From positions 1 to 64,000 of IMG/VR virus record IMGVR_UViG_3300048687_000087: a stretch of 64,000 nt of DNA; one strand, written 5' to 3'. Of this stretch, positions 1 through 64,000 are shown piece after piece. Position numbers and translations under genes: made by a program. The stretch's first letter is position 1; each line of letters starts with the position of its first letter. The stretch is from a virus. Under the pieces are notes generated by a model. That model made no database searches, was not told where the DNA came from, and was given only the letters and a program-made list of their open reading frames with translations.

Positions 1-99
1 CGGCGACCAGCCCCTCCACCGCACCCCGTGACCTCAGCAGTGCAGCGCCCGGCTCGTATCCGGGCGCTGCACGCCACACGATCCCACGACCGACCGGAG

Positions 100-1227
100 A
101 TGACCATGACCACCGGCCCGACCGACCTCCTCCGCCAGGCGGAGACGTACCTGGCCACCCTGCACGAGCACGCCGCCCGCCACGACAACCTCGGTGCGGA
201 CTTCGCGTGCGCCGGCTGCGCCCTGCGGAAGCGGATCGCGGCTCTGCCTGCCGAGGAGCTCACCGTCCCGTCTGCGCCCGCCGACACCGACCTCCGCGAC
301 CGCATCGCGGGGGCGATCCACGCCGACCTCCTTGCTCATCAGGTCCGTCGGGACCAAGGTCTCCTCGGCATCGTGCCGCGCCTCACCGCCGCGGTCCTGG
401 CCGTCCTCCCCGCGCCCTCCGCCCGGGCGGCCGTACTGCCGCTCTGGGAGGCCGTGTACGAGCCCGGCAATGTGTCCGACTACCTCATCGGCTACGCCAA
501 CACCGAGGCAGCGGCGAAAGGCGCTGCTGAGGCGTGGATGCGCTCGCAGGCCGAGGTGACGGGGCGCCTGGAATGGGTGGCCGACGAGCAGCTGACCACC
601 GGCCGCTACGACCGGTGGTACGAGCTGATCGAGCACCACGATGACGGCGTACCGACCGGGCCAGGGATCATCGTCCGCCGCCTGGCCGGTGAGGCGCAGC
701 AGGTGGGGGAGGGCACCCCGTCGGGCGCGGTCGCCGCCGAACTCCGCCAACGTGAGGCCTACCTCCAAGCGCTCCGAGGCGACCCCGCCGAGACCCTGAC
801 CAGGCGTGAACGCGTCCGTGGGGAAGTCCTCGGCCTCCGCGACGCACTCGACATCCTCCACGGCGCGCAGGCCACCAGCAGCGACCGGGAACGCGGCGAC
901 GGGCACTACAAGGACTGGCTGACGCAGCATGCCGAGTGCGGCGCCCAGCTCGTGCCGCGCACCGGAACCCGGCCCTGCGTCCTCCCCGCCGGCCACGACG
1001 GCACCCACCACCAAGACCGCCACACGAACCGGTGGCCAGTCGACCCGCAGCCGGCGGGGGAGGCGCAGCGGGCCGAGCTCGCAGCGCCATGCACCGCCGC
1101 CCTCCTGCCTCTGGGCTCCGAGCCCGTCGACCCCTGCATCCGCCGCGGCAAGCACGACTCCCACAAGACCGCTTCCGGGGTGCTGTGGGGCAACGGCTCC
1201 GACGACGAGGAGCCGACCCGTGGCTGA
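100..1227 (+). CDS. Phage early hypothetical protein
   Basis: Long ORF, GGAG just upstream, overlaps the next gene; exact start uncertain. Confidence 0.65.
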   Translation: MTMTTGPTDLLRQAETYLATLHEHAARHDNLGADFACAGCALRKRIAALPAEELTVPSAPADTDLRDRIAGAIHADLLAHQVRRDQGLLGIVPRLTAAVLAVLPAPSARAAVLPLWEAVYEPGNVSDYLIGYANTEAAAKGAAEAWMRSQAEVTGRLEWVADEQLTTGRYDRWYELIEHHDDGVPTGPGIIVRRLAGEAQQVGEGTPSGAVAAELRQREAYLQALRGDPAETLTRRERVRGEVLGLRDALDILHGAQATSSDRERGDGHYKDWLTQHAECGAQLVPRTGTRPCVLPAGHDGTHHQDRHTNRWPVDPQPAGEAQRAELAAPCTAALLPLGSEPVDPCIRRGKHDSHKTASGVLWGNGSDDEEPTRG

Positions 1228-1456
1228 CGTCACGACGGAGACGCTGACCCGCACGATCCGCCGCTGGATCATCCCGGCTGTTGAGCCCTGGGGTGCCGCC
1301 GCGGCCGAGATCGGTAAAGCGTGGGCGGTCGCCGAGCGCGCCTACCGGCAGCAGCACCAGATCCCCGACGAGCAGGGTCTCCACGACGATGCCCTCCGCT
1401 TCCACACCCGCGACGACCAGATCGTCATCGAATTCACCATCGAGGAGCCCAAGTGA
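1220..1456 (+). CDS. Phage hypothetical protein
   Basis: GTG start after GAGGAG, overlaps upstream stop. Confidence 0.65.
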   Translation: MADVTTETLTRTIRRWIIPAVEPWGAAAAEIGKAWAVAERAYRQQHQIPDEQGLHDDALRFHTRDDQIVIEFTIEEPK

Positions 1457-1755
1457 CCGCCAAGCCCGCCATCCCCACGGACCCGTTCGGCGAGTGGACG
1501 CGCATCCCCGTCGCCACCGCTGAAGGATCCGACTTCGCCGAGATCCTCCGCACCGCGATCTTCGTCGCCGACCACTGGCTCCTCGGACCAGACGGGCCGT
1601 ACAACACCGACCAGCCCCAAGCCAGCGTCACCCGAGGCACCGTCCGCGAAGCCCTCCTCCACCTGCTGGAACTCGGTTTCATCGACATCGACACCGACCG
1701 CCTGCACGCGGCCGACTGGATCCCCATGCAACGCGACGACCAGCCCGCCAACTAG
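1453..1755 (+). CDS. Phage hypothetical protein
   Basis: GTGA overlap, GAGGAG RBS. Confidence 0.65.
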   Translation: MTAKPAIPTDPFGEWTRIPVATAEGSDFAEILRTAIFVADHWLLGPDGPYNTDQPQASVTRGTVREALLHLLELGFIDIDTDRLHAADWIPMQRDDQPAN

Positions 1756-1776
1756 CCCACCACCAGGAGGAATCCC

Positions 1777-2052
1777 ATGTCGAAGCGTGCACGGCTCAGC
1801 CCGGACATGGCACAGCAGATCCATGCCGCAGCCCAACGCCTGGCCGACGTCGACCCGGACACCGACGTAGTGGACGCCGAAGACGTCATCAACGCCATCG
1901 CCGACACGCTGCGCGAGCTTCGCGACCCCATGGAAGCGCTCGTGCAGCTCGTCACCCGCGGTGATGCAGAGAGGTCTCAACTGGCCTCCGCGGCCGTCAA
2001 GTCGCTCTTCCAGCTACGGCAGCACCTGCTGGCAGCAACAAACGGATCCTGA
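1777..2052 (+). CDS. Phage hypothetical protein
   Basis: AGGAGG RBS. Confidence 0.7.
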   Translation: MSKRARLSPDMAQQIHAAAQRLADVDPDTDVVDAEDVINAIADTLRELRDPMEALVQLVTRGDAERSQLASAAVKSLFQLRQHLLAATNGS

Positions 2053-2111
2053 CCCACCGCATGGGGCGGCGGCACCAACCGCCGCCCCACCCCAACAGAC
2101 AGGAGCACGCC

Positions 2112-2396
2112 GTGACTGAAGTCCCCGTACCCGCAAGCAAGATCGGCGCCGAACTCACCGACCCCGGTAAGGGCGAACACCTCTGGACGATCCTCACCAT
2201 GCATCGGGTCAGCAGCGACATGATCCGGCGCCTGAACCGCGGCGAAGAACCCGGAGCCGAACTGCTCGACCACGAAAGCCTGCTCACCCTCGAAGGCCCC
2301 GGCTGCTTCAAATGCGAGCAGCCCTACAGCCGCTATCTCGCGCACCGAAAGTGCACCGGAACCTTCGACCTCCAGCCGATGGGAGACCCCCGATGA
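2112..2396 (+). CDS. Phage hypothetical protein with CxxC motif
   Basis: AGGAG RBS; GPGCFKCEQ motif. Confidence 0.65.
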   Translation: MTEVPVPASKIGAELTDPGKGEHLWTILTMHRVSSDMIRRLNRGEEPGAELLDHESLLTLEGPGCFKCEQPYSRYLAHRKCTGTFDLQPMGDPR

Positions 2397-2827
2397 GCCG
2401 CCGCTTCCACCTCCAACGGGACACCGACATCACCGGAGTCTCAGGGACTGGCCACGTCGCCGACGGCATCCTCTGGACCGACGGCACCGCCTCCGTCCGC
2501 TGGCTCGGCGAACGCCCTTCGATAGTCCACTGGGACGACATCGCCCACGCCGAGCACGTCCACGGGCACGGCGGCGCCACGCGAATCGTCTGGGACGACC
2601 ACGAGCCCGACCACTCTGGGCTGTACCTCGCCAGCCCCGGCTGCCCGCACTGCCCAGACGGTCACATGCCGCCTGAACACGGCCAGCCCTGGGGAGCGTT
2701 CGTCGGCCCCGACCGCGACGGTGACGGCCAGCCCACACAGATCATCGTCGCCCGCACCGCCGGAGCACACGTCGCCGAGTCGGACGCCGAATGGATTCGC
2801 ACCCGCCTCAACGGGACAGCCTCATGA
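2393..2827 (+). CDS. Conserved actinophage hypothetical protein
   Basis: ATGA overlap; RFHLQRDTDITGVSGTGHVADG motif. Confidence 0.7.
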   Translation: MSRRFHLQRDTDITGVSGTGHVADGILWTDGTASVRWLGERPSIVHWDDIAHAEHVHGHGGATRIVWDDHEPDHSGLYLASPGCPHCPDGHMPPEHGQPWGAFVGPDRDGDGQPTQIIVARTAGAHVAESDAEWIRTRLNGTAS

Positions 2828-3021
2828 CCGCCCCGAAGCTTCCCGCTTACCTCGACCCGAAGACCGCCGAAATCCTCTCCCGCTGCTACCGCGGGCAGGC
2901 GAAACGCGACGTCATCGCCCGTGCCATGCGGATGCTCGCGACCGCCGACGGCCACCTCAAAGCCGACGGGCAGATCAAGAACGGCGTCGGCGGCAGGCCC
3001 ACGACGAGGCGGCCGTCATGA
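2824..3021 (+). CDS. Phage hypothetical protein
   Basis: ATGA overlaps on both sides. Confidence 0.6.
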   Translation: MTAPKLPAYLDPKTAEILSRCYRGQAKRDVIARAMRMLATADGHLKADGQIKNGVGGRPTTRRPS

Positions 3022-3368
3022 CCGGCAGCCTCGCCGGCCGCCCCCTCACCGAAACTGAACTCGCCGTTCTACGGCTAGCAGCCCGCGGCCACACCTACGC
3101 ACAGATCGGCCGCGACCTCGGCTACCAGGAGAAGAGCGTCGCCAAGATGGCGCTCCGGGCTGCCCGCAAGCTCGAGGCGCGTTCCATCACCCACGTCGTG
3201 CACATCGCCACCCTCCGCGGGCTCATCGGCGCCCGCGACGACTGCGGCGACCGCAACGCCTACCTCCGCCACCTCCGCCGCGGCGAAACCCCATGTCCGG
3301 CCTGCCGCAACGCCAACACTGCCCACGCAGCCGAACAACGCGGCGGTCAACTCAAGGACGCCGCATGA
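3018..3368 (+). CDS. LuxR-type HTH regulator with C-terminal Cys/His motif
   Basis: LTETELAVLRLAARGHTYAQIGRDLG...KL; CGDRNAYLRHLRRGETPCPAC. Confidence 0.8.
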   Translation: MTGSLAGRPLTETELAVLRLAARGHTYAQIGRDLGYQEKSVAKMALRAARKLEARSITHVVHIATLRGLIGARDDCGDRNAYLRHLRRGETPCPACRNANTAHAAEQRGGQLKDAA

Positions 3369-3640
3369 ACCAGCCCCTCCACCGGCAGTTGATCGCCCAA
3401 CTCGAGCGCGACCGCACGCGCATGCTTGCCGCCGCGGACGCCGCGACCGTCGACGAAGTACGTATCGCGCAGTCCGGTATCGCCTCCGGCTACCTCCACG
3501 CCATCGCCCACACGTTGCGCCTCCACGAAGGCGTCGACGCCGTACAGGCCTACCTCCGCGAGCACGCCGACGGACACCACCTGATCAGCCGCGACGGGCC
3601 CACCATCGACGAAGCCAAGGTCGACGATGCCCGCTGGTAG
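3365..3640 (+). CDS. Phage hypothetical protein
   Basis: ATGA overlap, AAGGA RBS. Confidence 0.6.
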   Translation: MNQPLHRQLIAQLERDRTRMLAAADAATVDEVRIAQSGIASGYLHAIAHTLRLHEGVDAVQAYLREHADGHHLISRDGPTIDEAKVDDARW

Positions 3641-4076
3641 GGCGGAGAGAAGGCAGGCGAGTGACCGCCCGCCGCTGGATGGTGCACAGCGAAGCGCACC
3701 GACTGCCCGCTCGCGGAACGGTGTCCGGCATGCGAGGTGACGTTTTTTGACCGATGCGGGAGAAAAGACAGACCTTGACAAGTGGCGTAATGAGAAAGGG
3801 TTTTACGGCTCTCGCGGGCCAGTAAGGCGACACGCTGGGGGACTTGCCTGGTAGAGCGCCCCTCGGAGTGCCAGACCTGCCACCGGCATGCAAAACCCCA
3901 GGCAGTTTCCGTGCGCCCCCCGTGCTCCGCCACCGTAGGTTAGGTCACGCTTACGGTCTGTTCCGCCCGGGCATTGGACTCGTTACGTTGAAACGCCAAA
4001 CCCCCCAGCGCAGGGATTCGGCTTCCCAACCAACCTGCGCCAGGGGGCTATCAACCAGGCGAACCTGGAGGAAACC

Positions 4077-4253
4077 GTGACGGTACCCGAGTACTTGCAT
4101 GCCCCCAACTGCGGACCAGCACACAGCCCACGAGAGTGGCGAATCACTGTGATCACAGTGATCGTTACTGTGGTCGTGCTCGGATGCGCAGGAGTAAGCC
4201 CCGAATGGATCGCGGCCACCGCGGGCCTGTTGGGGGCCTACGCCCGCCGGTAA
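4077..4253 (+). CDS. 58-aa small membrane peptide (not in ORF track)
   Basis: GGAGG RBS, GTG start, hydrophobic ITVITVIVTVVVLG, downstream hairpin 4262-4288. Confidence 0.55.
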   Translation: MTVPEYLHAPNCGPAHSPREWRITVITVIVTVVVLGCAGVSPEWIAATAGLLGAYARR

Positions 4254-4299
4254 CAGCGCCAGCGCCCCGGCCCACGCGGTCGGGGCGCACCGCTGCCCG

Positions 4300-4596
4300 C
4301 TACCGCCTGTCGGGGTTCCGCAGCGGCCGTCGAGGAGGCTCACCGAGAGCCCGAGCAATCTCCATCCCCCGAGCCGACACCCGACGAGGGCCAGCAGCTG
4401 GCTCAACCTCCTCGTCCCGTGACGGCACCCGCGACCCCAGGTTCGACAGCAGGTGCCGCGCCAAGTCCACGTCCGGGTCGGCGCCGGCTACCACCGCGGC
4501 CAGCACCTCCACCACGTCCTGCGCCTCCTCCAGCGACAGGAGGGGCAAGCGAGGGGCCGGCGGATCCACGGCCGTCAGATCAGCGAAATCAGTCAC
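4300..4596 (-). CDS. Hypothetical protein
   Basis: DPPAPRLPLLSLEEA motif reminiscent of small Streptomyces proteins; start uncertain. Confidence 0.45.
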   Translation of the reverse strand: MTDFADLTAVDPPAPRLPLLSLEEAQDVVEVLAAVVAGADPDVDLARHLLSNLGSRVPSRDEEVEPAAGPRRVSARGMEIARALGEPPRRPLRNPDRR

Positions 4597-4722
4597 GCCG
4601 AAACAACCGGACAGCCCGTCAACGGTCACGGGCAGCAGTCGGTCGCCACGAACCATTCTGATACTTGAATGATACCGGGTACGCTCGGTCCAAGTGTCAA
4701 CCCGTGCCCAGCGGAGGCCGTG

Positions 4723-5010
4723 ATGAGCAGTGAACAGCGGTGGACCATCGAGACCATCCGCGACGCCCTCGGCAACCCCACCCTCGCCCAGCGCTTCCTC
4801 GGCGAAATCAACCGGGCGCCCGCGCACGAGCTGCTCCACGTGTTCGCCAAGTGGGAGCGCGTCGCCAAGGACACCCTCGCCGCCGTCCAGCGGGGCCGCG
4901 AGATCGCAACTGCTGAGGCCCGAGGCGAAGAAGCCCCCGGCGAATGGATCGACGGCACAGAACGCCTCCAGCAGGCAGCTGCCCGAATCCAGTCCCGAGG
5001 CGCCGCCTGA
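4723..5010 (+). CDS. Putative antitoxin of TA-like pair 1
   Basis: GGAGG RBS; helical protein directly upstream of a RelE-like gene. Confidence 0.55.
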   Translation: MSSEQRWTIETIRDALGNPTLAQRFLGEINRAPAHELLHVFAKWERVAKDTLAAVQRGREIATAEARGEEAPGEWIDGTERLQQAAARIQSRGAA

Positions 5011-5027
5011 CCTGACACCCTGACCGG

Positions 5028-5273
5028 GTGTACGAGCTGCGATACGACGCCACCGTCGAGGCCGTCTGGGACAGCCTTCCCGACCAGGCCCGCGAAGAAT
5101 TCGACCGCGCCATCCTCGCAGTCTGCCAAGACCCCTACGGCACCACCGAGCCCTACGGCATCGACGACGGCGTTACCCGCACCCTCATCCGCCCCCACAC
5201 CGTCGCCGTCCTCCTCATCAGCCAGGCGCCGCGGCAGCTACTGCGGATCCTGCAGGTCACCCACCTCGGCTGA
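5028..5273 (+). CDS. RelE/ParE-like toxin
   Basis: YELRY..VEAVWDSLP..AREEF...DPYG...LRILQV pattern of the RelE fold. Confidence 0.55.
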   Translation: MYELRYDATVEAVWDSLPDQAREEFDRAILAVCQDPYGTTEPYGIDDGVTRTLIRPHTVAVLLISQAPRQLLRILQVTHLG

Positions 5274-5352
5274 TTCGCCTCCGCGCCGATTGGCCGCCTG
5301 GTGATTGCAGACGGACGATGTAAGTACTCGGGGAGCGTCTCTGAGGTGCGCC

Positions 5353-5967
5353 ATGGAGCTCATCCTTTCAGTCATCGCCCTTGTCGTGTCAGTGGGGACG
5401 GCCTTGTCGGCCCTCGCTTGGGGAGGCCTTGAGGGCCGCAGGCAACACATTCGCGAGGTCGAGCGCTTCTATCTCACCCGGTACTGGCAATTGCTCGATC
5501 AATTGCCCATGGACGCGCTTTTGGGGCAAGAGCCACCCGAAATCCACCACAATGCCCGGCCCGATGAATGTGAGAGCGAGATCGACAAGGCCCAGAGGCT
5601 CGCCGTCCTGTACTTGCGGATGTGCGACGACGAAGTCCATGCACGCGCGCAAGGTCAGGTCTCGGACGTAACCTGGCACGAGTGGCTGAAGGCGATGCAC
5701 ACACAGATCCGGCGACCGCCCGTGAAACAGGTGTGGGCCTCCGTCCTCCGAGAGACACCTGAAGACGCATACGCCGACCTCCGACGGGCCCTGGCAGATG
5801 ACGGCAATGGTGGCTACAAGGACACGGACCCGTGCCACTGGCGAAGATTCACACGCTACTGGCGAGGGCTGAGTCATACCCCGATCCTTCTTTGGGGAGC
5901 TAAGGGGCGCCCCCGGGGTCCGATGCGTCGCCCCGAGAACCACGACAAGGACCACTGGCAGCCGTAG
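5353..5967 (+). CDS. N-terminally membrane-anchored hypothetical protein (moron)
   Basis: N-terminal TM helix, lower-GC sequence. Confidence 0.65.
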   Translation: MELILSVIALVVSVGTALSALAWGGLEGRRQHIREVERFYLTRYWQLLDQLPMDALLGQEPPEIHHNARPDECESEIDKAQRLAVLYLRMCDDEVHARAQGQVSDVTWHEWLKAMHTQIRRPPVKQVWASVLRETPEDAYADLRRALADDGNGGYKDTDPCHWRRFTRYWRGLSHTPILLWGAKGRPRGPMRRPENHDKDHWQP

Positions 5968-6030
5968 AAGCCTCAACTCCAGCTCCGAACCTGGCTGTTC
6001 GCCGCATGCCGCAGCCCGCTGACGGACATC

Positions 6031-7419
6031 ATGCCGGGCATGAGCGACGAGCAACCCGCCACGAAACGCCCCTGGTGGTTCTGGCCCGCAGCCGCAGTCG
6101 GCACGGCCGCCTTCATCGTGCTCCTCATCTGGGCGCCCTGGTGGATCGAAGGCCACCACCTCAAAGACGAGAACGGCGAGCTGGTCTCCAGTGCCGGGAT
6201 CATTATCACCGGGTTCCGCACCATGCTCATCGCGATCGCAGCCGGTGCATTCACTGCCGCAGGGCTCTGGTATACACACCGCAGCCACCAGCACACAGTC
6301 GCCAAAGACCGCGAACAGGCCGACCTTACGCGCGAGGGCCAGGTCACTGGCCGGTACGTCGACGGCGTCAAGCTGCTGGCCTCCGAGAACCTGCACGAAC
6401 GCCTCGGCGGGATCTACGCGCTGGAACGCATCATGGCGGACAGCGAGCGAGACCACCTGACGATCGTCGAAGTCCTTTCAGCCTTTCTGCGAACGCGACT
6501 CAAGGACGACGAGTCGGAACGTGCACGCATCCACCAAGAGCGGGAATCGGCGGTCGGTGCGGCTAGCGGCAAGCCCAAGAGCAGCGAAGAGCCTGTTCTC
6601 ATCACGTTTGCTGAGGACGTGAGCGCAGCCTTGAGCGTGGTCAACCGTCGCCCGGCAGAGCGCCGCCACGCAGTTCCCCTAGCCATATTCGGTGCCGAGC
6701 TAGCCCGGCACGACCTTGAAGACGTCCCCTGGCAGTGGGCAGACCTCGCGAAGGCGAACCTCTCGCAAGCTCACCTGATCGGAGCCGATCTGGACCACGC
6801 GAACCTCACCGGGGCGACCCTCACTCAAGCCAAACTGGCAGGGGCGAGTCTCCGCGGAGCCTCTCTAGAGGAAGCGAACCTTTCTGCCGCCGTCCTCACC
6901 CGCGCGGACCTCACCGGCGCCGTCCTCGACGTGGCAACCTTGGCTAAGGCCAGCATGCAACGCAGCGACCTGCGTGAAGCACGCCTGGCCGGAGCCGACC
7001 TAACGCAAGCCGACCTAAGCAAGGCGCGCCTGTCCGGGGCGCGCCTGTACGGAGCCCGGCTGTACAGGGCGACCTTGACAGGCGCTCGACTTGATGAGGC
7101 GAATCTGGAACGGGCCGACCTGTCCGGTGCCAGGCTCGCGGAAGCTCGGCTCGACGGCGCGCGCCTGCATAACGCCACACTCACCGACGCCGACCTGCGA
7201 CGGACGAACCTCGACGGAGCACTCGGCCTCACCGTGTCATCGCTACTAAAAGCACACATCACTCGCAGCACCACACTCCCCGCCGAGATCGCGGCCGACC
7301 CTCAAATCCAGAACCGGATCGAAGAGTTCGAAGCCGAAGAGGAAGCCCTGCAGAAGGCAGCAGAGGAGGCTGCGCTGGGCCAATGGGAGGAACCCCCTAT
7401 GGCTGAGGGCGCCGAATAG
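6031..7419 (+). CDS. Membrane-anchored pentapeptide-repeat protein
   Basis: Two N-terminal TM helices, RLGGIYALERI motif, long A(D/N/R)Lxx repeat tract. Confidence 0.9.
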   Translation: MPGMSDEQPATKRPWWFWPAAAVGTAAFIVLLIWAPWWIEGHHLKDENGELVSSAGIIITGFRTMLIAIAAGAFTAAGLWYTHRSHQHTVAKDREQADLTREGQVTGRYVDGVKLLASENLHERLGGIYALERIMADSERDHLTIVEVLSAFLRTRLKDDESERARIHQERESAVGAASGKPKSSEEPVLITFAEDVSAALSVVNRRPAERRHAVPLAIFGAELARHDLEDVPWQWADLAKANLSQAHLIGADLDHANLTGATLTQAKLAGASLRGASLEEANLSAAVLTRADLTGAVLDVATLAKASMQRSDLREARLAGADLTQADLSKARLSGARLYGARLYRATLTGARLDEANLERADLSGARLAEARLDGARLHNATLTDADLRRTNLDGALGLTVSSLLKAHITRSTTLPAEIAADPQIQNRIEEFEAEEEALQKAAEEAALGQWEEPPMAEGAE

Positions 7420-7455
7420 CGTGAGGCCTGGGCCGTCGACGGACTTCGCTGCCGC

Positions 7456-7719
7456 TCAAACAGACGGCCCGACGACCTGCACGATGTACACGCGACGCCG
7501 CGGCCGATGCACCTGATACGACACCACCCACGGCGTCTCCGCCATCTCCAACAAGCTGCTCACGCCAGGATCGCCATACTCCGGATCATCCCGGTACTTC
7601 ACCTCGGCCGCGGCAACCAGCCGCGCCGCGATCCCATCCAGATGCAGCCGCTGCTCAGCATTGAGGCCCGACCACGACGTCTGAGCGTGCGCAATGTACT
7701 CGTACTCCCAGCCAGTCAC
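7456..7719 (-). CDS. RelE/ParE-like toxin of TA-like pair 2
   Basis: WEYEY...VSYQVHRPRRRVYIVQV; GTGA overlap with upstream gene. Confidence 0.5.
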   Translation of the reverse strand: MTGWEYEYIAHAQTSWSGLNAEQRLHLDGIAARLVAAAEVKYRDDPEYGDPGVSSLLEMAETPWVVSYQVHRPRRRVYIVQVVGPSV

Positions 7720-8069
7720 GGCAAGGAAAGATCAGCCGAGACCTCGTGCAGCAGGTCGCTCATCTCCGTAGCCACCGCCCGCGCCTCCTCATCGGTCTTC
7801 GCCGCACCCATCGCGACCTCCAGCTCGCGGATACGAGCCGCCGTCGCCGGCACCCGATACCGCTCCACCCACAACGCCCACCGGACCAGAAACGTCCGCA
7901 ACGGAAGAGCCGACGACGCGGGCGAGTTGACCTCAGAGAACTCCCTGTCGAACACCACTGTCTGCGACGGATCCAGACGAACCACCGCCACCCGCAACGC
8001 CTCAACCGTCACAGCCGGACGAGGAACCAACGCCTCCGACGATTGCTGACTGCTGTGCTGGTCAGACAC
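7716..8069 (-). CDS. DUF6247-like putative antitoxin
   Basis: AGGAG RBS; PLRTFLVRWALWVE..R.P..AARIRELE motif. Confidence 0.6.
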   Translation of the reverse strand: MSDQHSSQQSSEALVPRPAVTVEALRVAVVRLDPSQTVVFDREFSEVNSPASSALPLRTFLVRWALWVERYRVPATAARIRELEVAMGAAKTDEEARAVATEMSDLLHEVSADLSLP

Positions 8070-8208
8070 GACAAACGCTCCTGTACACGCAGGGGATTGA
8101 AACAACACAAGAGGCCAAGACGACCCCGGACGGCACACTCCCGCACCACCCGAGATCACCTGGCCAAAACCCGCAAACACACCCCAAGGGAAGGTGCCGT
8201 CCGGACGA

Positions 8209-8616
8209 TCAGACGGCAGCCGTCCGCCCCAGAGCACGCAGCCGACCCTCGAACTCGGCCACGACGTCAGCAGCCGCATCCACCTCGGCGGGCGACAGAT
8301 ACAGGCTCTGCACATCCTCGAAATCCACGGCGACGAACGGGCGACGCTCCTCGACCGTGCCCGAGTCGGACGCCAGGACCCGCGCCGATGCCAGCAGCTG
8401 CACCGAACCCTCCTGCCGCGGCACCAGCAGATCCACCGATGCGCCCTCATGCGTCACATCGACCAGATGCCGCTCGTTCTCCGCGACATGATCCGTGGTG
8501 CACCAAGACGGGCAATACACGGCGCAGCGCTGGCCGTTCACCAGAGCCGGACGCAGACGCGCAGCAGGGACGGCGGGCACGCTAGCCGCCTCAATTGAGT
8601 AGGCTAAAGTTGACAC
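8209..8616 (-). CDS. DUF6907-like protein
   Basis: CPSWCTTDH motif; GAGG RBS. Confidence 0.6.
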   Translation of the reverse strand: MSTLAYSIEAASVPAVPAARLRPALVNGQRCAVYCPSWCTTDHVAENERHLVDVTHEGASVDLLVPRQEGSVQLLASARVLASDSGTVEERRPFVAVDFEDVQSLYLSPAEVDAAADVVAEFEGRLRALGRTAAV

Positions 8617-9424
8617 CCGGATACCTCTTCTCTTCGCAGGGCGGATGGATCCTTGATCAGCGAGTTCGCAGCTCGCTGGTTGAACCGGCCGGACGGTTGC
8701 ACCCGTCCGGCCGTTCGCATGTCTGGGGCGGACCCCAACGACGTGCATCAGGACGTTAACCCAGGTGCTTCGAGGGTCGTTGACCTGCGGAAAAGTTCCG
8801 GAACCGAGACACTGAAAACGCGGGTATCAAGGTTGATTGTGTTGCGGAACAGCTTCTGTGAAATGCTCGAATTCATGCAGGGGTTGCGACCTGCGGCGAT
8901 GCGGCCCGAAAAAGTGGAACCCAATTCGGGTCGGCCCCCTTTTCGCCTATAGTTAATGCTCTGTGTGTCGATAGGGGTTTTGTGCCGGTTTGCTCCTTTC
9001 GCTGGTCGCGCAGGACATGGCCTGAACTGGTCGGTGCGATCCACCGCAACCAACCCTCCCTAAACGTCCAGGGCCAGCGGTAGGCCTCGCGCTGTCACAA
9101 ACGCTTTGTAGCAACGGACGCTACGCCCGACCCGCCAACCGGCCGCCACGAACCAGACGCCAGCCGACGGCTCTTGGATCTGCAGCAAGTCCGAGTTGCC
9201 CGAACGGATAGGATTCGTCGCGCGCCTCCATCGCACGGACAAACGAGACCGTGGTGGCGGACGGCTGGAAGACGCTCATTGTCGGGCGGCTACCTTCGGG
9301 CTGAAGTTGGGTCTTCGGGTTCGGGCATGCCGCTCCTTACGGTGCGTGTGGACGTGACCACTCTCACGGCATCGACCGTAAGGCGTATTCGCTTATGTAT
9401 CAAGCCTTCGCGTTACAGGCATGC

Positions 9425-9452
9425 AAAAGCCCCCAGCGTCCTTGCTGGGGGC
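9425..9452 (-). terminator. Intrinsic terminator of the GntR operon
   Basis: GCCCCCAGC-6nt-GCTGGGGGC followed by TTTT on the minus strand. Confidence 0.7.
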
Positions 9453-9469
9453 GGCAGTTACTTCGCAGG

Positions 9470-10237
9470 TCAGTCGAGTAGATCGACGTGATAGCCCATC
9501 TTGAACCGATGGGACGCCTTGGCCAGGATCGTGACCTCGATCGGCCTGTCGTCGTCGCTGTATACGATCCGGAAGACCTCTAGGACTGGGACGTCGCGCG
9601 GGATTTCGAGCGCTTCGTACTCCTCGGTCGTGGCGGGGCGAGCGGCGACAGCATCGTCCTGTGAGCGGGTCGGGTAACCCATCTCGTTGAGCAGGGCCGG
9701 CGAGCCGCCGGGGATTCGCCGCCGGTCCGCGAGGCGTGTGCCGCGGGCGAGCTCGATCGGGTAGTACGAGTGCACCAACTCCGCTGGCTGCTCATCGAGG
9801 TAGCCGATCCGGGATCGCAGCATCGCCGTGTCGTCGGCTTCGAGGCGGAGGGCCTTGGCAACTTCGACCGGAGGCTTGACCTCGGCGACATCGAGGATGC
9901 GGTACTTGCTGGTCTGCTGCCGATTGGCGGCTTCGGTCAGCCAGCGGTACGGGTCGCCTGGTTCGGCGGGGGCGATGTAGTGCGCCGGCGAGATCGTCTG
10001 CGCTCGCTCGCTGCGCACGAACACGCCAACGCCTGTGCGGCCTTCAAGGAACTTCTCGTCTTTGAGGATCTGCAGCGCCCGCTGGATCGTCACGTTGGAG
10101 GTCTCGTATTCGCCCCGCAGTGCCTCGTTAGTAGGCACCTTGCGGCCTGGTTCCCAGTCGCCCGACATGATCTTTCTGCGGATGTCTGCGGCGATGCGTT
10201 CCGCCTTGGGGCGCTCGTCCTTGTGTGGCTCAGGCAT
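9470..10237 (-). CDS. GntR/HutC-family repressor (KorSA-like), wHTH + UTRA
   Basis: IAADIRRKIMSGDWEPGRKVP...TIQRAL..L...G wHTH followed by UTRA domain. Confidence 0.9.
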   Translation of the reverse strand: MPEPHKDERPKAERIAADIRRKIMSGDWEPGRKVPTNEALRGEYETSNVTIQRALQILKDEKFLEGRTGVGVFVRSERAQTISPAHYIAPAEPGDPYRWLTEAANRQQTSKYRILDVAEVKPPVEVAKALRLEADDTAMLRSRIGYLDEQPAELVHSYYPIELARGTRLADRRRIPGGSPALLNEMGYPTRSQDDAVAARPATTEEYEALEIPRDVPVLEVFRIVYSDDDRPIEVTILAKASHRFKMGYHVDLLD

Positions 10238-10766
10238 TCGGGACCTCGATCTCGTAGTGGAGGCGGCGAGGCGCCTTCATGACCATGACCTGCACTTCGT
10301 ATGGACTCCCGTCTTCGGTGGATGTCGTGCGCAGCAGGTGGAGCACGCTCGCGCCTTCCGGCAGGTTGAGGGCGGATCGCTCGAACTCGTCGGCGGAGCG
10401 AAACTCCAGGTCCTCCGCGACATGGCGGGGTCGGTAGCCGAGCTCGGCAAGGAGAGTGGGCGCGCCACCCTTGATCTTCCGGTGCTCGGCCAGGCCGGTG
10501 CCGGTGGCGAGTTCGGCCGGGTAGTAGGAGTCGGCGAGCTCGATGACCGCCTTGTCCAGCAGGATCGACCGCCGGCGGACGACCGCCGTACCGCCCTCCG
10601 GCAGGTCGAGCGCTTCGCTCACCGCTGCAGGTGGGGTCACTTCTGTGACCTCGGTGAGGTGCTGTCCACCGCGCTGCTTCGCCTCTTCAGTCCAGGCGTC
10701 GGCCTGGCCCGTTTTGCGGGCGGTGACGTAGGCGAGCGAGTCGGATGTGCGCTGCTTATCGGCCAT
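10230..10766 (-). CDS. Stand-alone UTRA-domain protein
   Basis: Paralogous to the UTRA half of the adjacent GntR (SYYPAELATGT.LA); no HTH. Confidence 0.8.
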   Translation of the reverse strand: MADKQRTSDSLAYVTARKTGQADAWTEEAKQRGGQHLTEVTEVTPPAAVSEALDLPEGGTAVVRRRSILLDKAVIELADSYYPAELATGTGLAEHRKIKGGAPTLLAELGYRPRHVAEDLEFRSADEFERSALNLPEGASVLHLLRTTSTEDGSPYEVQVMVMKAPRRLHYEIEVPNA

Positions 10767-10875
10767 CTCTGGCGCTTCCCCTCCTGCTGGCGATGTTCCC
10801 TCTGACCTCCCCAACCTTAAGCCCTTGATGATTACGCCTGCCTGTCGCTCCTTGGCCAAATTCACGTCGCAAGGC

Positions 10876-10905
10876 TTGCTACCTTATTAGGTAAGCATGT
10901 ATACC
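10876..10905 (+). promoter_or_regulatory. Putative promoter with palindromic operator for the xis/tra operon
   Basis: TTGCTA-18nt-TATACC containing ACCT-TATT-AGGT inverted repeat, in a divergent intergenic region. Confidence 0.45.
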
Positions 10906-10940
10906 TGCTCACAGATGCGAAGCACTCAACAGGAGGCGCA

Positions 10941-11135
10941 ATGCTGCGAGTCCGAGACGTCGCAACACACTTCCGAGTGCACCCCGCGACTGTCTATCGC
11001 TGGATCCACCAGGGCTTTCTCCCTGCGTTCAGGAACGGGCAGCCGTACAAACCCGGAGATGGGGCCACCGGGGCCCTCCGGATTCCCGACTCCGTCTTGA
11101 AGTCGACGGACACTCCTATTGAGGAGGTGGCCTGA
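10941..11135 (+). CDS. Excisionase-like HTH_17 protein
   Basis: LRVRDVATHFRVHPATVYRWIHQG.LPA...LRIP. Confidence 0.85.
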   Translation: MLRVRDVATHFRVHPATVYRWIHQGFLPAFRNGQPYKPGDGATGALRIPDSVLKSTDTPIEEVA

Positions 11136-11137
11136 CG

Positions 11138-11455
11138 ATGGCCACAGCTACTCGCCCCACCGTCCCGCTTCCGTCTGCTCTCCCGGGTGTGCGTCTGACG
11201 GCGCCGCTTCCGAAGTCTGCTGTCGATGTCCTGGCTCGTCTGGAGTCGGCTCTGCCGTCCGCGATTGACGTGGCTCGCGCCGTGACGCGTTTCGAGATCG
11301 CGACCGCCCGGATCGTCGAGCTGTCTGCGGTGGATGCCCAGCATCTGTCGGGCGCGGACTTCATCGCTTTGGGCGATGCGCAGGATGCGGTGAAGGCGTC
11401 CCGCACGTTCCTGGCGCGGGTCGGCCTGCTGTGCCTGGTCGAGGAGGTCGCGTGA
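11138..11455 (+). CDS. Hypothetical protein
   Basis: GGAGG RBS, coupled operon. Confidence 0.65.
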   Translation: MATATRPTVPLPSALPGVRLTAPLPKSAVDVLARLESALPSAIDVARAVTRFEIATARIVELSAVDAQHLSGADFIALGDAQDAVKASRTFLARVGLLCLVEEVA

Positions 11456-11697
11456 TGGCTTCTCTGGCCGTGCATGAGGCGAAGGCACGTCTCGCCGAGT
11501 ACCAGTCGCGTTGTCTGGCGGAGGAGTTCGCGCAGGCTGCCTGGTCCTCGCAGTTCCCGGACGGCGCGACCCCTGATGAGCTGGCGCGCCTGGAGCGGGA
11601 CCGCGAAGGCTGGTCCCTGCTGGCGCGGGCGCACCACCGGTCGGCCCGCCACCTGAACCGTGTCCGTCGGATCAAGCGTTTGCTGGGGTGGTCGTGA
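11455..11697 (+). CDS. Hypothetical protein
   Basis: TGATG coupling. Confidence 0.6.
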   Translation: MASLAVHEAKARLAEYQSRCLAEEFAQAAWSSQFPDGATPDELARLERDREGWSLLARAHHRSARHLNRVRRIKRLLGWS

Positions 11698-11888
11698 TGG
11701 CGACCGCTGTCGAGTCCCCGGCGCGCACGGTGTTGCAGCGTTTCCCTGCGGGTGGTCCGCGTGGTTCGTGGCCGGCTGAGGAGTACGCCCAGCGTCGCCG
11801 CGACGAGGGCCAGCCGTGCGACGTGATCATGTCGCTGGCCGATGACGCGTTTCTCGTGATCGTCCGCAGTGCGCGGGCGGTGGCGTGA
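11697..11888 (+). CDS. Small AICE-associated hypothetical protein
   Basis: RFPAGGPRGSWPAEEYA motif; TGATG coupling. Confidence 0.65.
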   Translation: MATAVESPARTVLQRFPAGGPRGSWPAEEYAQRRRDEGQPCDVIMSLADDAFLVIVRSARAVA

Positions 11889-11974
11889 TGGCCGCTGAAC
11901 CGCAGCCGGCTGATGACGAGGACGACGAGATGCGGTCGTTCGCCTGGGAGTTCGGCGACCTGGACGAGGAATAG
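11888..11974 (+). CDS. 28-aa highly acidic peptide
   Basis: TGATG coupling; MAAEPQPADDEDDEMRSFAWEFGDLDEE. Confidence 0.45.
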   Translation: MAAEPQPADDEDDEMRSFAWEFGDLDEE

Positions 11975-11985
11975 CCCCCTGAACT

Positions 11986-12094
11986 GCCGCGGGCGGGGAT
12001 TCCCATCCGTTCCCCCACGGCCCCGCCCGCGGCTTCCTCCTCTGGTCTCTGGCTATGTCGGTGGCCGCATCCGACTCCCCCCAGTGGGTGCGGC
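11986..12094 (+). ncRNA. Double hairpin with C-rich loops (6C-RNA-like candidate)
   Basis: GCCGCGGGCGGGG/CCCCGCCCGCGGC stem with TCCCCC loop; GCCGCATCC/GGGTGCGGC stem with CCCCCC loop. Confidence 0.4.
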
Positions 12095-12147
12095 TTCCCG
12101 CTAGTCCAGCACCACCTCGCTTGTCCTCACTGTCTTAGGAGTTCGCT

Positions 12148-12327
12148 ATGGCCGCCCTGTTTGGTTCTTCCTCCGGTGCTCGTCGTGAGACCCGTTCCGA
12201 GCGGCGTGACCGTGACGCTCGTCTGACTTCGGCTCGGCGTGCCGCGTCGACGGCTCGCCTGATGCACGAGCTTGAGCAGGAGGGCGAGGAGCGCAGCAGG
12301 CGCTCTTGGCGCAACTACTCAAACTGA
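12148..12327 (+). CDS. 59-aa basic helical peptide (MAALF...; not in ORF track)
   Basis: AGGAG RBS, open frame to TGA. Confidence 0.6.
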   Translation: MAALFGSSSGARRETRSERRDRDARLTSARRAASTARLMHELEQEGEERSRRSWRNYSN

Positions 12328-12383
12328 CCGTCCGCCAGTCCAGCTCCACCTCACTGTTTCTGCGCCCTGAGAGGACCTCGCTC

Positions 12384-12800
12384 ATGACTTCGCCCGAGAC
12401 CGTCCGCTACACCGCTGACGTGGTCGTCACCACGACTGACGGGTACGTCCTGCTGATCGAGCGTGGCTGGGATCCGTTCAAGGGGCAGTGGGCGTTGCCC
12501 GGCGGGCATGTCGACTCCGGCGAGACGAGTCGCGACGCCGCGGTTCGGGAGCTTGCCGAAGAGGTCAGCGTGTACGCGGCGCCGGGGGAGCTGGAGCAGG
12601 TCGGCGTTTTCGACCGGCCCGACCGTGACCCGCGTGGCAGGTACGTCACCGTCGCCTACCACCTGACTGTCATCGCTGGCACGCCCGCCGAGGCGGGCGA
12701 TGACGCGGTCACTGCCCAGTGGTGGCCCCTGAGTCACCTGCCGCCGCTTGCGTTCGACCACGCCGACATTGTCGGCGCTGTGTCGGCATCGGCTTCGTGA
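12384..12800 (+). CDS. Nudix hydrolase (pSAM2 Pif-like)
   Basis: Nudix box GGHVDSGETSRDAAVRELAEE; RDPRG and LAFDH motifs. Confidence 0.92.
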   Translation: MTSPETVRYTADVVVTTTDGYVLLIERGWDPFKGQWALPGGHVDSGETSRDAAVRELAEEVSVYAAPGELEQVGVFDRPDRDPRGRYVTVAYHLTVIAGTPAEAGDDAVTAQWWPLSHLPPLAFDHADIVGAVSASAS

Positions 12801-12867
12801 GAACGCGCAACACCCCCGCCAGTCCACGTCTGTCAACTTCTGCGACCTGAAAGGCCCCGTGATTTTC

Positions 12868-13107
12868 ATGTCTCCGTTCTTGTTCGATGCCGATCTGGGT
12901 GTCACCGATATGGGCCGTAAGGCGCGTGCGCTGGTGTCGGTTGCAGATGTCGGCGACTCCTACGCCGCCCAGCTGATCTCCGAGTTCCTCGCGGCTCGCG
13001 CTAACGGGCAGCTGGGTCTCATGCAGTTGATCCGCGAGCACGCGGCTGCTGTGGACCCCGACCTGGTCGCGGAGCTCGACGGCTTCGACTACCCGGCGGC
13101 TGCGTGA
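12868..13107 (+). CDS. Hypothetical protein
   Basis: Coupled to downstream gene; start uncertain. Confidence 0.55.
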   Translation: MSPFLFDADLGVTDMGRKARALVSVADVGDSYAAQLISEFLAARANGQLGLMQLIREHAAAVDPDLVAELDGFDYPAAA

Positions 13108-13508
13108 TGGCTGCTGTGGAGATCGTGTCGTTCGGGTTCCTACATGGCCCGCTCGCCGGCGAGGACGGTGAGCCGCTGCCGGTGGACGTGACCGTCGATC
13201 TGCGCCGTCACTTCCGTGATCCGCATGTGTCGCCGGAGCTGCGCTACATGACGGCGGATGACGAGCCGGTCCGCGTAGCGGTCATGGGCACGCCGGGGGT
13301 CGCGGTGCTGGTGGCGGCGACGGCCGCGGCGGTGGAGGCGTTCACCTTGGGTCCGTCCGCCGGGCCGGTTCTGGTCGCGGACGGGTGTGCGGGCGGACGG
13401 CATCGCGCCCCCGTGTTCGCCCGCGAGCTCGGGCGGCTGCTCACCGCCGCCGGTCACGACGTGACGGTCCGGCACCGGGACATGCACCGGCCGGTCGTTC
13501 AGCGCTGA
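13107..13508 (+). CDS. RapZ/YvcJ C-terminal-domain-like protein
   Basis: SFGFLHG, DLRRHFRDPH, GCAGGRHRA, VRHRD motifs. Confidence 0.8.
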   Translation: MAAVEIVSFGFLHGPLAGEDGEPLPVDVTVDLRRHFRDPHVSPELRYMTADDEPVRVAVMGTPGVAVLVAATAAAVEAFTLGPSAGPVLVADGCAGGRHRAPVFARELGRLLTAAGHDVTVRHRDMHRPVVQR

Positions 13509-13511
13509 ACA

Positions 13512-13561
13512 GCCTCGATGGTCGCAAGGCCGGGTTCGACTCCCGGCCGGGGCACGCACCA
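13512..13561 (+). repeat. Type-A tRNA-like element A1
   Basis: GCCTCGA-11nt-CCGGG TTCGACT CCCGG-CCGGGGC-ACGCACCA. Confidence 0.75.
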
Positions 13562-13588
13562 ATCCACCAACTCACAGAGGAGCAGGAC

Positions 13589-13795
13589 ATGGGACGCAAC
13601 AACACGACCTCCGCCAACCACGCTGGCGACATCGGCGACGGCGACAACGTGATCTCCGGCGTCAAGGGGTCGGTGGCACTGAACGGTGACGTCCACAACA
13701 ACACAAGCGAGAGCACCGGCCAGCGCACCGTCTCCGGCAAGGACAGGACCGTGGTCAAGGGCGACAACACCGCCACCATCTCCCGCAGCTTCTGA
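13589..13795 (+). CDS. 68-aa G/N/D/S/T-rich peptide, amyloid-motif-like
   Basis: GAGGAG RBS; DNVISGVKGSVALNGDVHN...TVVKGDN. Confidence 0.7.
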   Translation: MGRNNTTSANHAGDIGDGDNVISGVKGSVALNGDVHNNTSESTGQRTVSGKDRTVVKGDNTATISRSF

Positions 13796-13838
13796 CCCGC
13801 ACCACCCCAACCCATTCATTGACACGAAGGAGCACGTC

Positions 13839-14045
13839 ATGCCCGGAGCCCGTCATTCTCTCGGCGCCACGACCAGCAGCCTGAAGGCCGAGATTGAGGC
13901 CGACGTCGCTGCGAACCGCGGCGCCCAGCGCGACATGGAGGCCGCCGGCAACCAGGCGATGGCCGCCCGCATGGGTGCCGCCGCCGACGAGTCGCTCGAC
14001 GAGCTGAACGACTTCAAGGCAGGCAAGTGGAGCCCCCGCCCCTAA
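13839..14045 (+). CDS. 68-aa helical microprotein
   Basis: AAGGAG RBS. Confidence 0.7.
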   Translation: MPGARHSLGATTSSLKAEIEADVAANRGAQRDMEAAGNQAMAARMGAAADESLDELNDFKAGKWSPRP

Positions 14046-14053
14046 CCCGTTCG

Positions 14054-14085
14054 CCTGCAGTTCGAGCAGGCCGAGGCACGCACCA
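14054..14085 (+). repeat. Type-A tRNA-like element A2 (5'-truncated)
   Basis: CCTGC AGTTCGA GCAGG-CCGAGGC-ACGCACCA. Confidence 0.65.
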
Positions 14086-14113
14086 ACACCACTACCAATC
14101 TGAGGAGTTCGAA

Positions 14114-14293
14114 ATGGCGTATGAGAACCGGTCCAGTGAGCAGCTCAGGTCCAGCATTCAGAGCGCGGCCGAGGAGGGCCAGTTCCGGTCGTCCATCGGC
14201 GACAAGGTCGCGGAGGACGAGGCGCACCGCACGATCGACCGCCGCCTGGACGAGCTGGAGCGGCGTGGCGATCTGACCTCGGACGGCCGCTGA
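14114..14293 (+). CDS. 59-aa helical microprotein
   Basis: GAGGAG RBS. Confidence 0.7.
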   Translation: MAYENRSSEQLRSSIQSAAEEGQFRSSIGDKVAEDEAHRTIDRRLDELERRGDLTSDGR

Positions 14294-14299
14294 CAGCCA

Positions 14300-14356
14300 G
14301 CCCCGGCATCGCTGCCGTGAGGGCGCCGCATCGGATGCGGTCCGGGGCGCGCACCA
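14300..14356 (+). repeat. Type-A tRNA-like element A3
   Basis: GCCCCGG-CATCGCTGCCGTGAGGGC-GCCGC ATCGGAT GCGGT-CCGGGGC-GCGCACCA. Confidence 0.75.
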
Positions 14357-14385
14357 TCTCCAGCCCCTTCTTTGAGAGGAAGCAC

Positions 14386-14601
14386 ATGGCCACACATCGC
14401 GCGAAGCACAGCGGGGTTTCCAACACGGGCTCGATGCAGGGCGTCACGTTCGAGCCCGGCGACAACGACGACGACACCGGCCGTGGTTCGTCGTCCGGCG
14501 GCGGGATCACGAACTCCGGCGTGATGCACAACGTCGTGGTCACGTCCGGCGACAACAACGTCGCCACCAACACCGAGACGACCGTCTACCGCCGCCGCTG
14601 A
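14386..14601 (+). CDS. 71-aa peptide with two 18-aa pseudo-repeats, amyloid-motif-like
   Basis: GAGAGGA RBS; GVSNTGSMQGVTFEPGDN / GITNSGVMHNVVVTSGDN. Confidence 0.7.
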   Translation: MATHRAKHSGVSNTGSMQGVTFEPGDNDDDTGRGSSSGGGITNSGVMHNVVVTSGDNNVATNTETTVYRRR

Positions 14602-14652
14602 GCCTGCCCGCAACCCGATCCGCCCGCTACAACTCCTGACTCCCGCACCACC

Positions 14653-14708
14653 GCCCCGGTTTCCAGCCGTGAGGGCGCCGGGTCGACTCCGGCCCGGGGC
14701 ACGCACCA
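14653..14708 (+). repeat. Type-A tRNA-like element A4
   Basis: GCCCCGG-TTTCCAGCCGTGAGGGC-GCCGG GTCGACT CCGGC-CCGGGGC-ACGCACCA. Confidence 0.75.
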
Positions 14709-14738
14709 TCCCAACCCACCCGAACGGAAGGAAGATCC

Positions 14739-14912
14739 ATGTCCCGGAAGACTGACAAGGAGTGCGCTCAGCAGGCAGTCGCTGCGGCGATGGCCGGCGA
14801 GACCCCAGCTGTCACGAAGCGACTGATCGAGTCCTCGATGACGCGCGACGAGATGGCACGCGGATCCGCGTACATCGCCTCTGGCCAGAAGGTCACCGGC
14901 AAGGGCCGCTGA
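14739..14912 (+). CDS. 57-aa microprotein (not in ORF track)
   Basis: GGAAGGA RBS; MSRKTDKECAQQAVAAAMAG... Confidence 0.65.
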   Translation: MSRKTDKECAQQAVAAAMAGETPAVTKRLIESSMTRDEMARGSAYIASGQKVTGKGR

Positions 14913-14930
14913 ACCTACCCGCAGCCCGAT

Positions 14931-14990
14931 CCGCCCGTCTCGAACGGGCGGTGAGGAGACCGGACAGTCCGGCACCCAACCCGAGAGGAA
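14931..14990 (+). repeat. Type-B double-hairpin element B1
   Basis: CCGCCCGT ctcga ACGGGCGG, TGAGGAGA, CCGGA cag TCCGG, CCGAGAGGA. Confidence 0.65.
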
Positions 14991-14995
14991 CCCTG

Positions 14996-15184
14996 ATGGC
15001 CCTGTTCAAGAAGTCCCCTGAGGTCGCCGCCCTGCGTGAGGCCGATGCTGCTCTGCACGCGAACCAGCGGCGTGAGGAAGCGGCCGGCATCGACTACGAG
15101 ACGCCGGAGTACAAGCGCCTCAACGCCGCGGCGAACGAGGCCGCCGACAAGGTGTCCCGCTGGCGCGGCGGCAACAAGCGCTGA
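14996..15184 (+). CDS. 62-aa microprotein (MALFKK...)
   Basis: GAGAGGA RBS. Confidence 0.7.
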   Translation: MALFKKSPEVAALREADAALHANQRREEAAGIDYETPEYKRLNAAANEAADKVSRWRGGNKR

Positions 15185-15195
15185 CCGGCTGCCCG

Positions 15196-15271
15196 CCGGG
15201 CCCGTCTCGCACGGGCCCGGTCGAGGGGAGCCGGGACACCCCCGGACCACTACATGCCAATCCCGAGAGGA
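15196..15271 (+). repeat. Type-B double-hairpin element B2
   Basis: CCGGGCCCGT ctcgc ACGGGCCCGG, TCGAGGGGAG, CCGGG acacc CCCGG, CCGAGAGGA. Confidence 0.65.
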
Positions 15272-15277
15272 GTCTTG

Positions 15278-15484
15278 ATGGCCCTGTTTCGTCGAAGCCA
15301 GCCCGAAGAGCCCGAGGTGCTCGCCACGGCCGCCGAAGTGGACGCTGCGGCACGCCAGTTGCAGCAGGGAGGTAGCGATCAGCTCGCCCAGCAGCTCATC
15401 GACCGGGCCGGCCCGGACAACGAGCAGCGAGTCGGGATGGCGATCCTGTCGCGCGCCGCCGACTACGAACCGTCCGGGGAGTGA
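15278..15484 (+). CDS. 68-aa microprotein (MALFRR...)
   Basis: GAGAGGAG RBS. Confidence 0.7.
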   Translation: MALFRRSQPEEPEVLATAAEVDAAARQLQQGGSDQLAQQLIDRAGPDNEQRVGMAILSRAADYEPSGE

Positions 15485-15675
15485 GCGCCATGCCGAAACG
15501 CAAAGAGCCGCCGGTGGGCGCGTGCCCGCAGTGCTTTAACCACGTCGAGAACAAGGATCACGGGTCGACCTTCCTGGGCCTGTTCGGCGAACCGGAGTGC
15601 GCGGCGTGCACGGACCACTACAACAACGGCTGCCCCACGGTCGTGCCGCCGAAGCCGGGATTCGGCTGGTGGTGA
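15481..15675 (+). CDS. pRL2-8-like Cys/His small protein
   Basis: CPQC..H...CAACTDH..NGCP....WW pattern. Confidence 0.65.
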   Translation: MSAMPKRKEPPVGACPQCFNHVENKDHGSTFLGLFGEPECAACTDHYNNGCPTVVPPKPGFGWW

Positions 15676-15686
15676 CCGGCTCCACC

Positions 15687-15756
15687 GCTCTCCCGCGGAC
15701 GTGTGCCGTGGGAGAGCTGTGAAGCCGGGACACCCCCGGCCCAACACCGAGAGGAA
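15687..15756 (+). repeat. Type-B double-hairpin element B3
   Basis: GCTCTCCCGCGG-7nt-CCGTGGGAGAGC, TGTGAA, GCCGGG acacc CCCGGC, CCGAGAGGA. Confidence 0.65.
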
Positions 15757-15761
15757 CTCGC

Positions 15762-15941
15762 ATGGGATCCGCAGACCGCTGGCCCGATCTCACCGGCAAG
15801 AGCTGGGCGACCAAGACCTCGACCGAGATGACTGACAGCGAAGTCAACGACGCCCGAGCCACGTTCGAGGCAGTCGGCCGCAACGACTACGAGAGCGAAT
15901 GGCTGAACCGTCACGGCCTGCCCGAGAACTACGGCGACTGA
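15762..15941 (+). CDS. 59-aa microprotein (not in ORF track)
   Basis: GAGAGGA RBS; MGSADRWPDLTGKSW... Confidence 0.65.
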   Translation: MGSADRWPDLTGKSWATKTSTEMTDSEVNDARATFEAVGRNDYESEWLNRHGLPENYGD

Positions 15942-15985
15942 CCGACTACCTAACCCATCCGTCCCGCACCAGACAGGAACCCCAC

Positions 15986-16093
15986 ATGCCCACGAATCCC
16001 CAGACCGGCAGCGAGATCGAGGTCGAGGACGACGGCGACTACACCGTCACCTTCGAGATGACGCTCCCGCCCCAGTCCGACGACGAGAAGTAG
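15986..16093 (+). CDS. 35-aa acidic peptide
   Basis: AGGA RBS; EIEVEDDGDYTVTFEM. Confidence 0.5.
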   Translation: MPTNPQTGSEIEVEDDGDYTVTFEMTLPPQSDDEK

Positions 16094-16117
16094 CCCAACT
16101 CCTGAGAGGAGGCCGCC

Positions 16118-16330
16118 ATGCGGCCCCTATTGCTCCTGCTCGTGGCGGCTGTCCTCGCGCTATTCGGTAAATGCCCGGAAGCTGTCACGGCCCTCGGTGC
16201 TACGGCCGGCCTCATCTTCGGAGGCCTCCTTCACGTACTCGCCGAGCCCGCCCTCCTCGCCGCCATCGGCGCCGGCCTGGCCATCACCGTCATCCGCGCC
16301 GGACGGGCGCACGCACGAGAGGCCCATTGA
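16118..16330 (+). CDS. Small membrane protein (Spd-like)
   Basis: GGAGG RBS; hydrophobic helices. Confidence 0.65.
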   Translation: MRPLLLLLVAAVLALFGKCPEAVTALGATAGLIFGGLLHVLAEPALLAAIGAGLAITVIRAGRAHAREAH

Positions 16331-16404
16331 TGCGCGCGCTCTACCTGCTCGCCATGTTCTTCCCGCTGATCCTGCTCGCCTTCCTCCTCGGACGAGGTTT
16401 CTAG
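16330..16404 (+). CDS. 24-aa hydrophobic peptide
   Basis: TGATG coupling; MRALYLLAMFFPLILLAFLLGRGF. Confidence 0.45.
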   Translation: MRALYLLAMFFPLILLAFLLGRGF

Positions 16405-17228
16405 TGAACGCTCCACCGTCCCGCATCGGTTGGGATCCGCTCGTTGCGGTGTCCCTGATTGCCGGTGTCGGGTTCACGGCGATCGCCGAGTACCAGCTCG
16501 CCAGAACAATCGGCGCGCCCGTCCCGGTGGCGGTACTCCTGCCCGTCGCCCTCGACGTGTACGTCGTCGCTGCGATCCGTCGCTCCCGCGGCCGGGACAT
16601 CGCCCTCGCGCTCCTGTTGATGGGCGTCGCGCAGGTGTCAGCGCACATGCTCGAAGCCGGCGTCGTGGAGATCTCAGTACCGCTCGTCGCCGCCGTGTCG
16701 GTACTAGTACCGCTCGTCATCTGGCGAGTGCACGCACTGGCGGTACTGCCCGACAAGCAGCACGTGAAATCCGGTACCAAAGCGGGGGTCGCCGAGCATC
16801 CGGTACCGGATGCCACCGTCGAGCGAGTACCGGCACCGGAGACCGTCGCAGTACCGGATGCCGACCCGGTCCCGGTACCGGCTGCGAGCCGCCCGGAACT
16901 CGAAGCCGTACCGGAGTCAGTACCGGACCCGGTACCGGTACGGCCGCGTCGCCGCACCAGCAAGAGGACCGGGCGCAGTTCCGCCCCCAAGGCCCGCCCC
17001 AAGAAGACCGGTACTGCCTCGTTCGACGAGCACGTCCGTACCGCCATCGACTGGCTCGCCGACGACCCGACCCTGTCCGGTACCGCCATCGGCAAGAAGC
17101 TCGGTACCGGCGACTCCTACGGCCGGCGCGTCCGCCGCGAAGCCCTCGCCCAAGCCGGTACCGAACCGGCTCCTGGCCCCGAGCACCGGGACCACGACAG
17201 CAACGTCCCGACCCTCACCGGAAGCTGA
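16404..17228 (+). CDS. SpdA/SpdB-like multi-TM protein with C-terminal HTH
   Basis: About 4 TM helices (LPVALDVY), Pro-rich linker, LSGTAIGKKLGTGDSYGRRV HTH; immediately upstream of traB. Confidence 0.7.
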   Translation: MNAPPSRIGWDPLVAVSLIAGVGFTAIAEYQLARTIGAPVPVAVLLPVALDVYVVAAIRRSRGRDIALALLLMGVAQVSAHMLEAGVVEISVPLVAAVSVLVPLVIWRVHALAVLPDKQHVKSGTKAGVAEHPVPDATVERVPAPETVAVPDADPVPVPAASRPELEAVPESVPDPVPVRPRRRTSKRTGRSSAPKARPKKTGTASFDEHVRTAIDWLADDPTLSGTAIGKKLGTGDSYGRRVRREALAQAGTEPAPGPEHRDHDSNVPTLTGS

Positions 17229-17231
17229 CCC

Positions 17232-19367
17232 ATGACCACGACCGAGCCGATAACCGAGGTCGAAGAACGGCCTCTCAAGCTGGTCAAGCCGCCCGCCACC
17301 GAGACGCCCACGAAGACCCGTGCCGAGCGGCAGCGACTACGCCGCCTCAAGGCTGTGCTCGCCGACGAGCGCACCCGCGACGTGTACCGGCTCGCCGTCC
17401 GCCACGGCGCTTACGTTGCGGGCGGCGCCCGGATCATCACCCGCCGCGGATGGGACGACCGCAGTACCGCCCGCTACCAGCGGATGATCCGCACCGCTGA
17501 AGCCGCAGGGAACCGTGAACTCGCCGCCGACTGGGAAGAGCGCGCCCACCGGTTCCGGCAAGCACGCCACCAGCGCCGCATGGACCTCCTCACTTCCATG
17601 CGCAACGCGCCCAAAGCCGTCGGAGCCGGTGCCCTCACCGGCACGGGACTGCTCGCCGTCACCGGGATCGCCATCGCCGTCGCCAACAAGAACATCGCCG
17701 ACATACTGCTGCCCTTCGAGTTCGTCATCGGCATCGTGAGCTGGGCATACGTCATCGCCAGCGTGGTGTGGGCGACCGTGAAGCTCGCAGGCCCCAGCCT
17801 GGCTGTGCTCGCCCTGTGGAACCTCGGACGCCAGCGGCAGGCGGCCCCGGCGTGGGCGCTGCCGGAGAAACTCCGCACTGACGGAGGCCCGATCACCCCG
17901 TCGATCGTGGTGAAAGCCTTCCGTGACCTGCGGATTAGCGACCTGAAGAAGGCCATCCTGGACATGGAGGATGGCGGCGCATCCATGCTGTCGCCGATCG
18001 TCATCGCAGGCTGCGGCGTCGAAGTCGACGTCACCTTGCCGTCCAGCGTCTCCACCGACGAGATCGAGGCAAAGCGGCGCAAGCTCGCCGAGAACCTCAA
18101 CCGGCACGAGCACGAGCTGTACATTTCTGTCGCTCCGCAGCCGCGGACGGTGAAGCTGTGGATCGCCGACTCCGGTGCTCTCGACGAGCCGATCGGGCCG
18201 TCGCCGCTGGTCACAGACCCTGGCATGACCGCCGACTACAAGACCGGTCGTGCACCGTGGGGTGTCGACCTGCGCGGCGACGCCGTGTTGATGAGCCTGT
18301 TCCAGAAGATGGTGCTGGTCACGGGCCTGTCCAACCAGGGGAAGACGGCATCGTTGCGGGCCCTGGCTCTGTGGCTGGCTTTCGACCCGTCCGTCGAGTT
18401 CCGTATCGGTGACCTCAAGGGCATCGGCGACTGGCGAATGTTCGTCGGCCTCGCCACCGTCGTGATCGAGGGGCCGACGGACGAGCACGTCATGGACGTC
18501 ACGCACATGGTCGAGGACGGGTTCGAGGAGATGAACCGGAGGCTGCAGGCCCCCGAGGGCACTGTGTTCAAACCGCTGGTCATCATCGTTGACGAGGCGC
18601 AGGTCGCCTACGGGTCGGGTGCCCGGGAGACCTATGTGACGGACAACGGGACCGTGAAGTTCGGGGCACCTTACGGCGGGTCCAAGAGCACGAGCAGGTA
18701 CTTCCGGGCCGTCAAGGGCATCCACGACCAGGGCCGCGCCGTCAACGTGCTGATCTGGGAAGGCACCCAGGACCCGACGAACGAAAACCTGCCCAAGCGG
18801 TCCCGCGAGGGCAACCACATCCGGGCAGCGCTGGTCCTCGGCACCAAGTCCCAGGCCGAGATGGCGCTCGGCGAGGCGCCCGTAGAGAAGGGCGCCGCAC
18901 CGCACAAGCTGCGGCAGGGCTTCGACAAGGGACAACTCGTAGCCGCAGGTGAGGGCGTCCCGCTGGCCCCCGGCCAGGTGTCGCTGAACGTGCGCACGCA
19001 CTACATCAGCAACGACGACGCGAAGGAAGTCGCGGACCGGGCCAAGGCGCTGCGCAGGAAGGTCACCACGCTGCACAAGCTGGAGCCCGTCGAGGAACTG
19101 GACCCGCTGGCCGACATCGCAATCGTCATTGGCAGTACGGCGCGCATGCGGACGCAGGAAGTCCTTCAACTGCTGGCGGAACGCAACCCGGCTGGCTACC
19201 GAGAGTGGACGTTCCAGGACCTGAAGGAGGCCCTGGGAGTCGTCGACGCAGCCCCGCACAAGAGCGACGGGCAGATGGTCGTGGACCAACAGAAGGTCCA
19301 ACGGGCCCTCGCCGAACGCGACTCCAAGGACCAGGGAGGCGAGAAGAAGACAGGGAGTTCTCCCTGA
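17232..19367 (+). CDS. traB: TraB/TraSA-like FtsK/SpoIIIE conjugative DNA translocase
   Basis: N-terminal TMs, Walker A GLSNQGKT, DLKG, Walker B IIVDEAQ, C-terminal wHTH-like domain. Confidence 0.88.
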   Translation: MTTTEPITEVEERPLKLVKPPATETPTKTRAERQRLRRLKAVLADERTRDVYRLAVRHGAYVAGGARIITRRGWDDRSTARYQRMIRTAEAAGNRELAADWEERAHRFRQARHQRRMDLLTSMRNAPKAVGAGALTGTGLLAVTGIAIAVANKNIADILLPFEFVIGIVSWAYVIASVVWATVKLAGPSLAVLALWNLGRQRQAAPAWALPEKLRTDGGPITPSIVVKAFRDLRISDLKKAILDMEDGGASMLSPIVIAGCGVEVDVTLPSSVSTDEIEAKRRKLAENLNRHEHELYISVAPQPRTVKLWIADSGALDEPIGPSPLVTDPGMTADYKTGRAPWGVDLRGDAVLMSLFQKMVLVTGLSNQGKTASLRALALWLAFDPSVEFRIGDLKGIGDWRMFVGLATVVIEGPTDEHVMDVTHMVEDGFEEMNRRLQAPEGTVFKPLVIIVDEAQVAYGSGARETYVTDNGTVKFGAPYGGSKSTSRYFRAVKGIHDQGRAVNVLIWEGTQDPTNENLPKRSREGNHIRAALVLGTKSQAEMALGEAPVEKGAAPHKLRQGFDKGQLVAAGEGVPLAPGQVSLNVRTHYISNDDAKEVADRAKALRRKVTTLHKLEPVEELDPLADIAIVIGSTARMRTQEVLQLLAERNPAGYREWTFQDLKEALGVVDAAPHKSDGQMVVDQQKVQRALAERDSKDQGGEKKTGSSP

Positions 19368-19450
19368 GGGCCTCCCTGAGGCGCCTGACCCCATCTGACC
19401 AGCACGAATCGCTCTTTCAGGGAGGCAGGGAGGCGCTCGCAGCCTCCCTG
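19332..19450. repeat. clt-like cluster of CAGGGAG(G) repeats
   Basis: Copies at 19332, 19351, 19418, 19426 (+) and 19359, 19371, 19443 (-), at the 3' end of traB. Confidence 0.65.
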
Positions 19451-19530
19451 AAAGCCCCCGGAATCAGGGGTTTTCGAAGGAACGAGCCGGCTCCTCGACA
19501 ACCCAGGACCGCACGGAAACGAGGAAGCCG

Positions 19531-20271
19531 ATGCCATGCGTAGCCCACGACGAAGACCGACCCTGCGGCCGAGAGACCACCATGACCAGGCCCGTAGCGC
19601 TGTGTCACATCCATCGTGTTCAGGTCGCACTCGCTGTCATGCCCGAGCTGCTGAGCGAACACCTGGCAAGCGCCGCAACGCCACTCGCAATACCGAGCCT
19701 CTTACAGGGGCCCCATGACCCCATCGTCTACTTCCTCGGCCACCGCGACCGCATCAAGATCGGGTTCACGACCAATCTCAAGAAGCGCGTCAACGCCCTC
19801 GCGCTGCGCCCCGGCAGCATCCTGCTGGCCCTGGACGGCAGCGCCGATCTCGAGCAGGCCCTGCACGCCCGCTTCGCTCCTGCGCAGGTCGGTGACACCG
19901 AGTGGTTCGACAGCACCCCAGAGATCCGGCACTACATCGACAACCGCAGCACGTGGGCGCATGGACTGGCGCGGCGAGGGCCGCTGGACAACCAGAGAAG
20001 GCCAACGCTCGAACGGGCCTCGACCAATGCAGAGCGTGCAGTCCTGCTTGCCGATCTGGCAGAAGTTCTAGGAAGCGAGCCTCGTATGCGCACGAGGGAA
20101 GCACTGCAGCGTCTCGTCGAGAACGCGCCGGCCACGTATCGCAGCTGGACGTTCCGGGACCTCACCCAGGTACTTCGGGCCGCCAACTCGCCGCCTCGCA
20201 CCTACCAGGGCTTTCCGGTCGTCGACCGGCAGTCCGTCCACACGGCTCTAGCCGCACAGCAGTCTCAGTAG
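19531..20271 (+). CDS. GIY-YIG/T5orf172-like protein fused to a TraB-type C-terminal domain
   Basis: IVYFLGHRDRIKIGFTTNLKKR...E..LH.RF......EWF; C-terminus aligns with the TraB C-terminus. Confidence 0.78.
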   Translation: MPCVAHDEDRPCGRETTMTRPVALCHIHRVQVALAVMPELLSEHLASAATPLAIPSLLQGPHDPIVYFLGHRDRIKIGFTTNLKKRVNALALRPGSILLALDGSADLEQALHARFAPAQVGDTEWFDSTPEIRHYIDNRSTWAHGLARRGPLDNQRRPTLERASTNAERAVLLADLAEVLGSEPRMRTREALQRLVENAPATYRSWTFRDLTQVLRAANSPPRTYQGFPVVDRQSVHTALAAQQSQ

Positions 20272-20301
20272 CTACTTCACCCACCCAACCGAAGGAGTTC
20301 C

Positions 20302-20469
20302 GTGGCCAAGCCCAAGCCGTTGTACACGACCGGAGAGATCGCGCAGAACACGTTCATCGTCGGCACCGCCATGTTGCGCGGCGGGCGCCTCACCGACCGA
20401 CAGAAGCGCCGTCTGGAACGAATCCGCGACAACGCCATGGACCGCGGCGGCGTCACCGACAAGCACTGA
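20302..20469 (+). CDS. 55-aa protein (DUF6257-like)
   Basis: AAGGAG RBS; TTGEIA...KRRLERIRDNA. Confidence 0.55.
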   Translation: MAKPKPLYTTGEIAQNTFIVGTAMLRGGRLTDRQKRRLERIRDNAMDRGGVTDKH

Positions 20470-20492
20470 CCAACCCAACCCGAGGAGAACCC

Positions 20493-20705
20493 ATGTCCCA
20501 CATGACCACCGCCCCGCCCGCCGTACCGGAGACCAGCCTGTCGATCGACACGTTCGAGACCGTCGGCACCCTCGACAACCTGCACCCCGCGAAGTGGACG
20601 TCGGTCGTCTACGACCACGACGGCCAAATAGTCGCCAGCTCCGGCCTGAAGGACAGCGACCAGGAGTCCATCGACGCCGTCAACGCCCTGCTCGCCACGG
20701 TCTGA
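20493..20705 (+). CDS. Hypothetical protein
   Basis: GAGGAG RBS. Confidence 0.6.
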   Translation: MSHMTTAPPAVPETSLSIDTFETVGTLDNLHPAKWTSVVYDHDGQIVASSGLKDSDQESIDAVNALLATV

Positions 20706-20726
20706 GACCGAGAGGAGACCAGCCCC

Positions 20727-21251
20727 GTGAACGCGCTGCCCGAGCCGCGCCCGACCACAGTGGCCGGGCAGCCTGGCCCCACCCTGTCCGACTCCATCCT
20801 CGAAGCCGCGGTCGACAAGGCCATCGAGACGGCCCGCGAGGAGGGCACCAGCCCGCAGGTGTTGATCGGGAACACGCCGCACGTCTCACAACCCGACAGC
20901 CGCATCGTGCCCACCTGGGCGACGGGCATCGCGGTCGCCTCCCTCGGAGTTGGCGCCGGAGCGACGGGTCTCGGCTGTGCTGCCTGGCTGCTGTTCCAGG
21001 GGCTGTCGATGGTCAGCGTTCCGAGCCTGGAGCGGTTCGCATGGATCGTCATCGCCCCGTTCGCCGGACTCGCCATGGTCCTCACCGCCGGCGCCGCAGC
21101 CATCTCCAAGGCCAGGAAGGCGACCCCGCGCGAGATCCATAACCACAACAGCGGACCGGTCTTCGAGGACAACCGGCAGGACCACAGCACGACATCCACC
21201 CACAACAAGTGGTGGGGCAGGAGCTCCACCGAAACGGAGGGAAAGCCATGA
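20727..21251 (+). CDS. SpdD-like membrane protein
   Basis: Two TM helices and HNHNSGPVFED...KWWGR C-terminal motif. Confidence 0.6.
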   Translation: MNALPEPRPTTVAGQPGPTLSDSILEAAVDKAIETAREEGTSPQVLIGNTPHVSQPDSRIVPTWATGIAVASLGVGAGATGLGCAAWLLFQGLSMVSVPSLERFAWIVIAPFAGLAMVLTAGAAAISKARKATPREIHNHNSGPVFEDNRQDHSTTSTHNKWWGRSSTETEGKP

Positions 21252-21571
21252 CCGACACCCCCACCACCCCGACCGTCGAGCAGTTGAGCGAGTCCGCGAT
21301 CGCGCTCGGCGTCGAGGCGTACAAGGCCCACCGGGCGGCAGAACACACCGCGCCCGTCGTCAAGATGGCGTCCGCCGCCATTGCCAAAGCCGGGCAGGCC
21401 GGTGCTTCTGTCGGTTGGATCGCCGACCAGATCGACCTTCGGTATGCCGCATACCTGCTCAACATCCACACCCAGCCCGGATTTGAGGAGACCGTGGCGC
21501 TTGACGGAGACCTCGAGCACCCGGAGAACGCGGCCGGCGAGGTAGTCGACCTGACCGGGAAGGCGGCATGA
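21248..21571 (+). CDS. Hypothetical protein
   Basis: GGAGG RBS, ATGA overlap. Confidence 0.65.
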   Translation: MTDTPTTPTVEQLSESAIALGVEAYKAHRAAEHTAPVVKMASAAIAKAGQAGASVGWIADQIDLRYAAYLLNIHTQPGFEETVALDGDLEHPENAAGEVVDLTGKAA

Positions 21572-21765
21572 GCGGGCCCCTCGCACCGAAGCGACTCGCC
21601 ACGCTTGCCGCGGGTACGACGGCCGCGCTCGCCGCGGTCGCCGGCGCCAGTCATGCGGCGGGTGCACCCGAGACGCTCGTCGCCGCCACGGTCGGTGTCC
21701 TCGGCTTCGGCGGGGTATCCGTCGCCGCCGCCATACGCGGACAGAAGCAGGAGGCGGTCCGGTGA
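21568..21765 (+). CDS. Small membrane protein
   Basis: ATGA overlap, hydrophobic. Confidence 0.6.
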   Translation: MSGPLAPKRLATLAAGTTAALAAVAGASHAAGAPETLVAATVGVLGFGGVSVAAAIRGQKQEAVR

Positions 21766-22199
21766 CGATGCAGACGCCCATGAGTATCGGGGACGCGTTC
21801 AACGGCTTCGATTTCCGCACCAACGAGGGGCCCGAAGGGACCGACTACTTCTTCGCCGGACACCTCACGGCCGTACAGATCGCAGAAACGTACTACGCGA
21901 TCTACCCCGAGCACCGGACCCGATTCCCGTACACCGTTGACCCGGGCAGCGTCCGCCACACGTGGACGCGGTTCACTGAGCACGCCGACGACTGCTATCT
22001 CGTGACGGGCGACGAGGAGCCGGGCCCGCTCAACTTCGAGGAGTTCTACATCTGTTGCACCTGCCACTCCGCAGGTAACTCGGAGGTGGGCACCGGCTAC
22101 GAATACCGGCACGCCCACCCCGCCACAGAAGGCCAGTCCGGGGCGATACCCGTTACGTGGGTGTCCATCCCCATGGCCCGCGAGGAGCTCGCTGCCTGA
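21762..22199 (+). CDS. Hypothetical protein with Cys/His motifs
   Basis: GTGA overlap, GGAGG RBS. Confidence 0.65.
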   Translation: MTMQTPMSIGDAFNGFDFRTNEGPEGTDYFFAGHLTAVQIAETYYAIYPEHRTRFPYTVDPGSVRHTWTRFTEHADDCYLVTGDEEPGPLNFEEFYICCTCHSAGNSEVGTGYEYRHAHPATEGQSGAIPVTWVSIPMAREELAA

Positions 22200-22299
22200 C
22201 CCGCAACATCAGCGCGCCCCGGCAGGTCTAGTGCCGGGGCGCTGCTGTGACCGTACATGGAGCCGACTGTTCCTCTCGCAGCGCGGGCAGACCAGTCGC

Positions 22300-22707
22300 A
22301 TGTCGACGCCCGGGAACGACGAGCAACGGCGGGCCGAAGACGCCCGCTTGTGGGAGCACTGGCTGCACGAAGAGGAAATGATCTTCCAGCGCGGCAACCT
22401 GTTCCTCATCGCTCAATCGCTCCTCGCCGTCGCGTACAGCACGATCGCGACAGGCATCGGGGAGCATGGGCAAGCGCGCGTCATGGCCGCGTTCGGGATC
22501 GCGCTGACCCTGGGCTGGCTGTTCGTGGGCGACCGGCACCTCAAGTTTCACCAGGCGATCTATCGGCGCACTTTGGGGAGATTCCCTGATGTTGCAGCTA
22601 CTGAGGCCGCTTGTCGCAGGCCGGGCCCCACTACGCTGCCGTTCATCATTTATGGCCTGCCGTCCATGGCCGCGGTCATGTGGATTGTTCTGCTGATCAT
22701 CACCTAG
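22300..22707 (+). CDS. 3-TM membrane protein, candidate anti-phage effector/moron
   Basis: FQRGNLFLIAQSLL motif and TM helices; convergent terminator downstream. Confidence 0.65.
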   Translation: MSTPGNDEQRRAEDARLWEHWLHEEEMIFQRGNLFLIAQSLLAVAYSTIATGIGEHGQARVMAAFGIALTLGWLFVGDRHLKFHQAIYRRTLGRFPDVAATEAACRRPGPTTLPFIIYGLPSMAAVMWIVLLIIT

Positions 22708-22720
22708 GCCGACACGACAG

Positions 22721-22749
22721 GGCCCCGGCCGCTATCGGCGGTCGGGGCC
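22721..22749. terminator. Hairpin terminator between convergent morons
   Basis: GGCCCCGGCCGC-5nt-GCGGTCGGGGCC. Confidence 0.6.
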
Positions 22750-22753
22750 TTCG

Positions 22754-23260
22754 TTAAGGCGTCTTCTTCAGGAGCTCGTCGAGTTCCGTCCGGCAGGCGT
22801 CTGAGTAGGCCTGTCGGCGAGACTCGAACGCGGGGCTGTAGTAACGCTCGTGGAACATGCTGCGGTCGCCGCCGTGTCTGAAGCTTATGAGGCCCTCGTC
22901 CAGCTCGCGTGCGTACTCATAGAGCGCCGTCGCGGCGGAGGCCACGGGTGCGGGCCCGTGGAGTTCGATGAGGGTGAACGATGTGACGAGCGGAGTCCAT
23001 TCATCAAACAGGCTGAGCCACCGCTCCTCGTCATCGGGTGATCCATGGGAGTACGCCATGCAGGCATTGCGGTAGGCGGCAACATGGACGATGAAGTTCT
23101 CGTACACGGTGCGCCGTTTGTCGATCTCCGCTTTGCGGAGAGCGGCCTTCTCGCCTTCTTGTGCCTGCCTGAGGGCGTACCGGCTCGAGATTGCCTGACC
23201 TACGACGGCGGCGCCCCCACCGATGAGAGCGCCGATCACCCCTGCTATCGCACTATCCAT
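22754..23260 (-). CDS. N-terminal TM hypothetical protein (moron)
   Basis: AIAGVIGALIGGGAAVVG anchor then helical domain. Confidence 0.65.
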   Translation of the reverse strand: MDSAIAGVIGALIGGGAAVVGQAISSRYALRQAQEGEKAALRKAEIDKRRTVYENFIVHVAAYRNACMAYSHGSPDDEERWLSLFDEWTPLVTSFTLIELHGPAPVASAATALYEYARELDEGLISFRHGGDRSMFHERYYSPAFESRRQAYSDACRTELDELLKKTP

Positions 23261-23568
23261 GCGTGCGAGTCTCATGGTCGTGGAGATCAACTGTCAGGCG
23301 GTCGGCGCCGTTTGCTCTTGATCGTTACCCGCCGCCGGTACAGCACGCGCCACCCAGCCGCGGCCTGCCGCATCCGTCGGCGTGGTGGCGGGCTGTAACC
23401 CCATCCGCTCGCATAGCAGCCGCAGTTGCTCCAGGCAGGCTGCACGGGATCCGGCGCGCACCATGAACACGACGTCGTCCATGACTGGAGTGTGCCCGGG
23501 ACGGTGGGGGAGTAGGGCCGAAACCCGGGAACCTTCGACTCAACGCTGCCTCAGGCCAAGGTCGACTC

Positions 23569-24288
23569 TCATGGCGACTGTGCCCACGTGCCGCAGTCAC
23601 GTGAGGTGAACAGTTCTCCGGCGTTCACGGTTACCGTGATGCTCTTCGCAGCGGTTGCGAAGTGGTTGGCAAGGATGTCGCCGCCCTTTGTCGTCCGCTC
23701 CCAATAGCAGTCCGCGAGATCGCCCGTGGCACGGTACGTGCCTGGTGGTGCCGTTTCTGCGCTAAGCCCACCACCCTGCTTGATGGTGTACGTGCCCGAC
23801 GACATGGTCCGAACCGACACTGATCCGCCGAGGGCCTCGGCAATCTCCGTTGCGTGCTGCGGACACAGGGGCTTCGCGCCCTCCTTGAGGACCCGCTTCA
23901 TCCCGGCGGTCATCTCCGGCACCTGGTTCTTCGCGAGGGTCTCTGCCGCACCCGGCTCCCAAGAGTCCATCGACTCGCACATCATCAGCACGTACTCAGA
24001 CGCCTGCGTATATCCCTCGGCCTCCCAGCCTTTGGCGTCCGCGGTTGTATCGAATGCCAACGATGCCTTCGTATCCGGGTACTCGTCGGACGGTTCTTCT
24101 TCTGACTCGTCGACGACGGCGTCGCCGCTATCGTCGCCGTAGCCCAAGTCCTTGTTGAGCTGGTCGATCGACTCGTCAGACGCTGTGGCCTTCTCGCGTG
24201 GAGTGTCATCTCCCCCGCAGCCCGCCGCACCGACCCCGAATACCGCCACTGCCATTACGGCAGCCCCCACCCTGCGCATGTTCCTCAT
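23569..24288 (-). CDS. Lipoprotein (possible superinfection exclusion)
   Basis: Signal peptide with lipobox AAGC; GTYR....DCYWER domain. Confidence 0.75.
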   Translation of the reverse strand: MRNMRRVGAAVMAVAVFGVGAAGCGGDDTPREKATASDESIDQLNKDLGYGDDSGDAVVDESEEEPSDEYPDTKASLAFDTTADAKGWEAEGYTQASEYVLMMCESMDSWEPGAAETLAKNQVPEMTAGMKRVLKEGAKPLCPQHATEIAEALGGSVSVRTMSSGTYTIKQGGGLSAETAPPGTYRATGDLADCYWERTTKGGDILANHFATAAKSITVTVNAGELFTSRDCGTWAQSP

Positions 24289-24372
24289 GCCCCGCATAGT
24301 CCGCCGTCGATGCTGCAGGGAGAAGCGGTCTCCAGGATTCGCTGAACAGTCGTTACATTGCGGCGAGATGCC

Positions 24373-24546
24373 CTATCGCCCGCGGGTGCCATTGCGGGCC
24401 ATGCGGGAGCGGGCGGCGTGGGTGCGGCCGGCGTTGCTGATGCGGGCGGCCTTCGTCTTGGAGGCCCCTTGTCGGCGGAGCGCGCGGTAGACGTTCCAGC
24501 GGCTGCGGTAGACGAAGCCATGGCGTCCGCCTCGATCGCTGACCAT
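24373..24546 (-). CDS. Small basic protein
   Basis: GGAGG RBS; YRALRRQGASKTKAARISN motif. Confidence 0.6.
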   Translation of the reverse strand: MVSDRGGRHGFVYRSRWNVYRALRRQGASKTKAARISNAGRTHAARSRMARNGTRGR

Positions 24547-24633
24547 GCGCACCTCCGGCCTCAGCTTCACCTTCAATAATGCGCCCGAGTGGGGTGTTGG
24601 TCAGGCCATAGGGGTGAAGTTTGTGGTGGTGAC

Positions 24634-24652
24634 CTACGATTCAAAGGTGAAG
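24634..24652 (+). promoter_or_regulatory. Late-gene regulatory motif copy
   Basis: CTACGATTCAAAGGTGAAG; GATTCAAAGGTGAAG is repeated exactly at 26831. Confidence 0.55.
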
Positions 24653-24680
24653 GGTGTTCATTCTGGAGTCGAGGAGACCC

Positions 24681-25283
24681 ATGGCCGGCCCGTTTCCATA
24701 CCGGAAGAAGAACACGCCCGACCGCGTCCATGCTGCCGAGGTCGTCTTCGAACTCAAGGCGCGCGGCCTGACGTTCGCCGCCATCGACGATCTCACCTCC
24801 GATCCCGACGGCCCCACCGGCGGGCATCGCATTGCCGCCAGCACTGCCCGCGATCTCGTTCGTGAAGAAGCCGCGCGCCGCCTCGACCCGAAGATCGACA
24901 CGTGGCGGGCCGTCGTCCTCGAACGCATCGAGAACGCCCTCCCGCGCCTCGACCGCCTTGAGCAAGTCGCCCTCGGCGTCCTGGAGAAGCACCACATCAC
25001 CGTCAACAACGGGCGGATCATCAAGCTCGACGACGGCGAACCCCTCGCCGACTACGGGCCCGTCCTCGCCGCCATCGACCGCCTCGTCAAAATCGAAGGC
25101 GAACGCACGAAGAACCACGACGCCCTCCGCAAACTCTTCGGCCTCGACATGCCCGTCCGAGTCGACGCCACCATCACCGAAACCACCCAACAGGACATTG
25201 AACTGCAGGAACTCATACGGGAAGCCAAGGTGAGGGTGGCGGGCGAAGAGCAGCAGATCACCGAAGGCGTCGACGAGGCCTGA
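24681..25283 (+). CDS. terS: Terminase small subunit
   Basis: HTH-like N-terminus, RKLFGLDMP motif, directly upstream of terL. Confidence 0.75.
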   Translation: MAGPFPYRKKNTPDRVHAAEVVFELKARGLTFAAIDDLTSDPDGPTGGHRIAASTARDLVREEAARRLDPKIDTWRAVVLERIENALPRLDRLEQVALGVLEKHHITVNNGRIIKLDDGEPLADYGPVLAAIDRLVKIEGERTKNHDALRKLFGLDMPVRVDATITETTQQDIELQELIREAKVRVAGEEQQITEGVDEA

Positions 25284-25284
25284 C

Positions 25285-26832
25285 ATGGTGACCGCGGTCC
25301 GCCCGCGCGGCTATCTCGACGGCCTGGATGCCGAGTCGTTCGACCTTGACGTCTACCTCGCCCGGTTCGATGCCCGCCTTCTCGCCGACGAGGAGGGCCG
25401 GCGCACGCTCACGCGCCTGGACCCGCTGCTGTTTGCGCTCGTCTACGCCCGGCATCATCTCCGAGATCCCGGGGGTCGGTTGACGTTCGGTGACGCGCAC
25501 CTGGACTGGTGCCGTGCGGCCCGCGCCTGGGTGCGGCCAGCGATCACGCCAGCCGAGCAGCGTGACGCCTACGTCGCTCCTCGCAACATGGGCAAGAGCA
25601 CTTGGTGGTTCCTGCTACTGCCGCTGTGGGCTGCCGCCCACGGGCATGCCCGGTTCGCTGCGGCGTTCGCATCGTCCGCGACTCAGGCGGAGACGCATCT
25701 GGGCACGTTCAAGCGGGAGATCGACTCGAATGAACTGCTGCGCCGCGACTTTCTCGACCTGTGCAGTCCCGCGAAGCGGCCGTCGGGTGGGAACGTCGCG
25801 GACACGCAGAACATGTACATCGCGAAGAACGGGTTCGTGTTCGCGGCCCGCGGTATCGACTCGTCGAACCTCGGCATGAAGGTTGGTGAAGCCCGACCCG
25901 ACCTCATCCTGTGCGATGACATTGAGCCCGATGAGTCGAGCTACAGCCTTGACCTGGCCCGCAAGCGGCGCACCACGCTCATCGACTCGATCCTGCCGCT
26001 CAATGTGTACGCGAGGGTGGTCATCTCCGGCACGGTCACCATGCCGGGCAGCATCATCCACCAACTGGTCAAGCACGGTCGGGGCGTCGAGACCGCGGAC
26101 TGGATTGGCGAGGAGGGTTTCCGTGCGCATTGCACCGCGCCGATCGTGCAGCGTGCCGACGGAACGGAGCGCAGCGTGTGGCCGGCGAAGTGGCCGCTCG
26201 CCTACCTCAAGTCGATTGAGCACACCCGCTCGTTCGCGAAGAACTACGCCAACGACCCGATGGGTGCGGACGGTGAGCTGTGGGCGCCGGAAGACTTCCG
26301 CTATCCCGGCGACGAGGGTGTGGATCCGGTGACGCACATGATGCTGTCGATCGACCCGGCGGTCACCGCGAAGAAGGGCTCGGACTATACGGGGATGGCG
26401 GTCGTGTCGTGGTCGGCGCGGCATCGCCGGTGCACGGTGCATGCGGCGATCGGCTTGAAGATTCAGCCGGGCCCGCTGCTGCGGGAGCGAGTGCTGGCTC
26501 TGCTGGATGAGTATCCGCAGATCGGTCTGATTCTGATCGAGGTCAACCAGGGTGGCGATACGTGGGAGGCGATCCTTCATGGCATGCCGGTGAAGGTGAA
26601 GACGGTTTCGCAGGCGGAGAACAAGTTCACGCGCGCCGAGGGGGTGTTGAACCACTATCAGCGCGGCCGAGTCATTCACGCCCGCCGCCTGGTGGAGGCT
26701 GAGCAGCAGATGTGCGCGTTTCCGAAGGCCCCGCACGACGACCTGGTCGACGCTGTGGGTTCGGCGATCCGCCGGTTCATCCCCAACAAGCCGCGCGAGA
26801 TCTTCAAGGCGAGTAGCGCCAGTTACCTTTGA
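25285..26832 (+). CDS. terL: Terminase large subunit
   Basis: APRNMGKST Walker A, LILCDDIE, IDPA, HDDLVDA nuclease motifs. Confidence 0.93.
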   Translation: MVTAVRPRGYLDGLDAESFDLDVYLARFDARLLADEEGRRTLTRLDPLLFALVYARHHLRDPGGRLTFGDAHLDWCRAARAWVRPAITPAEQRDAYVAPRNMGKSTWWFLLLPLWAAAHGHARFAAAFASSATQAETHLGTFKREIDSNELLRRDFLDLCSPAKRPSGGNVADTQNMYIAKNGFVFAARGIDSSNLGMKVGEARPDLILCDDIEPDESSYSLDLARKRRTTLIDSILPLNVYARVVISGTVTMPGSIIHQLVKHGRGVETADWIGEEGFRAHCTAPIVQRADGTERSVWPAKWPLAYLKSIEHTRSFAKNYANDPMGADGELWAPEDFRYPGDEGVDPVTHMMLSIDPAVTAKKGSDYTGMAVVSWSARHRRCTVHAAIGLKIQPGPLLRERVLALLDEYPQIGLILIEVNQGGDTWEAILHGMPVKVKTVSQAENKFTRAEGVLNHYQRGRVIHARRLVEAEQQMCAFPKAPHDDLVDAVGSAIRRFIPNKPREIFKASSASYL

Positions 26833-26868
26833 TTCAAAGGTGAAGCTATATGCTGGCCTTGATGAGAG

Positions 26869-28419
26869 GTGGCCGCTGTGTCGTTGAGTGAACTGATGTA
26901 CGGGATCGGCGAGCTCGACGACGCGCGCCCCGGCTACCGCACCGCCCAGCAGTACTACGACGGCAACGTCCCCGAAGTATTCGCCTCCGCCCGCCTCCGC
27001 CGCGCCCTCGAAGACACGGGCGTCGACTTCCGGTTGAACTTCGCCAAAACCCCGGTCTCTGCCGTGCTCGACCGCCTCGAGATCGCAGCGATCACCGGCG
27101 CCGACGACGACCACACCAAACTCATCGCCAAGGTGTGGGACGACAACGTGATGGACCTCGAGGCCCCCGACATCCACTGCCACGCCTGCACCCTCGGCGA
27201 TGCCTACCTCATCGTTCTCCCCGTCGAAGACGACAACGGGCAGGTCGTCGGGGTGGAAATGCACTACAACTCCCCGCAGACCGTCCGGGCAATCTACTCA
27301 CAGGAGAACCCGCGCGAAGTCGACTACGTCATCAAGCAGTGGTGCGAGGAGCGGACCCTCGGCAAGGTCCAGCGGGCCGAGCTGTACTACGCAGACCGCA
27401 CCGAGCGCTGGGCCACTAAGCCCGGTTCGGATGGGAAGCAGAAGGGGGACTGGGGGCATTGGCTCGCAGACCCCGACGAGGAGGGGGCAGTCCAAGACCC
27501 GGATTCGTGGATCATCGAACACGAATGGGGTCGCCCGCCCGTCTTCCACTTCCGCACCGACCGACCCTACGGGCGACCGGTGCACATCGATGCCTACGGC
27601 CCGCAGAACGCCATCAACAAGCTCAGCATCACGCACATGGGCACCGTCGACTACCAGGGCTTCCCGCAGCGCTACGCGCTCACCGACGCCGCCACCACCG
27701 ACACTTCGGACCTCGAACCCGGAGACTTCGAAGACTTCCCGCCCGACGACGCCAGTAGTGGGCCCACCGACACAGGCGACGACAGCTCCCTGAAGGCCGG
27801 GCCCGGCGAAGTGTGGATGCTCCGCGGCTTCAAGTCCGTCGGCCAGCTCGACGCAGCGCAGCCGTCCGTCTTCCTCGACCCGATCTTGTTCGAAGTGCGG
27901 GCCATGGCGCAGATCACCACCACCCCCCTGCACCTCTTCGACCCGCAAGGGGACGTGCCATCGGGAGAGTCGCTACGAGCGAAGGACGGCCCGTTCGTCA
28001 AGAAGATCCGCAACCTGCAGCGTCACCTGGGCTCAACCTGGCGCGAGGCCTTCCAGTTCGCACTCGAACTCCTCGGTTTCCCGGCCGACATGGTCGATGT
28101 CCGCTGGGTGCCCGCCGCCACCGTGGAAGACAAGACAGGCTGGGAAACCGCCACAGAGAAGGTCCGCAACGGCGTCCCCCGCCGCCAAGTGCTCCTTGAA
28201 GCCGGCTACCGCGAAGAGCAGGTCGATAAGTGGCTGGCCGGCGTCGACGACGCCGAGCTCGCACGGCGCACCGACATCCTCGCCGCTGTTGCGGACAGTG
28301 CGCAGAAGTTGGGCGCCGCCACCACGCTCGGCGTCGTCAGCAGCGAGCAGGCGCAAGCCCTCCTCAACGGCGCGCTCTCCGATATTGAACTTCTCGCCGA
28401 CGTTGAGGCCGTCACATGA
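26869..28419 (+). CDS. Portal protein (SPP1 gp6-like)
   Basis: YYDG, NFAKTPV, FPQRY, PSGESLR motifs; position after terL. Confidence 0.9.
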   Translation: MAAVSLSELMYGIGELDDARPGYRTAQQYYDGNVPEVFASARLRRALEDTGVDFRLNFAKTPVSAVLDRLEIAAITGADDDHTKLIAKVWDDNVMDLEAPDIHCHACTLGDAYLIVLPVEDDNGQVVGVEMHYNSPQTVRAIYSQENPREVDYVIKQWCEERTLGKVQRAELYYADRTERWATKPGSDGKQKGDWGHWLADPDEEGAVQDPDSWIIEHEWGRPPVFHFRTDRPYGRPVHIDAYGPQNAINKLSITHMGTVDYQGFPQRYALTDAATTDTSDLEPGDFEDFPPDDASSGPTDTGDDSSLKAGPGEVWMLRGFKSVGQLDAAQPSVFLDPILFEVRAMAQITTTPLHLFDPQGDVPSGESLRAKDGPFVKKIRNLQRHLGSTWREAFQFALELLGFPADMVDVRWVPAATVEDKTGWETATEKVRNGVPRRQVLLEAGYREEQVDKWLAGVDDAELARRTDILAAVADSAQKLGAATTLGVVSSEQAQALLNGALSDIELLADVEAVT

Positions 28420-29456
28420 TGGCCCGACGCCGCCACCGGCCCGCCGAGCTGCTGGCGTTCATACGCGGCGAGCAGACCGACGCGGTGCGCGGCCTTGAGG
28501 ACCGCATCGCCGCCGACGCCCTCGGCGACTCTGCGGAGCGGTTCGATGAACTGCAACGGCGCACCCTCATGGCGTGGACTACCGCATTCGGCAGCCCACA
28601 GCAGGACGCCACCGACGTGGGGGCGCTGCGCCGCATCCTGGCCGCCGTCCGCGCCGCAGTGCACCGCATCCTCGGACCGCTCGCCCCTCACTCCCAGAAG
28701 GCGCTAACCGCCCGCCTGGAGGAGGCTGTGCAGCTCGGCGCGCGACAGCATTCCGCCTACCTCGAACGCACAACTACCCGCCGCGGCATACAGGTTGCCG
28801 CCCGGGCCAGCCGCAGTCTGCGCGACACTGCCGCCATCATCGGCGACAGCATTGCCCGGCACCGTGACCGCGCGCTCGGCCTGCTGCAGACCGGTGTCGC
28901 ATCCCGCTGGTCCCGCGTTGCCACCGGAATCGGTGCCGCCCGCAGCGCCCTCAGTGCAGTACGTGCCCACATCACCTGGACTGTTGGTAAAGCCGTCAAC
29001 GAAGGACTCACCGAGAGCATCCGCGCGGTCGGCGCTCGCAAGCTGTGGGTGTCGGAGCGGGACGCCTGCGTGTCCTGCACCGCCTACGCCGGACTCGTCG
29101 TCGACGCCGATCAGGACTTCCCCGGCGGACTCTCCTGGGACCCGCAGCAGCGCGGACGCACCGAACCGGTCGCCGGGCCGCCCTTGCACCCCAACTGCCG
29201 CTGCCGGCTTGCCGCCTGGGAAGACGAGTGGGCGGTCGAAGGCGTGCCGTCGATGCCCGAGGCGCTGCGCCGCGAGGCCCGCCGCTCCATCGCCCGCGGC
29301 TGGTCGCTGCCCACCGAATCCGGTGCCGCCCGTGTCCGGGCGGCCCGCGAGCTCCTCCGCACTGGGGCGGGCCTGCCGAAGAGCGTGGAGGAGTTCGCCC
29401 GGCTTGCCGTATCGGCAGGCCGCTTCCAGAACCGCACCGTCCCTACCGGCCCGTGA
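28416..29456 (+). CDS. Minor head protein (MuF/gp7-like)
   Basis: DACVSC and PPLHPNCRC motifs. Confidence 0.82.
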   Translation: MMARRRHRPAELLAFIRGEQTDAVRGLEDRIAADALGDSAERFDELQRRTLMAWTTAFGSPQQDATDVGALRRILAAVRAAVHRILGPLAPHSQKALTARLEEAVQLGARQHSAYLERTTTRRGIQVAARASRSLRDTAAIIGDSIARHRDRALGLLQTGVASRWSRVATGIGAARSALSAVRAHITWTVGKAVNEGLTESIRAVGARKLWVSERDACVSCTAYAGLVVDADQDFPGGLSWDPQQRGRTEPVAGPPLHPNCRCRLAAWEDEWAVEGVPSMPEALRREARRSIARGWSLPTESGAARVRAARELLRTGAGLPKSVEEFARLAVSAGRFQNRTVPTGP

Positions 29457-29488
29457 TGGGCAACCCGGAATCCCGAGATGGGAGCACC

Positions 29489-30217
29489 ATGAACACCACC
29501 GAGCTCGACGGCATCAGCCTGCCGCCCGGAACCGTCATCGGCTACGTCGCCGGCCGACCCGTCTACAACATCGCCGGAAGCTCCGGCGAAGGAGAAGCCG
29601 ACGGGGGAGACAGCGAGACTTCGGCAGACGAGCCGGAAGGCGACGAGGCGCCCCATGACACAACCGGCGGCGAAGAGGTCGAGGAGGCTGAGGAGCGGGA
29701 GACGCCCAAGCCGGCGCCGCCAGCCGACAAACCCGACGCGTACACGGCGCCGACTGAGGCGGAGTGGCGCAAGACGCAGGCCGCCTTGAAGAAGGCCAAC
29801 GAGGACGGCAAGCGGCACCGGCTGCGGAACAAGGAGCTCGAAGAGGCGTCCCGCGCCAACGAGACGGAGCACGAGAAAGCACTGAGAGAGGAGCGGGAGA
29901 AGGGCGAAGGCCGGTTCCGTGCACCCTTGGTGAAGGCAGCGGCGAAGGCTGCGCTCGCGGAAGCGGGTGTCAGCGGTCCTGCCGATCGTGTGCTGCGGCT
30001 CCTTGACCTCGATGGGCTGTCGGTCGACGACGAGGGTGACGTCATCGGCCTGGACGGGGAGATCGACCGGATACGCGGCGAGTACCCGGAGTTCTTCCAG
30101 AACGCGAAGATGAAGCCGAAGGCAAGGCCAACAGCTGCGGACCGTAAGCCGGTTGAGGAGAAGCCCAAGTCCGCGGCGGAGCGGCACGCTGCTCGTGTGC
30201 TCGGCCGTACCGCTTGA
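29489..30217 (+). CDS. Capsid scaffolding protein
   Basis: Acidic coiled coil, YPEFF; precedes MCP. Confidence 0.82.
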   Translation: MNTTELDGISLPPGTVIGYVAGRPVYNIAGSSGEGEADGGDSETSADEPEGDEAPHDTTGGEEVEEAEERETPKPAPPADKPDAYTAPTEAEWRKTQAALKKANEDGKRHRLRNKELEEASRANETEHEKALREEREKGEGRFRAPLVKAAAKAALAEAGVSGPADRVLRLLDLDGLSVDDEGDVIGLDGEIDRIRGEYPEFFQNAKMKPKARPTAADRKPVEEKPKSAAERHAARVLGRTA

Positions 30218-30350
30218 CACCAGCAGGTATATTCATCACCAGGTGAATTGATTCGGTGATCGGATCATCCGCCGCCCAGTACTGCGAGAGCGCCCGTGAT
30301 GGGGCCCGCAACCCACAGCAGCCCCATCACACGCCCACAGGAGGGCACCC

Positions 30351-31268
30351 GTGGCACGCAACACCTACGAGGCCTGGATCCCGGAGGAAGACAGCTCCGA
30401 GGTCATCACCCGCGTACAGCAGATGTCCGCCGTCGAGGCCCTCGCCTCCCCGGAGCCCATGAGCTCCAACACCAAGAGCATTCCGCGCTCCGCGGGCGTC
30501 GGCGTCAGCCTCGTCGACAAGGGCGGCGCCTACAGCGAAGACACGTCCGCCAACGACGACGTCGTCCTCACCGCGAAGAAGGTCGGCAAGGCGATCCGTA
30601 TCGCCGAGGAAGACATCGACGACTCGCTCGCCGACATCCTCGCCACCAAGATGAAGGACTGGGCGACCTCCTACTCCAAGTACATCGACAACGCGAGCCT
30701 CGCCGTCACCGCCGCGCTCGGCGTCAACGTGCCGTTCGCGTCGGTGTACTACACGCTCACGCAGACCGACGCGGCCACGGGCTACACCGCCAACGACAAC
30801 ATCACCACCGCCGCGAGCACCGGGGTCACCTACGACAACCTGTCCGCGGTCCTCGACGACGTCGAAGGCGGCGACTACTTCGACCTGTCCCGCACCGTCG
30901 TCATCGCACACCCGTCCTTCCGTGGCGTGCTGCGCACCATCAAGGACGACCAGAAGCAGCCCATTTTCGTACAGGGCCAGGGCGGCGACCGCGGCACTCC
31001 CGACACCCTGTTCGACCTGCCGGTGCGCTGGTCGCTCGGCTGCCGCCTCCACGCGACCGCCACCGACGCGCCTACCGGCAAGCCCATCCTTGTCGTCGCG
31101 AACCAGGACTTCCTGCGTCTCGGCCGCCGTTCGGGCCCGGAGTCCATCTTCATCGACGGCCGCGACGGACTGTCCGCGCTCACCGACGAGTCCATCCTCA
31201 AGATGCGCGCCCGCCGCGCCTTCAACCTGTCGCACCCGAAGGCCGCTGCCGTCCTGGTGGGGGCCTGA
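30351..31268 (+). CDS. Major capsid protein
   Basis: HK97-like size and motifs (IPEE, TLFDLPV, HPKAAAVL). Confidence 0.9.
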   Translation: MARNTYEAWIPEEDSSEVITRVQQMSAVEALASPEPMSSNTKSIPRSAGVGVSLVDKGGAYSEDTSANDDVVLTAKKVGKAIRIAEEDIDDSLADILATKMKDWATSYSKYIDNASLAVTAALGVNVPFASVYYTLTQTDAATGYTANDNITTAASTGVTYDNLSAVLDDVEGGDYFDLSRTVVIAHPSFRGVLRTIKDDQKQPIFVQGQGGDRGTPDTLFDLPVRWSLGCRLHATATDAPTGKPILVVANQDFLRLGRRSGPESIFIDGRDGLSALTDESILKMRARRAFNLSHPKAAAVLVGA

Positions 31269-31270
31269 TC

Positions 31271-31615
31271 ATGGCTGCGGCGAAGAAGGCAGCAGAGAAG
31301 AAGCCAGAGGCTGAGGTTGCGAAGCGGTCCGCCGACGGCTCCGACGAGTGGAAGTGCGTCAAGGAGTTCGTCGTCCTCGGGGACGCCCTCACCGAGGACG
31401 GGCCGGGCCACGACGCGAACAAGGCGGTCGTGCTGCAGGAGGCAATCCAGCGCGGCCTGCACCCGCGCGGCGACGTCTCCTTCGACGGCACCGAACTCCT
31501 CAACGACGGCGTCTCCCGCGCACTGCGCTACAGCGTCGCCGTCGTGCCAGCCTCCTCGGATGCGGAGCCGGAAAAGACCACCACGCCCCGGGACCAGATC
31601 GAGGGCGGGGACTGA
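31271..31615 (+). CDS. Head-associated hypothetical protein
   Basis: Position, coupling. Confidence 0.65.
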   Translation: MAAAKKAAEKKPEAEVAKRSADGSDEWKCVKEFVVLGDALTEDGPGHDANKAVVLQEAIQRGLHPRGDVSFDGTELLNDGVSRALRYSVAVVPASSDAEPEKTTTPRDQIEGGD

Positions 31616-32058
31616 TGGTCGACGCCTGGGCCACCCCGCAGCAGGTCACCGACATCACCGGTGTGACGGTGACCGATGCCCAGCTGGGGCTGGCACAGGC
31701 GTCGATCGAAATGTTCTCCAACAGGACCTACCCCGACACCGAGCGGATCCGGGCCCGCGACCTGTACTGGCTGCGCATGGCCGTCGCCTACCAAGCCGCA
31801 TGGGAGCAGGGGCAGTTCGACCTGAACACACGCCTTGATGCCAACCAGGTGCAGCAGGACGGCGTCGTCGCCAACCTCGACAGCCGGGCCATGATGCTCG
31901 GCCCCCGGGCCAAGCAGGCGCTGCAGCGCTGCTCTTGGATGCGGTCCCGGACGATCCACGTGCGTTCCCCGTTCGAGGACGGGCAGCGCGCCTACGGCGA
32001 CCCGCTGGCCGACTCCAGCGACGAAACCCTGCCGTGGACACCGATGGGCGGCAGCTGA
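31615..32058 (+). CDS. Head-tail adaptor
   Basis: WAT...V, AVAYQA; synteny. Confidence 0.7.
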   Translation: MVDAWATPQQVTDITGVTVTDAQLGLAQASIEMFSNRTYPDTERIRARDLYWLRMAVAYQAAWEQGQFDLNTRLDANQVQQDGVVANLDSRAMMLGPRAKQALQRCSWMRSRTIHVRSPFEDGQRAYGDPLADSSDETLPWTPMGGS

Positions 32059-32393
32059 TGCACCTGGCGACCACCACGATCAGCATCCTCGGCGGCAGCA
32101 GCACCGACGAGTTCGGCGATGAAACCGACGGCATCACCGCTGTCGTAACCGGGCTCCCGGTCTCGCTCATCGAATCGACGCGCACCGCGATGGAGCCCGT
32201 CAGCGGAACACCCCGCATCATCCGCACCCACATCTGCCGCCTGCCACCCGGCACAGCAGTCGACGAAACCAACCGGATCAAAGACGAGACGACCGGCGAG
32301 ATCTACATCGTCGTCGCCACCACCCGCAACGCCAACCCGGTCATCGCGCAGCCCCTGCGCGCAGACCTGAAACGCACAGGACGAGCCGCCTAG
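32058..32393 (+). CDS. Head closure/stopper protein
   Basis: DEFGDE motif; synteny. Confidence 0.7.
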   Translation: MHLATTTISILGGSSTDEFGDETDGITAVVTGLPVSLIESTRTAMEPVSGTPRIIRTHICRLPPGTAVDETNRIKDETTGEIYIVVATTRNANPVIAQPLRADLKRTGRAA

Positions 32394-32493
32394 CTGGCTC
32401 CGACACAACCACCGCCCGCCCGGCACCTACGGCCCGTAAACGGCCAGCCGGGAAGGCACCCAGACCCGCCGGCCGTAAAGGAGGTGCAGGGCG

Positions 32494-32871
32494 ATGCTGA
32501 GCGCGAACTATGAGGTCACCGTCAACCACGGCTGGCCCGGATGGGTCCGCAACGCCGTCACCCGCTACCTCCACAAACTCGGGCGCGAAATCCAGAACGA
32601 CATGGAACGCATGGCCCCCGTCCGCACGGGCCGGCTCCGCGGCAGCCTCTACCACGAGGTCAACCGCGGACAGCTACGCGTCGGCGTCCGCAACGTCCCG
32701 TACTGGTCGACTGTCGAGTTCGGGTCCGGGCCACACGAGATCCGCCCCGTCGCCAAGAAGGCCCTGCACTGGCCCGGTGCCCGCCATCCCGTCAACCGCG
32801 TCCTGCACCCCGGCACCCCCGCGCAGCCGTTTATGCGGCCCGCCCTCTACAAGCGGCGGGGGAGGTTCTGA
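32494..32871 (+). CDS. HK97 gp10-family neck protein
   Basis: APVRTGRLRGS, VEFG, AQPFMRPAL. Confidence 0.85.
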   Translation: MLSANYEVTVNHGWPGWVRNAVTRYLHKLGREIQNDMERMAPVRTGRLRGSLYHEVNRGQLRVGVRNVPYWSTVEFGSGPHEIRPVAKKALHWPGARHPVNRVLHPGTPAQPFMRPALYKRRGRF

Positions 32872-33323
32872 TGACCGTCACCCCGCAGGCGAACACCGAA
32901 CTCGTCGCCGTGGCCTGGCTGTCCAGCGCCTCCGGTATCGAAGCGGGGCAGGTCGCCACGACCCTGCCCGCAGCCGGCGGCGCCTGGGCGGACAACGGGT
33001 TCCTGCACGTCGTCGGCGCGGTCGGCGGCAGTCCGCAGATGTACTACGCGCTTCGCGAGCCCGTCGTCCAGATCGACGCCTACGCCGTCAACGTGAGCTC
33101 CGGGAAGCCGCCGTGGGGCAAGGCCGCCAGCTTGATGGAGCTCGTGGTCGCCGCAACCTATGACGAGGCGGGCCTGCAGCGGGTGCTCACGCTGCGTCCC
33201 GGCTACCCGCAGGCCCGCGTTCTGACCGCCCACTTCGCCTCCGAACCGCGCCGCATGCCGTCCGATGACGCCTCATACGCCCGCTTCCAGGCCGACCTCG
33301 CCCTGCACTGGATCACCCTCTAG
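32871..33323 (+). CDS. Tail terminator
   Basis: VVQIDAY; synteny. Confidence 0.7.
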   Translation: MTVTPQANTELVAVAWLSSASGIEAGQVATTLPAAGGAWADNGFLHVVGAVGGSPQMYYALREPVVQIDAYAVNVSSGKPPWGKAASLMELVVAATYDEAGLQRVLTLRPGYPQARVLTAHFASEPRRMPSDDASYARFQADLALHWITL

Positions 33324-33330
33324 GAGCCCC

Positions 33331-33501
33331 ATGCCGACCGTCCGCACCACTATGCAGCCCGACGTCGAACTCGAGGTGTCCGACGCCGAGTACACCGACC
33401 TCGACCGCCAGGGACTCCTCGTCGAGGACCCCGGCGACTCCAAGCCCGTCCCCGCCGCCGCACCGGCCAAGACCCCGACCGTTGCGAAGAGCAAGGACTG
33501 A
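33331..33501 (+). CDS. Small virion-region protein
   Basis: AGGAG RBS. Confidence 0.6.
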   Translation: MPTVRTTMQPDVELEVSDAEYTDLDRQGLLVEDPGDSKPVPAAAPAKTPTVAKSKD

Positions 33502-33504
33502 CCC

Positions 33505-34065
33505 ATGGCTGTCGTCGCCACCAACCTGATCATGGGGCCCGCCGATCTGTACATCGGGAACTTCGGGTCCGTCGAACCCCTCGACACCGTCGTCAACACC
33601 ACGCCGGCCGCCTCCAGCTGGACAGACCTGGGCGGAACCCAGGACGGCGTGAAGATGACCGTCGACCAGACGTACACGCCGCTCGAGGTCGACCAGATCG
33701 TCGACGAGCCAGGCGCCCGCCTCACCAAGCGGCTCTTCACCATCGAGACCAACCTTGCCGAGGCGACCCTCGAGAACCTGCGTTACCTCCTCAACGACGG
33801 CACTGCGGCGAGCGGAGCTGGCTTTAAGAGCTACGAGCCGGTCTACGCCTCGAGCGCCACGCAGCCCACGTACCGGGCCGTGATCCTCGACGGCTACGCC
33901 CCCAACCAGCTGCGCCGCCGGTTCATCATCCGCAAGTGCCTGTCCAACGACAAGATCGAGACGACCTATAAGAAGGACGGGCAAACCCTGTTCACGGTCA
34001 AGTGGCAGGGCTTTTACGTGAGTCAGTCGATCGCCCCCTTCAAGATCACCGACGCGACCAGCTAG
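33505..34065 (+). CDS. Major tail tube protein
   Basis: WTDLGGTQDGV, LAEATLENL motifs. Confidence 0.85.
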   Translation: MAVVATNLIMGPADLYIGNFGSVEPLDTVVNTTPAASSWTDLGGTQDGVKMTVDQTYTPLEVDQIVDEPGARLTKRLFTIETNLAEATLENLRYLLNDGTAASGAGFKSYEPVYASSATQPTYRAVILDGYAPNQLRRRFIIRKCLSNDKIETTYKKDGQTLFTVKWQGFYVSQSIAPFKITDATS

Positions 34066-34073
34066 GAGCCACC

Positions 34074-34484
34074 GTGACCACCCGAGCGCCCAAGACCCGC
34101 ACCGTTCCGGTGCCCACTCCCGCCGAGGACGACGGCATCCTCCGTATCACCACCACCCCCGCACCCCCGGTCCAAGAGATCGAGGAAGCACGCAGGGTGC
34201 TGTTCGCCATCGACGACGACGAGTTCACCGTCCCCAAGGTCATCGACGAACGCCTCGTCTACCTCGCCCTCGAATCCATGCGAAACGACGGCGCCCTGTT
34301 CTCCGGCCAGCGCCTCGTCGAACTCCTCCTCGGCAAGTCCCGCTACCGCCAACTGCTGGATTACTACGAGGCGCAGCGGATCACTCAAGCGAATTTCGAC
34401 GCCATCGTCAGCAGCGTCTCCAAGCTGTTCTTCGACCACATGAACACCGACGACACGGCGGGAAAAGATACGTCCGCCTCGTAG
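34074..34484 (+). CDS. Tail assembly chaperone (gpG-like)
   Basis: Between tail tube and TMP; slippery G GGA AAA near 3' end. Confidence 0.8.
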   Translation: MTTRAPKTRTVPVPTPAEDDGILRITTTPAPPVQEIEEARRVLFAIDDDEFTVPKVIDERLVYLALESMRNDGALFSGQRLVELLLGKSRYRQLLDYYEAQRITQANFDAIVSSVSKLFFDHMNTDDTAGKDTSAS

Positions 34485-34768
34485 AACACCTCGCGGGCTA
34501 CCTGTGGATCCTCGACCACCGCGACGACCTCGACGCCGACTTCCTCGCCATCTACCGCATCGACCTCGAAACCACCGTCGTCGGAGCCAAACGCTTCCTC
34601 GCCCTCGCCGCACGCACCCCCGCCTACGACGGAGCCATGACCCTCGCCGTCAACAAAGAACAGCAGTCCGCAGCCGCACCTGCGACCAACCCTGACGCCC
34701 CGCAGGAAGTGTCCGTGGACGCCATGAACCTGATGATGCCCGGCCTGATCGAACGCACGGAGGTCTGA
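34460..34768 (+). CDS. -1 frameshift extension of tail chaperone (gpGT-like)
   Basis: GGGAAAA at 34460-34466; -1 frame open to 34768 (WILDHRDDLDADFLAIYRIDL). Confidence 0.8.
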   Translation, partial: GKRYVRLVEHLAGYLWILDHRDDLDADFLAIYRIDLETTVVGAKRFLALAARTPAYDGAMTLAVNKEQQSAAAPATNPDAPQEVSVDAMNLMMPGLIERTEV

Positions 34769-34770
34769 CC

Positions 34771-37700
34771 ATGTCATTCCTCATCGCATCCGGGCACGTC
34801 GAAGTCGACGCCAGGACAGAGAAGGCCAAGGCCGCGATCACCGGCATCATCGGCGCGATGGGCGCCCTGGGGCCCGCCGCCACCGTCGCAGGCGCCGGAC
34901 TGGCATCAGCGGGAGTCGGCATCGCCGCATTCGGCGTGGCAGCCGGCAAGCAGGTCGCCGACCTGAAGAAGGCATCCGACGCCCAGAGCAAGTACCAGGA
35001 CGCCGTCGAGACAAGCGGCAAGACCAGCAAGGAAGCCGTCAAGGCCGAACTCGCCTACCAGCAGACCCTGGCGAAGATGCCGAAGGCCACCAAGGAAGCC
35101 ACCGCCGCATTCAGTGCGCTCAAGGACTCCTACAAGGGCTGGAGTGACTCGCTCGCCGGGGACACCATGCCAGTGTTCACCAAGTCTTTCCAGCTCTTCT
35201 CGGCTCTGCTTCCGAAGACGTCGGGCTTGGTACAGGGCACGTCGCGTGAGCTGAACCGCATGGTTACGCTGATCGCTGGCGGGGTGAACTCGCCGGGCTT
35301 CGATGCGTTCATGGGCAAGCTGACGTCGTTCAGCACGGCGACGCTACATACCCTCACCAGCGGAGTGATCAATCTGTCGCGGTCACTGTCGGGGTTCGCG
35401 GCCGGCGGCGGCTTCGACGGCTTCATGAGCAACGTCGAACGGGCCGGGCCCCTGATCGGCGAAACCCTCACCAACCTCGCCAAGGCGCTTCTCCATCTCG
35501 CGACGGCCGGCGGTGACATGGGTATCTCGCTGCTGACGGCCGCGAATGCGCTCGCGAAGCTCGTCAATGCCATTCCAACCGGGGTACTGAGCACGTTCTT
35601 GCAGCTGTATGCGGCGATGAAACTGCTGAGTGTCGGCATGCGTCTGGTCGGTGCCGTGGCGACTTCCACCGTGATGCAGAGGTTGGGGACGTTCTTCGCG
35701 GCGACGTGGGCGGGCGGCTTCCGTTCCGCGGTCAGCGGGGTTGTGCAGCGGATGTCGATGCTGCAGAAGGCGGCGGTAGGCCTGGGGGCGATCGCGGTCG
35801 TCGCCGTCGGCATCGACAAGCTGGCGGAGAAGGCGCGCGGTGCGCCCCCGGATGTCGACCGTCTGACGACGTCGCTCAAGAACCTGGCGACCACCGGGCA
35901 GTTCACAGGCGAGCTGAAGAAGTCGTTCGGCAACATCCAGGGCATGGTCAACGACCTCCGCAAGCTCCGTAAGGCGCAGCAGGAGATCGAAGACCAGCGG
36001 TCCAAGAGCAGCCAGAACGACCTGTTCAACTTCGAGAACCGCAGCAACCCGGTGGGCGACTGGTTCTGGGGCATGATCGATGACTTCAAGAAGGGCGGCG
36101 ATTCAGCCAAGGCGCTCGAGGACAAGTTCGGTTCACTCGACAAGGCCCTCGCCCAGCTCGCCACCTCCGGCTACGGCAAGCAGGCCGCGCAGGACTTCCA
36201 AGCCATCCGCACGGCGCTGCGCGCCGACGGCATGTCCGATGCCGCCATCAACAAGACGTTCTCCGGATACAAGGCCGCTGTCGCCGACCTCAAGGCCGAA
36301 CAGGCTCTCGCCGCCCAGGGAATGGGCTTGTTCGGGCAGCAGGCCGTCGCGACCAGCAACAAGCTCGCCGAACAGAAGGCCAGCGCGGACGGGCTCCGGC
36401 AGAGCATTCAGGCCCTCAACGATGTGAACCGGGCCGGACTGGGCGGCATGATCGGCTTCGAGCAGGCCATTGACGCCGCATCGAAGGCTGCCAAGGACAA
36501 CGCGGGCGCCCTGACGATGTCCCACGGCCAGCTCAACCTCAACAGCGCGAAAGCCCAGGCGGCAGCGACCGCGTTGAACGATCTCGCATCGAAGACCGAC
36601 GCCGCGGCGGCGTCCGCACGGGAGTCCGGGGCCTCCTGGGAGACCGTCAACGGCGTCTACAGCCGGGGCCGCGCCCAGCTCGTCGCGACCGCACAACAGA
36701 TGGGCCTCACCAAGACGCAGGCCGGTCAGCTCGCCGACCAGATTCTGAAGATCCCGGACAGCAAGAAGACCAAAGTCCAGATGCAGCGCGAGGACGCCAT
36801 CGCGGGCCTCAACGCCGTCATCTCCAAGATCAAGGCCACGCCGGGATCGAAGAGTGTCACCGTCAAGACGCTGTCCGCCAGCGCGATCAAGGCGCTGGAG
36901 TCGGTCGGCTTCAAGGTCACGCACCTGAAGGACGGCAGCGTCTCCGTCACCGCGAAGACCGGCACGGCGCAGTCCAACATCGGCAAGGTGCAGTCGGCGC
37001 GTGACCGGTTGTCGGGCAAGAACATCACCATCACCGCGACCTACCGCACCGTCTTCCAGACAGTCGGCCGTGCCCCGTCGCAGACGGCCAACCTGCTGCG
37101 CCAGCAGGCAAAGAACCTGGGCGGCGCCACAGGCGGTCGCTTCGGTGGCAGCTCGTTCCGCACCCACTACGACACGGGTGGGCGTGTGCTCGGCCCCGGT
37201 ACGGGCACGTCTGATGACGTGTTCGCGCCGTGGCTGTCGAACGGTGAGTGGGTCATCAAGGCCGCAGCTGTCGCGAAGTACGGAGACCGGTTCCTCGCCG
37301 CCGTCAACGACGGCAGCTACAAGCCGGGCCCGCACTTCAAGAAGGGCGGCAAGCTCTCCGAGAAGCAGAAGGCCGCCATCGCAGCCGAGAAGCAGCGACA
37401 GAAGGAAGGCAAGTCCGCCCTCACCTCCGACACGACGTTCACCACGGCGGGCCGGCTGGCCGGCTACAAGTACACGGAGACCGTGCACGACCTGGGCATG
37501 CCGGAGTCGGTGTCGTCGCTCGTCACATCGATCAACACGTACCTGTCGAACATCAAGAAGGCGTTCACCGGCAAGACCGAGGCCTACCTGGTGTCGAAGC
37601 TGCAGTCGTCCGGTAAGGCGCTGCTCGCGAACCAGAAGAGGCTCGAAGACGTCAACAAGCGTCTCGACGCCGCGAAGTCGAATCTCGACGACCTGAAGGG

Positions 37701-38481
37701 CAAGTTCGACTCGCTGAAGACGTCGATCTCCTCGTCGCTCGTGAGCTTCGGCAACATCACGAAGATCGGCAAGTACGGCACCAGCACCGACACGCTGATC
37801 AAGCAGCTGCAGTCCGACACCAGCCGGACCACTGAGTTCTCCAAGATGCTCGACCAGCTCAAGTCGAAGGGCCTCAACGCCACCGCGATCGGCGACATCG
37901 CCGCGGCCGGCGTCACGGGCGGCGGCATGGCCACCGCTCAATCGCTGCTCAGTGCAACGCCCGACCAGATCAAGAAGATCAATGAGTTGCAGGCGCAGCT
38001 GCAGAAGTCCGCCGACGCGGCGGGCGCGACGGCTGCGAACGCCATGTACGGGGCCGGGATCGCCGCCGCGCAGGGTCTCGTGAAGGGTCTCACCGCCCAA
38101 CAGACGGCTATCGAAAACGCGATGATGAAGATCGCGCAGTCGATGGAGAAAGCCATCAAGAAGGCGCTCGGGATCAAGTCCCCGTCCAAGGTGATGGAAC
38201 CGATCGGGGACTACGCATTCCAGGGCGTCGAGAAGGGCTGGGTAAAGCGCGCCGCAGCAGGCAACACGATGATCACAGGTGGTCCCGCGCTGCGTGCCAC
38301 ACCGAGCATGGTGTCGACCGGTACACCGTCTGCAACCGGCGGCTTCGTCGTCCAGAACCTGAACCTGACCATCAGCGGATCCTTCGACTTCGCCTCCCCG
38401 GCCGAGCGCCGTGCCGCGGCCAAGGCCCTGGTGAAGGACATCAACGACGAACTCCGCGTCTACCAGCGGCAGAGGAGCTGA
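34771..38481 (+). CDS. Tape measure protein
   Basis: 1236 aa, Ala/Gly-rich, GPGTGTSD...LSNGE, GIKSPSKV. Confidence 0.93.
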   Translation: MSFLIASGHVEVDARTEKAKAAITGIIGAMGALGPAATVAGAGLASAGVGIAAFGVAAGKQVADLKKASDAQSKYQDAVETSGKTSKEAVKAELAYQQTLAKMPKATKEATAAFSALKDSYKGWSDSLAGDTMPVFTKSFQLFSALLPKTSGLVQGTSRELNRMVTLIAGGVNSPGFDAFMGKLTSFSTATLHTLTSGVINLSRSLSGFAAGGGFDGFMSNVERAGPLIGETLTNLAKALLHLATAGGDMGISLLTAANALAKLVNAIPTGVLSTFLQLYAAMKLLSVGMRLVGAVATSTVMQRLGTFFAATWAGGFRSAVSGVVQRMSMLQKAAVGLGAIAVVAVGIDKLAEKARGAPPDVDRLTTSLKNLATTGQFTGELKKSFGNIQGMVNDLRKLRKAQQEIEDQRSKSSQNDLFNFENRSNPVGDWFWGMIDDFKKGGDSAKALEDKFGSLDKALAQLATSGYGKQAAQDFQAIRTALRADGMSDAAINKTFSGYKAAVADLKAEQALAAQGMGLFGQQAVATSNKLAEQKASADGLRQSIQALNDVNRAGLGGMIGFEQAIDAASKAAKDNAGALTMSHGQLNLNSAKAQAAATALNDLASKTDAAAASARESGASWETVNGVYSRGRAQLVATAQQMGLTKTQAGQLADQILKIPDSKKTKVQMQREDAIAGLNAVISKIKATPGSKSVTVKTLSASAIKALESVGFKVTHLKDGSVSVTAKTGTAQSNIGKVQSARDRLSGKNITITATYRTVFQTVGRAPSQTANLLRQQAKNLGGATGGRFGGSSFRTHYDTGGRVLGPGTGTSDDVFAPWLSNGEWVIKAAAVAKYGDRFLAAVNDGSYKPGPHFKKGGKLSEKQKAAIAAEKQRQKEGKSALTSDTTFTTAGRLAGYKYTETVHDLGMPESVSSLVTSINTYLSNIKKAFTGKTEAYLVSKLQSSGKALLANQKRLEDVNKRLDAAKSNLDDLKGKFDSLKTSISSSLVSFGNITKIGKYGTSTDTLIKQLQSDTSRTTEFSKMLDQLKSKGLNATAIGDIAAAGVTGGGMATAQSLLSATPDQIKKINELQAQLQKSADAAGATAANAMYGAGIAAAQGLVKGLTAQQTAIENAMMKIAQSMEKAIKKALGIKSPSKVMEPIGDYAFQGVEKGWVKRAAAGNTMITGGPALRATPSMVSTGTPSATGGFVVQNLNLTISGSFDFASPAERRAAAKALVKDINDELRVYQRQRS

Positions 38482-38485
38482 GCCG

Positions 38486-40129
38486 ATGCAGGGCGACTAC
38501 GGAGACCTCCAACTCGGCAGGCTCCTCCTCCGCGAGACCTTCAGGACGGGAGAAGCGAGCAGCGACAGCCGCAGCATGGAACTTGAGGGCGAGGAGTCGA
38601 TGCCGCCGCTCACCCGCACCCAAGTGGTGTGGCGGCACGACAACCTCCTCGCCCTCGAGCAGGGCGGCATCCTGCCCGTGACATGGACGGACAAGCCGGA
38701 GCGCAACGGCTACTACCGGCTCACCAGCGCCTCCGCGGACTACACGGAATACCGGGGCGAGGTCATCACCTCGCAGTGGAAGGTCGGCCTGGACCGACTC
38801 GGCTCCGACAGCGAAGTCGACCTGCAATCCCGCCTCACCGGCGTTGTCCGCGCCAACGACTTCAGCCTCACCGGCGAACGCTGGCATGCCCCGCCGATCG
38901 GTCACTACGGCTACTTCACGGGCACGACGAACCCCTCAACAATGACGCGCACTGGCGCCGAGGGAGCGGTCACCGTGTACCGGGGAGTGCCCGAGAACGT
39001 CGCCCCGCGTTGGGGCTGTGCGCCCACCGCCTACCTCGGCGGGAGAGTACGGATCACATCGGCAGGCACGGAGTTGTGTGGGGTCGACCAGGCCCTACCA
39101 CCTACCGGCTGGGCTCTCTCCAACGGACTGGTAAACGTCACGACCAGCGGCTCCGGGGCACTCGACGTGCAGACCTACACCGACGCAGGCTGGCGCTCCA
39201 AGACATGGAACGTCTCCGTCGCCGGACCAGGATCCACGATCACAGGGTGGGACGGCGCAACGGTGCTCCGCAACGACCCCGAGCAGGTCGTCCTACGTCT
39301 CACGAAGAGTCTCAACCCGGGGCGCGCCACACTCGACCTCACGCTCCGCCGCGGCTCCCGCTTCGTCGAGGGCTACCTCCAGACCGGCACGTCCACCACG
39401 CTGGCCGCCTACCTCGCCAGCGCCGAGATCTACACCAGCTTCGCAGCGTCCGGCTACATCACGGCCACCAACGACGACAGTGACGGCAACAGATTCGCCA
39501 TCGGCTCTGCCCGCTCATTCACCGTCCACAGCAATGGCGGCATCACCAAGAGCAGCACTACAAGACTCGACTTCTGGATCGGCGCCGTCGCCTCCCAGGC
39601 CACCCTCAACTCCAACCCGACTTTCGAGACCGACACCAGCGGCTGGTCTACCGTAAACGCCACCGTCACCCGATCCAACGCGCAGGCCAAGAACGGGTCC
39701 TGGTCCGGGCTGCTCACTGCTGGTTCAGGATCCTCACCGCGCGTCAACTCTCTCCCTAACTCTCCCGTCGTCGCCGGACAGAGCTATCGCTCATCGGGAT
39801 GGCTGTTCGCGCCCTCCGCCATCCCGACCGGTGTCGCCGTGAACATCAACTGGTACGACGGCAGCAACACGTACATGAGCACGTCCACGAACTCGACGAC
39901 ACCAGCCGCCGCTACCTGGTTCTTCATGGACAGCGCTTTCACCGCGCCGGTCGGCGCGGCATTCGGCAACGTGTCGATGTGGATGACCGGAACTCCCGGC
40001 GCCGGAACAGTCCTGCATGGCGACGATCTTCGGCTACGTGCAACGACGCCGTCCGGTGACACTGTCGTCGACTTGCAAAACCAGTACATCGCCGCGATGC
40101 CCGAGACGACGTATGCGGTGAGGCGCTGA
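38486..40129 (+). CDS. Distal tail/minor tail protein with carbohydrate-binding-like insert
   Basis: Follows TMP; NPTFETDTSGW module. Confidence 0.7.
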   Translation: MQGDYGDLQLGRLLLRETFRTGEASSDSRSMELEGEESMPPLTRTQVVWRHDNLLALEQGGILPVTWTDKPERNGYYRLTSASADYTEYRGEVITSQWKVGLDRLGSDSEVDLQSRLTGVVRANDFSLTGERWHAPPIGHYGYFTGTTNPSTMTRTGAEGAVTVYRGVPENVAPRWGCAPTAYLGGRVRITSAGTELCGVDQALPPTGWALSNGLVNVTTSGSGALDVQTYTDAGWRSKTWNVSVAGPGSTITGWDGATVLRNDPEQVVLRLTKSLNPGRATLDLTLRRGSRFVEGYLQTGTSTTLAAYLASAEIYTSFAASGYITATNDDSDGNRFAIGSARSFTVHSNGGITKSSTTRLDFWIGAVASQATLNSNPTFETDTSGWSTVNATVTRSNAQAKNGSWSGLLTAGSGSSPRVNSLPNSPVVAGQSYRSSGWLFAPSAIPTGVAVNINWYDGSNTYMSTSTNSTTPAAATWFFMDSAFTAPVGAAFGNVSMWMTGTPGAGTVLHGDDLRLRATTPSGDTVVDLQNQYIAAMPETTYAVRR

Positions 40130-42999
40130 TGGCCGTCACCGAAGTCCTCGAAGCGCTCGGCTCCTTCGAGATCAGCATCAATCCGGAGGTGCCGCGGGAA
40201 GTCCTCGACGCTGTTCAGTACTTCGGGCACATCGCGATCGTCCCCGGTCGTGTCAACCCTGCCGCCACCGGAGACGGACTCCTCGATGCTGCCCGCTACG
40301 TCGGCGTGGTGCGCGGCCGGGCCGTCGACGATGACCGCCGCACCAAGCGCGTCGAGGACGCCACCCGCATCAGCGGCGTCGGTATGGCGTTCTGGCTCGG
40401 AGACGAAGACGAGAAGGGCGCCGTCTACGAAACCCCCGTCGAGATCAACAGCGCCAGCTTCGCCAACTCCGTCCGCGTGCTCTTGCCCGCCTCCGGAGCC
40501 GTCACGGAAGGCACCCTCTACGGCGGCGTCGCAGGCGCCTACTCCGGCCGCCACCAGTACGAAACCCCACGCAAGGCCATCACCTACGTATGCGACACCA
40601 TGTCCACCACCACCGTCCCCGTCGGCTGGCGCGTCAACAACGACGGCAGCCTCGACGCCGGACCCGAGACCAGCCTGTTCAGGACCGCACCGACGTGCGT
40701 CATCGTGAAGACCGGAACCGGCGAGGATTTGGCGATGCGCGCGCTGCCTGGCACGACGGGCGTGAGCCGCGACATGGAGGACTACAGCACCCGCGTCGTC
40801 CTCCTCGCCGAGGGCGAGGGCGAATCGATCGCCACGGGCACCGCCAACCTTCCGACGCCGACCCTGTACAGGGACATTCACGGCAACACGCTTGAGCTCA
40901 CACGCCTGGTCTCCGAGTCCGACACGACGATCCCCAACGCGGACACCCGGGCCGCGGTTGCGCTCGCCCAGTACACGGCCAGCCGCGACACCCTGGAACT
41001 GTCCACCAGCGACTACGACATCCAAGGCTCCTTCGACGTCGGCGACTACGTGTGGGTGTACGACCCCGACCAGGGCCTCGTCGACACCAGCAACGAGATC
41101 ACGTTCCGCGGGCAGCGCATCAACCCGATCCGGCTCCGCATCGCCGAAACCAGCTGGCCCGTCACCGCCGGGAACACGGTCGCCTACCGCGCAGCCGACG
41201 GCACCTGGTACGACCTCACCGACTACACCGAATTCGAATCCGCCACCGACGTCCGCATCACCGTCGGAGACTTCGGCCGCGCTCTCACGACCGCCGGCAC
41301 GCAGCCCGTCGGCTCCCGCCCCAGCCAGGACAGCTCAGTGCCCGGCATCACCGCGTTCGTCACGCCGTTCGTAGGCACCGCTTACCTGACCGCCGAGGGC
41401 TTCACCCGGGCCCGCATCATCCTCGCCTGGAACGCACCCCTCAACGTCGACGGCAGTACCGTCCTCGACGGCGACCACTACGAGATCCGCTATACCGTCG
41501 ACACCGACACCACCTACTCCGCCACCTGGGCACAAGTCTCCGGCAGCGCCTGGCAGGACCTCCAGACGTGGGCGCAGCCTCTCGCCGCAGCGGGGGAGTG
41601 GCAGACCCAGTACGTCGCCTGGGGCGCCTCCACCGCCCAACTCCTCGACCTCTCCCCGGGCGTGGGCTACGACGTACAGATCCGTGCCGTCGACAAGGCC
41701 GGAAACCTCGGCGCCTGGTCGCCCGCAACCACGTTCGTCGCAGTCCAGGACAACATCGCGCCCTCCACCCCCGCGGCGCCTGCCGTGGCCGGATCGCGGA
41801 TCGCTCTGCAGATCACCCACCAACTCGGCAAGAGCAGCGGCGGCACCTTCAACTTGGAATCCGACCTCGACCACTTTGAGATCCACGTCGGCGCCGTCAT
41901 CACGTTCACCCCGGACACGACCACCCTGAAGGGCAAGACGCCCGCAAACTCCGGGATGATCCAGGCGCAGATCCCCGTCGTCGCCACCGTCCAAGTCGAG
42001 GAGACAACAGCCCGCTGGGTGAAGGTCGTCGCGGTCGACATCACCGGCAACAAATCCAACGCGTCCACGGCCGCATCGGCGACCGCGCTCCTCATCGACG
42101 ACGCCCACATCTCCGACCTCACCGTCTCTAAGGTCACGGCGGGAACCATCTCCGCGAACTGGCTCCTCGGCGCCAGCATCCGCACCGCCACCGCCGGCGC
42201 CCGCGTCGAACTCAACGCCGCCGGCCTCCAGGCCTACAACGCAGGCGGCACACGTACCGTCAACATCGCCTCCGCAGACGGATCCGTGAACCTGCTCGGG
42301 CAGATCGTGTCCGGTACCAGCGGCCGCCGCGTCGAGATCATGCCCACAAGCACGTTCCTCCCCGAGATCCGCTTCTACGCCAACACCGGCACCAACTACG
42401 CCTACATCAACGCCACCTCAACAGGCACCGACGCCAGCCTCGGCGTCAACAGCGGAACCTTCGACGACGCGGGCGTCACGGCGTACCACCGCATCTTCAT
42501 GACGGACTCCACGGCACGCTACGAAGTCATCCGACAGGACACACAAGCACGCCGAGGCGGATACATGATCCTCCAGCCCGGCGGCTACTACGCGGGCGTC
42601 AACTCCGGCGGCGCCGACGGGGGCATCATCGCCGCCGGTACAGGCCAGCTGAAAGCCGGATGGGACAGCGGTGCCTCGGCAACCGCCAACTACATGCTGT
42701 GGCAGTCCAACTTGACCCGCCACTTCGGACGTTGGGGAGACTTCTTCCTCCCCAACAGCAACGAAGGACTGTTCACCGGAACCGTCACCGGCCCTTCGGG
42801 CGGCACCACCATGTCGATGAGTTTCGGAACCACGATGGACACGCAGCTCGCGCCCATCGTCTCGATCCGCGACGCCCCCACGGTGGCGAACACGCGCGGC
42901 TTCGTGGTCAGCGCGTCCAGTACGACCGGCTTCACCGTGCAACTCTCCGGCGCCGCCGACGGCGCATGGTCCGTCTACTTCTGGTGCTTCAGGATCTGA
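40129..42999 (+). CDS. Tail hub/central fibre with FN3-like domain
   Basis: LSPGVGYDVQIRAVDKAGNLGAWS FN3 pattern. Confidence 0.75.
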   Translation: MAVTEVLEALGSFEISINPEVPREVLDAVQYFGHIAIVPGRVNPAATGDGLLDAARYVGVVRGRAVDDDRRTKRVEDATRISGVGMAFWLGDEDEKGAVYETPVEINSASFANSVRVLLPASGAVTEGTLYGGVAGAYSGRHQYETPRKAITYVCDTMSTTTVPVGWRVNNDGSLDAGPETSLFRTAPTCVIVKTGTGEDLAMRALPGTTGVSRDMEDYSTRVVLLAEGEGESIATGTANLPTPTLYRDIHGNTLELTRLVSESDTTIPNADTRAAVALAQYTASRDTLELSTSDYDIQGSFDVGDYVWVYDPDQGLVDTSNEITFRGQRINPIRLRIAETSWPVTAGNTVAYRAADGTWYDLTDYTEFESATDVRITVGDFGRALTTAGTQPVGSRPSQDSSVPGITAFVTPFVGTAYLTAEGFTRARIILAWNAPLNVDGSTVLDGDHYEIRYTVDTDTTYSATWAQVSGSAWQDLQTWAQPLAAAGEWQTQYVAWGASTAQLLDLSPGVGYDVQIRAVDKAGNLGAWSPATTFVAVQDNIAPSTPAAPAVAGSRIALQITHQLGKSSGGTFNLESDLDHFEIHVGAVITFTPDTTTLKGKTPANSGMIQAQIPVVATVQVEETTARWVKVVAVDITGNKSNASTAASATALLIDDAHISDLTVSKVTAGTISANWLLGASIRTATAGARVELNAAGLQAYNAGGTRTVNIASADGSVNLLGQIVSGTSGRRVEIMPTSTFLPEIRFYANTGTNYAYINATSTGTDASLGVNSGTFDDAGVTAYHRIFMTDSTARYEVIRQDTQARRGGYMILQPGGYYAGVNSGGADGGIIAAGTGQLKAGWDSGASATANYMLWQSNLTRHFGRWGDFFLPNSNEGLFTGTVTGPSGGTTMSMSFGTTMDTQLAPIVSIRDAPTVANTRGFVVSASSTTGFTVQLSGAADGAWSVYFWCFRI

Positions 43000-43000
43000 C

Positions 43001-43591
43001 ATGGCAGCTAGCGAATACACAGTCCAAGCGGTCAGCGAATACTGGCCCAACCCCGATACGCCCTGCTGGGCCGTCGACATGACGAAGCCGGACGGCGGCT
43101 CCCACCGGCATGTCTTCCCGAAGCACACGCTCGAGCAGCGCGCCGCCGAATATGGCATCGAACCGACCGCCGTCGAAGATCTCCTCGACATCGTCCTCCA
43201 CGAGCCCTACGCCCCCCACCCCGACGACCCCGACTCTGACGATCCAGCGGCAGCGGCGGGTCTCGTCTCCCCGGCGCTCGTCTCCCGCGGCGCTACCCGC
43301 AAGGGCGACCTCATCCCGACGACGCTCTACACCGCTCCGGACGCCGCCACAGCCCTCGCAGCGCACCGCACCCGCATCGACTACGCCAAGACCAAACGAG
43401 TCCGCGTCGCACCACCCAAGAACGGCAAGGACCCCCTCGACATCATCCGCGGCAACCACGACATCGACCCTGCCCGCGTGGCCGCCAAAGCGCAGACAAT
43501 CAACCATCGGCGCCTCGTCGCCCAAGGCCGCGCACAGGCGACGCCAGCGATCCCGAATGTTGCGAGGAAGGACGAACCCCACCGTGCCTGA
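43001..43591 (+). CDS. Minor tail protein
   Basis: Synteny. Confidence 0.6.
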   Translation: MAASEYTVQAVSEYWPNPDTPCWAVDMTKPDGGSHRHVFPKHTLEQRAAEYGIEPTAVEDLLDIVLHEPYAPHPDDPDSDDPAAAAGLVSPALVSRGATRKGDLIPTTLYTAPDAATALAAHRTRIDYAKTKRVRVAPPKNGKDPLDIIRGNHDIDPARVAAKAQTINHRRLVAQGRAQATPAIPNVARKDEPHRA

Positions 43592-44564
43592 AACCCCGAC
43601 CCCACGGCTCAGCCTCTACAAGCCGCTGAACAGCGGCAGCGAACTCGTCAACGTCCAACAGGACTTGAACAACAACTGGGACAAGGTCGACAGCGCCGCC
43701 GGCTTCCAGATCGTCACCTCAGGCACCCGCCCCGCAGCACCCTACGCAGGCAAGGCGATAGCCGAGTCCGACACCGCCTACCGCACCTACTTCTCCAACG
43801 GCACGGCGCCGGCGTCCGGCTCCTGGGTAGAGATCCCCAACAGCTCCGGCAGCTACGGCGGCAACCTCAACCTGGCCATCGGCAAGCAACTCAACATCGG
43901 CGGCTCGCTCAGCACTGCCGCTTACGCATGCGTGTTCGGCAGCTCAACCGGGGACTTCGTCATCTCCAGCCGGGTCACCGGCGACGGCACCTCCCGCCTG
44001 ACCCTGCGCGCCGATGGCCAACTCGGCTGGAGCTCCGGCGCCGCAGCCACCGACGTCACCGTCCAGCGCAGCTCCGCCAGCACCCTCACTCTCACCGGCA
44101 ACCTCACCGTCACAGGTGTCGGCCAGTACCAGTTCGTCCGCAAGACCGCAGACGAGACAGTCACCAACAGCGCCGCCTACCAAAACGACGACCACCTCGT
44201 CGTCCCTGTCGTCGCCAACGGCGTCTACCAAGTCGACGGCTACATCGTCTATCAGACCGCCTCAGCGGCAGGCATCAACCTGCGCATGACCGGCCCGACA
44301 GGCACCGGGCTCTGGACGTTCACCGGACTCAGCGCCTCGGGAGGGACGAACGACACGGCAACCATGCGCGCAGCCACCGGCACCAACGGATCGGGTACCG
44401 CCCTTCTCGGCGGCGCGTCCGGGAACATCTCCGCGTCACTGCGAGGCACCTTCACGCCCACAGCATCAGGGAACCTGCAGTTCGAGTGGTCGCAGAACGC
44501 GGCGAACGTGACCGGGACGATCGTGCGCGCGAACTCGTGGCTGGCCTTGACCCGTGTCGCCTAG
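43584..44564 (+). CDS. Tail fibre/receptor-binding-like protein
   Basis: TPRLSLYKP...DLNNNWDKVD N-terminus, beta-rich body. Confidence 0.7.
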   Translation: MPETPTPRLSLYKPLNSGSELVNVQQDLNNNWDKVDSAAGFQIVTSGTRPAAPYAGKAIAESDTAYRTYFSNGTAPASGSWVEIPNSSGSYGGNLNLAIGKQLNIGGSLSTAAYACVFGSSTGDFVISSRVTGDGTSRLTLRADGQLGWSSGAAATDVTVQRSSASTLTLTGNLTVTGVGQYQFVRKTADETVTNSAAYQNDDHLVVPVVANGVYQVDGYIVYQTASAAGINLRMTGPTGTGLWTFTGLSASGGTNDTATMRAATGTNGSGTALLGGASGNISASLRGTFTPTASGNLQFEWSQNAANVTGTIVRANSWLALTRVA

Positions 44565-44565
44565 G

Positions 44566-44769
44566 TCAGGGCTGCATCGTGCTCTCCGGGCCGGTGGACG
44601 CCGGATCGGGGGCCGGTGACGGCGACGAAGCACCCCGCAACTGCTCGAGCTCCGTTTCCAGCTCGGCAACTCGCGCCTTTAGGAGAACGTTCGCGTCCGC
44701 AGCCTGCCCGTATTCGCGACGGAACGCCTCGAGTGCGGCCTCGACACTGATCTGCTGGCCCTGACTCAT
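44566..44769 (-). CDS. Small coiled-coil protein
   Basis: ATGA overlap with the GT operon. Confidence 0.6.
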   Translation of the reverse strand: MSQGQQISVEAALEAFRREYGQAADANVLLKARVAELETELEQLRGASSPSPAPDPASTGPESTMQP

Positions 44770-45629
44770 GCGGTCACCTTCTCGGCGAGCTCCCGGTACC
44801 GGTCCAAGAGCGTCGTGTTGTTGAGGAACGGGTGCTGCGGGAAGAACGACCAGTGCGCGACCACGGCGTCGCCGCGCAAGATGTTCGGCACGCCCTTCGC
44901 CGCCGGCTGATGCACGGTGTGCCAGGACTCCTCCTCATCCGGGACGAGGATGCCGGGCTGGGGGAGCGCCGCATAGTCCTCACCGCGGGAGGCGAAGCAG
45001 GAGACGGAGAACTGGGTGCCGGGCTGCAGCGGGAAGTCCTGATACAGGTACAGGTCTTCGACCGTTCCGGCGGTGACGTGGTCGAGGAGCAGCTCGTGCA
45101 GCTTCACGGCGAACGGGCCGTTGGCCCAGCCGGTCGGGTCCATGCAGTACGGCCCCACCTCGCCCCACTCCATTGGGATCTTGCCGCACAGCTGCAGGAA
45201 GTGGGAGCAGATCGCATTGTTGATGATGATCGGAAACACCGCGACCGGGGCGGGCATCTCGATGCGGGCCCGCACCAGGTTCACGACCGCATCCTCGTGC
45301 ACGTACACGAGGTCGTCATCCATGCGCACGTACACAGTGTCCGAGTCGGTCATGTAGCGGTAGGCGAGCCCCGTGTACCGCTGTTTCGGCAGTCGGCCCA
45401 GGGCGATGCCCTCGGGGCGTTCTACGAGCTTGAACCAGTCGTGCTGGGACGCGAGTTCGTGCGCGTAGGCGATGTCGGCTTCCTGGCCGGCCGGGTCGGT
45501 GTTCATGTACGCCCACACCTCGTCGATCAGCCCGCGCTCGACATCGCGGCGCAGGTACTGGATCAGGATGCTGTAGGTGGGGACGCGCCCGTAGGGCGTC
45601 CAGGCGATGACACGCTTGCCGTCGATCAC
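44766..45629 (-). CDS. GT-A-fold glycosyltransferase-like protein
   Basis: YVRMDDDLVYV DxD motif. Confidence 0.7.
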   Translation of the reverse strand: MIDGKRVIAWTPYGRVPTYSILIQYLRRDVERGLIDEVWAYMNTDPAGQEADIAYAHELASQHDWFKLVERPEGIALGRLPKQRYTGLAYRYMTDSDTVYVRMDDDLVYVHEDAVVNLVRARIEMPAPVAVFPIIINNAICSHFLQLCGKIPMEWGEVGPYCMDPTGWANGPFAVKLHELLLDHVTAGTVEDLYLYQDFPLQPGTQFSVSCFASRGEDYAALPQPGILVPDEEESWHTVHQPAAKGVPNILRGDAVVAHWSFFPQHPFLNNTTLLDRYRELAEKVTA

Positions 45630-46636
45630 GCTGCTGTCCTCTCTCGGGACGGCGCGAGCGCAGCCTCCCACTGTCGGTTGGTGGCTTGCAGGATCGACCC
45701 AGAGGCTTCGGCGCGGGCAGCCAAACCGATGCGCTGCCGCAGCTCCGGATCGTCGGCGAGCTGCTTCAGCCGTCGACCCCACTCGTGCTCGCGCCGCACC
45801 AGGAACCCGGTCTCCCCATGCCGGATCACCCGCCGGTACGGCTCAATGTCCGAGGCAATCAGCGGAATGCCGAGCATGGATGCCTCGAGGAACTTCGTCG
45901 GGAACTTCGCCCGGTTGAACGCCGTGTCCCGGTACGGAGCCACCCACACGTCGAAGCCGGACACCGCCTGCAGGTACTGGCCGAAGTTCTCCACCCAACC
46001 GAGCGCACCGAGCCGACTGCCCTTCAGCCCGAGGGCGACAGCGGTGCGCGCGTCGATACCGACGAGCTTCACCTCCACCTGACGGCCCGGGTATGCGGCG
46101 ATCCGGTTCAACGCCCGCACCGCCTCCGGGAGCTCGTGGACAGTCGACGCGGTGCCCGCCCAGCCCACCGACAGCGTCTCGGAGGAGTAGTCGCGAGGCT
46201 CGCCCAGATGCTGCGCTGGTAGCCCGTTAGGAACCACGCGAACGTCGTCGTGATGCTCACGCAGAATCCGGGCGAGTGGCTCGGAGCAGCACGTCACCGT
46301 GTCGGCGAGCTGCATGTTGGTGACCAGGCTCCGCAGCATGGCGGCATCCCAGACGCGGTTCGCGGCGACGTTGGTCTCGTCGAGGTGGAAGTAGTCGTCG
46401 TCGAGATCCATAACGAGCCGGATCCCTGCCTCCCGCATCTCCCGCCACGTCGCCGACGGGCCCGGTTTCGCGACACGGCACCCCACGACAACGTTCAGAC
46501 CCTGCTCCCGCCAGTCGTCCGGCAGGCGTGGCCCAGCGCTCGTCTCGTGGCCGAGCCAGTGCAGCGACATCGCAGGTAGCACCCCGCGGTACAGGCCCGA
46601 CCCGGAGCTGTCCGCCGTCCAGAAGTGGACGCGCAT
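45626..46636 (-). CDS. GT-B (GT4-like) glycosyltransferase
   Basis: DLDDD, VVPNG, KFLEASMLGIPLIASD...GETGFLV. Confidence 0.88.
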   Translation of the reverse strand: MRVHFWTADSSGSGLYRGVLPAMSLHWLGHETSAGPRLPDDWREQGLNVVVGCRVAKPGPSATWREMREAGIRLVMDLDDDYFHLDETNVAANRVWDAAMLRSLVTNMQLADTVTCCSEPLARILREHHDDVRVVPNGLPAQHLGEPRDYSSETLSVGWAGTASTVHELPEAVRALNRIAAYPGRQVEVKLVGIDARTAVALGLKGSRLGALGWVENFGQYLQAVSGFDVWVAPYRDTAFNRAKFPTKFLEASMLGIPLIASDIEPYRRVIRHGETGFLVRREHEWGRRLKQLADDPELRQRIGLAARAEASGSILQATNRQWEAALAPSRERTAA

Positions 46637-47586
46637 CAGGCTGCCGCCAGGTAGCCGGGGAGCCACGTCTCGGCGTAGTAGCGGACGGTGTGGTGGATGC
46701 CCTCGTCGAGCGGCACGAAGTCGGCGGCCGTCATGCCGATCTGCTGAAGCGTGGACGTGTCGGCGGACACGACCGCGTTCGGGACTTCGCCAGGCCGCAT
46801 CGGCAGATGCGTCACGGGGACGCGAGGGCGGCTGGTGATGCGGGCGGCTTCGTCGACGACGAGCTGCGCCACCTCATTGATCTCACAGGACTTGAGCGGG
46901 CCAGCCTCGATCGGCCGCTCCGCAGGACCGTGGGCCGTGGTGTGCTCGAGCGCCTGCACGAAGACCTTCGCGACGTCCCCGACGTAGACGCAGTCGGAGA
47001 CCTGCGTGCCATCCCCGTACACTTCGATGGGCGCCCCAGTGAGGGCGCGGCACGTGAACGCGGGCAGCACCTTGCGAACCTTGCTCGTGCCATACGGTGC
47101 GGCGACGGACTGGCCAGGGCCGTAGGCATTGACCGGCCGGACGATGGCGATGCGCCCGCCGCGGTAGGCGTTGAACATGCGGGCATAGTCCTCGGCTGCC
47201 GTCTTGCTGATCGTGTAGGAGCCGGTGCCGTGATCACGCATCCACGCGTTCCCGACTCCCGCGTAGGCGACGGGCAGCCCGTACTGGTCGGCGGCCTCGA
47301 ACACGTTCAAGCTGCCGCGGATGTTGGTCTCCGCACTGGGGCGGGGGTTACCGATCGTCTCCTGCGTGCCGAGCACGGCCGCCAGATGGATGACCCCTTC
47401 GACGTGCGCGGCCAGCTCGACGACTGCGGTCTCGTCACGCACGTCCCCGAGGAAGAACTCCTCGCCGGCAGCCATGGGCGTGTGCGGGTGGCGGTCGAAG
47501 ACGACTACCTCATGCCCGCGGGCGAGGAGTTCGGTACGGACCCATGAGCCGATGAAGCCCTGCCCGCCAGTGACGCCGATCTTCAT
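46636..47586 (-). CDS. NAD-dependent epimerase/dehydratase
   Basis: TGGQGFIG, HLAA, YTISK, NAYGPGQ. Confidence 0.92.
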   Translation of the reverse strand: MKIGVTGGQGFIGSWVRTELLARGHEVVVFDRHPHTPMAAGEEFFLGDVRDETAVVELAAHVEGVIHLAAVLGTQETIGNPRPSAETNIRGSLNVFEAADQYGLPVAYAGVGNAWMRDHGTGSYTISKTAAEDYARMFNAYRGGRIAIVRPVNAYGPGQSVAAPYGTSKVRKVLPAFTCRALTGAPIEVYGDGTQVSDCVYVGDVAKVFVQALEHTTAHGPAERPIEAGPLKSCEINEVAQLVVDEAARITSRPRVPVTHLPMRPGEVPNAVVSADTSTLQQIGMTAADFVPLDEGIHHTVRYYAETWLPGYLAAA

Positions 47587-47783
47587 GACTGCTCCTCGCT
47601 GGTGGTGTCGAGCCAGGGGGTTGCGGACTGCGCGGCACGGGTGACGGCATCCCAGAACTCACGTGCCGCGGGATCGGGTTCGTAGTCGGGCCCGGTCTCG
47701 ATCTGGCCGTCGGGGCGAATGCCGACCGTGAGCTGGCCATCGTCGGCGTACAGAGCGACGACGTACTTGGGCTCGCCGCTCAT
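47583..47783 (-). CDS. Hypothetical protein
   Basis: GGAG RBS, ATGA overlap. Confidence 0.55.
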   Translation of the reverse strand: MSGEPKYVVALYADDGQLTVGIRPDGQIETGPDYEPDPAAREFWDAVTRAAQSATPWLDTTSEEQS

Positions 47784-47887
47784 CGTGAACTCCAGGCCGC
47801 AGGCGTGTAGTCGATGCGCATCTCGGCGGGCTGGGCGAAGACGGTGTAGGCGAACAGCAGGGCGAGCGCTGCCGTGATGACGGTCAT
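47780..47887 (-). CDS. 35-aa hydrophobic peptide
   Basis: AGGAG RBS. Confidence 0.45.
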   Translation of the reverse strand: MTVITAALALLFAYTVFAQPAEMRIDYTPAAWSSR

Positions 47888-48084
47888 GGGCGAGCTCCTG
47901 TGCGGGTGGCGTGTGCGGGTTGGGCGCGGGATCTGAGTGGTGGGGGAGTAGACCCGCACGGCCACACCCCCACCACAGGACCCCTGAGCACTGGAATCCC
48001 AACCCCACGATACCTGCGGTTCGTAGGTTAAGTGCGGGGTTCAGGCTACGATTTGAAGGTATCGCCTGTCATTGAGGAGGCAGT

Positions 48085-48516
48085 ATGGCCACCGTCTGCA
48101 AGTTCTACCGCGGGGAAAGACCCCAACTGATCCCGCCCAACGAGTGGACGCTCGTCACCTACGAGGCCGTCCTCAGCAACGACCGCAAGATGGCTCGCGA
48201 TGCGGCCCTGATCCAGCCGCCGTTCGACGGCGACTTCCTCTGGTTCCGCAACCTCCGCTGGGGCGCCATCGTGCTCCCCGACGGCGACCTCCGCCAGCGG
48301 CAGATCATGTCCCGCTTCATCCGCGACCCGCACGGCATCCGCGACGACACCGGAGCCGACGACCGCACCGCCACACCCGGCCGCTCCTGGCAGACCGTGA
48401 GCTGGGCATTCGCAGGCCAGGCCAACATGCCCGTCGGCGTCGAAGTCTGGCACGACCACCACGAACCGTGGGCCCTCGAACACGCCCAATTCGTCGGCTG
48501 CACCGGCGACTACTAG
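48085..48516 (+). CDS. Hypothetical protein of the lysis region
   Basis: GAGGAGG RBS. Confidence 0.65.
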   Translation: MATVCKFYRGERPQLIPPNEWTLVTYEAVLSNDRKMARDAALIQPPFDGDFLWFRNLRWGAIVLPDGDLRQRQIMSRFIRDPHGIRDDTGADDRTATPGRSWQTVSWAFAGQANMPVGVEVWHDHHEPWALEHAQFVGCTGDY

Positions 48517-48529
48517 AAGAGAGCCCCGC

Positions 48530-49378
48530 ATGGCCACACCGCTCACCGCGGACCGTCTCCTCGCCGCCCTCAAGGCCGAAGGCGTGAAGGTCGCCGAACA
48601 CTCCGGATGGCGAACCCACAACCGCAACAGCGTGGGCACGTGGGGAGGCGTCAACGGCGTCCTCATCCACCACACCGCCGGCAGTAACAGCCTCGGCGTT
48701 GTCTACTCAGGCCGTTCCGACCTGCCCGGCCCGCTCGCTCACACGCACCTCGCCAAGACGGGCACGGCGACCATGGTCGGCAACGGCCGCGCCAACCATG
48801 CCGGCAAAGCCGCCGTCAACGCGTTCAACGCGCTCGTCAACGAGTCCGCCACCCACCCGAAGCCATCCGCCGCATCCGGCACCGTCGACGGCAACGCCCA
48901 CCTGTACGGCATCGAAATCGAGAACCTCGGCAACGGACGCGACCCATACCCCGCCGTGCAATACGACGCCGCCGTCCGCTGGGCCGCTGCGATCTGCCGC
49001 GCACACGGCTGGTCCGCGAACTCGGTCGCCGGCCACAAGGAGACGTCCGTCGAAGGCAAGGTCGACCCGTCCTTCGACATGAACAAGTTCCGCACCGACG
49101 TCGCGGAACGCCTCAAGCACGCCGCCAGCTGGAGCCCCGGCGGCGCCACGACCCCTTCGACGAGCGGAGAACTCGACATGGACGCCAAGGCTGTTCACGA
49201 AGCCGTATGGGGCCGGGACGCGATCCCGTCCCCGACCACCGTGTCCACGCACAAGACCAACACCACGTGGAAGGCGGAAAGCTACCTCCCCGAGATCATC
49301 GACCGCCTGTCCCGCCTCACCGACAAGGTCGACGCACTCACCACGACCGTCGACGAACTCAGCAAGAAGGTGAGCTGA
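48530..49378 (+). CDS. Endolysin, N-acetylmuramoyl-L-alanine amidase (Amidase_2)
   Basis: IHHTAG, GIEIEN, GHKE...KVDP. Confidence 0.9.
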   Translation: MATPLTADRLLAALKAEGVKVAEHSGWRTHNRNSVGTWGGVNGVLIHHTAGSNSLGVVYSGRSDLPGPLAHTHLAKTGTATMVGNGRANHAGKAAVNAFNALVNESATHPKPSAASGTVDGNAHLYGIEIENLGNGRDPYPAVQYDAAVRWAAAICRAHGWSANSVAGHKETSVEGKVDPSFDMNKFRTDVAERLKHAASWSPGGATTPSTSGELDMDAKAVHEAVWGRDAIPSPTTVSTHKTNTTWKAESYLPEIIDRLSRLTDKVDALTTTVDELSKKVS

Positions 49379-49380
49379 CC

Positions 49381-49737
49381 ATGAAGATCTTCGGCCGTGA
49401 GCCTGTCGTCGTCCTCAACACGTTGTCCGCGATCCTCGGCCTGGTCGTGTCGCTCGGCATCACCAGCCTGTCGGCAGCGACCGCGGGCGGCATCGTCGCT
49501 GTCGTCTCCGCGATCCTCGGCGCCATCGCCGCCGCCATGACCCGCCCCGTCGCCCCGCAAGCCTTCACCGCTGTCGTCACTGCGGGCGCCGTCCTCGTCG
49601 GCACGTTCGGCTACGAGGTCTCTCAAGGAACCATCGGCGCCATCAACACGGCCGTCCTCGCGGTCCTGACGCTCCTGACCCGCGCACAGGTCACGCCGTC
49701 GAGCCCGACCGCGCCAGCAACCTCGACGAACGTCTGA
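49381..49737 (+). CDS. Holin
   Basis: MKIFGREP, multiple TMs, RAQVTP. Confidence 0.8.
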   Translation: MKIFGREPVVVLNTLSAILGLVVSLGITSLSAATAGGIVAVVSAILGAIAAAMTRPVAPQAFTAVVTAGAVLVGTFGYEVSQGTIGAINTAVLAVLTLLTRAQVTPSSPTAPATSTNV

Positions 49738-49751
49738 CGTAGGAGCACCAC

Positions 49752-50045
49752 GTGCCCGATGAGCCGACCCTCGGCGAGGTCATCCGACGCTTCGAGGACC
49801 GGTTCACCGACGTCCGAGACGACATCCAAGACCTCGGTAAAAACCTTGAGAAGAAGGTCGACCAGCGGATCTACGACCTGCGGCACGACGCACTCGCCGC
49901 CCGCGTAGCCACGCTGGAGACACTTCGGGAGAAGGATGCCGAACGGATCGTCGCCACCCGCAGGTGGCTGATCGGCGCGGTCATCGTGCCGCTGATCGGC
50001 ATCCTCCTGCCCGTCATCATTCTGTTGCTGGGAGCGGGCTCATGA
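49752..50045 (+). CDS. Membrane protein of the lysis cassette
   Basis: Coiled coil plus C-terminal TM. Confidence 0.7.
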   Translation: MPDEPTLGEVIRRFEDRFTDVRDDIQDLGKNLEKKVDQRIYDLRHDALAARVATLETLREKDAERIVATRRWLIGAVIVPLIGILLPVIILLLGAGS

Positions 50046-50704
50046 CGCGATCAGCGATCCGCACCGAAGAACGCCGCTGGCGCCGCGGCGACCTCCTCGC
50101 CATCTGCGCAGCCATCATCTTCGGTATCGCCATGGCGTGGATCGTCCTGCGTGTACAGGCACTGACCAGCGACCTCCAAACCCAGTACGTGGCCCGCGAT
50201 GCACTCGCCCGTCAGGTGGAACGCCTCGGCGGGCAGCCCGTAGGCGGCCCGCCCGGATCGCGCGGCGAACCGGGCAAGACGGTCCGAGGCCCCCGCGGAG
50301 AGAGCGGCCCCAAGGGCGATACCGGGAAGACCGGTAGCCCCGGCCCGACTGGATCGCCCGGCAAGAACGGTGCGGACGGAGACGCCGGCAACGACGGGGC
50401 GGACGGCGTCGGGGAGAACGGCGAGAGCGGCGCCCCCGGCAATGCTGGCGTCGACGGTCAACAGGGCGCCCAGGGCGAACCAGGGCCCGCAGGACCACAA
50501 GGCGAACCCGGGGCAGCTGGCGCCGATGGCGCCGATGGGAAGGATGGCCGCGACGGGCAAACCTGCCCCGACGGCTACTCACTGCAGGCGCCGGTCGACG
50601 ACCCGGACGCACTCATCTGCCGCCGTGACAGCGCACCCAACGAAGAACCCGACCCCGCGCCTTCCACGGCCGCCCTGGATCCACAACGCCGCCAATACCC
50701 ATAG
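50042..50704 (+). CDS. Membrane-anchored collagen-like (Gly-X-Y) protein
   Basis: TM helix, G-X-Y run, CPDGY...LICRR. Confidence 0.85.
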   Translation: MTRSAIRTEERRWRRGDLLAICAAIIFGIAMAWIVLRVQALTSDLQTQYVARDALARQVERLGGQPVGGPPGSRGEPGKTVRGPRGESGPKGDTGKTGSPGPTGSPGKNGADGDAGNDGADGVGENGESGAPGNAGVDGQQGAQGEPGPAGPQGEPGAAGADGADGKDGRDGQTCPDGYSLQAPVDDPDALICRRDSAPNEEPDPAPSTAALDPQRRQYP

Positions 50705-50764
50705 GGAAGCCCGCAATATGGGGGCACGGTGGTAGGAGGAGGCGGCGTTCCGGCTTGGGTGCGA

Positions 50765-51100
50765 CTAGGGCTCGACGAACGGGGCCGGGCCGAGACCTGC
50801 GAGGCCAACCTCCGTGCTGCCGCTGGTTGCCATGAACCTGCTCTCCCTGCCGTTCGGCATGCGGAGAACCCCTGGAGCGGCGTCGAACAGGTCGATGTTG
50901 CTGGACGGGTCGGTGAGCGTGACGCTGCCCGCCCACGTGCTGTCGCGGTCGGACTCCCGGTTGTCGGTGCGTGTTGGGTCGTACCGCAGCACCAGGGACG
51001 CGGTGACTTCAGCTTCCCGCCCATCCGGGAACAAGACCGTCGCGGGGCCAACGTAGCGGTGCCGGCCGTCGCCGGGATGAAAGGGAGCTCGCTCTGCCAT
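50765..51100 (-). CDS. Hypothetical protein
   Basis: ORF with protein-like composition. Confidence 0.5.
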   Translation of the reverse strand: MAERAPFHPGDGRHRYVGPATVLFPDGREAEVTASLVLRYDPTRTDNRESDRDSTWAGSVTLTDPSSNIDLFDAAPGVLRMPNGRESRFMATSGSTEVGLAGLGPAPFVEP

Positions 51101-51219
51101 GCGCGGAGGCTAGCCCTGAATCTGTTCGAACGGGACCCGGGCAACCGTTCCGAACAACTAGGTAGCGCATAACGTTCCCTGGAGCGCTGCGAGTTGGTGT
51201 TCGGCGCGCGACATCGGGG

Positions 51220-51354
51220 CGTTCATCAATCGGTCGTTACGCGCGATCGGCAGTTGATGAACGTAGGTCTGGCGTAGATGCACCCGAACTCGTTCATCAA
51301 ACGGTTCAACAACAGATAGCGTTCAACTAGGCATCCACACCCCTTAGTTGAATG
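51220..51354. promoter_or_regulatory. res-like site for the resolvase
   Basis: CGTTCA(T/A)C(A/T)A half-sites at 51220, 51291, 51320 and inverted at 51254, 51345. Confidence 0.6.
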
Positions 51355-51363
51355 CGAGGCTGC

Positions 51364-51978
51364 ATGGCTCTGGTCGGGCTCGTCCGAGTTTCAACCGACA
51401 AGCAGAACGTTGACCGCCAGCACGACGCGCTCGACCCGCTCTGCGTCAAGGTCTTCGAGGAGAAGGTGTCCGGCAAGCTGGCCGTCGATGAACGCCCCGG
51501 CCTCAGCGCCGCCCTCGACTACCTTCGCGACGGCGACATGCTCGCCGTCCAGGAAGTCGACCGCCTCGGCCGCGACACACTGACCGGCCTCATGACCATC
51601 GCCGAACTCTTCAAGCGGGACATCGCCGTCAAGGTCCTCGAAGGTGTCGGCGCCGGCGAGCACAAGGAGTCGAACCTTCTCCTCGAACTCGCTCTCGTCC
51701 TGGCTGCGGAACGGCGACGCGACATCGTCCGCAAAACGAACGACGGCCTCGCGGCTGCCCGTGCGCGGGGACGAGTAGGCGGGCGACGCCCCGTAATGAC
51801 GGAGGCGCTGACGATCCAAGCCGTCGCCCTGCAAGCCAAGGGCTTCAGTCTCAAGCAGATCCAGCCGCACCTCCGGATCGCCGAAGGCAAGAACAAGGGG
51901 AAGAACCCCAGCGTCGGCGCCATCTCGCAGGCGCTCCGAGGGCACGACGAAACGTCAGCGGTGGCAAGCGACGACTAA
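51364..51978 (+). CDS. Small serine recombinase (resolvase/invertase)
   Basis: RVSTDKQ...RQ, DRLGR, GRVGGRR, C-terminal HTH. Confidence 0.93.
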   Translation: MALVGLVRVSTDKQNVDRQHDALDPLCVKVFEEKVSGKLAVDERPGLSAALDYLRDGDMLAVQEVDRLGRDTLTGLMTIAELFKRDIAVKVLEGVGAGEHKESNLLLELALVLAAERRRDIVRKTNDGLAAARARGRVGGRRPVMTEALTIQAVALQAKGFSLKQIQPHLRIAEGKNKGKNPSVGAISQALRGHDETSAVASDD

Positions 51979-51985
51979 CCCCGGG

Positions 51986-52405
51986 TCACGGCATCGGCAC
52001 GTGAACGGCTTGCTCCTGACCGTCCCACGTGAAGTGGAGCGTCGTCGGAACGTTGGCCATGGAGGTCACGAGGAACTGGCAAGCCTGACGGGCCTCCAGC
52101 GCGCTACCCAGCGGGTCCTCCCACTGGACACGGCCTTCGTCCTCAGGCGTGAGGGCGATCCCGACCGCTGGCATGCCTCCCTTATTGAACAGGCGGTAGA
52201 CGTGCCGCCCCGCGACTTCGATGACCAACTCCACCTTTGGTTTGGCCTGCTCGACCTGAAACTCCAGCGCGGCAGCTGCTGTGCTCGCAGACTTGATGGC
52301 GGTATCTGCTGACCTTTTGCTGGCGCGCCAGGAGAAGTAGCTGAAACTGGCGGCGACGATGGCGACAGCCACAGCGGCCCAGGCCGGAACCGTTCCCCAC
52401 TCCAT
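51986..52405 (-). CDS. N-terminal TM hypothetical protein
   Basis: MEWGTVPAWAAVAVAIVA. Confidence 0.6.
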   Translation of the reverse strand: MEWGTVPAWAAVAVAIVAASFSYFSWRASKRSADTAIKSASTAAAALEFQVEQAKPKVELVIEVAGRHVYRLFNKGGMPAVGIALTPEDEGRVQWEDPLGSALEARQACQFLVTSMANVPTTLHFTWDGQEQAVHVPMP

Positions 52406-52446
52406 GCCTTTCATGTCCGGACCGTAGCGTCACCGCTGGCTTCTGA

Positions 52447-52659
52447 CTACGCCGCTTCGTAGTGGTGCGCTCGTCCACCCCGCCATTTCACCCAGGCAGG
52501 ATCGTCGAGGAGGGGGTCGGCGTCGGGGAGTCCGGCCCGCCGCAGGAACTCGAGGACGTCCGCGTCGGAGTGCGCCAGCCCGAGGATCTGGCCGCGCACG
52601 GTGACGCGCCGGCCGCCTGTACCGGACGGCGGGTGCACGATGATCGGGGCGCTCGCCAT
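52447..52659 (-). CDS. Conserved Streptomyces hypothetical protein
   Basis: IVHPPSGTGGRRVTVRGQILGLA...FLRRAGL. Confidence 0.65.
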   Translation of the reverse strand: MASAPIIVHPPSGTGGRRVTVRGQILGLAHSDADVLEFLRRAGLPDADPLLDDPAWVKWRGGRAHHYEAA

Positions 52660-52719
52660 ACGTCCAGGGTGCGACGACTGGGCTCGGCTCGCAGGTCGCG
52701 TGTCCGCTTGCCCAGAAAA

Positions 52720-52735
52720 TCGAACACGTGGTCTA
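52720..52735. promoter_or_regulatory. Imperfect actinobacterial SOS (LexA) box
   Basis: TCGAAC-ACGT-GGTCTA versus consensus TCGAAC-N4-GTTCGA. Confidence 0.5.
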
Positions 52736-52773
52736 TTTAAAGAGGTGATCACGACTACTGGGAGGTGGGATCG

Positions 52774-53019
52774 ATGGCCCTCACGTCGCAGAACTGGCAG
52801 CCGACCGAAGTCCGCCAGGAAGCGATCCAGCGCGCACACCGCGAATGGATGGTCGAGTACGGCGAGGAGCCCAGGGTGAGCGACCTCGCCACGAAGGTCG
52901 GCGTCGCCCCCTCCACCATCAGCCTCCAGCTCAAGCGGCTCCGCGCCGCCGGCGTCGACATCCGTACCCGCGGCCCGCGCGCCAGCCGCAAATGCCGACA
53001 CTGTGGCGAGTGGTCGTGA
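52774..53019 (+). CDS. LexA-DNA-binding-domain-like wHTH protein
   Basis: RQEAI...YGEEPRVSDLATKVGVAPSTISLQLKRL...G; C-terminal CRHC. Confidence 0.65.
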   Translation: MALTSQNWQPTEVRQEAIQRAHREWMVEYGEEPRVSDLATKVGVAPSTISLQLKRLRAAGVDIRTRGPRASRKCRHCGEWS

Positions 53020-53204
53020 CCGCACCCGGCAGATACCGGCTCACCCTCACCGTCGACGGCCACGCGATCGCGGACGGCTGGTGGGGCCTGCACGCGACCG
53101 CGGACGGGAGAATGAAGGACTGGATCGGACTCCACGGCCGCGACGGCGCCCGCATCGAACTCGTCGACACCGAAACCGGGGACGTCATCCGAAGCTGGCC
53201 GTAG
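53016..53204 (+). CDS. Hypothetical protein
   Basis: GTGA overlap; GWW...SWP motif. Confidence 0.6.
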   Translation: MTAPGRYRLTLTVDGHAIADGWWGLHATADGRMKDWIGLHGRDGARIELVDTETGDVIRSWP

Positions 53205-53317
53205 CCCGACGTTGTCAGTCCCCGCGGCTACGCTGATCGCATCACATCCGCGTTGCTGGTTGCACGCGAAAGCGCCCCGCCGAGTGGAACCGGCGGGGCG
53301 CACACCTTGGAGGGGCA

Positions 53318-53680
53318 ATGGACGATCTGGTGCAGTGGCTCGGCGAGCAGCTCGACGAGGACGAGCGGATCGCGCGGGCGGTTACGACCGAAGGCGTCTG
53401 GCGGGTGGGGAGTTCTCACGGCGGGGCCACCGTCGAGGGTGAGGGGTGGTCCGTGGCCGGGGCGGATGCTCTGGACGGGGCTCACATCGCCGAGCATGAT
53501 CCGGCGCGGGTGCTGCGCGAGATCGACGCCAAGCGTGATCTGCTCCGCTTCGTCAAGGGTGTCCACGACCACCACGAGACGTTCATTTCGGGTGTCGCCT
53601 CTCGGCTGGAGCAGACGCTCCGCCTGTTCGCTGCGGCCTACGTGGACCGGACCGGCTACCGCGAGGAGTGGCGGCCGTGA
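53318..53680 (+). CDS. DUF6221-family protein
   Basis: LVQWLGEQLDEDE...HDPARVLREIDAKR...YREEWRP. Confidence 0.8.
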   Translation: MDDLVQWLGEQLDEDERIARAVTTEGVWRVGSSHGGATVEGEGWSVAGADALDGAHIAEHDPARVLREIDAKRDLLRFVKGVHDHHETFISGVASRLEQTLRLFAAAYVDRTGYREEWRP

Positions 53681-53767
53681 TCTACCGCCTGTAGCGAGAT
53701 GTCGTCGACGGCTTCTGGGGCGGCCTCGACTACATCCGGTTCTGCCGGTGGATCCCGTAGCCGAGGG

Positions 53768-54031
53768 CTAGGCCGCCTCGGCTTCCGCCCCCGGGTGTCG
53801 CACGATCTTCTTCACAGCCATCTCGAGCGCCTGCGGGATCGTCGTCCGGGCAGCTGTCGCGGCCTCCAGCCACGCTTCCCACAGCGCCTGCCATTCCGCG
53901 TGCTGCTCCTCAGCCCAGCCCTTGTCGCGGGTCGGGGGACCGAATCGTTCCTGCAGCTCCTGCACGCGCCGGTACGCGTCATCGGCAGCCTGCTGTAGCT
54001 GAATCATCTCCGGGGTAGGTGCATCACTCAC
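53768..54031 (-). CDS. Hypothetical protein
   Basis: LEMAVKKIVRHP motif. Confidence 0.6.
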   Translation of the reverse strand: MSDAPTPEMIQLQQAADDAYRRVQELQERFGPPTRDKGWAEEQHAEWQALWEAWLEAATAARTTIPQALEMAVKKIVRHPGAEAEAA

Positions 54032-54040
54032 AGGCGGATA

Positions 54041-54220
54041 TTACGCCGCCTCCACGATCTCCCCACGAACCGCCGCCGCCCACTCCACGATGAGGAGTTC
54101 GTAGCGGGCGCGCTGTTCAGTGGTGAGCCGCATGGCAGGGTGTGGCCACAGCCCACGGATCTCCTCATTTACGACCGCGGCCGAGCGCGCACGGCCCGAG
54201 GCCGGGGGAGTGGGAGGCAT
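54041..54220 (-). CDS. 59-aa hypothetical protein
   Basis: RSAAVVNEEIRGLW...YELLIVEWAAA. Confidence 0.55.
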   Translation of the reverse strand: MPPTPPASGRARSAAVVNEEIRGLWPHPAMRLTTEQRARYELLIVEWAAAVRGEIVEAA

Positions 54221-54283
54221 ACGGAGAACGGTAGTCCGCTACACCGACAGTGATCCATAGGCAGCGAAACCGGCATATGCGAT

Positions 54284-54520
54284 CTACGGCGTTGGCAACT
54301 CCGTGACGAACGTGCCCATGCCGACCTGCATCTCAGCGAGCCCCGCGGCCCGAAGCTCCGTCAGCACCCGCCGCGCGGTCGCCTGCGCGATGCCGAACTC
54401 GTCGACGATCCCGAACACCCCAGGCAGCTTCGACCCGGGCGGATACGTCCCGTCGGCGATCCGCTCCTCGTAGATCACGTACACCTGCCGCCACCGCGGT
54501 ACGTCGGGCTCCCACTTCAT
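54284..54520 (-). CDS. GntR wHTH-only regulator
   Basis: RIADGTYPPGSKLP...EFGIAQATARRV...GMGTFV. Confidence 0.85.
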   Translation of the reverse strand: MKWEPDVPRWRQVYVIYEERIADGTYPPGSKLPGVFGIVDEFGIAQATARRVLTELRAAGLAEMQVGMGTFVTELPTP

Positions 54521-54667
54521 GATCCCGAAGCTAAGCGGACCAACTCATACGGGCGAGGCAAGCCAGTCCAGATGTCCTAGCTACCCTAGCTAGCTACTCT
54601 GGGGCCAATAGAACCCCCGCATCCGCAGGCACGGACCGGGGGCAGGCCGACGGAGTGGAGCGTCGAC

Positions 54668-54853
54668 ATGACCCAGCCTAACCAGCCCCCCGCGATCACC
54701 ACAGACGCCCGCTACTGCTGCCACTGCGGGAAACTCACCCGCGAGCCGATAGTCGTCGCCCGCGCCTTCTCCTCGAGCGGTGCAGGGTCCGCCGTCTACG
54801 CCTGCCCTGACGACGCTCCCCGCTACCGGATCGACGACGGGAGCCAGCCGTGA
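54668..54853 (+). CDS. Small Cys-containing protein
   Basis: GGAG RBS; CCHCG...SGAGSAVYACP. Confidence 0.55.
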   Translation: MTQPNQPPAITTDARYCCHCGKLTREPIVVARAFSSSGAGSAVYACPDDAPRYRIDDGSQP

Positions 54854-55041
54854 AACGGGAGCCCCAGGTCGAGATCACCCACGTGTGCTTCATCCGGAAA
54901 CCCGACGATGTCATCCGCTGTACGCGCCTCCCCGGGCATGACGGCGACCATCACGACTACCTCTCCGGGGTGACCGACATGCGCGGCCGGCGGCCTGGCG
55001 TGTGGTGGCCGCGGCGGCCCGGTGAGACGCAGTTCGACTGA
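54850..55041 (+). CDS. Small Cys/His protein
   Basis: GTGA overlap; CTRLPGHDGDH. Confidence 0.5.
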   Translation: MKREPQVEITHVCFIRKPDDVIRCTRLPGHDGDHHDYLSGVTDMRGRRPGVWWPRRPGETQFD

Positions 55042-55231
55042 GCTCCCGCCCGCCATCGACGGCGGATTTCCCGGTGGCGGGCGGGCCTTTTATATTACAG
55101 GCGGTGACGGATGCTTCACACGGGGTGCGAAAAGAGTGCCGGGACTCTTGCACCGTGCACGGTTACGGCATATGACATTGAACGCGAAAGTAAGTAGCGC
55201 CCGCCGAGCCCGGACCCCGCTTGGCGGGCAC

Positions 55232-55846
55232 TCAAGTACCAAGCCGGATCCGCCACCGGTCCATCGGCAGGATCAGGTCCGCCGTCTCCACAGGAGCGCC
55301 ATGTTCGTCAAACCGGGTCCGTGCCACGCGATACGCCACGGTGTCCACCAGCAAGCCAAGAGCATGCGCCTGCTCCTCACCGAGCTCGACAGTGGACAAC
55401 TCGGCAACGAACGCGACATGAAGGCGGCGCCGACCGCGCCACCAGGTGGAAACGAGCATTGCCGACCGGCCGCCGGGATCGAGGCATTCGACGGTCTCGT
55501 GCTGCAGCTGGGACCGGGCGGGAACGGCGAGGCGTGCGGAGAGCTCGTCGGTGGCCGGCCGTGGACGGGTGTCGGTGGTCTCGCTCGCATACGGCCAATC
55601 AGCGTCCACGTCGGTGAGAGTGCGCACGGCAGCAGGATGCGCGACATAGACGTGTTTTCGCTCCTCGCCCTCAAGAACTCCCTCCCTGCGGAGGAGGTTG
55701 TAGGCGAGCCTCATCGTCTGCTCGTTGACGTCGTACTCGGCTGCGAGTTCGCGACGTGAGGGCAGGTCTTGGCCGACGGTCCAGTCACCTCGGGTGATGC
55801 GGTGGCGGATGTCGTTGGCGATGCGCCGGTAACGCGCGACTGCCAT
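55232..55846 (-). CDS. GntR-family regulator with reduced UTRA-like domain
   Basis: YRRIANDIRHRITRGDW...LPSRRELAAEYDV. Confidence 0.85.
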   Translation of the reverse strand: MAVARYRRIANDIRHRITRGDWTVGQDLPSRRELAAEYDVNEQTMRLAYNLLRREGVLEGEERKHVYVAHPAAVRTLTDVDADWPYASETTDTRPRPATDELSARLAVPARSQLQHETVECLDPGGRSAMLVSTWWRGRRRLHVAFVAELSTVELGEEQAHALGLLVDTVAYRVARTRFDEHGAPVETADLILPMDRWRIRLGT

Positions 55847-56244
55847 CCAGACCCCTGCCGTTGATCGTTCTTGATCATGACGTGAGTCCGAAAACTATGA
55901 AGGTGGCCGGTGGCTGGATATATCCAGAGGTCGCAGGCAGGCTGGCGCATGCCGGACGCAACTGCATAGAGGATTCGGGATGCCGTCAGGCAGCGTGCGG
56001 GATCCCGGTAGGTGCCGATGGCCGCTGTACCCCGCAGCGCGGTTCGAAAGGCACCCGGATGGTCCAGCACATGCCAGTCATTCACCCGTTCGGGTGGTGA
56101 TTGACGGCTGGGCCACTCGTTGAGCACAGGCCGGGGTCGGGCCCCGTCCGCCTCCAAGGGTGCAGGGGTCCGACCCCGGTTCTGTTTGTCTACATGTCGG
56201 GGTGAGAGGTTGTCCGGGGTTCGGGGAGGCCGTTGTGGCACACA

Positions 56245-56482
56245 TGGGAAACGAGTGGGAACCGAAGAGGGAAACCAGAAGGCAACCATGACTGACTACA
56301 GCTAACCCAAGACTGCAAAAGGCCAGCTCAGGGACTGGCTCGCCGAACGTGGGCTGGCCACAACGCACTTGAGGTGAAGTTACCCAACATGCACGACATA
56401 TTCGGGATGCGGCGCCTCCCGGGTGGCTTGCCAGCGAATCCCTAGATCCAGAATCGAAGCATGGGAAACGAACGGGAAACGA
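56245..56482. other. Probable intact attP
   Basis: Arm-type repeats (T/C/A)GGGAA(A/C)C(G/C)A at 56245, 56256, 56268 and 56462, 56473 flanking a central region, directly downstream of int. Confidence 0.6.
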
Positions 56483-56491
56483 GGACGACGC

Positions 56492-57961
56492 TCACGCCCC
56501 GCCCGAACGCTTCCGCAACTCCAGATTCAGGGCCGTCCGCACGGTCACATGGTTCGCATCGGGCTGCACCCGCAGCACCTCGCTGAGCATCTCCGCATGG
56601 CCGGTGACGCCCCGGCCCACCGCGTCGCGCACGAGGCTCGCCACAGTCACCGCCACCGGGCGAGGCTCCATATCAACCGCCTCCTCCGGCGGCAACGTCG
56701 CCCTGAACTTCTCCCACCGCTGCTGCAAGGTGGCGACGACTTGCCGCTCCAGAGCTGGCGTCAGATTGCTGTACGTCCCCTCCACGCCCTGCAGTTCGTG
56801 ACCCATGCGCGTCTCGACGACGTAACGGGCGTGGCCGTCCTCGTCAAGCCATGCCTTATGGCCGTGCCGAATCAGGTAGATGCGTTTGCCCTGGAACGAG
56901 GGCACAGCCGGGACGGGCGACCGGGGCTTCACGACGCGCCTTTCGGCACACGCCTCGGACCCGTCCGCGATGAGCCGCCAGTACATTTTCGAGAAGGACG
57001 TCTGTGCCAGGCATCCGCCCTCCGTGCCGACGAACACCCACGGACTGTCGTGGCTGGCGAGCAGCTTCTCCAGCATCTCCGCCAGGAACCAAGGGACAAC
57101 CAGCGTCCGATAGCTGTGGTACTTCGGGGGATAGAAGCCGAGCACGCCGTCCTCGTACTGGACCTGTCGTTCAACCCGAATCGCCGGAAGCAACTCGGCG
57201 CCGTTCCCGTAGCGTTCCATGTCCTCGTCGTAACGGTCGGCTTCCCGTTCGTCGGGCCGCGGGTCGCTGCCCGGCCAGTTCGGGTAGCAGTACTCGCGCG
57301 TCAGCCCGTACAGCTCGGCCGGGCGCATGCCGGTCATCGCCATCGTCCAGATGAAGACGTAGCCGGAGTACCCGAAGACCAGCTCGGCGTTCCGGGCTAG
57401 CCGGTCGACGACGCCGATCGGCATGTCCTTCTTCCGCTCCTTCGTCTTCCTCTCATACCGCCCGCGGCGCCGCTTCCGCTCGACGGGGGAGGTCTTGCGC
57501 AGTCCGGCTTTAACTGCGTCGTCCATCACCATCCCGAGCACCATCAGGACGTTGCTGCGGCTGTTCTCGGCGCCGAGCGCCTTCGCCAGGTACATCTTGA
57601 ACGCGCGGATGTCGAGGATGCTGAGGTCGCCGACGGGCTTCTTGCCGAGGAGAGGCCGGATGTGTGAGTTGATGGCCCATCGGTAGTTGCGCAGCGAAAG
57701 GTGCGCGAGATCGATTGACCCCAGCCAGTCATCCAGCCAGTCCGACATGAGCGTCGACCCGTCTGCGTTGGAGACGTGGAGTCCATGCCGGATCTCGTAG
57801 AGCTGATCCTGGCCGTACTTGAGGGCGACGTCCTCTTCGAGGAAGCCGCCCTTTGACTCGAAGCGTTTCCGCCCGTTGGTGTGGTACTCGCCGGTCCACC
57901 ACTTCACACGGCAGGTGCCCCCGCGCCACTCCACGTAGACGTCAGTGGATCGTCTGGACAC
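56492..57961 (-). CDS. int: Tyrosine integrase
   Basis: TGMRPAEL, YLIRHGH, RMGH...TYS catalytic motifs; N-terminal arm-binding region. Confidence 0.92.
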   Translation of the reverse strand: MSRRSTDVYVEWRGGTCRVKWWTGEYHTNGRKRFESKGGFLEEDVALKYGQDQLYEIRHGLHVSNADGSTLMSDWLDDWLGSIDLAHLSLRNYRWAINSHIRPLLGKKPVGDLSILDIRAFKMYLAKALGAENSRSNVLMVLGMVMDDAVKAGLRKTSPVERKRRRGRYERKTKERKKDMPIGVVDRLARNAELVFGYSGYVFIWTMAMTGMRPAELYGLTREYCYPNWPGSDPRPDEREADRYDEDMERYGNGAELLPAIRVERQVQYEDGVLGFYPPKYHSYRTLVVPWFLAEMLEKLLASHDSPWVFVGTEGGCLAQTSFSKMYWRLIADGSEACAERRVVKPRSPVPAVPSFQGKRIYLIRHGHKAWLDEDGHARYVVETRMGHELQGVEGTYSNLTPALERQVVATLQQRWEKFRATLPPEEAVDMEPRPVAVTVASLVRDAVGRGVTGHAEMLSEVLRVQPDANHVTVRTALNLELRKRSGGA

Positions 57962-58036
57962 TGGTGCCCCCTTGCGCTGATCGGTGCGGCCGCCTGGCAG
58001 GTACCCCTACCGCCTAGGCTCCGCACCCATCCTGCC

Positions 58037-58237
58037 TCAGCTCAGCGCGGCGATGGGGCAACGCCTGCATTCCCCGCAATCGCCTCCAACTGCCTGGACC
58101 AGCTGGCGCATTGACGCCGCGACTGCACGCTGGCGATCGGGCCGATCCGGGATGACGCAGACGATGGCGTCATCCAGTTTGAACGTGTGACCCGAGAACG
58201 CCGGCCCGTAGTCGGCTATGAGCGCGTCTCCGTACAT
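58037..58237 (-). CDS. Small Cys-rich protein in the int operon
   Basis: GGGAG RBS; CGECRRCP. Confidence 0.55.
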   Translation of the reverse strand: MYGDALIADYGPAFSGHTFKLDDAIVCVIPDRPDRQRAVAASMRQLVQAVGGDCGECRRCPIAALS

Positions 58238-58380
58238 GACTCCCCCAAGGTGTCGGAAGGAGCCTCCAAGGGTGGTGCACTTTCGACTCTGCCACGTCCA
58301 GGGCCACTTGGGGCCATCTACGTACCAGTAGACATGCCCTATCTCGTAACGAATCAGTGAAAGCAAATGGTTGTACATCT

Positions 58381-58800
58381 TTAGGGTGAACTTGGGCGCT
58401 TGAGCTTGCCCTTGCGCTTCAAGTCCTTCGCGATTCGCTCGCTGAGGTTCGTGATCTCTTCGCCCGTCAGGCCGGGCATCGTGGCGATGGCTGAGAGCTG
58501 CACGATCTCGCGCACTTCGGGATCGTCGTAGTCCTCGCCATCCAGGACCGTCACCTCTGGTTCCTCATCGCCGGGGACGGGCCCGCCGGCCGCGATCTGC
58601 TCGCACGTGTCTGGAGGCCAGTGCAGCGCCCGTTCAATCTTGCGGTAGGTGCCGTCGCGGACTTCCTCGGCCTGCTCGACGCGCTTCCAGGTGTCCTTGG
58701 AGATCCCGACGGCTTGGGCGGCGGCCACTCGCGAGGGGTACTGGGCGTGCCGCGCCGTCGTAACAGCCTTGGCGAGGCGTTCGAGATCTCGTGTCGACAT
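58381..58800 (-). CDS. Immunity repressor (XRE-like HTH)
   Basis: AAAQAVGISKDTWKRVE...KIERALHW; divergent from cro. Confidence 0.75.
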   Translation of the reverse strand: MSTRDLERLAKAVTTARHAQYPSRVAAAQAVGISKDTWKRVEQAEEVRDGTYRKIERALHWPPDTCEQIAAGGPVPGDEEPEVTVLDGEDYDDPEVREIVQLSAIATMPGLTGEEITNLSERIAKDLKRKGKLKRPSSP

Positions 58801-58928
58801 AGCCCCATCTTGGCAGGGCCACTCAGGGCCAGCCAGGACCAGGGCCATCTAAGGCTGAATCTTTAGCGCCCAGTGACCTGCATGTATGCATATAGAGCTA
58901 GGTGAGGCTAAAACAATCACCAGTAAGA

Positions 58929-58964
58929 GCTAACTAGGGCTGGACGTGGAGGCTAACTAGGGCT
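58929..58964. promoter_or_regulatory. Operator-like direct repeats in the repressor/cro switch
   Basis: GCTAACTAGGGCT at 58929 and 58952. Confidence 0.6.
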
Positions 58965-58975
58965 AACTTCTACTC

Positions 58976-59275
58976 ATGCAGCAACCCCCAACCACCTACA
59001 CGGTGAACGGCCGAAAGGTCCGTGAACTGCGTAAGGAGGCGGGCCTCGAAGTCGCCGACCTGGCCGAGCAAGCCGGCATCAGCCGCCGCTACCTCAGCCA
59101 CATCGAGAACGGCACCCGAGACCGCATGAGACCGACCCGATACCAGCGACTGCGCACAGCCCTGGGGGCGAACGCAACCGACCTCTTGGCCCCACCCGAG
59201 ACCCCACCCCCTAAGGAGGCCCCCAGTGCCCAGCGAGAAGTACCTCCGGTACGGACGCCCCACTCCACCGGCTGA
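58976..59275 (+). CDS. Cro-like XRE HTH protein
   Basis: LRKEAGLEVADLAEQAGISRRYLSHIENG. Confidence 0.85.
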   Translation: MQQPPTTYTVNGRKVRELRKEAGLEVADLAEQAGISRRYLSHIENGTRDRMRPTRYQRLRTALGANATDLLAPPETPPPKEAPSAQREVPPVRTPHSTG

Positions 59276-59291
59276 CCCCAACCAGGAGTAC

Positions 59292-59510
59292 ATGACCGTC
59301 CAGGAGACGGCCTATGTCCTCAATTGCAGCGTCGACGTCGCCCGCAAGCGCATCAAGGAAATCGGCGTCGAGTCCAAGGTCGGCCGTGCAGTCGTCACCT
59401 CCAAGCGGGACCGCCAGCGCATCCACGAGGCCGGCCGAAAGCGGGCCCAGGAGCAGGCCAAGCTCCGCCGCCTCCGCGCCACCGAGACCGCCGACCTCGC
59501 CGCCGCCTGA
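59292..59510 (+). CDS. Excisionase-like HTH protein
   Basis: AGGAG RBS; MTVQETAYVLNCSVDVARK. Confidence 0.65.
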   Translation: MTVQETAYVLNCSVDVARKRIKEIGVESKVGRAVVTSKRDRQRIHEAGRKRAQEQAKLRRLRATETADLAAA

Positions 59511-59532
59511 CCCGAAACGGATCCCCATCCCC

Positions 59533-60123
59533 ATGGCCGAACGAATCGCCCGCATCGCACGCCCGCTGTCCTGGCGTCACCAGTTCATCCGCGACCATGA
59601 CTACCGCTGCCACTACTGCAACCGGTTCGCCGGCTCTGTCGATGTGGGACCTGACGGCAAGCCGTGGCACGTGGACCACATGAACGCCCTGGCTGCAGGC
59701 GGCGAGGACGTCGAGGAGAACCTGACCTTGGCGTGCGAGCGGTGCAACTCCCTGAAGTACACGCTGCCCTACGCGAACTTCAAGGAGTACGCGGCCACTC
59801 TGTTCTGGGCTAGCGAGCCGCGGCGGATCAGCGATGACGACCTCAGCCAGCTCATGGCTGCGTTCTTGCGGACCACGGACGGCGAGTGGTTCTACACCGA
59901 GGCGGCCGACGCCGGCATGGTCCGACTCCACTCGCTCGCCAAGCAGGAACTGGGAGTCGAGTTCGACGGCCCTATCGCGGAGATCGACATTCGCGGGTCG
60001 ACGAGCAAGCCCTCGAGGAGCAACGCCGACTTCATCGTCCTGGCCCATCGCCTGATGCCTCAGCTGGTTGCCGAAGTTCACCTGCTGCGCAACGAACTGC
60101 AAGCCACCAAGTCCGCCGCCTAG
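59533..60123 (+). CDS. HNH endonuclease with C-terminal ead/Ea22-like region
   Basis: RCHYC...HVDHM....GG....NLTLACERCNSLK; NADFIVLAH..MPQLVAEV. Confidence 0.8.
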   Translation: MAERIARIARPLSWRHQFIRDHDYRCHYCNRFAGSVDVGPDGKPWHVDHMNALAAGGEDVEENLTLACERCNSLKYTLPYANFKEYAATLFWASEPRRISDDDLSQLMAAFLRTTDGEWFYTEAADAGMVRLHSLAKQELGVEFDGPIAEIDIRGSTSKPSRSNADFIVLAHRLMPQLVAEVHLLRNELQATKSAA

Positions 60124-60240
60124 AGCGGCAAACGGCCCCAACCGCCGGGGGCCTAAGCCCGGCAGCCAGGGCCTCGGAGGTCGCCGTCAGCGACCTCAAC
60201 GCACCACCCCACACGAAACGTGAAACGAAAGGGGCAGCAC

Positions 60241-60576
60241 GTGCCTCAATCATCCCAGATCGATCGCCGGAGGCAGAGTCTCCTGGCAGCTCACTCGGCG
60301 GCACTTCACCTGATCATTGTCGCTCCGGTTCCGCCGACATCTGTACGGATCTCGTGCAGCGAGTTCGCTCCGGACGAGCCGGAGATGGATGTCTCCCTTC
60401 ACCGCGACCCGGACGGCGTGCGTTCGCTGGCTGCCAAGTTGGAGATCGAGGTGTCGGAAGGTCCGCACAGCGAGGACGACCCGTCCGTGTTCACGGTCGC
60501 CAATGGTGAGATCAGTGGCATCCCGGTGCGGATCTGGTCCCTCATTCCGGCGGGCACCGAAGGCGGTGCCGCATGA
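60241..60576 (+). CDS. Phage early hypothetical protein
   Basis: AAGGGG RBS. Confidence 0.6.
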   Translation: MPQSSQIDRRRQSLLAAHSAALHLIIVAPVPPTSVRISCSEFAPDEPEMDVSLHRDPDGVRSLAAKLEIEVSEGPHSEDDPSVFTVANGEISGIPVRIWSLIPAGTEGGAA

Positions 60577-60818
60577 GCGACTTGACCCGTATCCCGACCC
60601 CGCTCGCCGTGTCCGTCTTCCGCACCCTCCAACTGCCGCCGCACGTGTTCGAGGCGCTGGTTCTGCAGGACGACGTGGAGCGCGAGTTGGCCTGTCTGTG
60701 CCCGCTGTCCTCGGTCGAGGACTACGGCGACCGCGAGATGCTCCTCGCCCGGCATGCTGCCGCCGCGAAGACCCTCGCCACCTACCCGACGGTCACCAGC
60801 GTGGGGAGCCTGTCATGA
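60573..60818 (+). CDS. Phage early hypothetical protein
   Basis: ATGA overlap. Confidence 0.6.
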   Translation: MSDLTRIPTPLAVSVFRTLQLPPHVFEALVLQDDVERELACLCPLSSVEDYGDREMLLARHAAAAKTLATYPTVTSVGSLS

Positions 60819-61375
60819 GCGACACCCGCAACGGATTGCTCGGCGCCCTCACGGCTGAGAACGCGATGCCGGGCCGGACTGCCGTGTACCTCGTCGACGA
60901 GTACGCCGCGGCCGTCCGTGAGCCACTGCTCGCCGAGGTCCAGCGCCTCAAGGCGGCTTTCGGGGAGGCGACCGACCACATCGCCGAACTGGACGACGAG
61001 ATCGGAGCCGCGTCAGCCCGCGAATCCGCCCTCAAGGGCGAGTTGGCGAAGCGTCCGTCGCGGTACTCCGCGTCACCTGCCGAGATCGACGACTACCTGC
61101 GGCGCTACTTCACCGAGGAAGTCGTACTCAACTTCCAGCGCGCTGTCGGCAACCGTGCGGTCGAGGAAGCAGCAAAGGACATCCGGATGGGGTCCCACAC
61201 GTCGATGGCCAGCCAGCTTTACGTGAACGGCATGCAGTTCGCGGCCGACCATATCGACCCGCTTAAGGGCGGCGGGCACTACCCGTCGTGCCTCCTCTGC
61301 TCGAAGCACAACGGCTTCGGTCAGTGCCCTGGCGCCCCCTGGTGCACCCCGCGCGACGGGGAGACGGCGTCATGA
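60815..61375 (+). CDS. Phage early hypothetical protein
   Basis: ATGA overlap. Confidence 0.6.
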   Translation: MSDTRNGLLGALTAENAMPGRTAVYLVDEYAAAVREPLLAEVQRLKAAFGEATDHIAELDDEIGAASARESALKGELAKRPSRYSASPAEIDDYLRRYFTEEVVLNFQRAVGNRAVEEAAKDIRMGSHTSMASQLYVNGMQFAADHIDPLKGGGHYPSCLLCSKHNGFGQCPGAPWCTPRDGETAS

Positions 61376-61572
61376 CCGCCGACATCGCCGCCCTGGACGT
61401 GCCGCTCACGAAGGTCGAGCCGGCCGCGATCCTCCTGGCTGCCGCCGCCCGCACGCACTCCCCGTCGGACCAACTCGCCTACCGCCTCGATGGCTGGCTC
61501 GTCACCCACCCCGATGCCCCCGTCTCCACGGCGGCCGACTACCCGAACTGGACGCCAGGAGGCGCCTCGTGA
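61372..61572 (+). CDS. Phage early hypothetical protein
   Basis: ATGA overlap. Confidence 0.55.
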   Translation: MTADIAALDVPLTKVEPAAILLAAAARTHSPSDQLAYRLDGWLVTHPDAPVSTAADYPNWTPGGAS

Positions 61573-61778
61573 ACGACCTCAACCTCGATGCCGGTCTCGC
61601 CGCGGTCATCGACTTCGTCCGCGAAACGCACGCCCCGATCGAGCAGGCATTCACCGCCCACAAGCCGGTCGAGCCCTACGACCTCGCCGCCCTCACCGGG
61701 GCTGTCGGCGCACTCCTCAACGCGATCGACGCCCGACGCATCGACAACCAACCCGTAACCGTGAAGGCGGTGGCCTGA
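61569..61778 (+). CDS. Phage early hypothetical protein
   Basis: GTGA overlap, GGAGG RBS. Confidence 0.6.
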   Translation: MNDLNLDAGLAAVIDFVRETHAPIEQAFTAHKPVEPYDLAALTGAVGALLNAIDARRIDNQPVTVKAVA

Positions 61779-62536
61779 TGACCGAATACCCCGAGATCGC
61801 CGAGCGGTTCGCGAAGGACACCGCCAAGCACGAGATGACCGTGCTCCACGAGGACGGCCTCTACCGCCACCTCAAGTTCATGCCCCCGGACCACGGCAGC
61901 TTCGGCGCCTTCGAACTGATCACCTGGCCGTACAACCTCGTCGTCAAGACCGGGTGGACGTTCCACTTCGACATCGACGCCACCCCCGACATGTTCGACC
62001 TGTTCCGCAACACCGCCTTCACCGGCGAGATCAACCCGAGCTACTGGCAGGAGAAGGTCCGCGCAGGCCGCGACGAGGTGGAGGGCTTCGAACCGGACCT
62101 CCTCAAGGAGGAGATCGCCTCCACGCTCGGCCAGTGGATGCGCGACGACCTCGCCGACCGAATCTGGCGGCGAGCCAAAGAGCAGGGTTTCCACCCCGAC
62201 GAACTGCGCACGAACGCGCGGCTGCGGAGGGAGATGTCGCGGCAGGTCCGCCCGGAGTGGATGAAGGCGAACCACGAGCTCCGCGACACCGTCCACGAGC
62301 ACTTCTTCGACGAGATGACCGACTACAACGTCGAGTTGGAGTCGGAGGCGCACCGGGCGCTGCATGACTTCTCGTGGCGCCCCGAGGGCAGCGACAGCAA
62401 GTACCCGTACTACTTCGCCGACTGGCACGAGTGGCGGCTGCACGACTACACGCCCGGCTTCCTGTACTCCTGCCACGCGATCCGCCACGGCATCGCCCTG
62501 TACGACGCGGCCCGCGCGAAGGCGGTGGCCGCATGA
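61778..62536 (+). CDS. Conserved phage hypothetical protein
   Basis: RFAKDTAKHEMTVLHEDGLYRHL...INPSYWQEKV. Confidence 0.75.
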   Translation: MTEYPEIAERFAKDTAKHEMTVLHEDGLYRHLKFMPPDHGSFGAFELITWPYNLVVKTGWTFHFDIDATPDMFDLFRNTAFTGEINPSYWQEKVRAGRDEVEGFEPDLLKEEIASTLGQWMRDDLADRIWRRAKEQGFHPDELRTNARLRREMSRQVRPEWMKANHELRDTVHEHFFDEMTDYNVELESEAHRALHDFSWRPEGSDSKYPYYFADWHEWRLHDYTPGFLYSCHAIRHGIALYDAARAKAVAA

Positions 62537-62733
62537 CCGCCGACCTGGCCCCGCGCCCGCTCGCGGACCTGGAAATGGACTCCGTCCTCGCCGTCGAGCA
62601 GGCCATGGGGGAGCGCGCCTTAGGCCTCAAGCCGTGGACTACCGGCGAATACCTCGACCGTGTCGAGCACGTGCACGCCATGTACGCGATCCGCCGCGAA
62701 TGGCTGCGCACCCACCCGCAGGAGGCGTTGTGA
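62533..62733 (+). CDS. Phage early hypothetical protein
   Basis: ATGA overlap. Confidence 0.55.
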   Translation: MTADLAPRPLADLEMDSVLAVEQAMGERALGLKPWTTGEYLDRVEHVHAMYAIRREWLRTHPQEAL

Positions 62734-62945
62734 CCGCGATCCTCCCCGAACAGCCGACGGCTCTCGACGAGTTGCCGCCCATGGCCGTAACAGCGCCCCC
62801 GGTCGTGCTGCCCGGCCTCCTCGCCGGGGTCGGCGTCACCGAACGCCGCGTACCCGCCTGGATCACCGACCCGAACCTCATCGCCGACATCGTCGCCGGC
62901 CACATCGACATCCCCGACGAGTTCAACCCGCAGGAGGAGCAGTGA
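62730..62945 (+). CDS. Phage early hypothetical protein
   Basis: GTGA overlap. Confidence 0.5.
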   Translation: MTAILPEQPTALDELPPMAVTAPPVVLPGLLAGVGVTERRVPAWITDPNLIADIVAGHIDIPDEFNPQEEQ

Positions 62946-63286
62946 GCATCTCCGCTGACCAGTTCCACACGACGCTCGCGGGCTCCGTCGAGGACGCGAT
63001 CACCGAGCACGCCGACGAACTCGCCCGATCCATCGTCGCAACCCTGTCCGGGGCCATCGACGACGAGCGGGGCCGCCTCATCGAGGCAGCTGAGGAAGCT
63101 GCCCGAGCCCGCGACTTCGCCCACGGGTCGGCCGAGCACATCGCCGCGAAACGCAACCTCGCCGAGGAAGTCCTCATCGGCTGGGAGACAGGCGACATCC
63201 AGGCGGACACGGCGCTGCGGATGATCCGTGCCGCTCTCGCTGTCGGCCCGGTCATGACCGTCGATGAGCTGAAGGCGGCGCTGTGA
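62942..63286 (+). CDS. Phage early hypothetical protein
   Basis: GTGA overlap, GGAGGAG RBS. Confidence 0.6.
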   Translation: MSISADQFHTTLAGSVEDAITEHADELARSIVATLSGAIDDERGRLIEAAEEAARARDFAHGSAEHIAAKRNLAEEVLIGWETGDIQADTALRMIRAALAVGPVMTVDELKAAL

Positions 63287-63513
63287 GCAGCCTTGAAGTC
63301 GGTACCGACCTCATCCTCGGCCGCGTCACCGGTGTGCAGCGCCGCAAGGCCGCCCTCCACATCGCCGACCAGGTCGCCGCCGAACACCCGGACCTCACCG
63401 CGCAACAGATCGCCGCAGACCCGGCCCTCAGTCAGGGACTGCGCGAACTCCTCGACATCGTCCTCGGAACCCAGCACAGCCGACCCGCAACCATCCACGG
63501 GGGAACCGCATGA
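63283..63513 (+). CDS. Phage early hypothetical protein
   Basis: GTGA overlap. Confidence 0.55.
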   Translation: MSSLEVGTDLILGRVTGVQRRKAALHIADQVAAEHPDLTAQQIAADPALSQGLRELLDIVLGTQHSRPATIHGGTA

Positions 63514-63905
63514 CCGACATCGAGACCCTGCACGACCAGTACATGACCGCCGTCAACGCGGCCCTGGAAGCGCACAACTGCAACCCGAAGCAAGCCGAGT
63601 GGGGGCGCATCAGCGACGGCGAACACCTCGACGCCGTACTCACCTACCCGGCCTCCTCCGTCTGGGAGCACGGGCTCACCGTCTACTGGGACGAGCGCAC
63701 CGGCTGGCAGTACACAGCCCTCGACGCAAAGCGCCGCGGCACCAACGCCGACGACCTCCCCATCGAATACCTCGCCGCCCCCAGCGTCGTCGCCCGCGCC
63801 ATCTCCGCACTCCTCACCGGTCACCTCGTCAACACCGAGAGCAGCGAGCGGTGGGAGCACGCAGACCAACTGCAGGCCGCCATCGACGAGGAGAACGCGT
63901 CGTGA
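63510..63905 (+). CDS. Phage early hypothetical protein
   Basis: ATGA overlap; WDERTGWQY. Confidence 0.6.
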   Translation: MTDIETLHDQYMTAVNAALEAHNCNPKQAEWGRISDGEHLDAVLTYPASSVWEHGLTVYWDERTGWQYTALDAKRRGTNADDLPIEYLAAPSVVARAISALLTGHLVNTESSERWEHADQLQAAIDEENAS

Positions 63906-64000
63906 GCATCGCCCAGGATCTCCGTACCCGCGCCAAGCACCGCGGCATGAAGCCGTGGGAGCTGATCCAGAAGATCGGGCGCCTCGAGCGGGAAGCCGAC

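Follow-up and report, generated by a model that had tools for sequence, protein, structure and literature searches.

What do the folded spacers do that separate the ten very small genes of this locus, and do they act as DNA or as RNA? The window analysed here comprises the first 64,000 nt of the 77-kb IMG/VR record IMGVR_UViG_3300048687_000087. A sequence-only reading of it had proposed a variable array of microgene cassettes that is either shuffled by recombination at the repeats or cut into single mRNAs. In the best explanation of our results, the stretch is the variable front of a GntR-controlled transfer/spread operon of a TraB-type Streptomyces conjugative element, carried on a phage-plasmid. 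The spacers are two families of cis-acting RNA structures on the sense transcript (A and B), neither junk nor simple repeats.

The array is part of a known operon type, the kil-kor/tra-spd operons of Streptomyces plasmids and AICEs (pIJ101, pSAM2 and pSVH1; PMC2440964), with which it shares a GntR repressor, a Pif-like NUDIX hydrolase, small ORFs, Spd and TraB (Table 1). The NUDIX gene has ~70–77% DNA identity with NUDIX genes in >100 Streptomyces plasmids. In many related loci an array with A or B adjoins the repressor gene, and elsewhere relatives of TraB and Spd have such arrays as neighbours; the ordinary plasmids pFP11 and NZ_CP108706.1 carry the same elements as the window. Our literature search found no description of the folded spacers.

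The ten small ORFs are real genes. Their GC3 values (0.81–0.97, with GC2 of ~0.5) are those of real Streptomyces genes and resemble those of the flanking NUDIX, RapZ-C and TraB genes, and each has a Shine–Dalgarno (SD)-like motif 5–13 nt 5′ of its start. Weak relatedness is restricted to the pairs ORF1/ORF4, ORF2/ORF6 and ORF6/ORF7. The description of ten mostly unrelated ORFs of 35–71 aa, nearly all with their own ribosome-binding sites, stands. None matched a Pfam or PHROG family above threshold; ORF6 has relatives in at least 99 Streptomyces protein clusters, every one annotated hypothetical. The effector or anti-defence function proposed from the sequence gains no support from these annotations. 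All ten proteins are hydrophilic, unlike the mostly small, hydrophobic Spd proteins described from kil-kor/tra-spd operons. Since ORF8 starts 5 nt past ORF7, the two are probably translationally coupled.

Table 1. Genes and folded elements at the front of the transfer operon, in window coordinates
Feature	Position	Strand	Remarks
GntR/UTRA repressor gene (KorA/KorSA-type)	9470–10237	-	Pfam GntR and UTRA; divergent from transfer operon
NUDIX hydrolase gene (Pif-like)	12306–12800	+	Pfam NUDIX, 8e-22
RapZ-C gene	13104–13508	+	Stand-alone RapZ C-terminal domain (RNA-binding, RNase-adaptor); array head; Pfam PF22740, 5e-21
A1	13512–13560	+	R1 match, 32 bits; tRNA-like minihelix sub-type; canonical UUCGACU loop, then tail CGCACCA
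ORF1	13589–13795	+	68 aa; G/N/D-rich; GC3 0.91; SD GAGGAG
ORF2	13839–14045	+	68 aa; GC3 0.87
A2, degenerate	14054–14085	+	Repeat family D3; read directly from sequence
ORF3	14114–14293	+	59 aa; GC3 0.90
A3 (sub-type 1)	14300–14356 (R1 match 14300–14355)	+	R1 match, 68.7 bits
ORF4	14386–14601	+	71 aa; G/N/D-rich; GC3 0.92; 68-nt repeat D2 inside
Truncated B	14599–14626	+	Stop codon, 5′ box, 5′ arm only of hairpin 1; 3′ arm missing
A4 (sub-type 1)	14653–14708 (R1 match 14653–14707)	+	R1 match, 78.4 bits
ORF5	14739–14912	+	57 aa; GC3 0.81
B1	14910–14976 (R2 match 14919–14976)	+	62.8 bits; stop codon, box, hairpin 1, purine box, hairpin 2
ORF6	14996–15184	+	62 aa; MxLFKK family; GC3 0.87
B2	15182–15248 (R2 match 15186–15248)	+	64.9 bits; fold z-score -2.8
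ORF7	15278–15484	+	68 aa; GC3 0.81
ORF8	15490–15675	+	61 aa; Cys-rich
B3	15673–15742 (R2 match 15677–15742)	+	44.7 bits; fold z-score -6.5
ORF9	15762–15941	+	59 aa; GC3 0.83
ORF10	15986–16093	+	35 aa; GC3 0.97
Operon part 3′ of array	16118–19367	+	70-aa membrane ORF, Spd-like gene, TraB
Spd-like gene	16404–17228	+	
TraB gene	17232–19367	+	

To locate the elements, we built covariance models from relatives (R1 for A, R2 for B) and searched the whole 77-kb record. R1 matched only the array copies A1, A3 and A4, and R2 only B1, B2 and B3. As the sequence-only reading had it, seven ORFs are preceded by an element, type A before ORF1, 3, 4 and 5 and type B before ORF6, 7 and 9, with one of the A copies degenerate. 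This copy, A2, did not match R1 significantly; it keeps a T-like hairpin (CCUGC/GCAGG), the 3′ strand CCGAGGC and the tail ACGCACCA and has no clean 5′ strand, in agreement with the 5′ truncation noted earlier. The leader of ORF2 has the CGCACCA motif and no folded element. One correction concerns A1, for which GCCUCGA at 13512, 3 nt past the RapZ-C stop, is the most likely 5′ strand; read in this way, A1 belongs to a sub-type common to other genomes; the same sub-type, with its canonical loop, is found at loci L223, L261 and L263. Element B opens at a stop codon (0–1 nt past the TGA) and consists of a box, CGGCUGCCCGAUCC, a variable GC-rich hairpin, a purine box, UGAGGGGAGCC, and a small hairpin with an ACAG loop. 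A 33-nt repeat (D6) is 91% identical between 14594–14626 and 14905–14937; in the first of these the 3′ arm of the B hairpin is missing and A4 comes next, so that the earlier description of a truncated B fused to an A is correct.

Both families are widespread and structurally conserved. A pattern search of IMG/VR gave 59 matches to A, ~45 of which we judged true. A is also present in eight Streptomyces plasmids including pFP11, every copy in an unannotated spacer, and in 21 of 151 Streptomyces species genomes, against 0 of 149 genomes of other Actinomycetes. For B there were 14 copies in IMG/VR and hits in 14 of the 151 Streptomyces genomes. Genomes carry 1–4 copies, and in one (G075) a single contig has both A and B, at a distance of 630 nt. 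No family in Rfam 15 matched either element. Compensatory changes were found in all three A helices and in the first hairpin of B: at 5/5 pairs of the A T-like stem (99% paired), at two pairs of the A outer stem (counted in copies outside the selection imposed by the search pattern) and at 8/9 pairs of B hairpin 1. Within the window, the T-stem of A3 (GCCGC/GCGGU) covaries relative to that of A4. The covariation score of A was reached by 0 of 500 shuffles and its count of pair types by one of 500. As the minimum-free-energy z-scores of the A copies were no better than those of shuffled sequence, the support for A is covariation and not folding energy. The outer helix of B (P1) is disrupted without compensation in several unbiased copies.

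Helix pairs were G.U rather than A.C by 30:3 in A and 15:2 in B, and the fold therefore forms on the sense strand. A search of RNA runs turned up none that contains this DNA. Every copy with inspected flanks has the orientation of the flanking ORFs. A lies a median of 10 nt past the upstream stop and 36–41 nt (median 38) 5′ of the next start. A and B alike lead into a stretch poor in G and rich in A and C (79% A+C and 14% G for the leaders behind A) and then a strong ribosome-binding site, whilst chromosomal A copies are often followed by 100–170 nt of further hairpins instead of directly by a start codon.

These properties bear on two readings in which the elements act, or once acted, as DNA. 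In the first, A and B are binding sites for protein, such as TraB clt repeats or SpdA docking sites, or are functionless, decaying remnants of tRNA genes or attachment sites. Streptomyces plasmid TraB and SpdA bind short GC-rich repeats near transfer genes, CCGGGACA occurs within B hairpin 2, and A has its stem in common with a host tRNA. However, the window has no excess of CGGGACA (13 observed, 16.6 expected), and neither the strand bias nor the G.U excess is what double-stranded DNA sites would show. Decay would not maintain helices by compensatory change across dozens of diverged copies, and the acceptor stem is present in A with both its strands, whereas an attachment site duplicates the 3′ end of a tRNA. 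We give this reading scarcely any credence.

In the second, the array is an integron-like cassette system: a site-specific recombinase would insert, excise and reorder the microgene cassettes, with A and B as its DNA (or single-strand) recombination sites. As in integron arrays (attC, IntI), the window has tandem, co-oriented, promoterless small ORFs, structured imperfect repeats between them and a content that varies between relatives. tRNA-like sequences are also classic integrase targets, and there are composite and truncated elements (14599–14708, and locus L061). A contig from the source sample that joins 13561 to 14974 (depth 90 versus ~500) is a weak hint in the same direction, but the joint has 21 matching letters on one side and a related element fits equally well. 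The record lacks IntI or any other tyrosine recombinase, its sole serine recombinase (208 aa) is 35 kb distant and attC-type boxes are absent. For want of a tyrosine integrase, the integron-like reading is unlikely, and shuffling or excision by dedicated recombination machinery is not supported. The compensatory changes and the bias of G.U over A.C are typical of selection on one-strand RNA, and the fixed distances to stop and start codons favour a role in expression, leaving site-specific recombination very improbable.

Gene content and order nevertheless vary. In homologous loci the elements are conserved and covary, and the small genes change in content and order, as the sequence-only reading had predicted. 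Relatives of ORF2 are found elsewhere in the array order (L008, L011, L012, L029 and L058), in L008 and L012 upstream of RapZ-C. Depending on locus, relatives of ORF6 and ORF7 lie downstream of A, of B or of no element; those of ORF5 follow A in L069 and no element in L254, and those of ORF7 follow A in L022 and no element in L058. A relative of ORF9 (84% identical) adjoins A copies in the L239/L249 locus of genome G131, and relatives of ORF10 are in L022 and L073. Since the same ORF families are preceded by A, B or nothing in related elements, the modules reassort.

What kind of RNA, then, is A? In the best explanation it is a three-way junction that is tRNA-derived or tRNA-mimicking. A 7-bp, acceptor-like outer stem (GCCCCGG/CCGGGGC) is predicted to enclose a small hairpin, in the place of the D and anticodon arms, and a 5-bp T-like stem with a 7-nt NUCGANU loop and no spacer to the 3′ strand. 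The T-like stem and loop would thus stack on the 3′ strand in the geometry of a tRNA acceptor/T-arm. The loop-closing pair is G-C and the loop contains UCGA, and the stem is flanked by an unpaired A on the 5′ side and a purine 'discriminator' on the 3′ side. In the two genomes in which the comparison was made, a genuine Streptomyces tRNA(CAA) has exactly the stem and discriminator of A; relatives of this tRNA (at least 74% identity) occur in 36 of 61 Streptomyces genomes, with at most one match per genome. The copy at L034 has a 75-nt cloverleaf-like form, and mascRNA, a tRNA-like Rfam family, matched weakly and below threshold at 13484–13553, at A1. Encoded CCA is absent from 53 of 65 S. coelicolor tRNA genes (PMC4681348), so that its absence from A is normal for the host.

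Other traits depart from tRNA. A fails both the Rfam tRNA model and ARAGORN, and its loop mostly begins with A rather than U54. In sub-types 2a and 2b, other hairpins replace the T-like arm but outer stem and tail are retained, and the tRNA shape may therefore not be the selected feature. The conserved tail, RCGCACC, is left unexplained by a model of cleavage by RNase P and RNase Z.

The acceptor/T-arm minihelix suffices as a substrate of RNase P. The closest parallel to A is tRNA punctuation, in which this shape stands between, or ends, functional RNAs: in animal mitochondrial transcripts, in E. coli secG-leuU, where RNase P splits mRNA from tRNA (PMC2241853), and in MALAT1, whose 3′ end is made by RNase P at mascRNA (PMC8457004). 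A shares with these signals the 7+5 bp minihelix, the unpaired N-1 and the purine discriminator, and with mascRNA a reduced body, and it would be similarly placed for cleavage by RNase P (and RNase Z) to free its neighbours. It differs in having no anticodon arm, in not being a decoding tRNA, in sub-types without a T-like arm and in occurring up to four times between protein-coding microgenes of a bacterial mobile-element operon; for A, moreover, we infer cleavage. By analogy with mitochondria, A may mark the cut sites of a long transcript. The proposal of cutting into single mRNAs gains weight from the tRNA-like build and is a live reading. We consider it somewhat better than an even chance (roughly 0.55) that the elements are cis-acting intercistronic RNA modules in which A mimics tRNA for processing by RNase P/Z.

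The hairpins could instead be partial terminators or attenuators that impose polarity, with front microgenes expressed highly and spd and traB weakly. They are GC-rich and lie immediately 3′ of stop codons, B3 and B2 fold far better than shuffles (Table 1), and helix P1 and hairpin 2 of B are mutually exclusive, an anti-terminator-like layout. TraB is a kill function requiring tight control (PMC2440964). Against this, no element is followed by a U tract, a terminator scan of the + strand of the array found none, a three-way junction with a T-like loop is unlike terminator architecture and termination would not need the tight 36–41 nt distance to the start codon. Attenuation is thus a distinctly doubtful account.

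Alternatively, A and B might be RNA operators of a regulator encoded by the element itself: RapZ-C, possibly with the NUDIX hydrolase, would bind A and/or B and recruit RNase E or alter 5′-end chemistry, tuning the array and traB. The RapZ-C product is homologous to the RNA-binding, RNase E-adaptor C-terminal domain of E. coli RapZ (5O5S) and retains the GGxHR motif. An A or B lies directly 3′ of RapZ-C in the window, L237 and L270, RapZ-C heads the array in L013, L029, L054 and L058, and plasmids L006 and L007 have a RapZ-C–NUDIX fusion. RppH-type NUDIX enzymes, moreover, set off RNA decay. The association is loose, however: RapZ-C is absent from the short retrieved stretch in most A- or B-bearing loci (e.g. 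plasmid NZ_CP108706.1), and the RapZ-C loci L008–L012 are without A. We regard such an operator role as unlikely.

Two further systems invite comparison. The claim that no named system has this architecture needs qualifying, as an analogue has been described in Cluster K mycobacteriophages, the start-associated sequences (SAS) and extended SAS (ESAS; Pope et al. 2011, PMC3203893). These are oriented repeats of an actinobacterial mobile element that lie immediately 5′ of the start codon in some of its non-structural genes, which belong to varied families; about half have an upstream inverted repeat with a variable spacer, and they were described without a function. SAS, GGGATAGGAGCCC, is nonetheless unrelated in sequence to A and B, and the CCGAGAGGA motif alone was not significantly enriched in the window. 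In structure, an ESAS is a simple inverted repeat of 17 bp, in contrast to the three-way junction of A, with its tRNA geometry, and to B, which starts at the upstream stop codon; the setting of SAS is phage early genes, that of A and B a TraB conjugation operon in a Streptomyces host. Overall, the sequence-only reading is partly supported.

REP/BIME palindromes of enterobacterial operons, like A and B, are transcribed extragenic hairpins between cistrons of one operon, and they set the relative stability of mRNA segments. REPs occur in hundreds of chromosomal copies with RAYT transposases, whereas A and B are limited to mobile-element transfer operons and have a more complex conserved structure.

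In the tRNA-mimic model, A and B would split a long operon transcript into units. Host tRNA-maturation enzymes would cut A, RNase P on its 5′ side and tRNase Z past the discriminator, and so separate the upstream cistron, left with a short 3′ end, from the downstream one, left with a fixed leader of ~37 nt; the ~49 nt between them would be freed as a tRNA-like RNA. B and uncut A would act as determinants of stability and translation. Each small gene would then come to lie on a separate mRNA of differing stability, and read-through into the potentially lethal traB would be kept under control. Modules and small genes, in the best explanation, are reassorted among related elements by ordinary recombination.

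The ten small ORFs of the array (ORF1-ORF10; 13589-16093) have a third-position GC of 0.81-0.97 and a second-position GC of ~0.5, equal to the adjoining known genes, and each has an SD-like motif. This bears out the claim of the sequence-only reading that these are small genes in tandem, nearly all with their own RBS. The encoded proteins are hydrophilic, with weak kinship in three pairs only (o1/o4, o2/o6 and o6/o7). For function, no Pfam match rose above the curated cut-off, and a PHROG search gave only two marginal hits, both to families of unknown function (E 7e-4 and 5e-3). For ORF6, Streptomyces relatives fall into at least 99 clusters, none of them named. ORF8 (15490-15675) is rich in Cys (CPQC...C..C...C) and may be a small zinc-binding protein; it is also the one gene of the array that follows its predecessor after just 5 nt, without a folded spacer. 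No sigma-70-like promoter was found in 9000-20500, and a look-up of RNA runs returned none containing this stretch.

Folded spacers of two families precede seven of the ten ORFs: element A, which is tRNA-like, stands before ORF1, 3, 4 and 5, and element B before ORF6, 7 and 9. A 33-nt box is common to 14594-14626 and 14905-14937, and its first copy is a truncated B followed by the fourth A element (A4). The second A element of the window retains only its 3′ two-thirds. The structured repeats in the spacers, the fusion of a truncated B to an A and the truncated second A had all been noted in the sequence-only reading, and all are confirmed. The median distance from the upstream stop to element A is 10 nt; the next start follows after 36-41 nt (median 38) of leader that is 79% A+C and 14% G; with chromosomal copies, further hairpins often intervene before the next gene. 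The tails are ACGCACC for A and UGAGGGGAG or CCCAAC for B. The heptamer CGCACCA occurs seven times on the + strand of 13555-15971 (2.4 kb), always in spacers, and 24 times in the 64-kb window; it is also present in leaders without a folded element (13798, 15965).

To determine the distribution of A, we searched IMG/VR with the pattern GCCCCGG-N28-58-CCGGGGCNCGCACC. It matched 59 stretches, ~45 of which are clearly the same element, each flanked on the same strand by a preceding stop codon and a following SD and start codon. A covariance model, R1, was built from 32 copies (alignment A1) and recovered further copies outside the search pattern. R1 matched in 21 of 151 Streptomyces species genomes (~14%) and in none of 149 other Actinomycetes sampled; within the 77-kb record, its matches are confined to the array. 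BLAST placed A in eight Streptomyces plasmids (pFP11 and NZ_CP108706.1 among them), in every case within an unannotated spacer of the GntR...traA-traB operon, whilst no copy was found in the sequenced phages of INPHARED. Among the matches listed from a pattern scan of genome contigs, most were chance hairpins from other phyla, and by the model true copies were confined to the fetched loci L111, L141 and L148.

The structure of A was assessed on 46 model hits (alignment A2). In the inner 5-bp stem, which is 99% paired, every one of the five pairs shows compensatory change. Compensation is also seen at two pairs of the outer 7-bp stem (GCCUCGG/CCGAGGC and GCUCCGG/CCGGAGC), in copies recovered without selection by the pattern, and in the small first hairpin one pair is swapped from GC to CG. 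When the alignment columns were shuffled, none of 500 shuffles matched the covariation score and one of 500 matched the pair-type count; slid helix registers collapse. G.U pairs outnumber A.C pairs 30:3 in the helices, which argues that the fold forms on the sense strand. Folding energy was set aside as an argument, since A copies fold no better than shuffles.

Both alignments show the geometry of a tRNA minihelix, the minimal substrate of RNase P and RNase Z: a 7-bp acceptor stem is stacked on a 5-bp T stem that carries a 7-nt loop, and the 3′ strands of the two stems adjoin. The helices occupy columns 1-7/45-51 and 28-32/40-44. An unpaired A precedes G+1 and a purine follows the stem. The loop is usually AUCGAAU or AUCGACU. 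Against the T-loop signature (closing pair G53-C61, then U54 U55 C56 R57 A58), the closing G-C pair is present in 44 of the 46 copies and U-C-G-A is conserved, the first loop base being A in sub-type 1. The canonical UUCGACU loop is found in the A1 sub-type only (window 13512-13560; related loci L223, L261 and L263). Sub-types 2a and 2b retain the outer stem and tail, with other inner hairpins in place of the T-like arm, and L034 carries a 75-nt cloverleaf-like version.

A search of five genomes for the T-loop plus CCGGGGCR returned more A1-type copies upstream of arrays and, in addition, a genuine tRNA of 73-76 nt with anticodon CAA (L262:1501-1575 (-) and L264:1501-1573 (-); Rfam tRNA scores 54-56 bits). 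Both copies examined match element A exactly in acceptor stem (GCCCCGG) and discriminator (A). A DNA search found relatives of this tRNA in 36 of 61 sampled Streptomyces genomes, with at most one match per genome, the acceptor-stem identity being known from the two copies. By size tRNA(CAA) is class I, yet by anticodon it is Leu, a species that in bacteria usually has the long arm of class II.

Element A is not itself recognised as a full tRNA, a cloverleaf with D and anticodon arms. ARAGORN reported no tRNA in the window, L034, L223, L261 or L263, and the Rfam tRNA model (RF00005) had no match at E<=10 in window 12000-18000 and none at E<=1 in L261, L263 and L034, whereas the real tRNAs of L262 and L264 reached their 54-56 bits in that same search. 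Nor did Rfam 15 as a whole give a match at or near a gathering score over the array, the best being chance-level miRNA models; mascRNA, at 21.5 bits, fell short of its gathering score (42.5). A two-hairpin stretch of L261 (1292-1362 (-)), some 100 nt upstream of the A1-type element there and antisense to it, gave sub-threshold matches at 31 bits to two plasmid antisense RNAs, FinP and PtaRNA1, whose gathering scores are 45 and 47.

Element B was sought in IMG/VR with the word GCCGGGACANCCCCGGNCC, giving 14 true copies, and its covariance model, R2, matched in 14 of 151 Streptomyces genomes (~9%) and, in the 77-kb record, at the three array copies only. A TGA stop lies 0-1 nt ahead of B, whose first feature is the box C(C)GGCUGCCCGAUCC. 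Hairpin 1 is very variable in sequence, with compensatory changes at eight of nine pairs, and the 3′ part consists of a purine box, UGAGGGGAGCC, followed by the small hairpin GCCGGG-ACAGC-CCCGGC. G.U and A.C pairs stand at 15:2. A candidate outer helix P1 (CGGCUGCCC / GGGGAGCCG), which would exclude hairpin 2 and so make an appealing candidate switch, is invariant in the first set of copies and broken without compensation in the unbiased ones. In L061 the 3′ strand of B hairpin 2 doubles as the 5′ strand of an A element, and in genome G075 A and B lie 630 nt apart on one contig; the two families are thus modular and linked. A third kind of spacer stands upstream of the 119-aa gene family (L009:5210-5447, L010:5206-5446, L012:5264-5400 and L013:5432-5618), with a long perfect GC hairpin (e.g. 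GCCGCCGCGCCGGCGG...CCGCCGGCGCGGC), then UUCC, then an A/C-rich leader. It may belong to one toolkit with A and B.

The IMG/VR record is 77,412 bp long with direct terminal repeats. A portal gene and a Streptomyces-type conjugation module on one record identify the element as a phage-plasmid hybrid whose transfer operon is of the AICE/plasmid type.

Genes of the conjugation module and the phage portal gene
Feature	Position	Strand	Remark
GntR/UTRA repressor	9470-10237	minus	conjugation module
NUDIX gene	12306-12800		conjugation module
119-aa protein gene	12748-13107		between NUDIX and RapZ-C in the window
Stand-alone RapZ C-terminal domain (RapZ-C) gene	13104-13508		conjugation module
TraB-like ATPase, 711 aa	17232-19367		conjugation module
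Phage portal gene, SPP1-type	26869-28416		same circular record as TraB

Two further genes lie near this module. A 462-aa pentapeptide-repeat protein (6031-7419; Pfam 1e-42) is encoded upstream of the regulatory region, and a T5orf172/MUG113 (GIY-YIG-like) domain protein (19531-20271) immediately after TraB; a 53% identical relative of the latter shares a fetched locus with a TraB match in L073. In several Streptomyces plasmids, the RapZ C-terminal domain and a NUDIX hydrolase form one fused protein annotated 'RNase adapter RapZ' (L006:5603-6412, L007:5600-6484), whilst the window has separate genes. The fusion hints that Pif-like NUDIX proteins share an RNA-directed function. The window RapZ-C protein can be aligned to the C-terminal domain of E. 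coli RapZ (5O5S) and retains the GGxHR motif, and in the window, L237 and L270 its gene is directly followed by A or B. One alternative reading of the elements is that they are bound by the RapZ-C adaptor. Around A and B arrays lie GntR and the 119-aa protein, in some loci RapZ-C or NUDIX, and after these Spd and TraB.

The sequence-only reading had predicted that homologous loci would share the elements and differ in their genes. This comparison was positive: the elements are conserved, with covariation, and small-gene content and order vary. Across thirteen RapZ-C loci, the number of small ORFs from RapZ-C to spd ranges from 0 to 4; relatives of ORF2 lie upstream of RapZ-C in L008 and L012; and relatives of ORF6, 7, 5 and 2 are preceded by A, B or a plain leader, depending on the locus. 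At the DNA level, the NUDIX gene was the sole part of the whole locus to align in plasmids. Contigs of the source-sample metagenome break at several repeats, and some joints skip parts of the array (13561 to 14974, depth 90 versus ~500; 13106 to 14917; 13109 to 15950). We did not accept these joints as evidence of rearrangement, since their sides match over 21-36 letters at 85% likeness and fit related elements equally.

That A and B are sites for site-specific recombination is less likely, given that the complete 77-kb record has no match to the tyrosine recombinase family PF00589 (14 of 14 control genomes match) and that its only recombinase family is represented by a small serine recombinase of the resolvase family (208 aa, 51352-51978, 92 bits), 35 kb away. 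The array is likewise unlikely to be an integron: its ten ORFs are all on the + strand, co-oriented, promoterless and separated by structured sites, as in an integron, but the record lacks an IntI-type tyrosine recombinase. The elements could alternatively be docking sites on the DNA, against which the docking word CGGGACA showed no enrichment. They could also attenuate transcription; here, the terminator scan found no site on the + strand of the array resembling an intrinsic terminator (a GC-rich hairpin plus U tract).

A and B are cis-acting RNA structures, selected in the sense transcript and linked in position to stop and start codons. Of the systems described so far, SAS/ESAS of Cluster K mycobacteriophages is nearest in layout; there, a 13-nt asymmetric motif, GGGATAGGAGCCC, lies 3-8 nt before start codons (PMC3203893). 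As with SAS/ESAS, oriented inverted repeats stand upstream of the starts of a subset of genes from different families, and in other loci A and B precede unrelated ORF families. The motif differs, being (C)CGAGAGGA in the window (4 copies versus 1.3 expected; 6 of 100 shuffles reach 4), and no antisense partner of the CCGAGAGGA start motif was found on the window minus strand. We found no prior description of A or B in the literature searched, coverage of which was incomplete.

Most Streptomyces tRNA genes lack an encoded CCA (PMC4681348). Together with the tRNA build of A and its stem identity with a host tRNA, this makes processing by RNase P and tRNase Z at A the most specific hypothesis, a mechanism we infer with secG-leuU in E. 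coli (PMC2241853) and MALAT1-mascRNA (PMC8457004) as precedents. On this view, conjugative elements and phage-plasmids of Streptomyces would carry degenerate minihelices, copied from the acceptor stem of host tRNA(CAA), as punctuation, in a bacterial parallel to the tRNA punctuation of mitochondria. At each A the transfer-operon transcript would be cut by host RNase P at N-1/G+1 and, past the discriminator, by tRNase Z, yielding monocistronic microgene mRNAs and tRNA-like RNAs of ~49 nt. These RNAs might also be acted on by the RapZ-C adaptor and NUDIX hydrolase that the element encodes. We regard this scheme as tentative, with a probability of roughly 0.3.

The finding is real, and broader than the sequence-only reading supposed. 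A and B are two well-supported structured RNA families, absent from Rfam 15 and common in transfer operons, be they on Streptomyces plasmids, AICEs or phage-plasmids. To our knowledge, post-transcriptional control of these operons has hardly been studied, and A and B offer a concrete handle on the expression of operons that combine a lethal DNA pump with many unexplained small genes. Cleavage of A by RNase P and tRNase Z, if real, would be a clear case of tRNA-type punctuation in a bacterial protein-coding operon, and would make A a compact and portable module for assembling multi-gene constructs in Streptomyces. The arrays themselves represent a stock of conserved, exchangeable microproteins, and it is now feasible to test, one family at a time, what part these play in conjugation, spread or interplay with defence.
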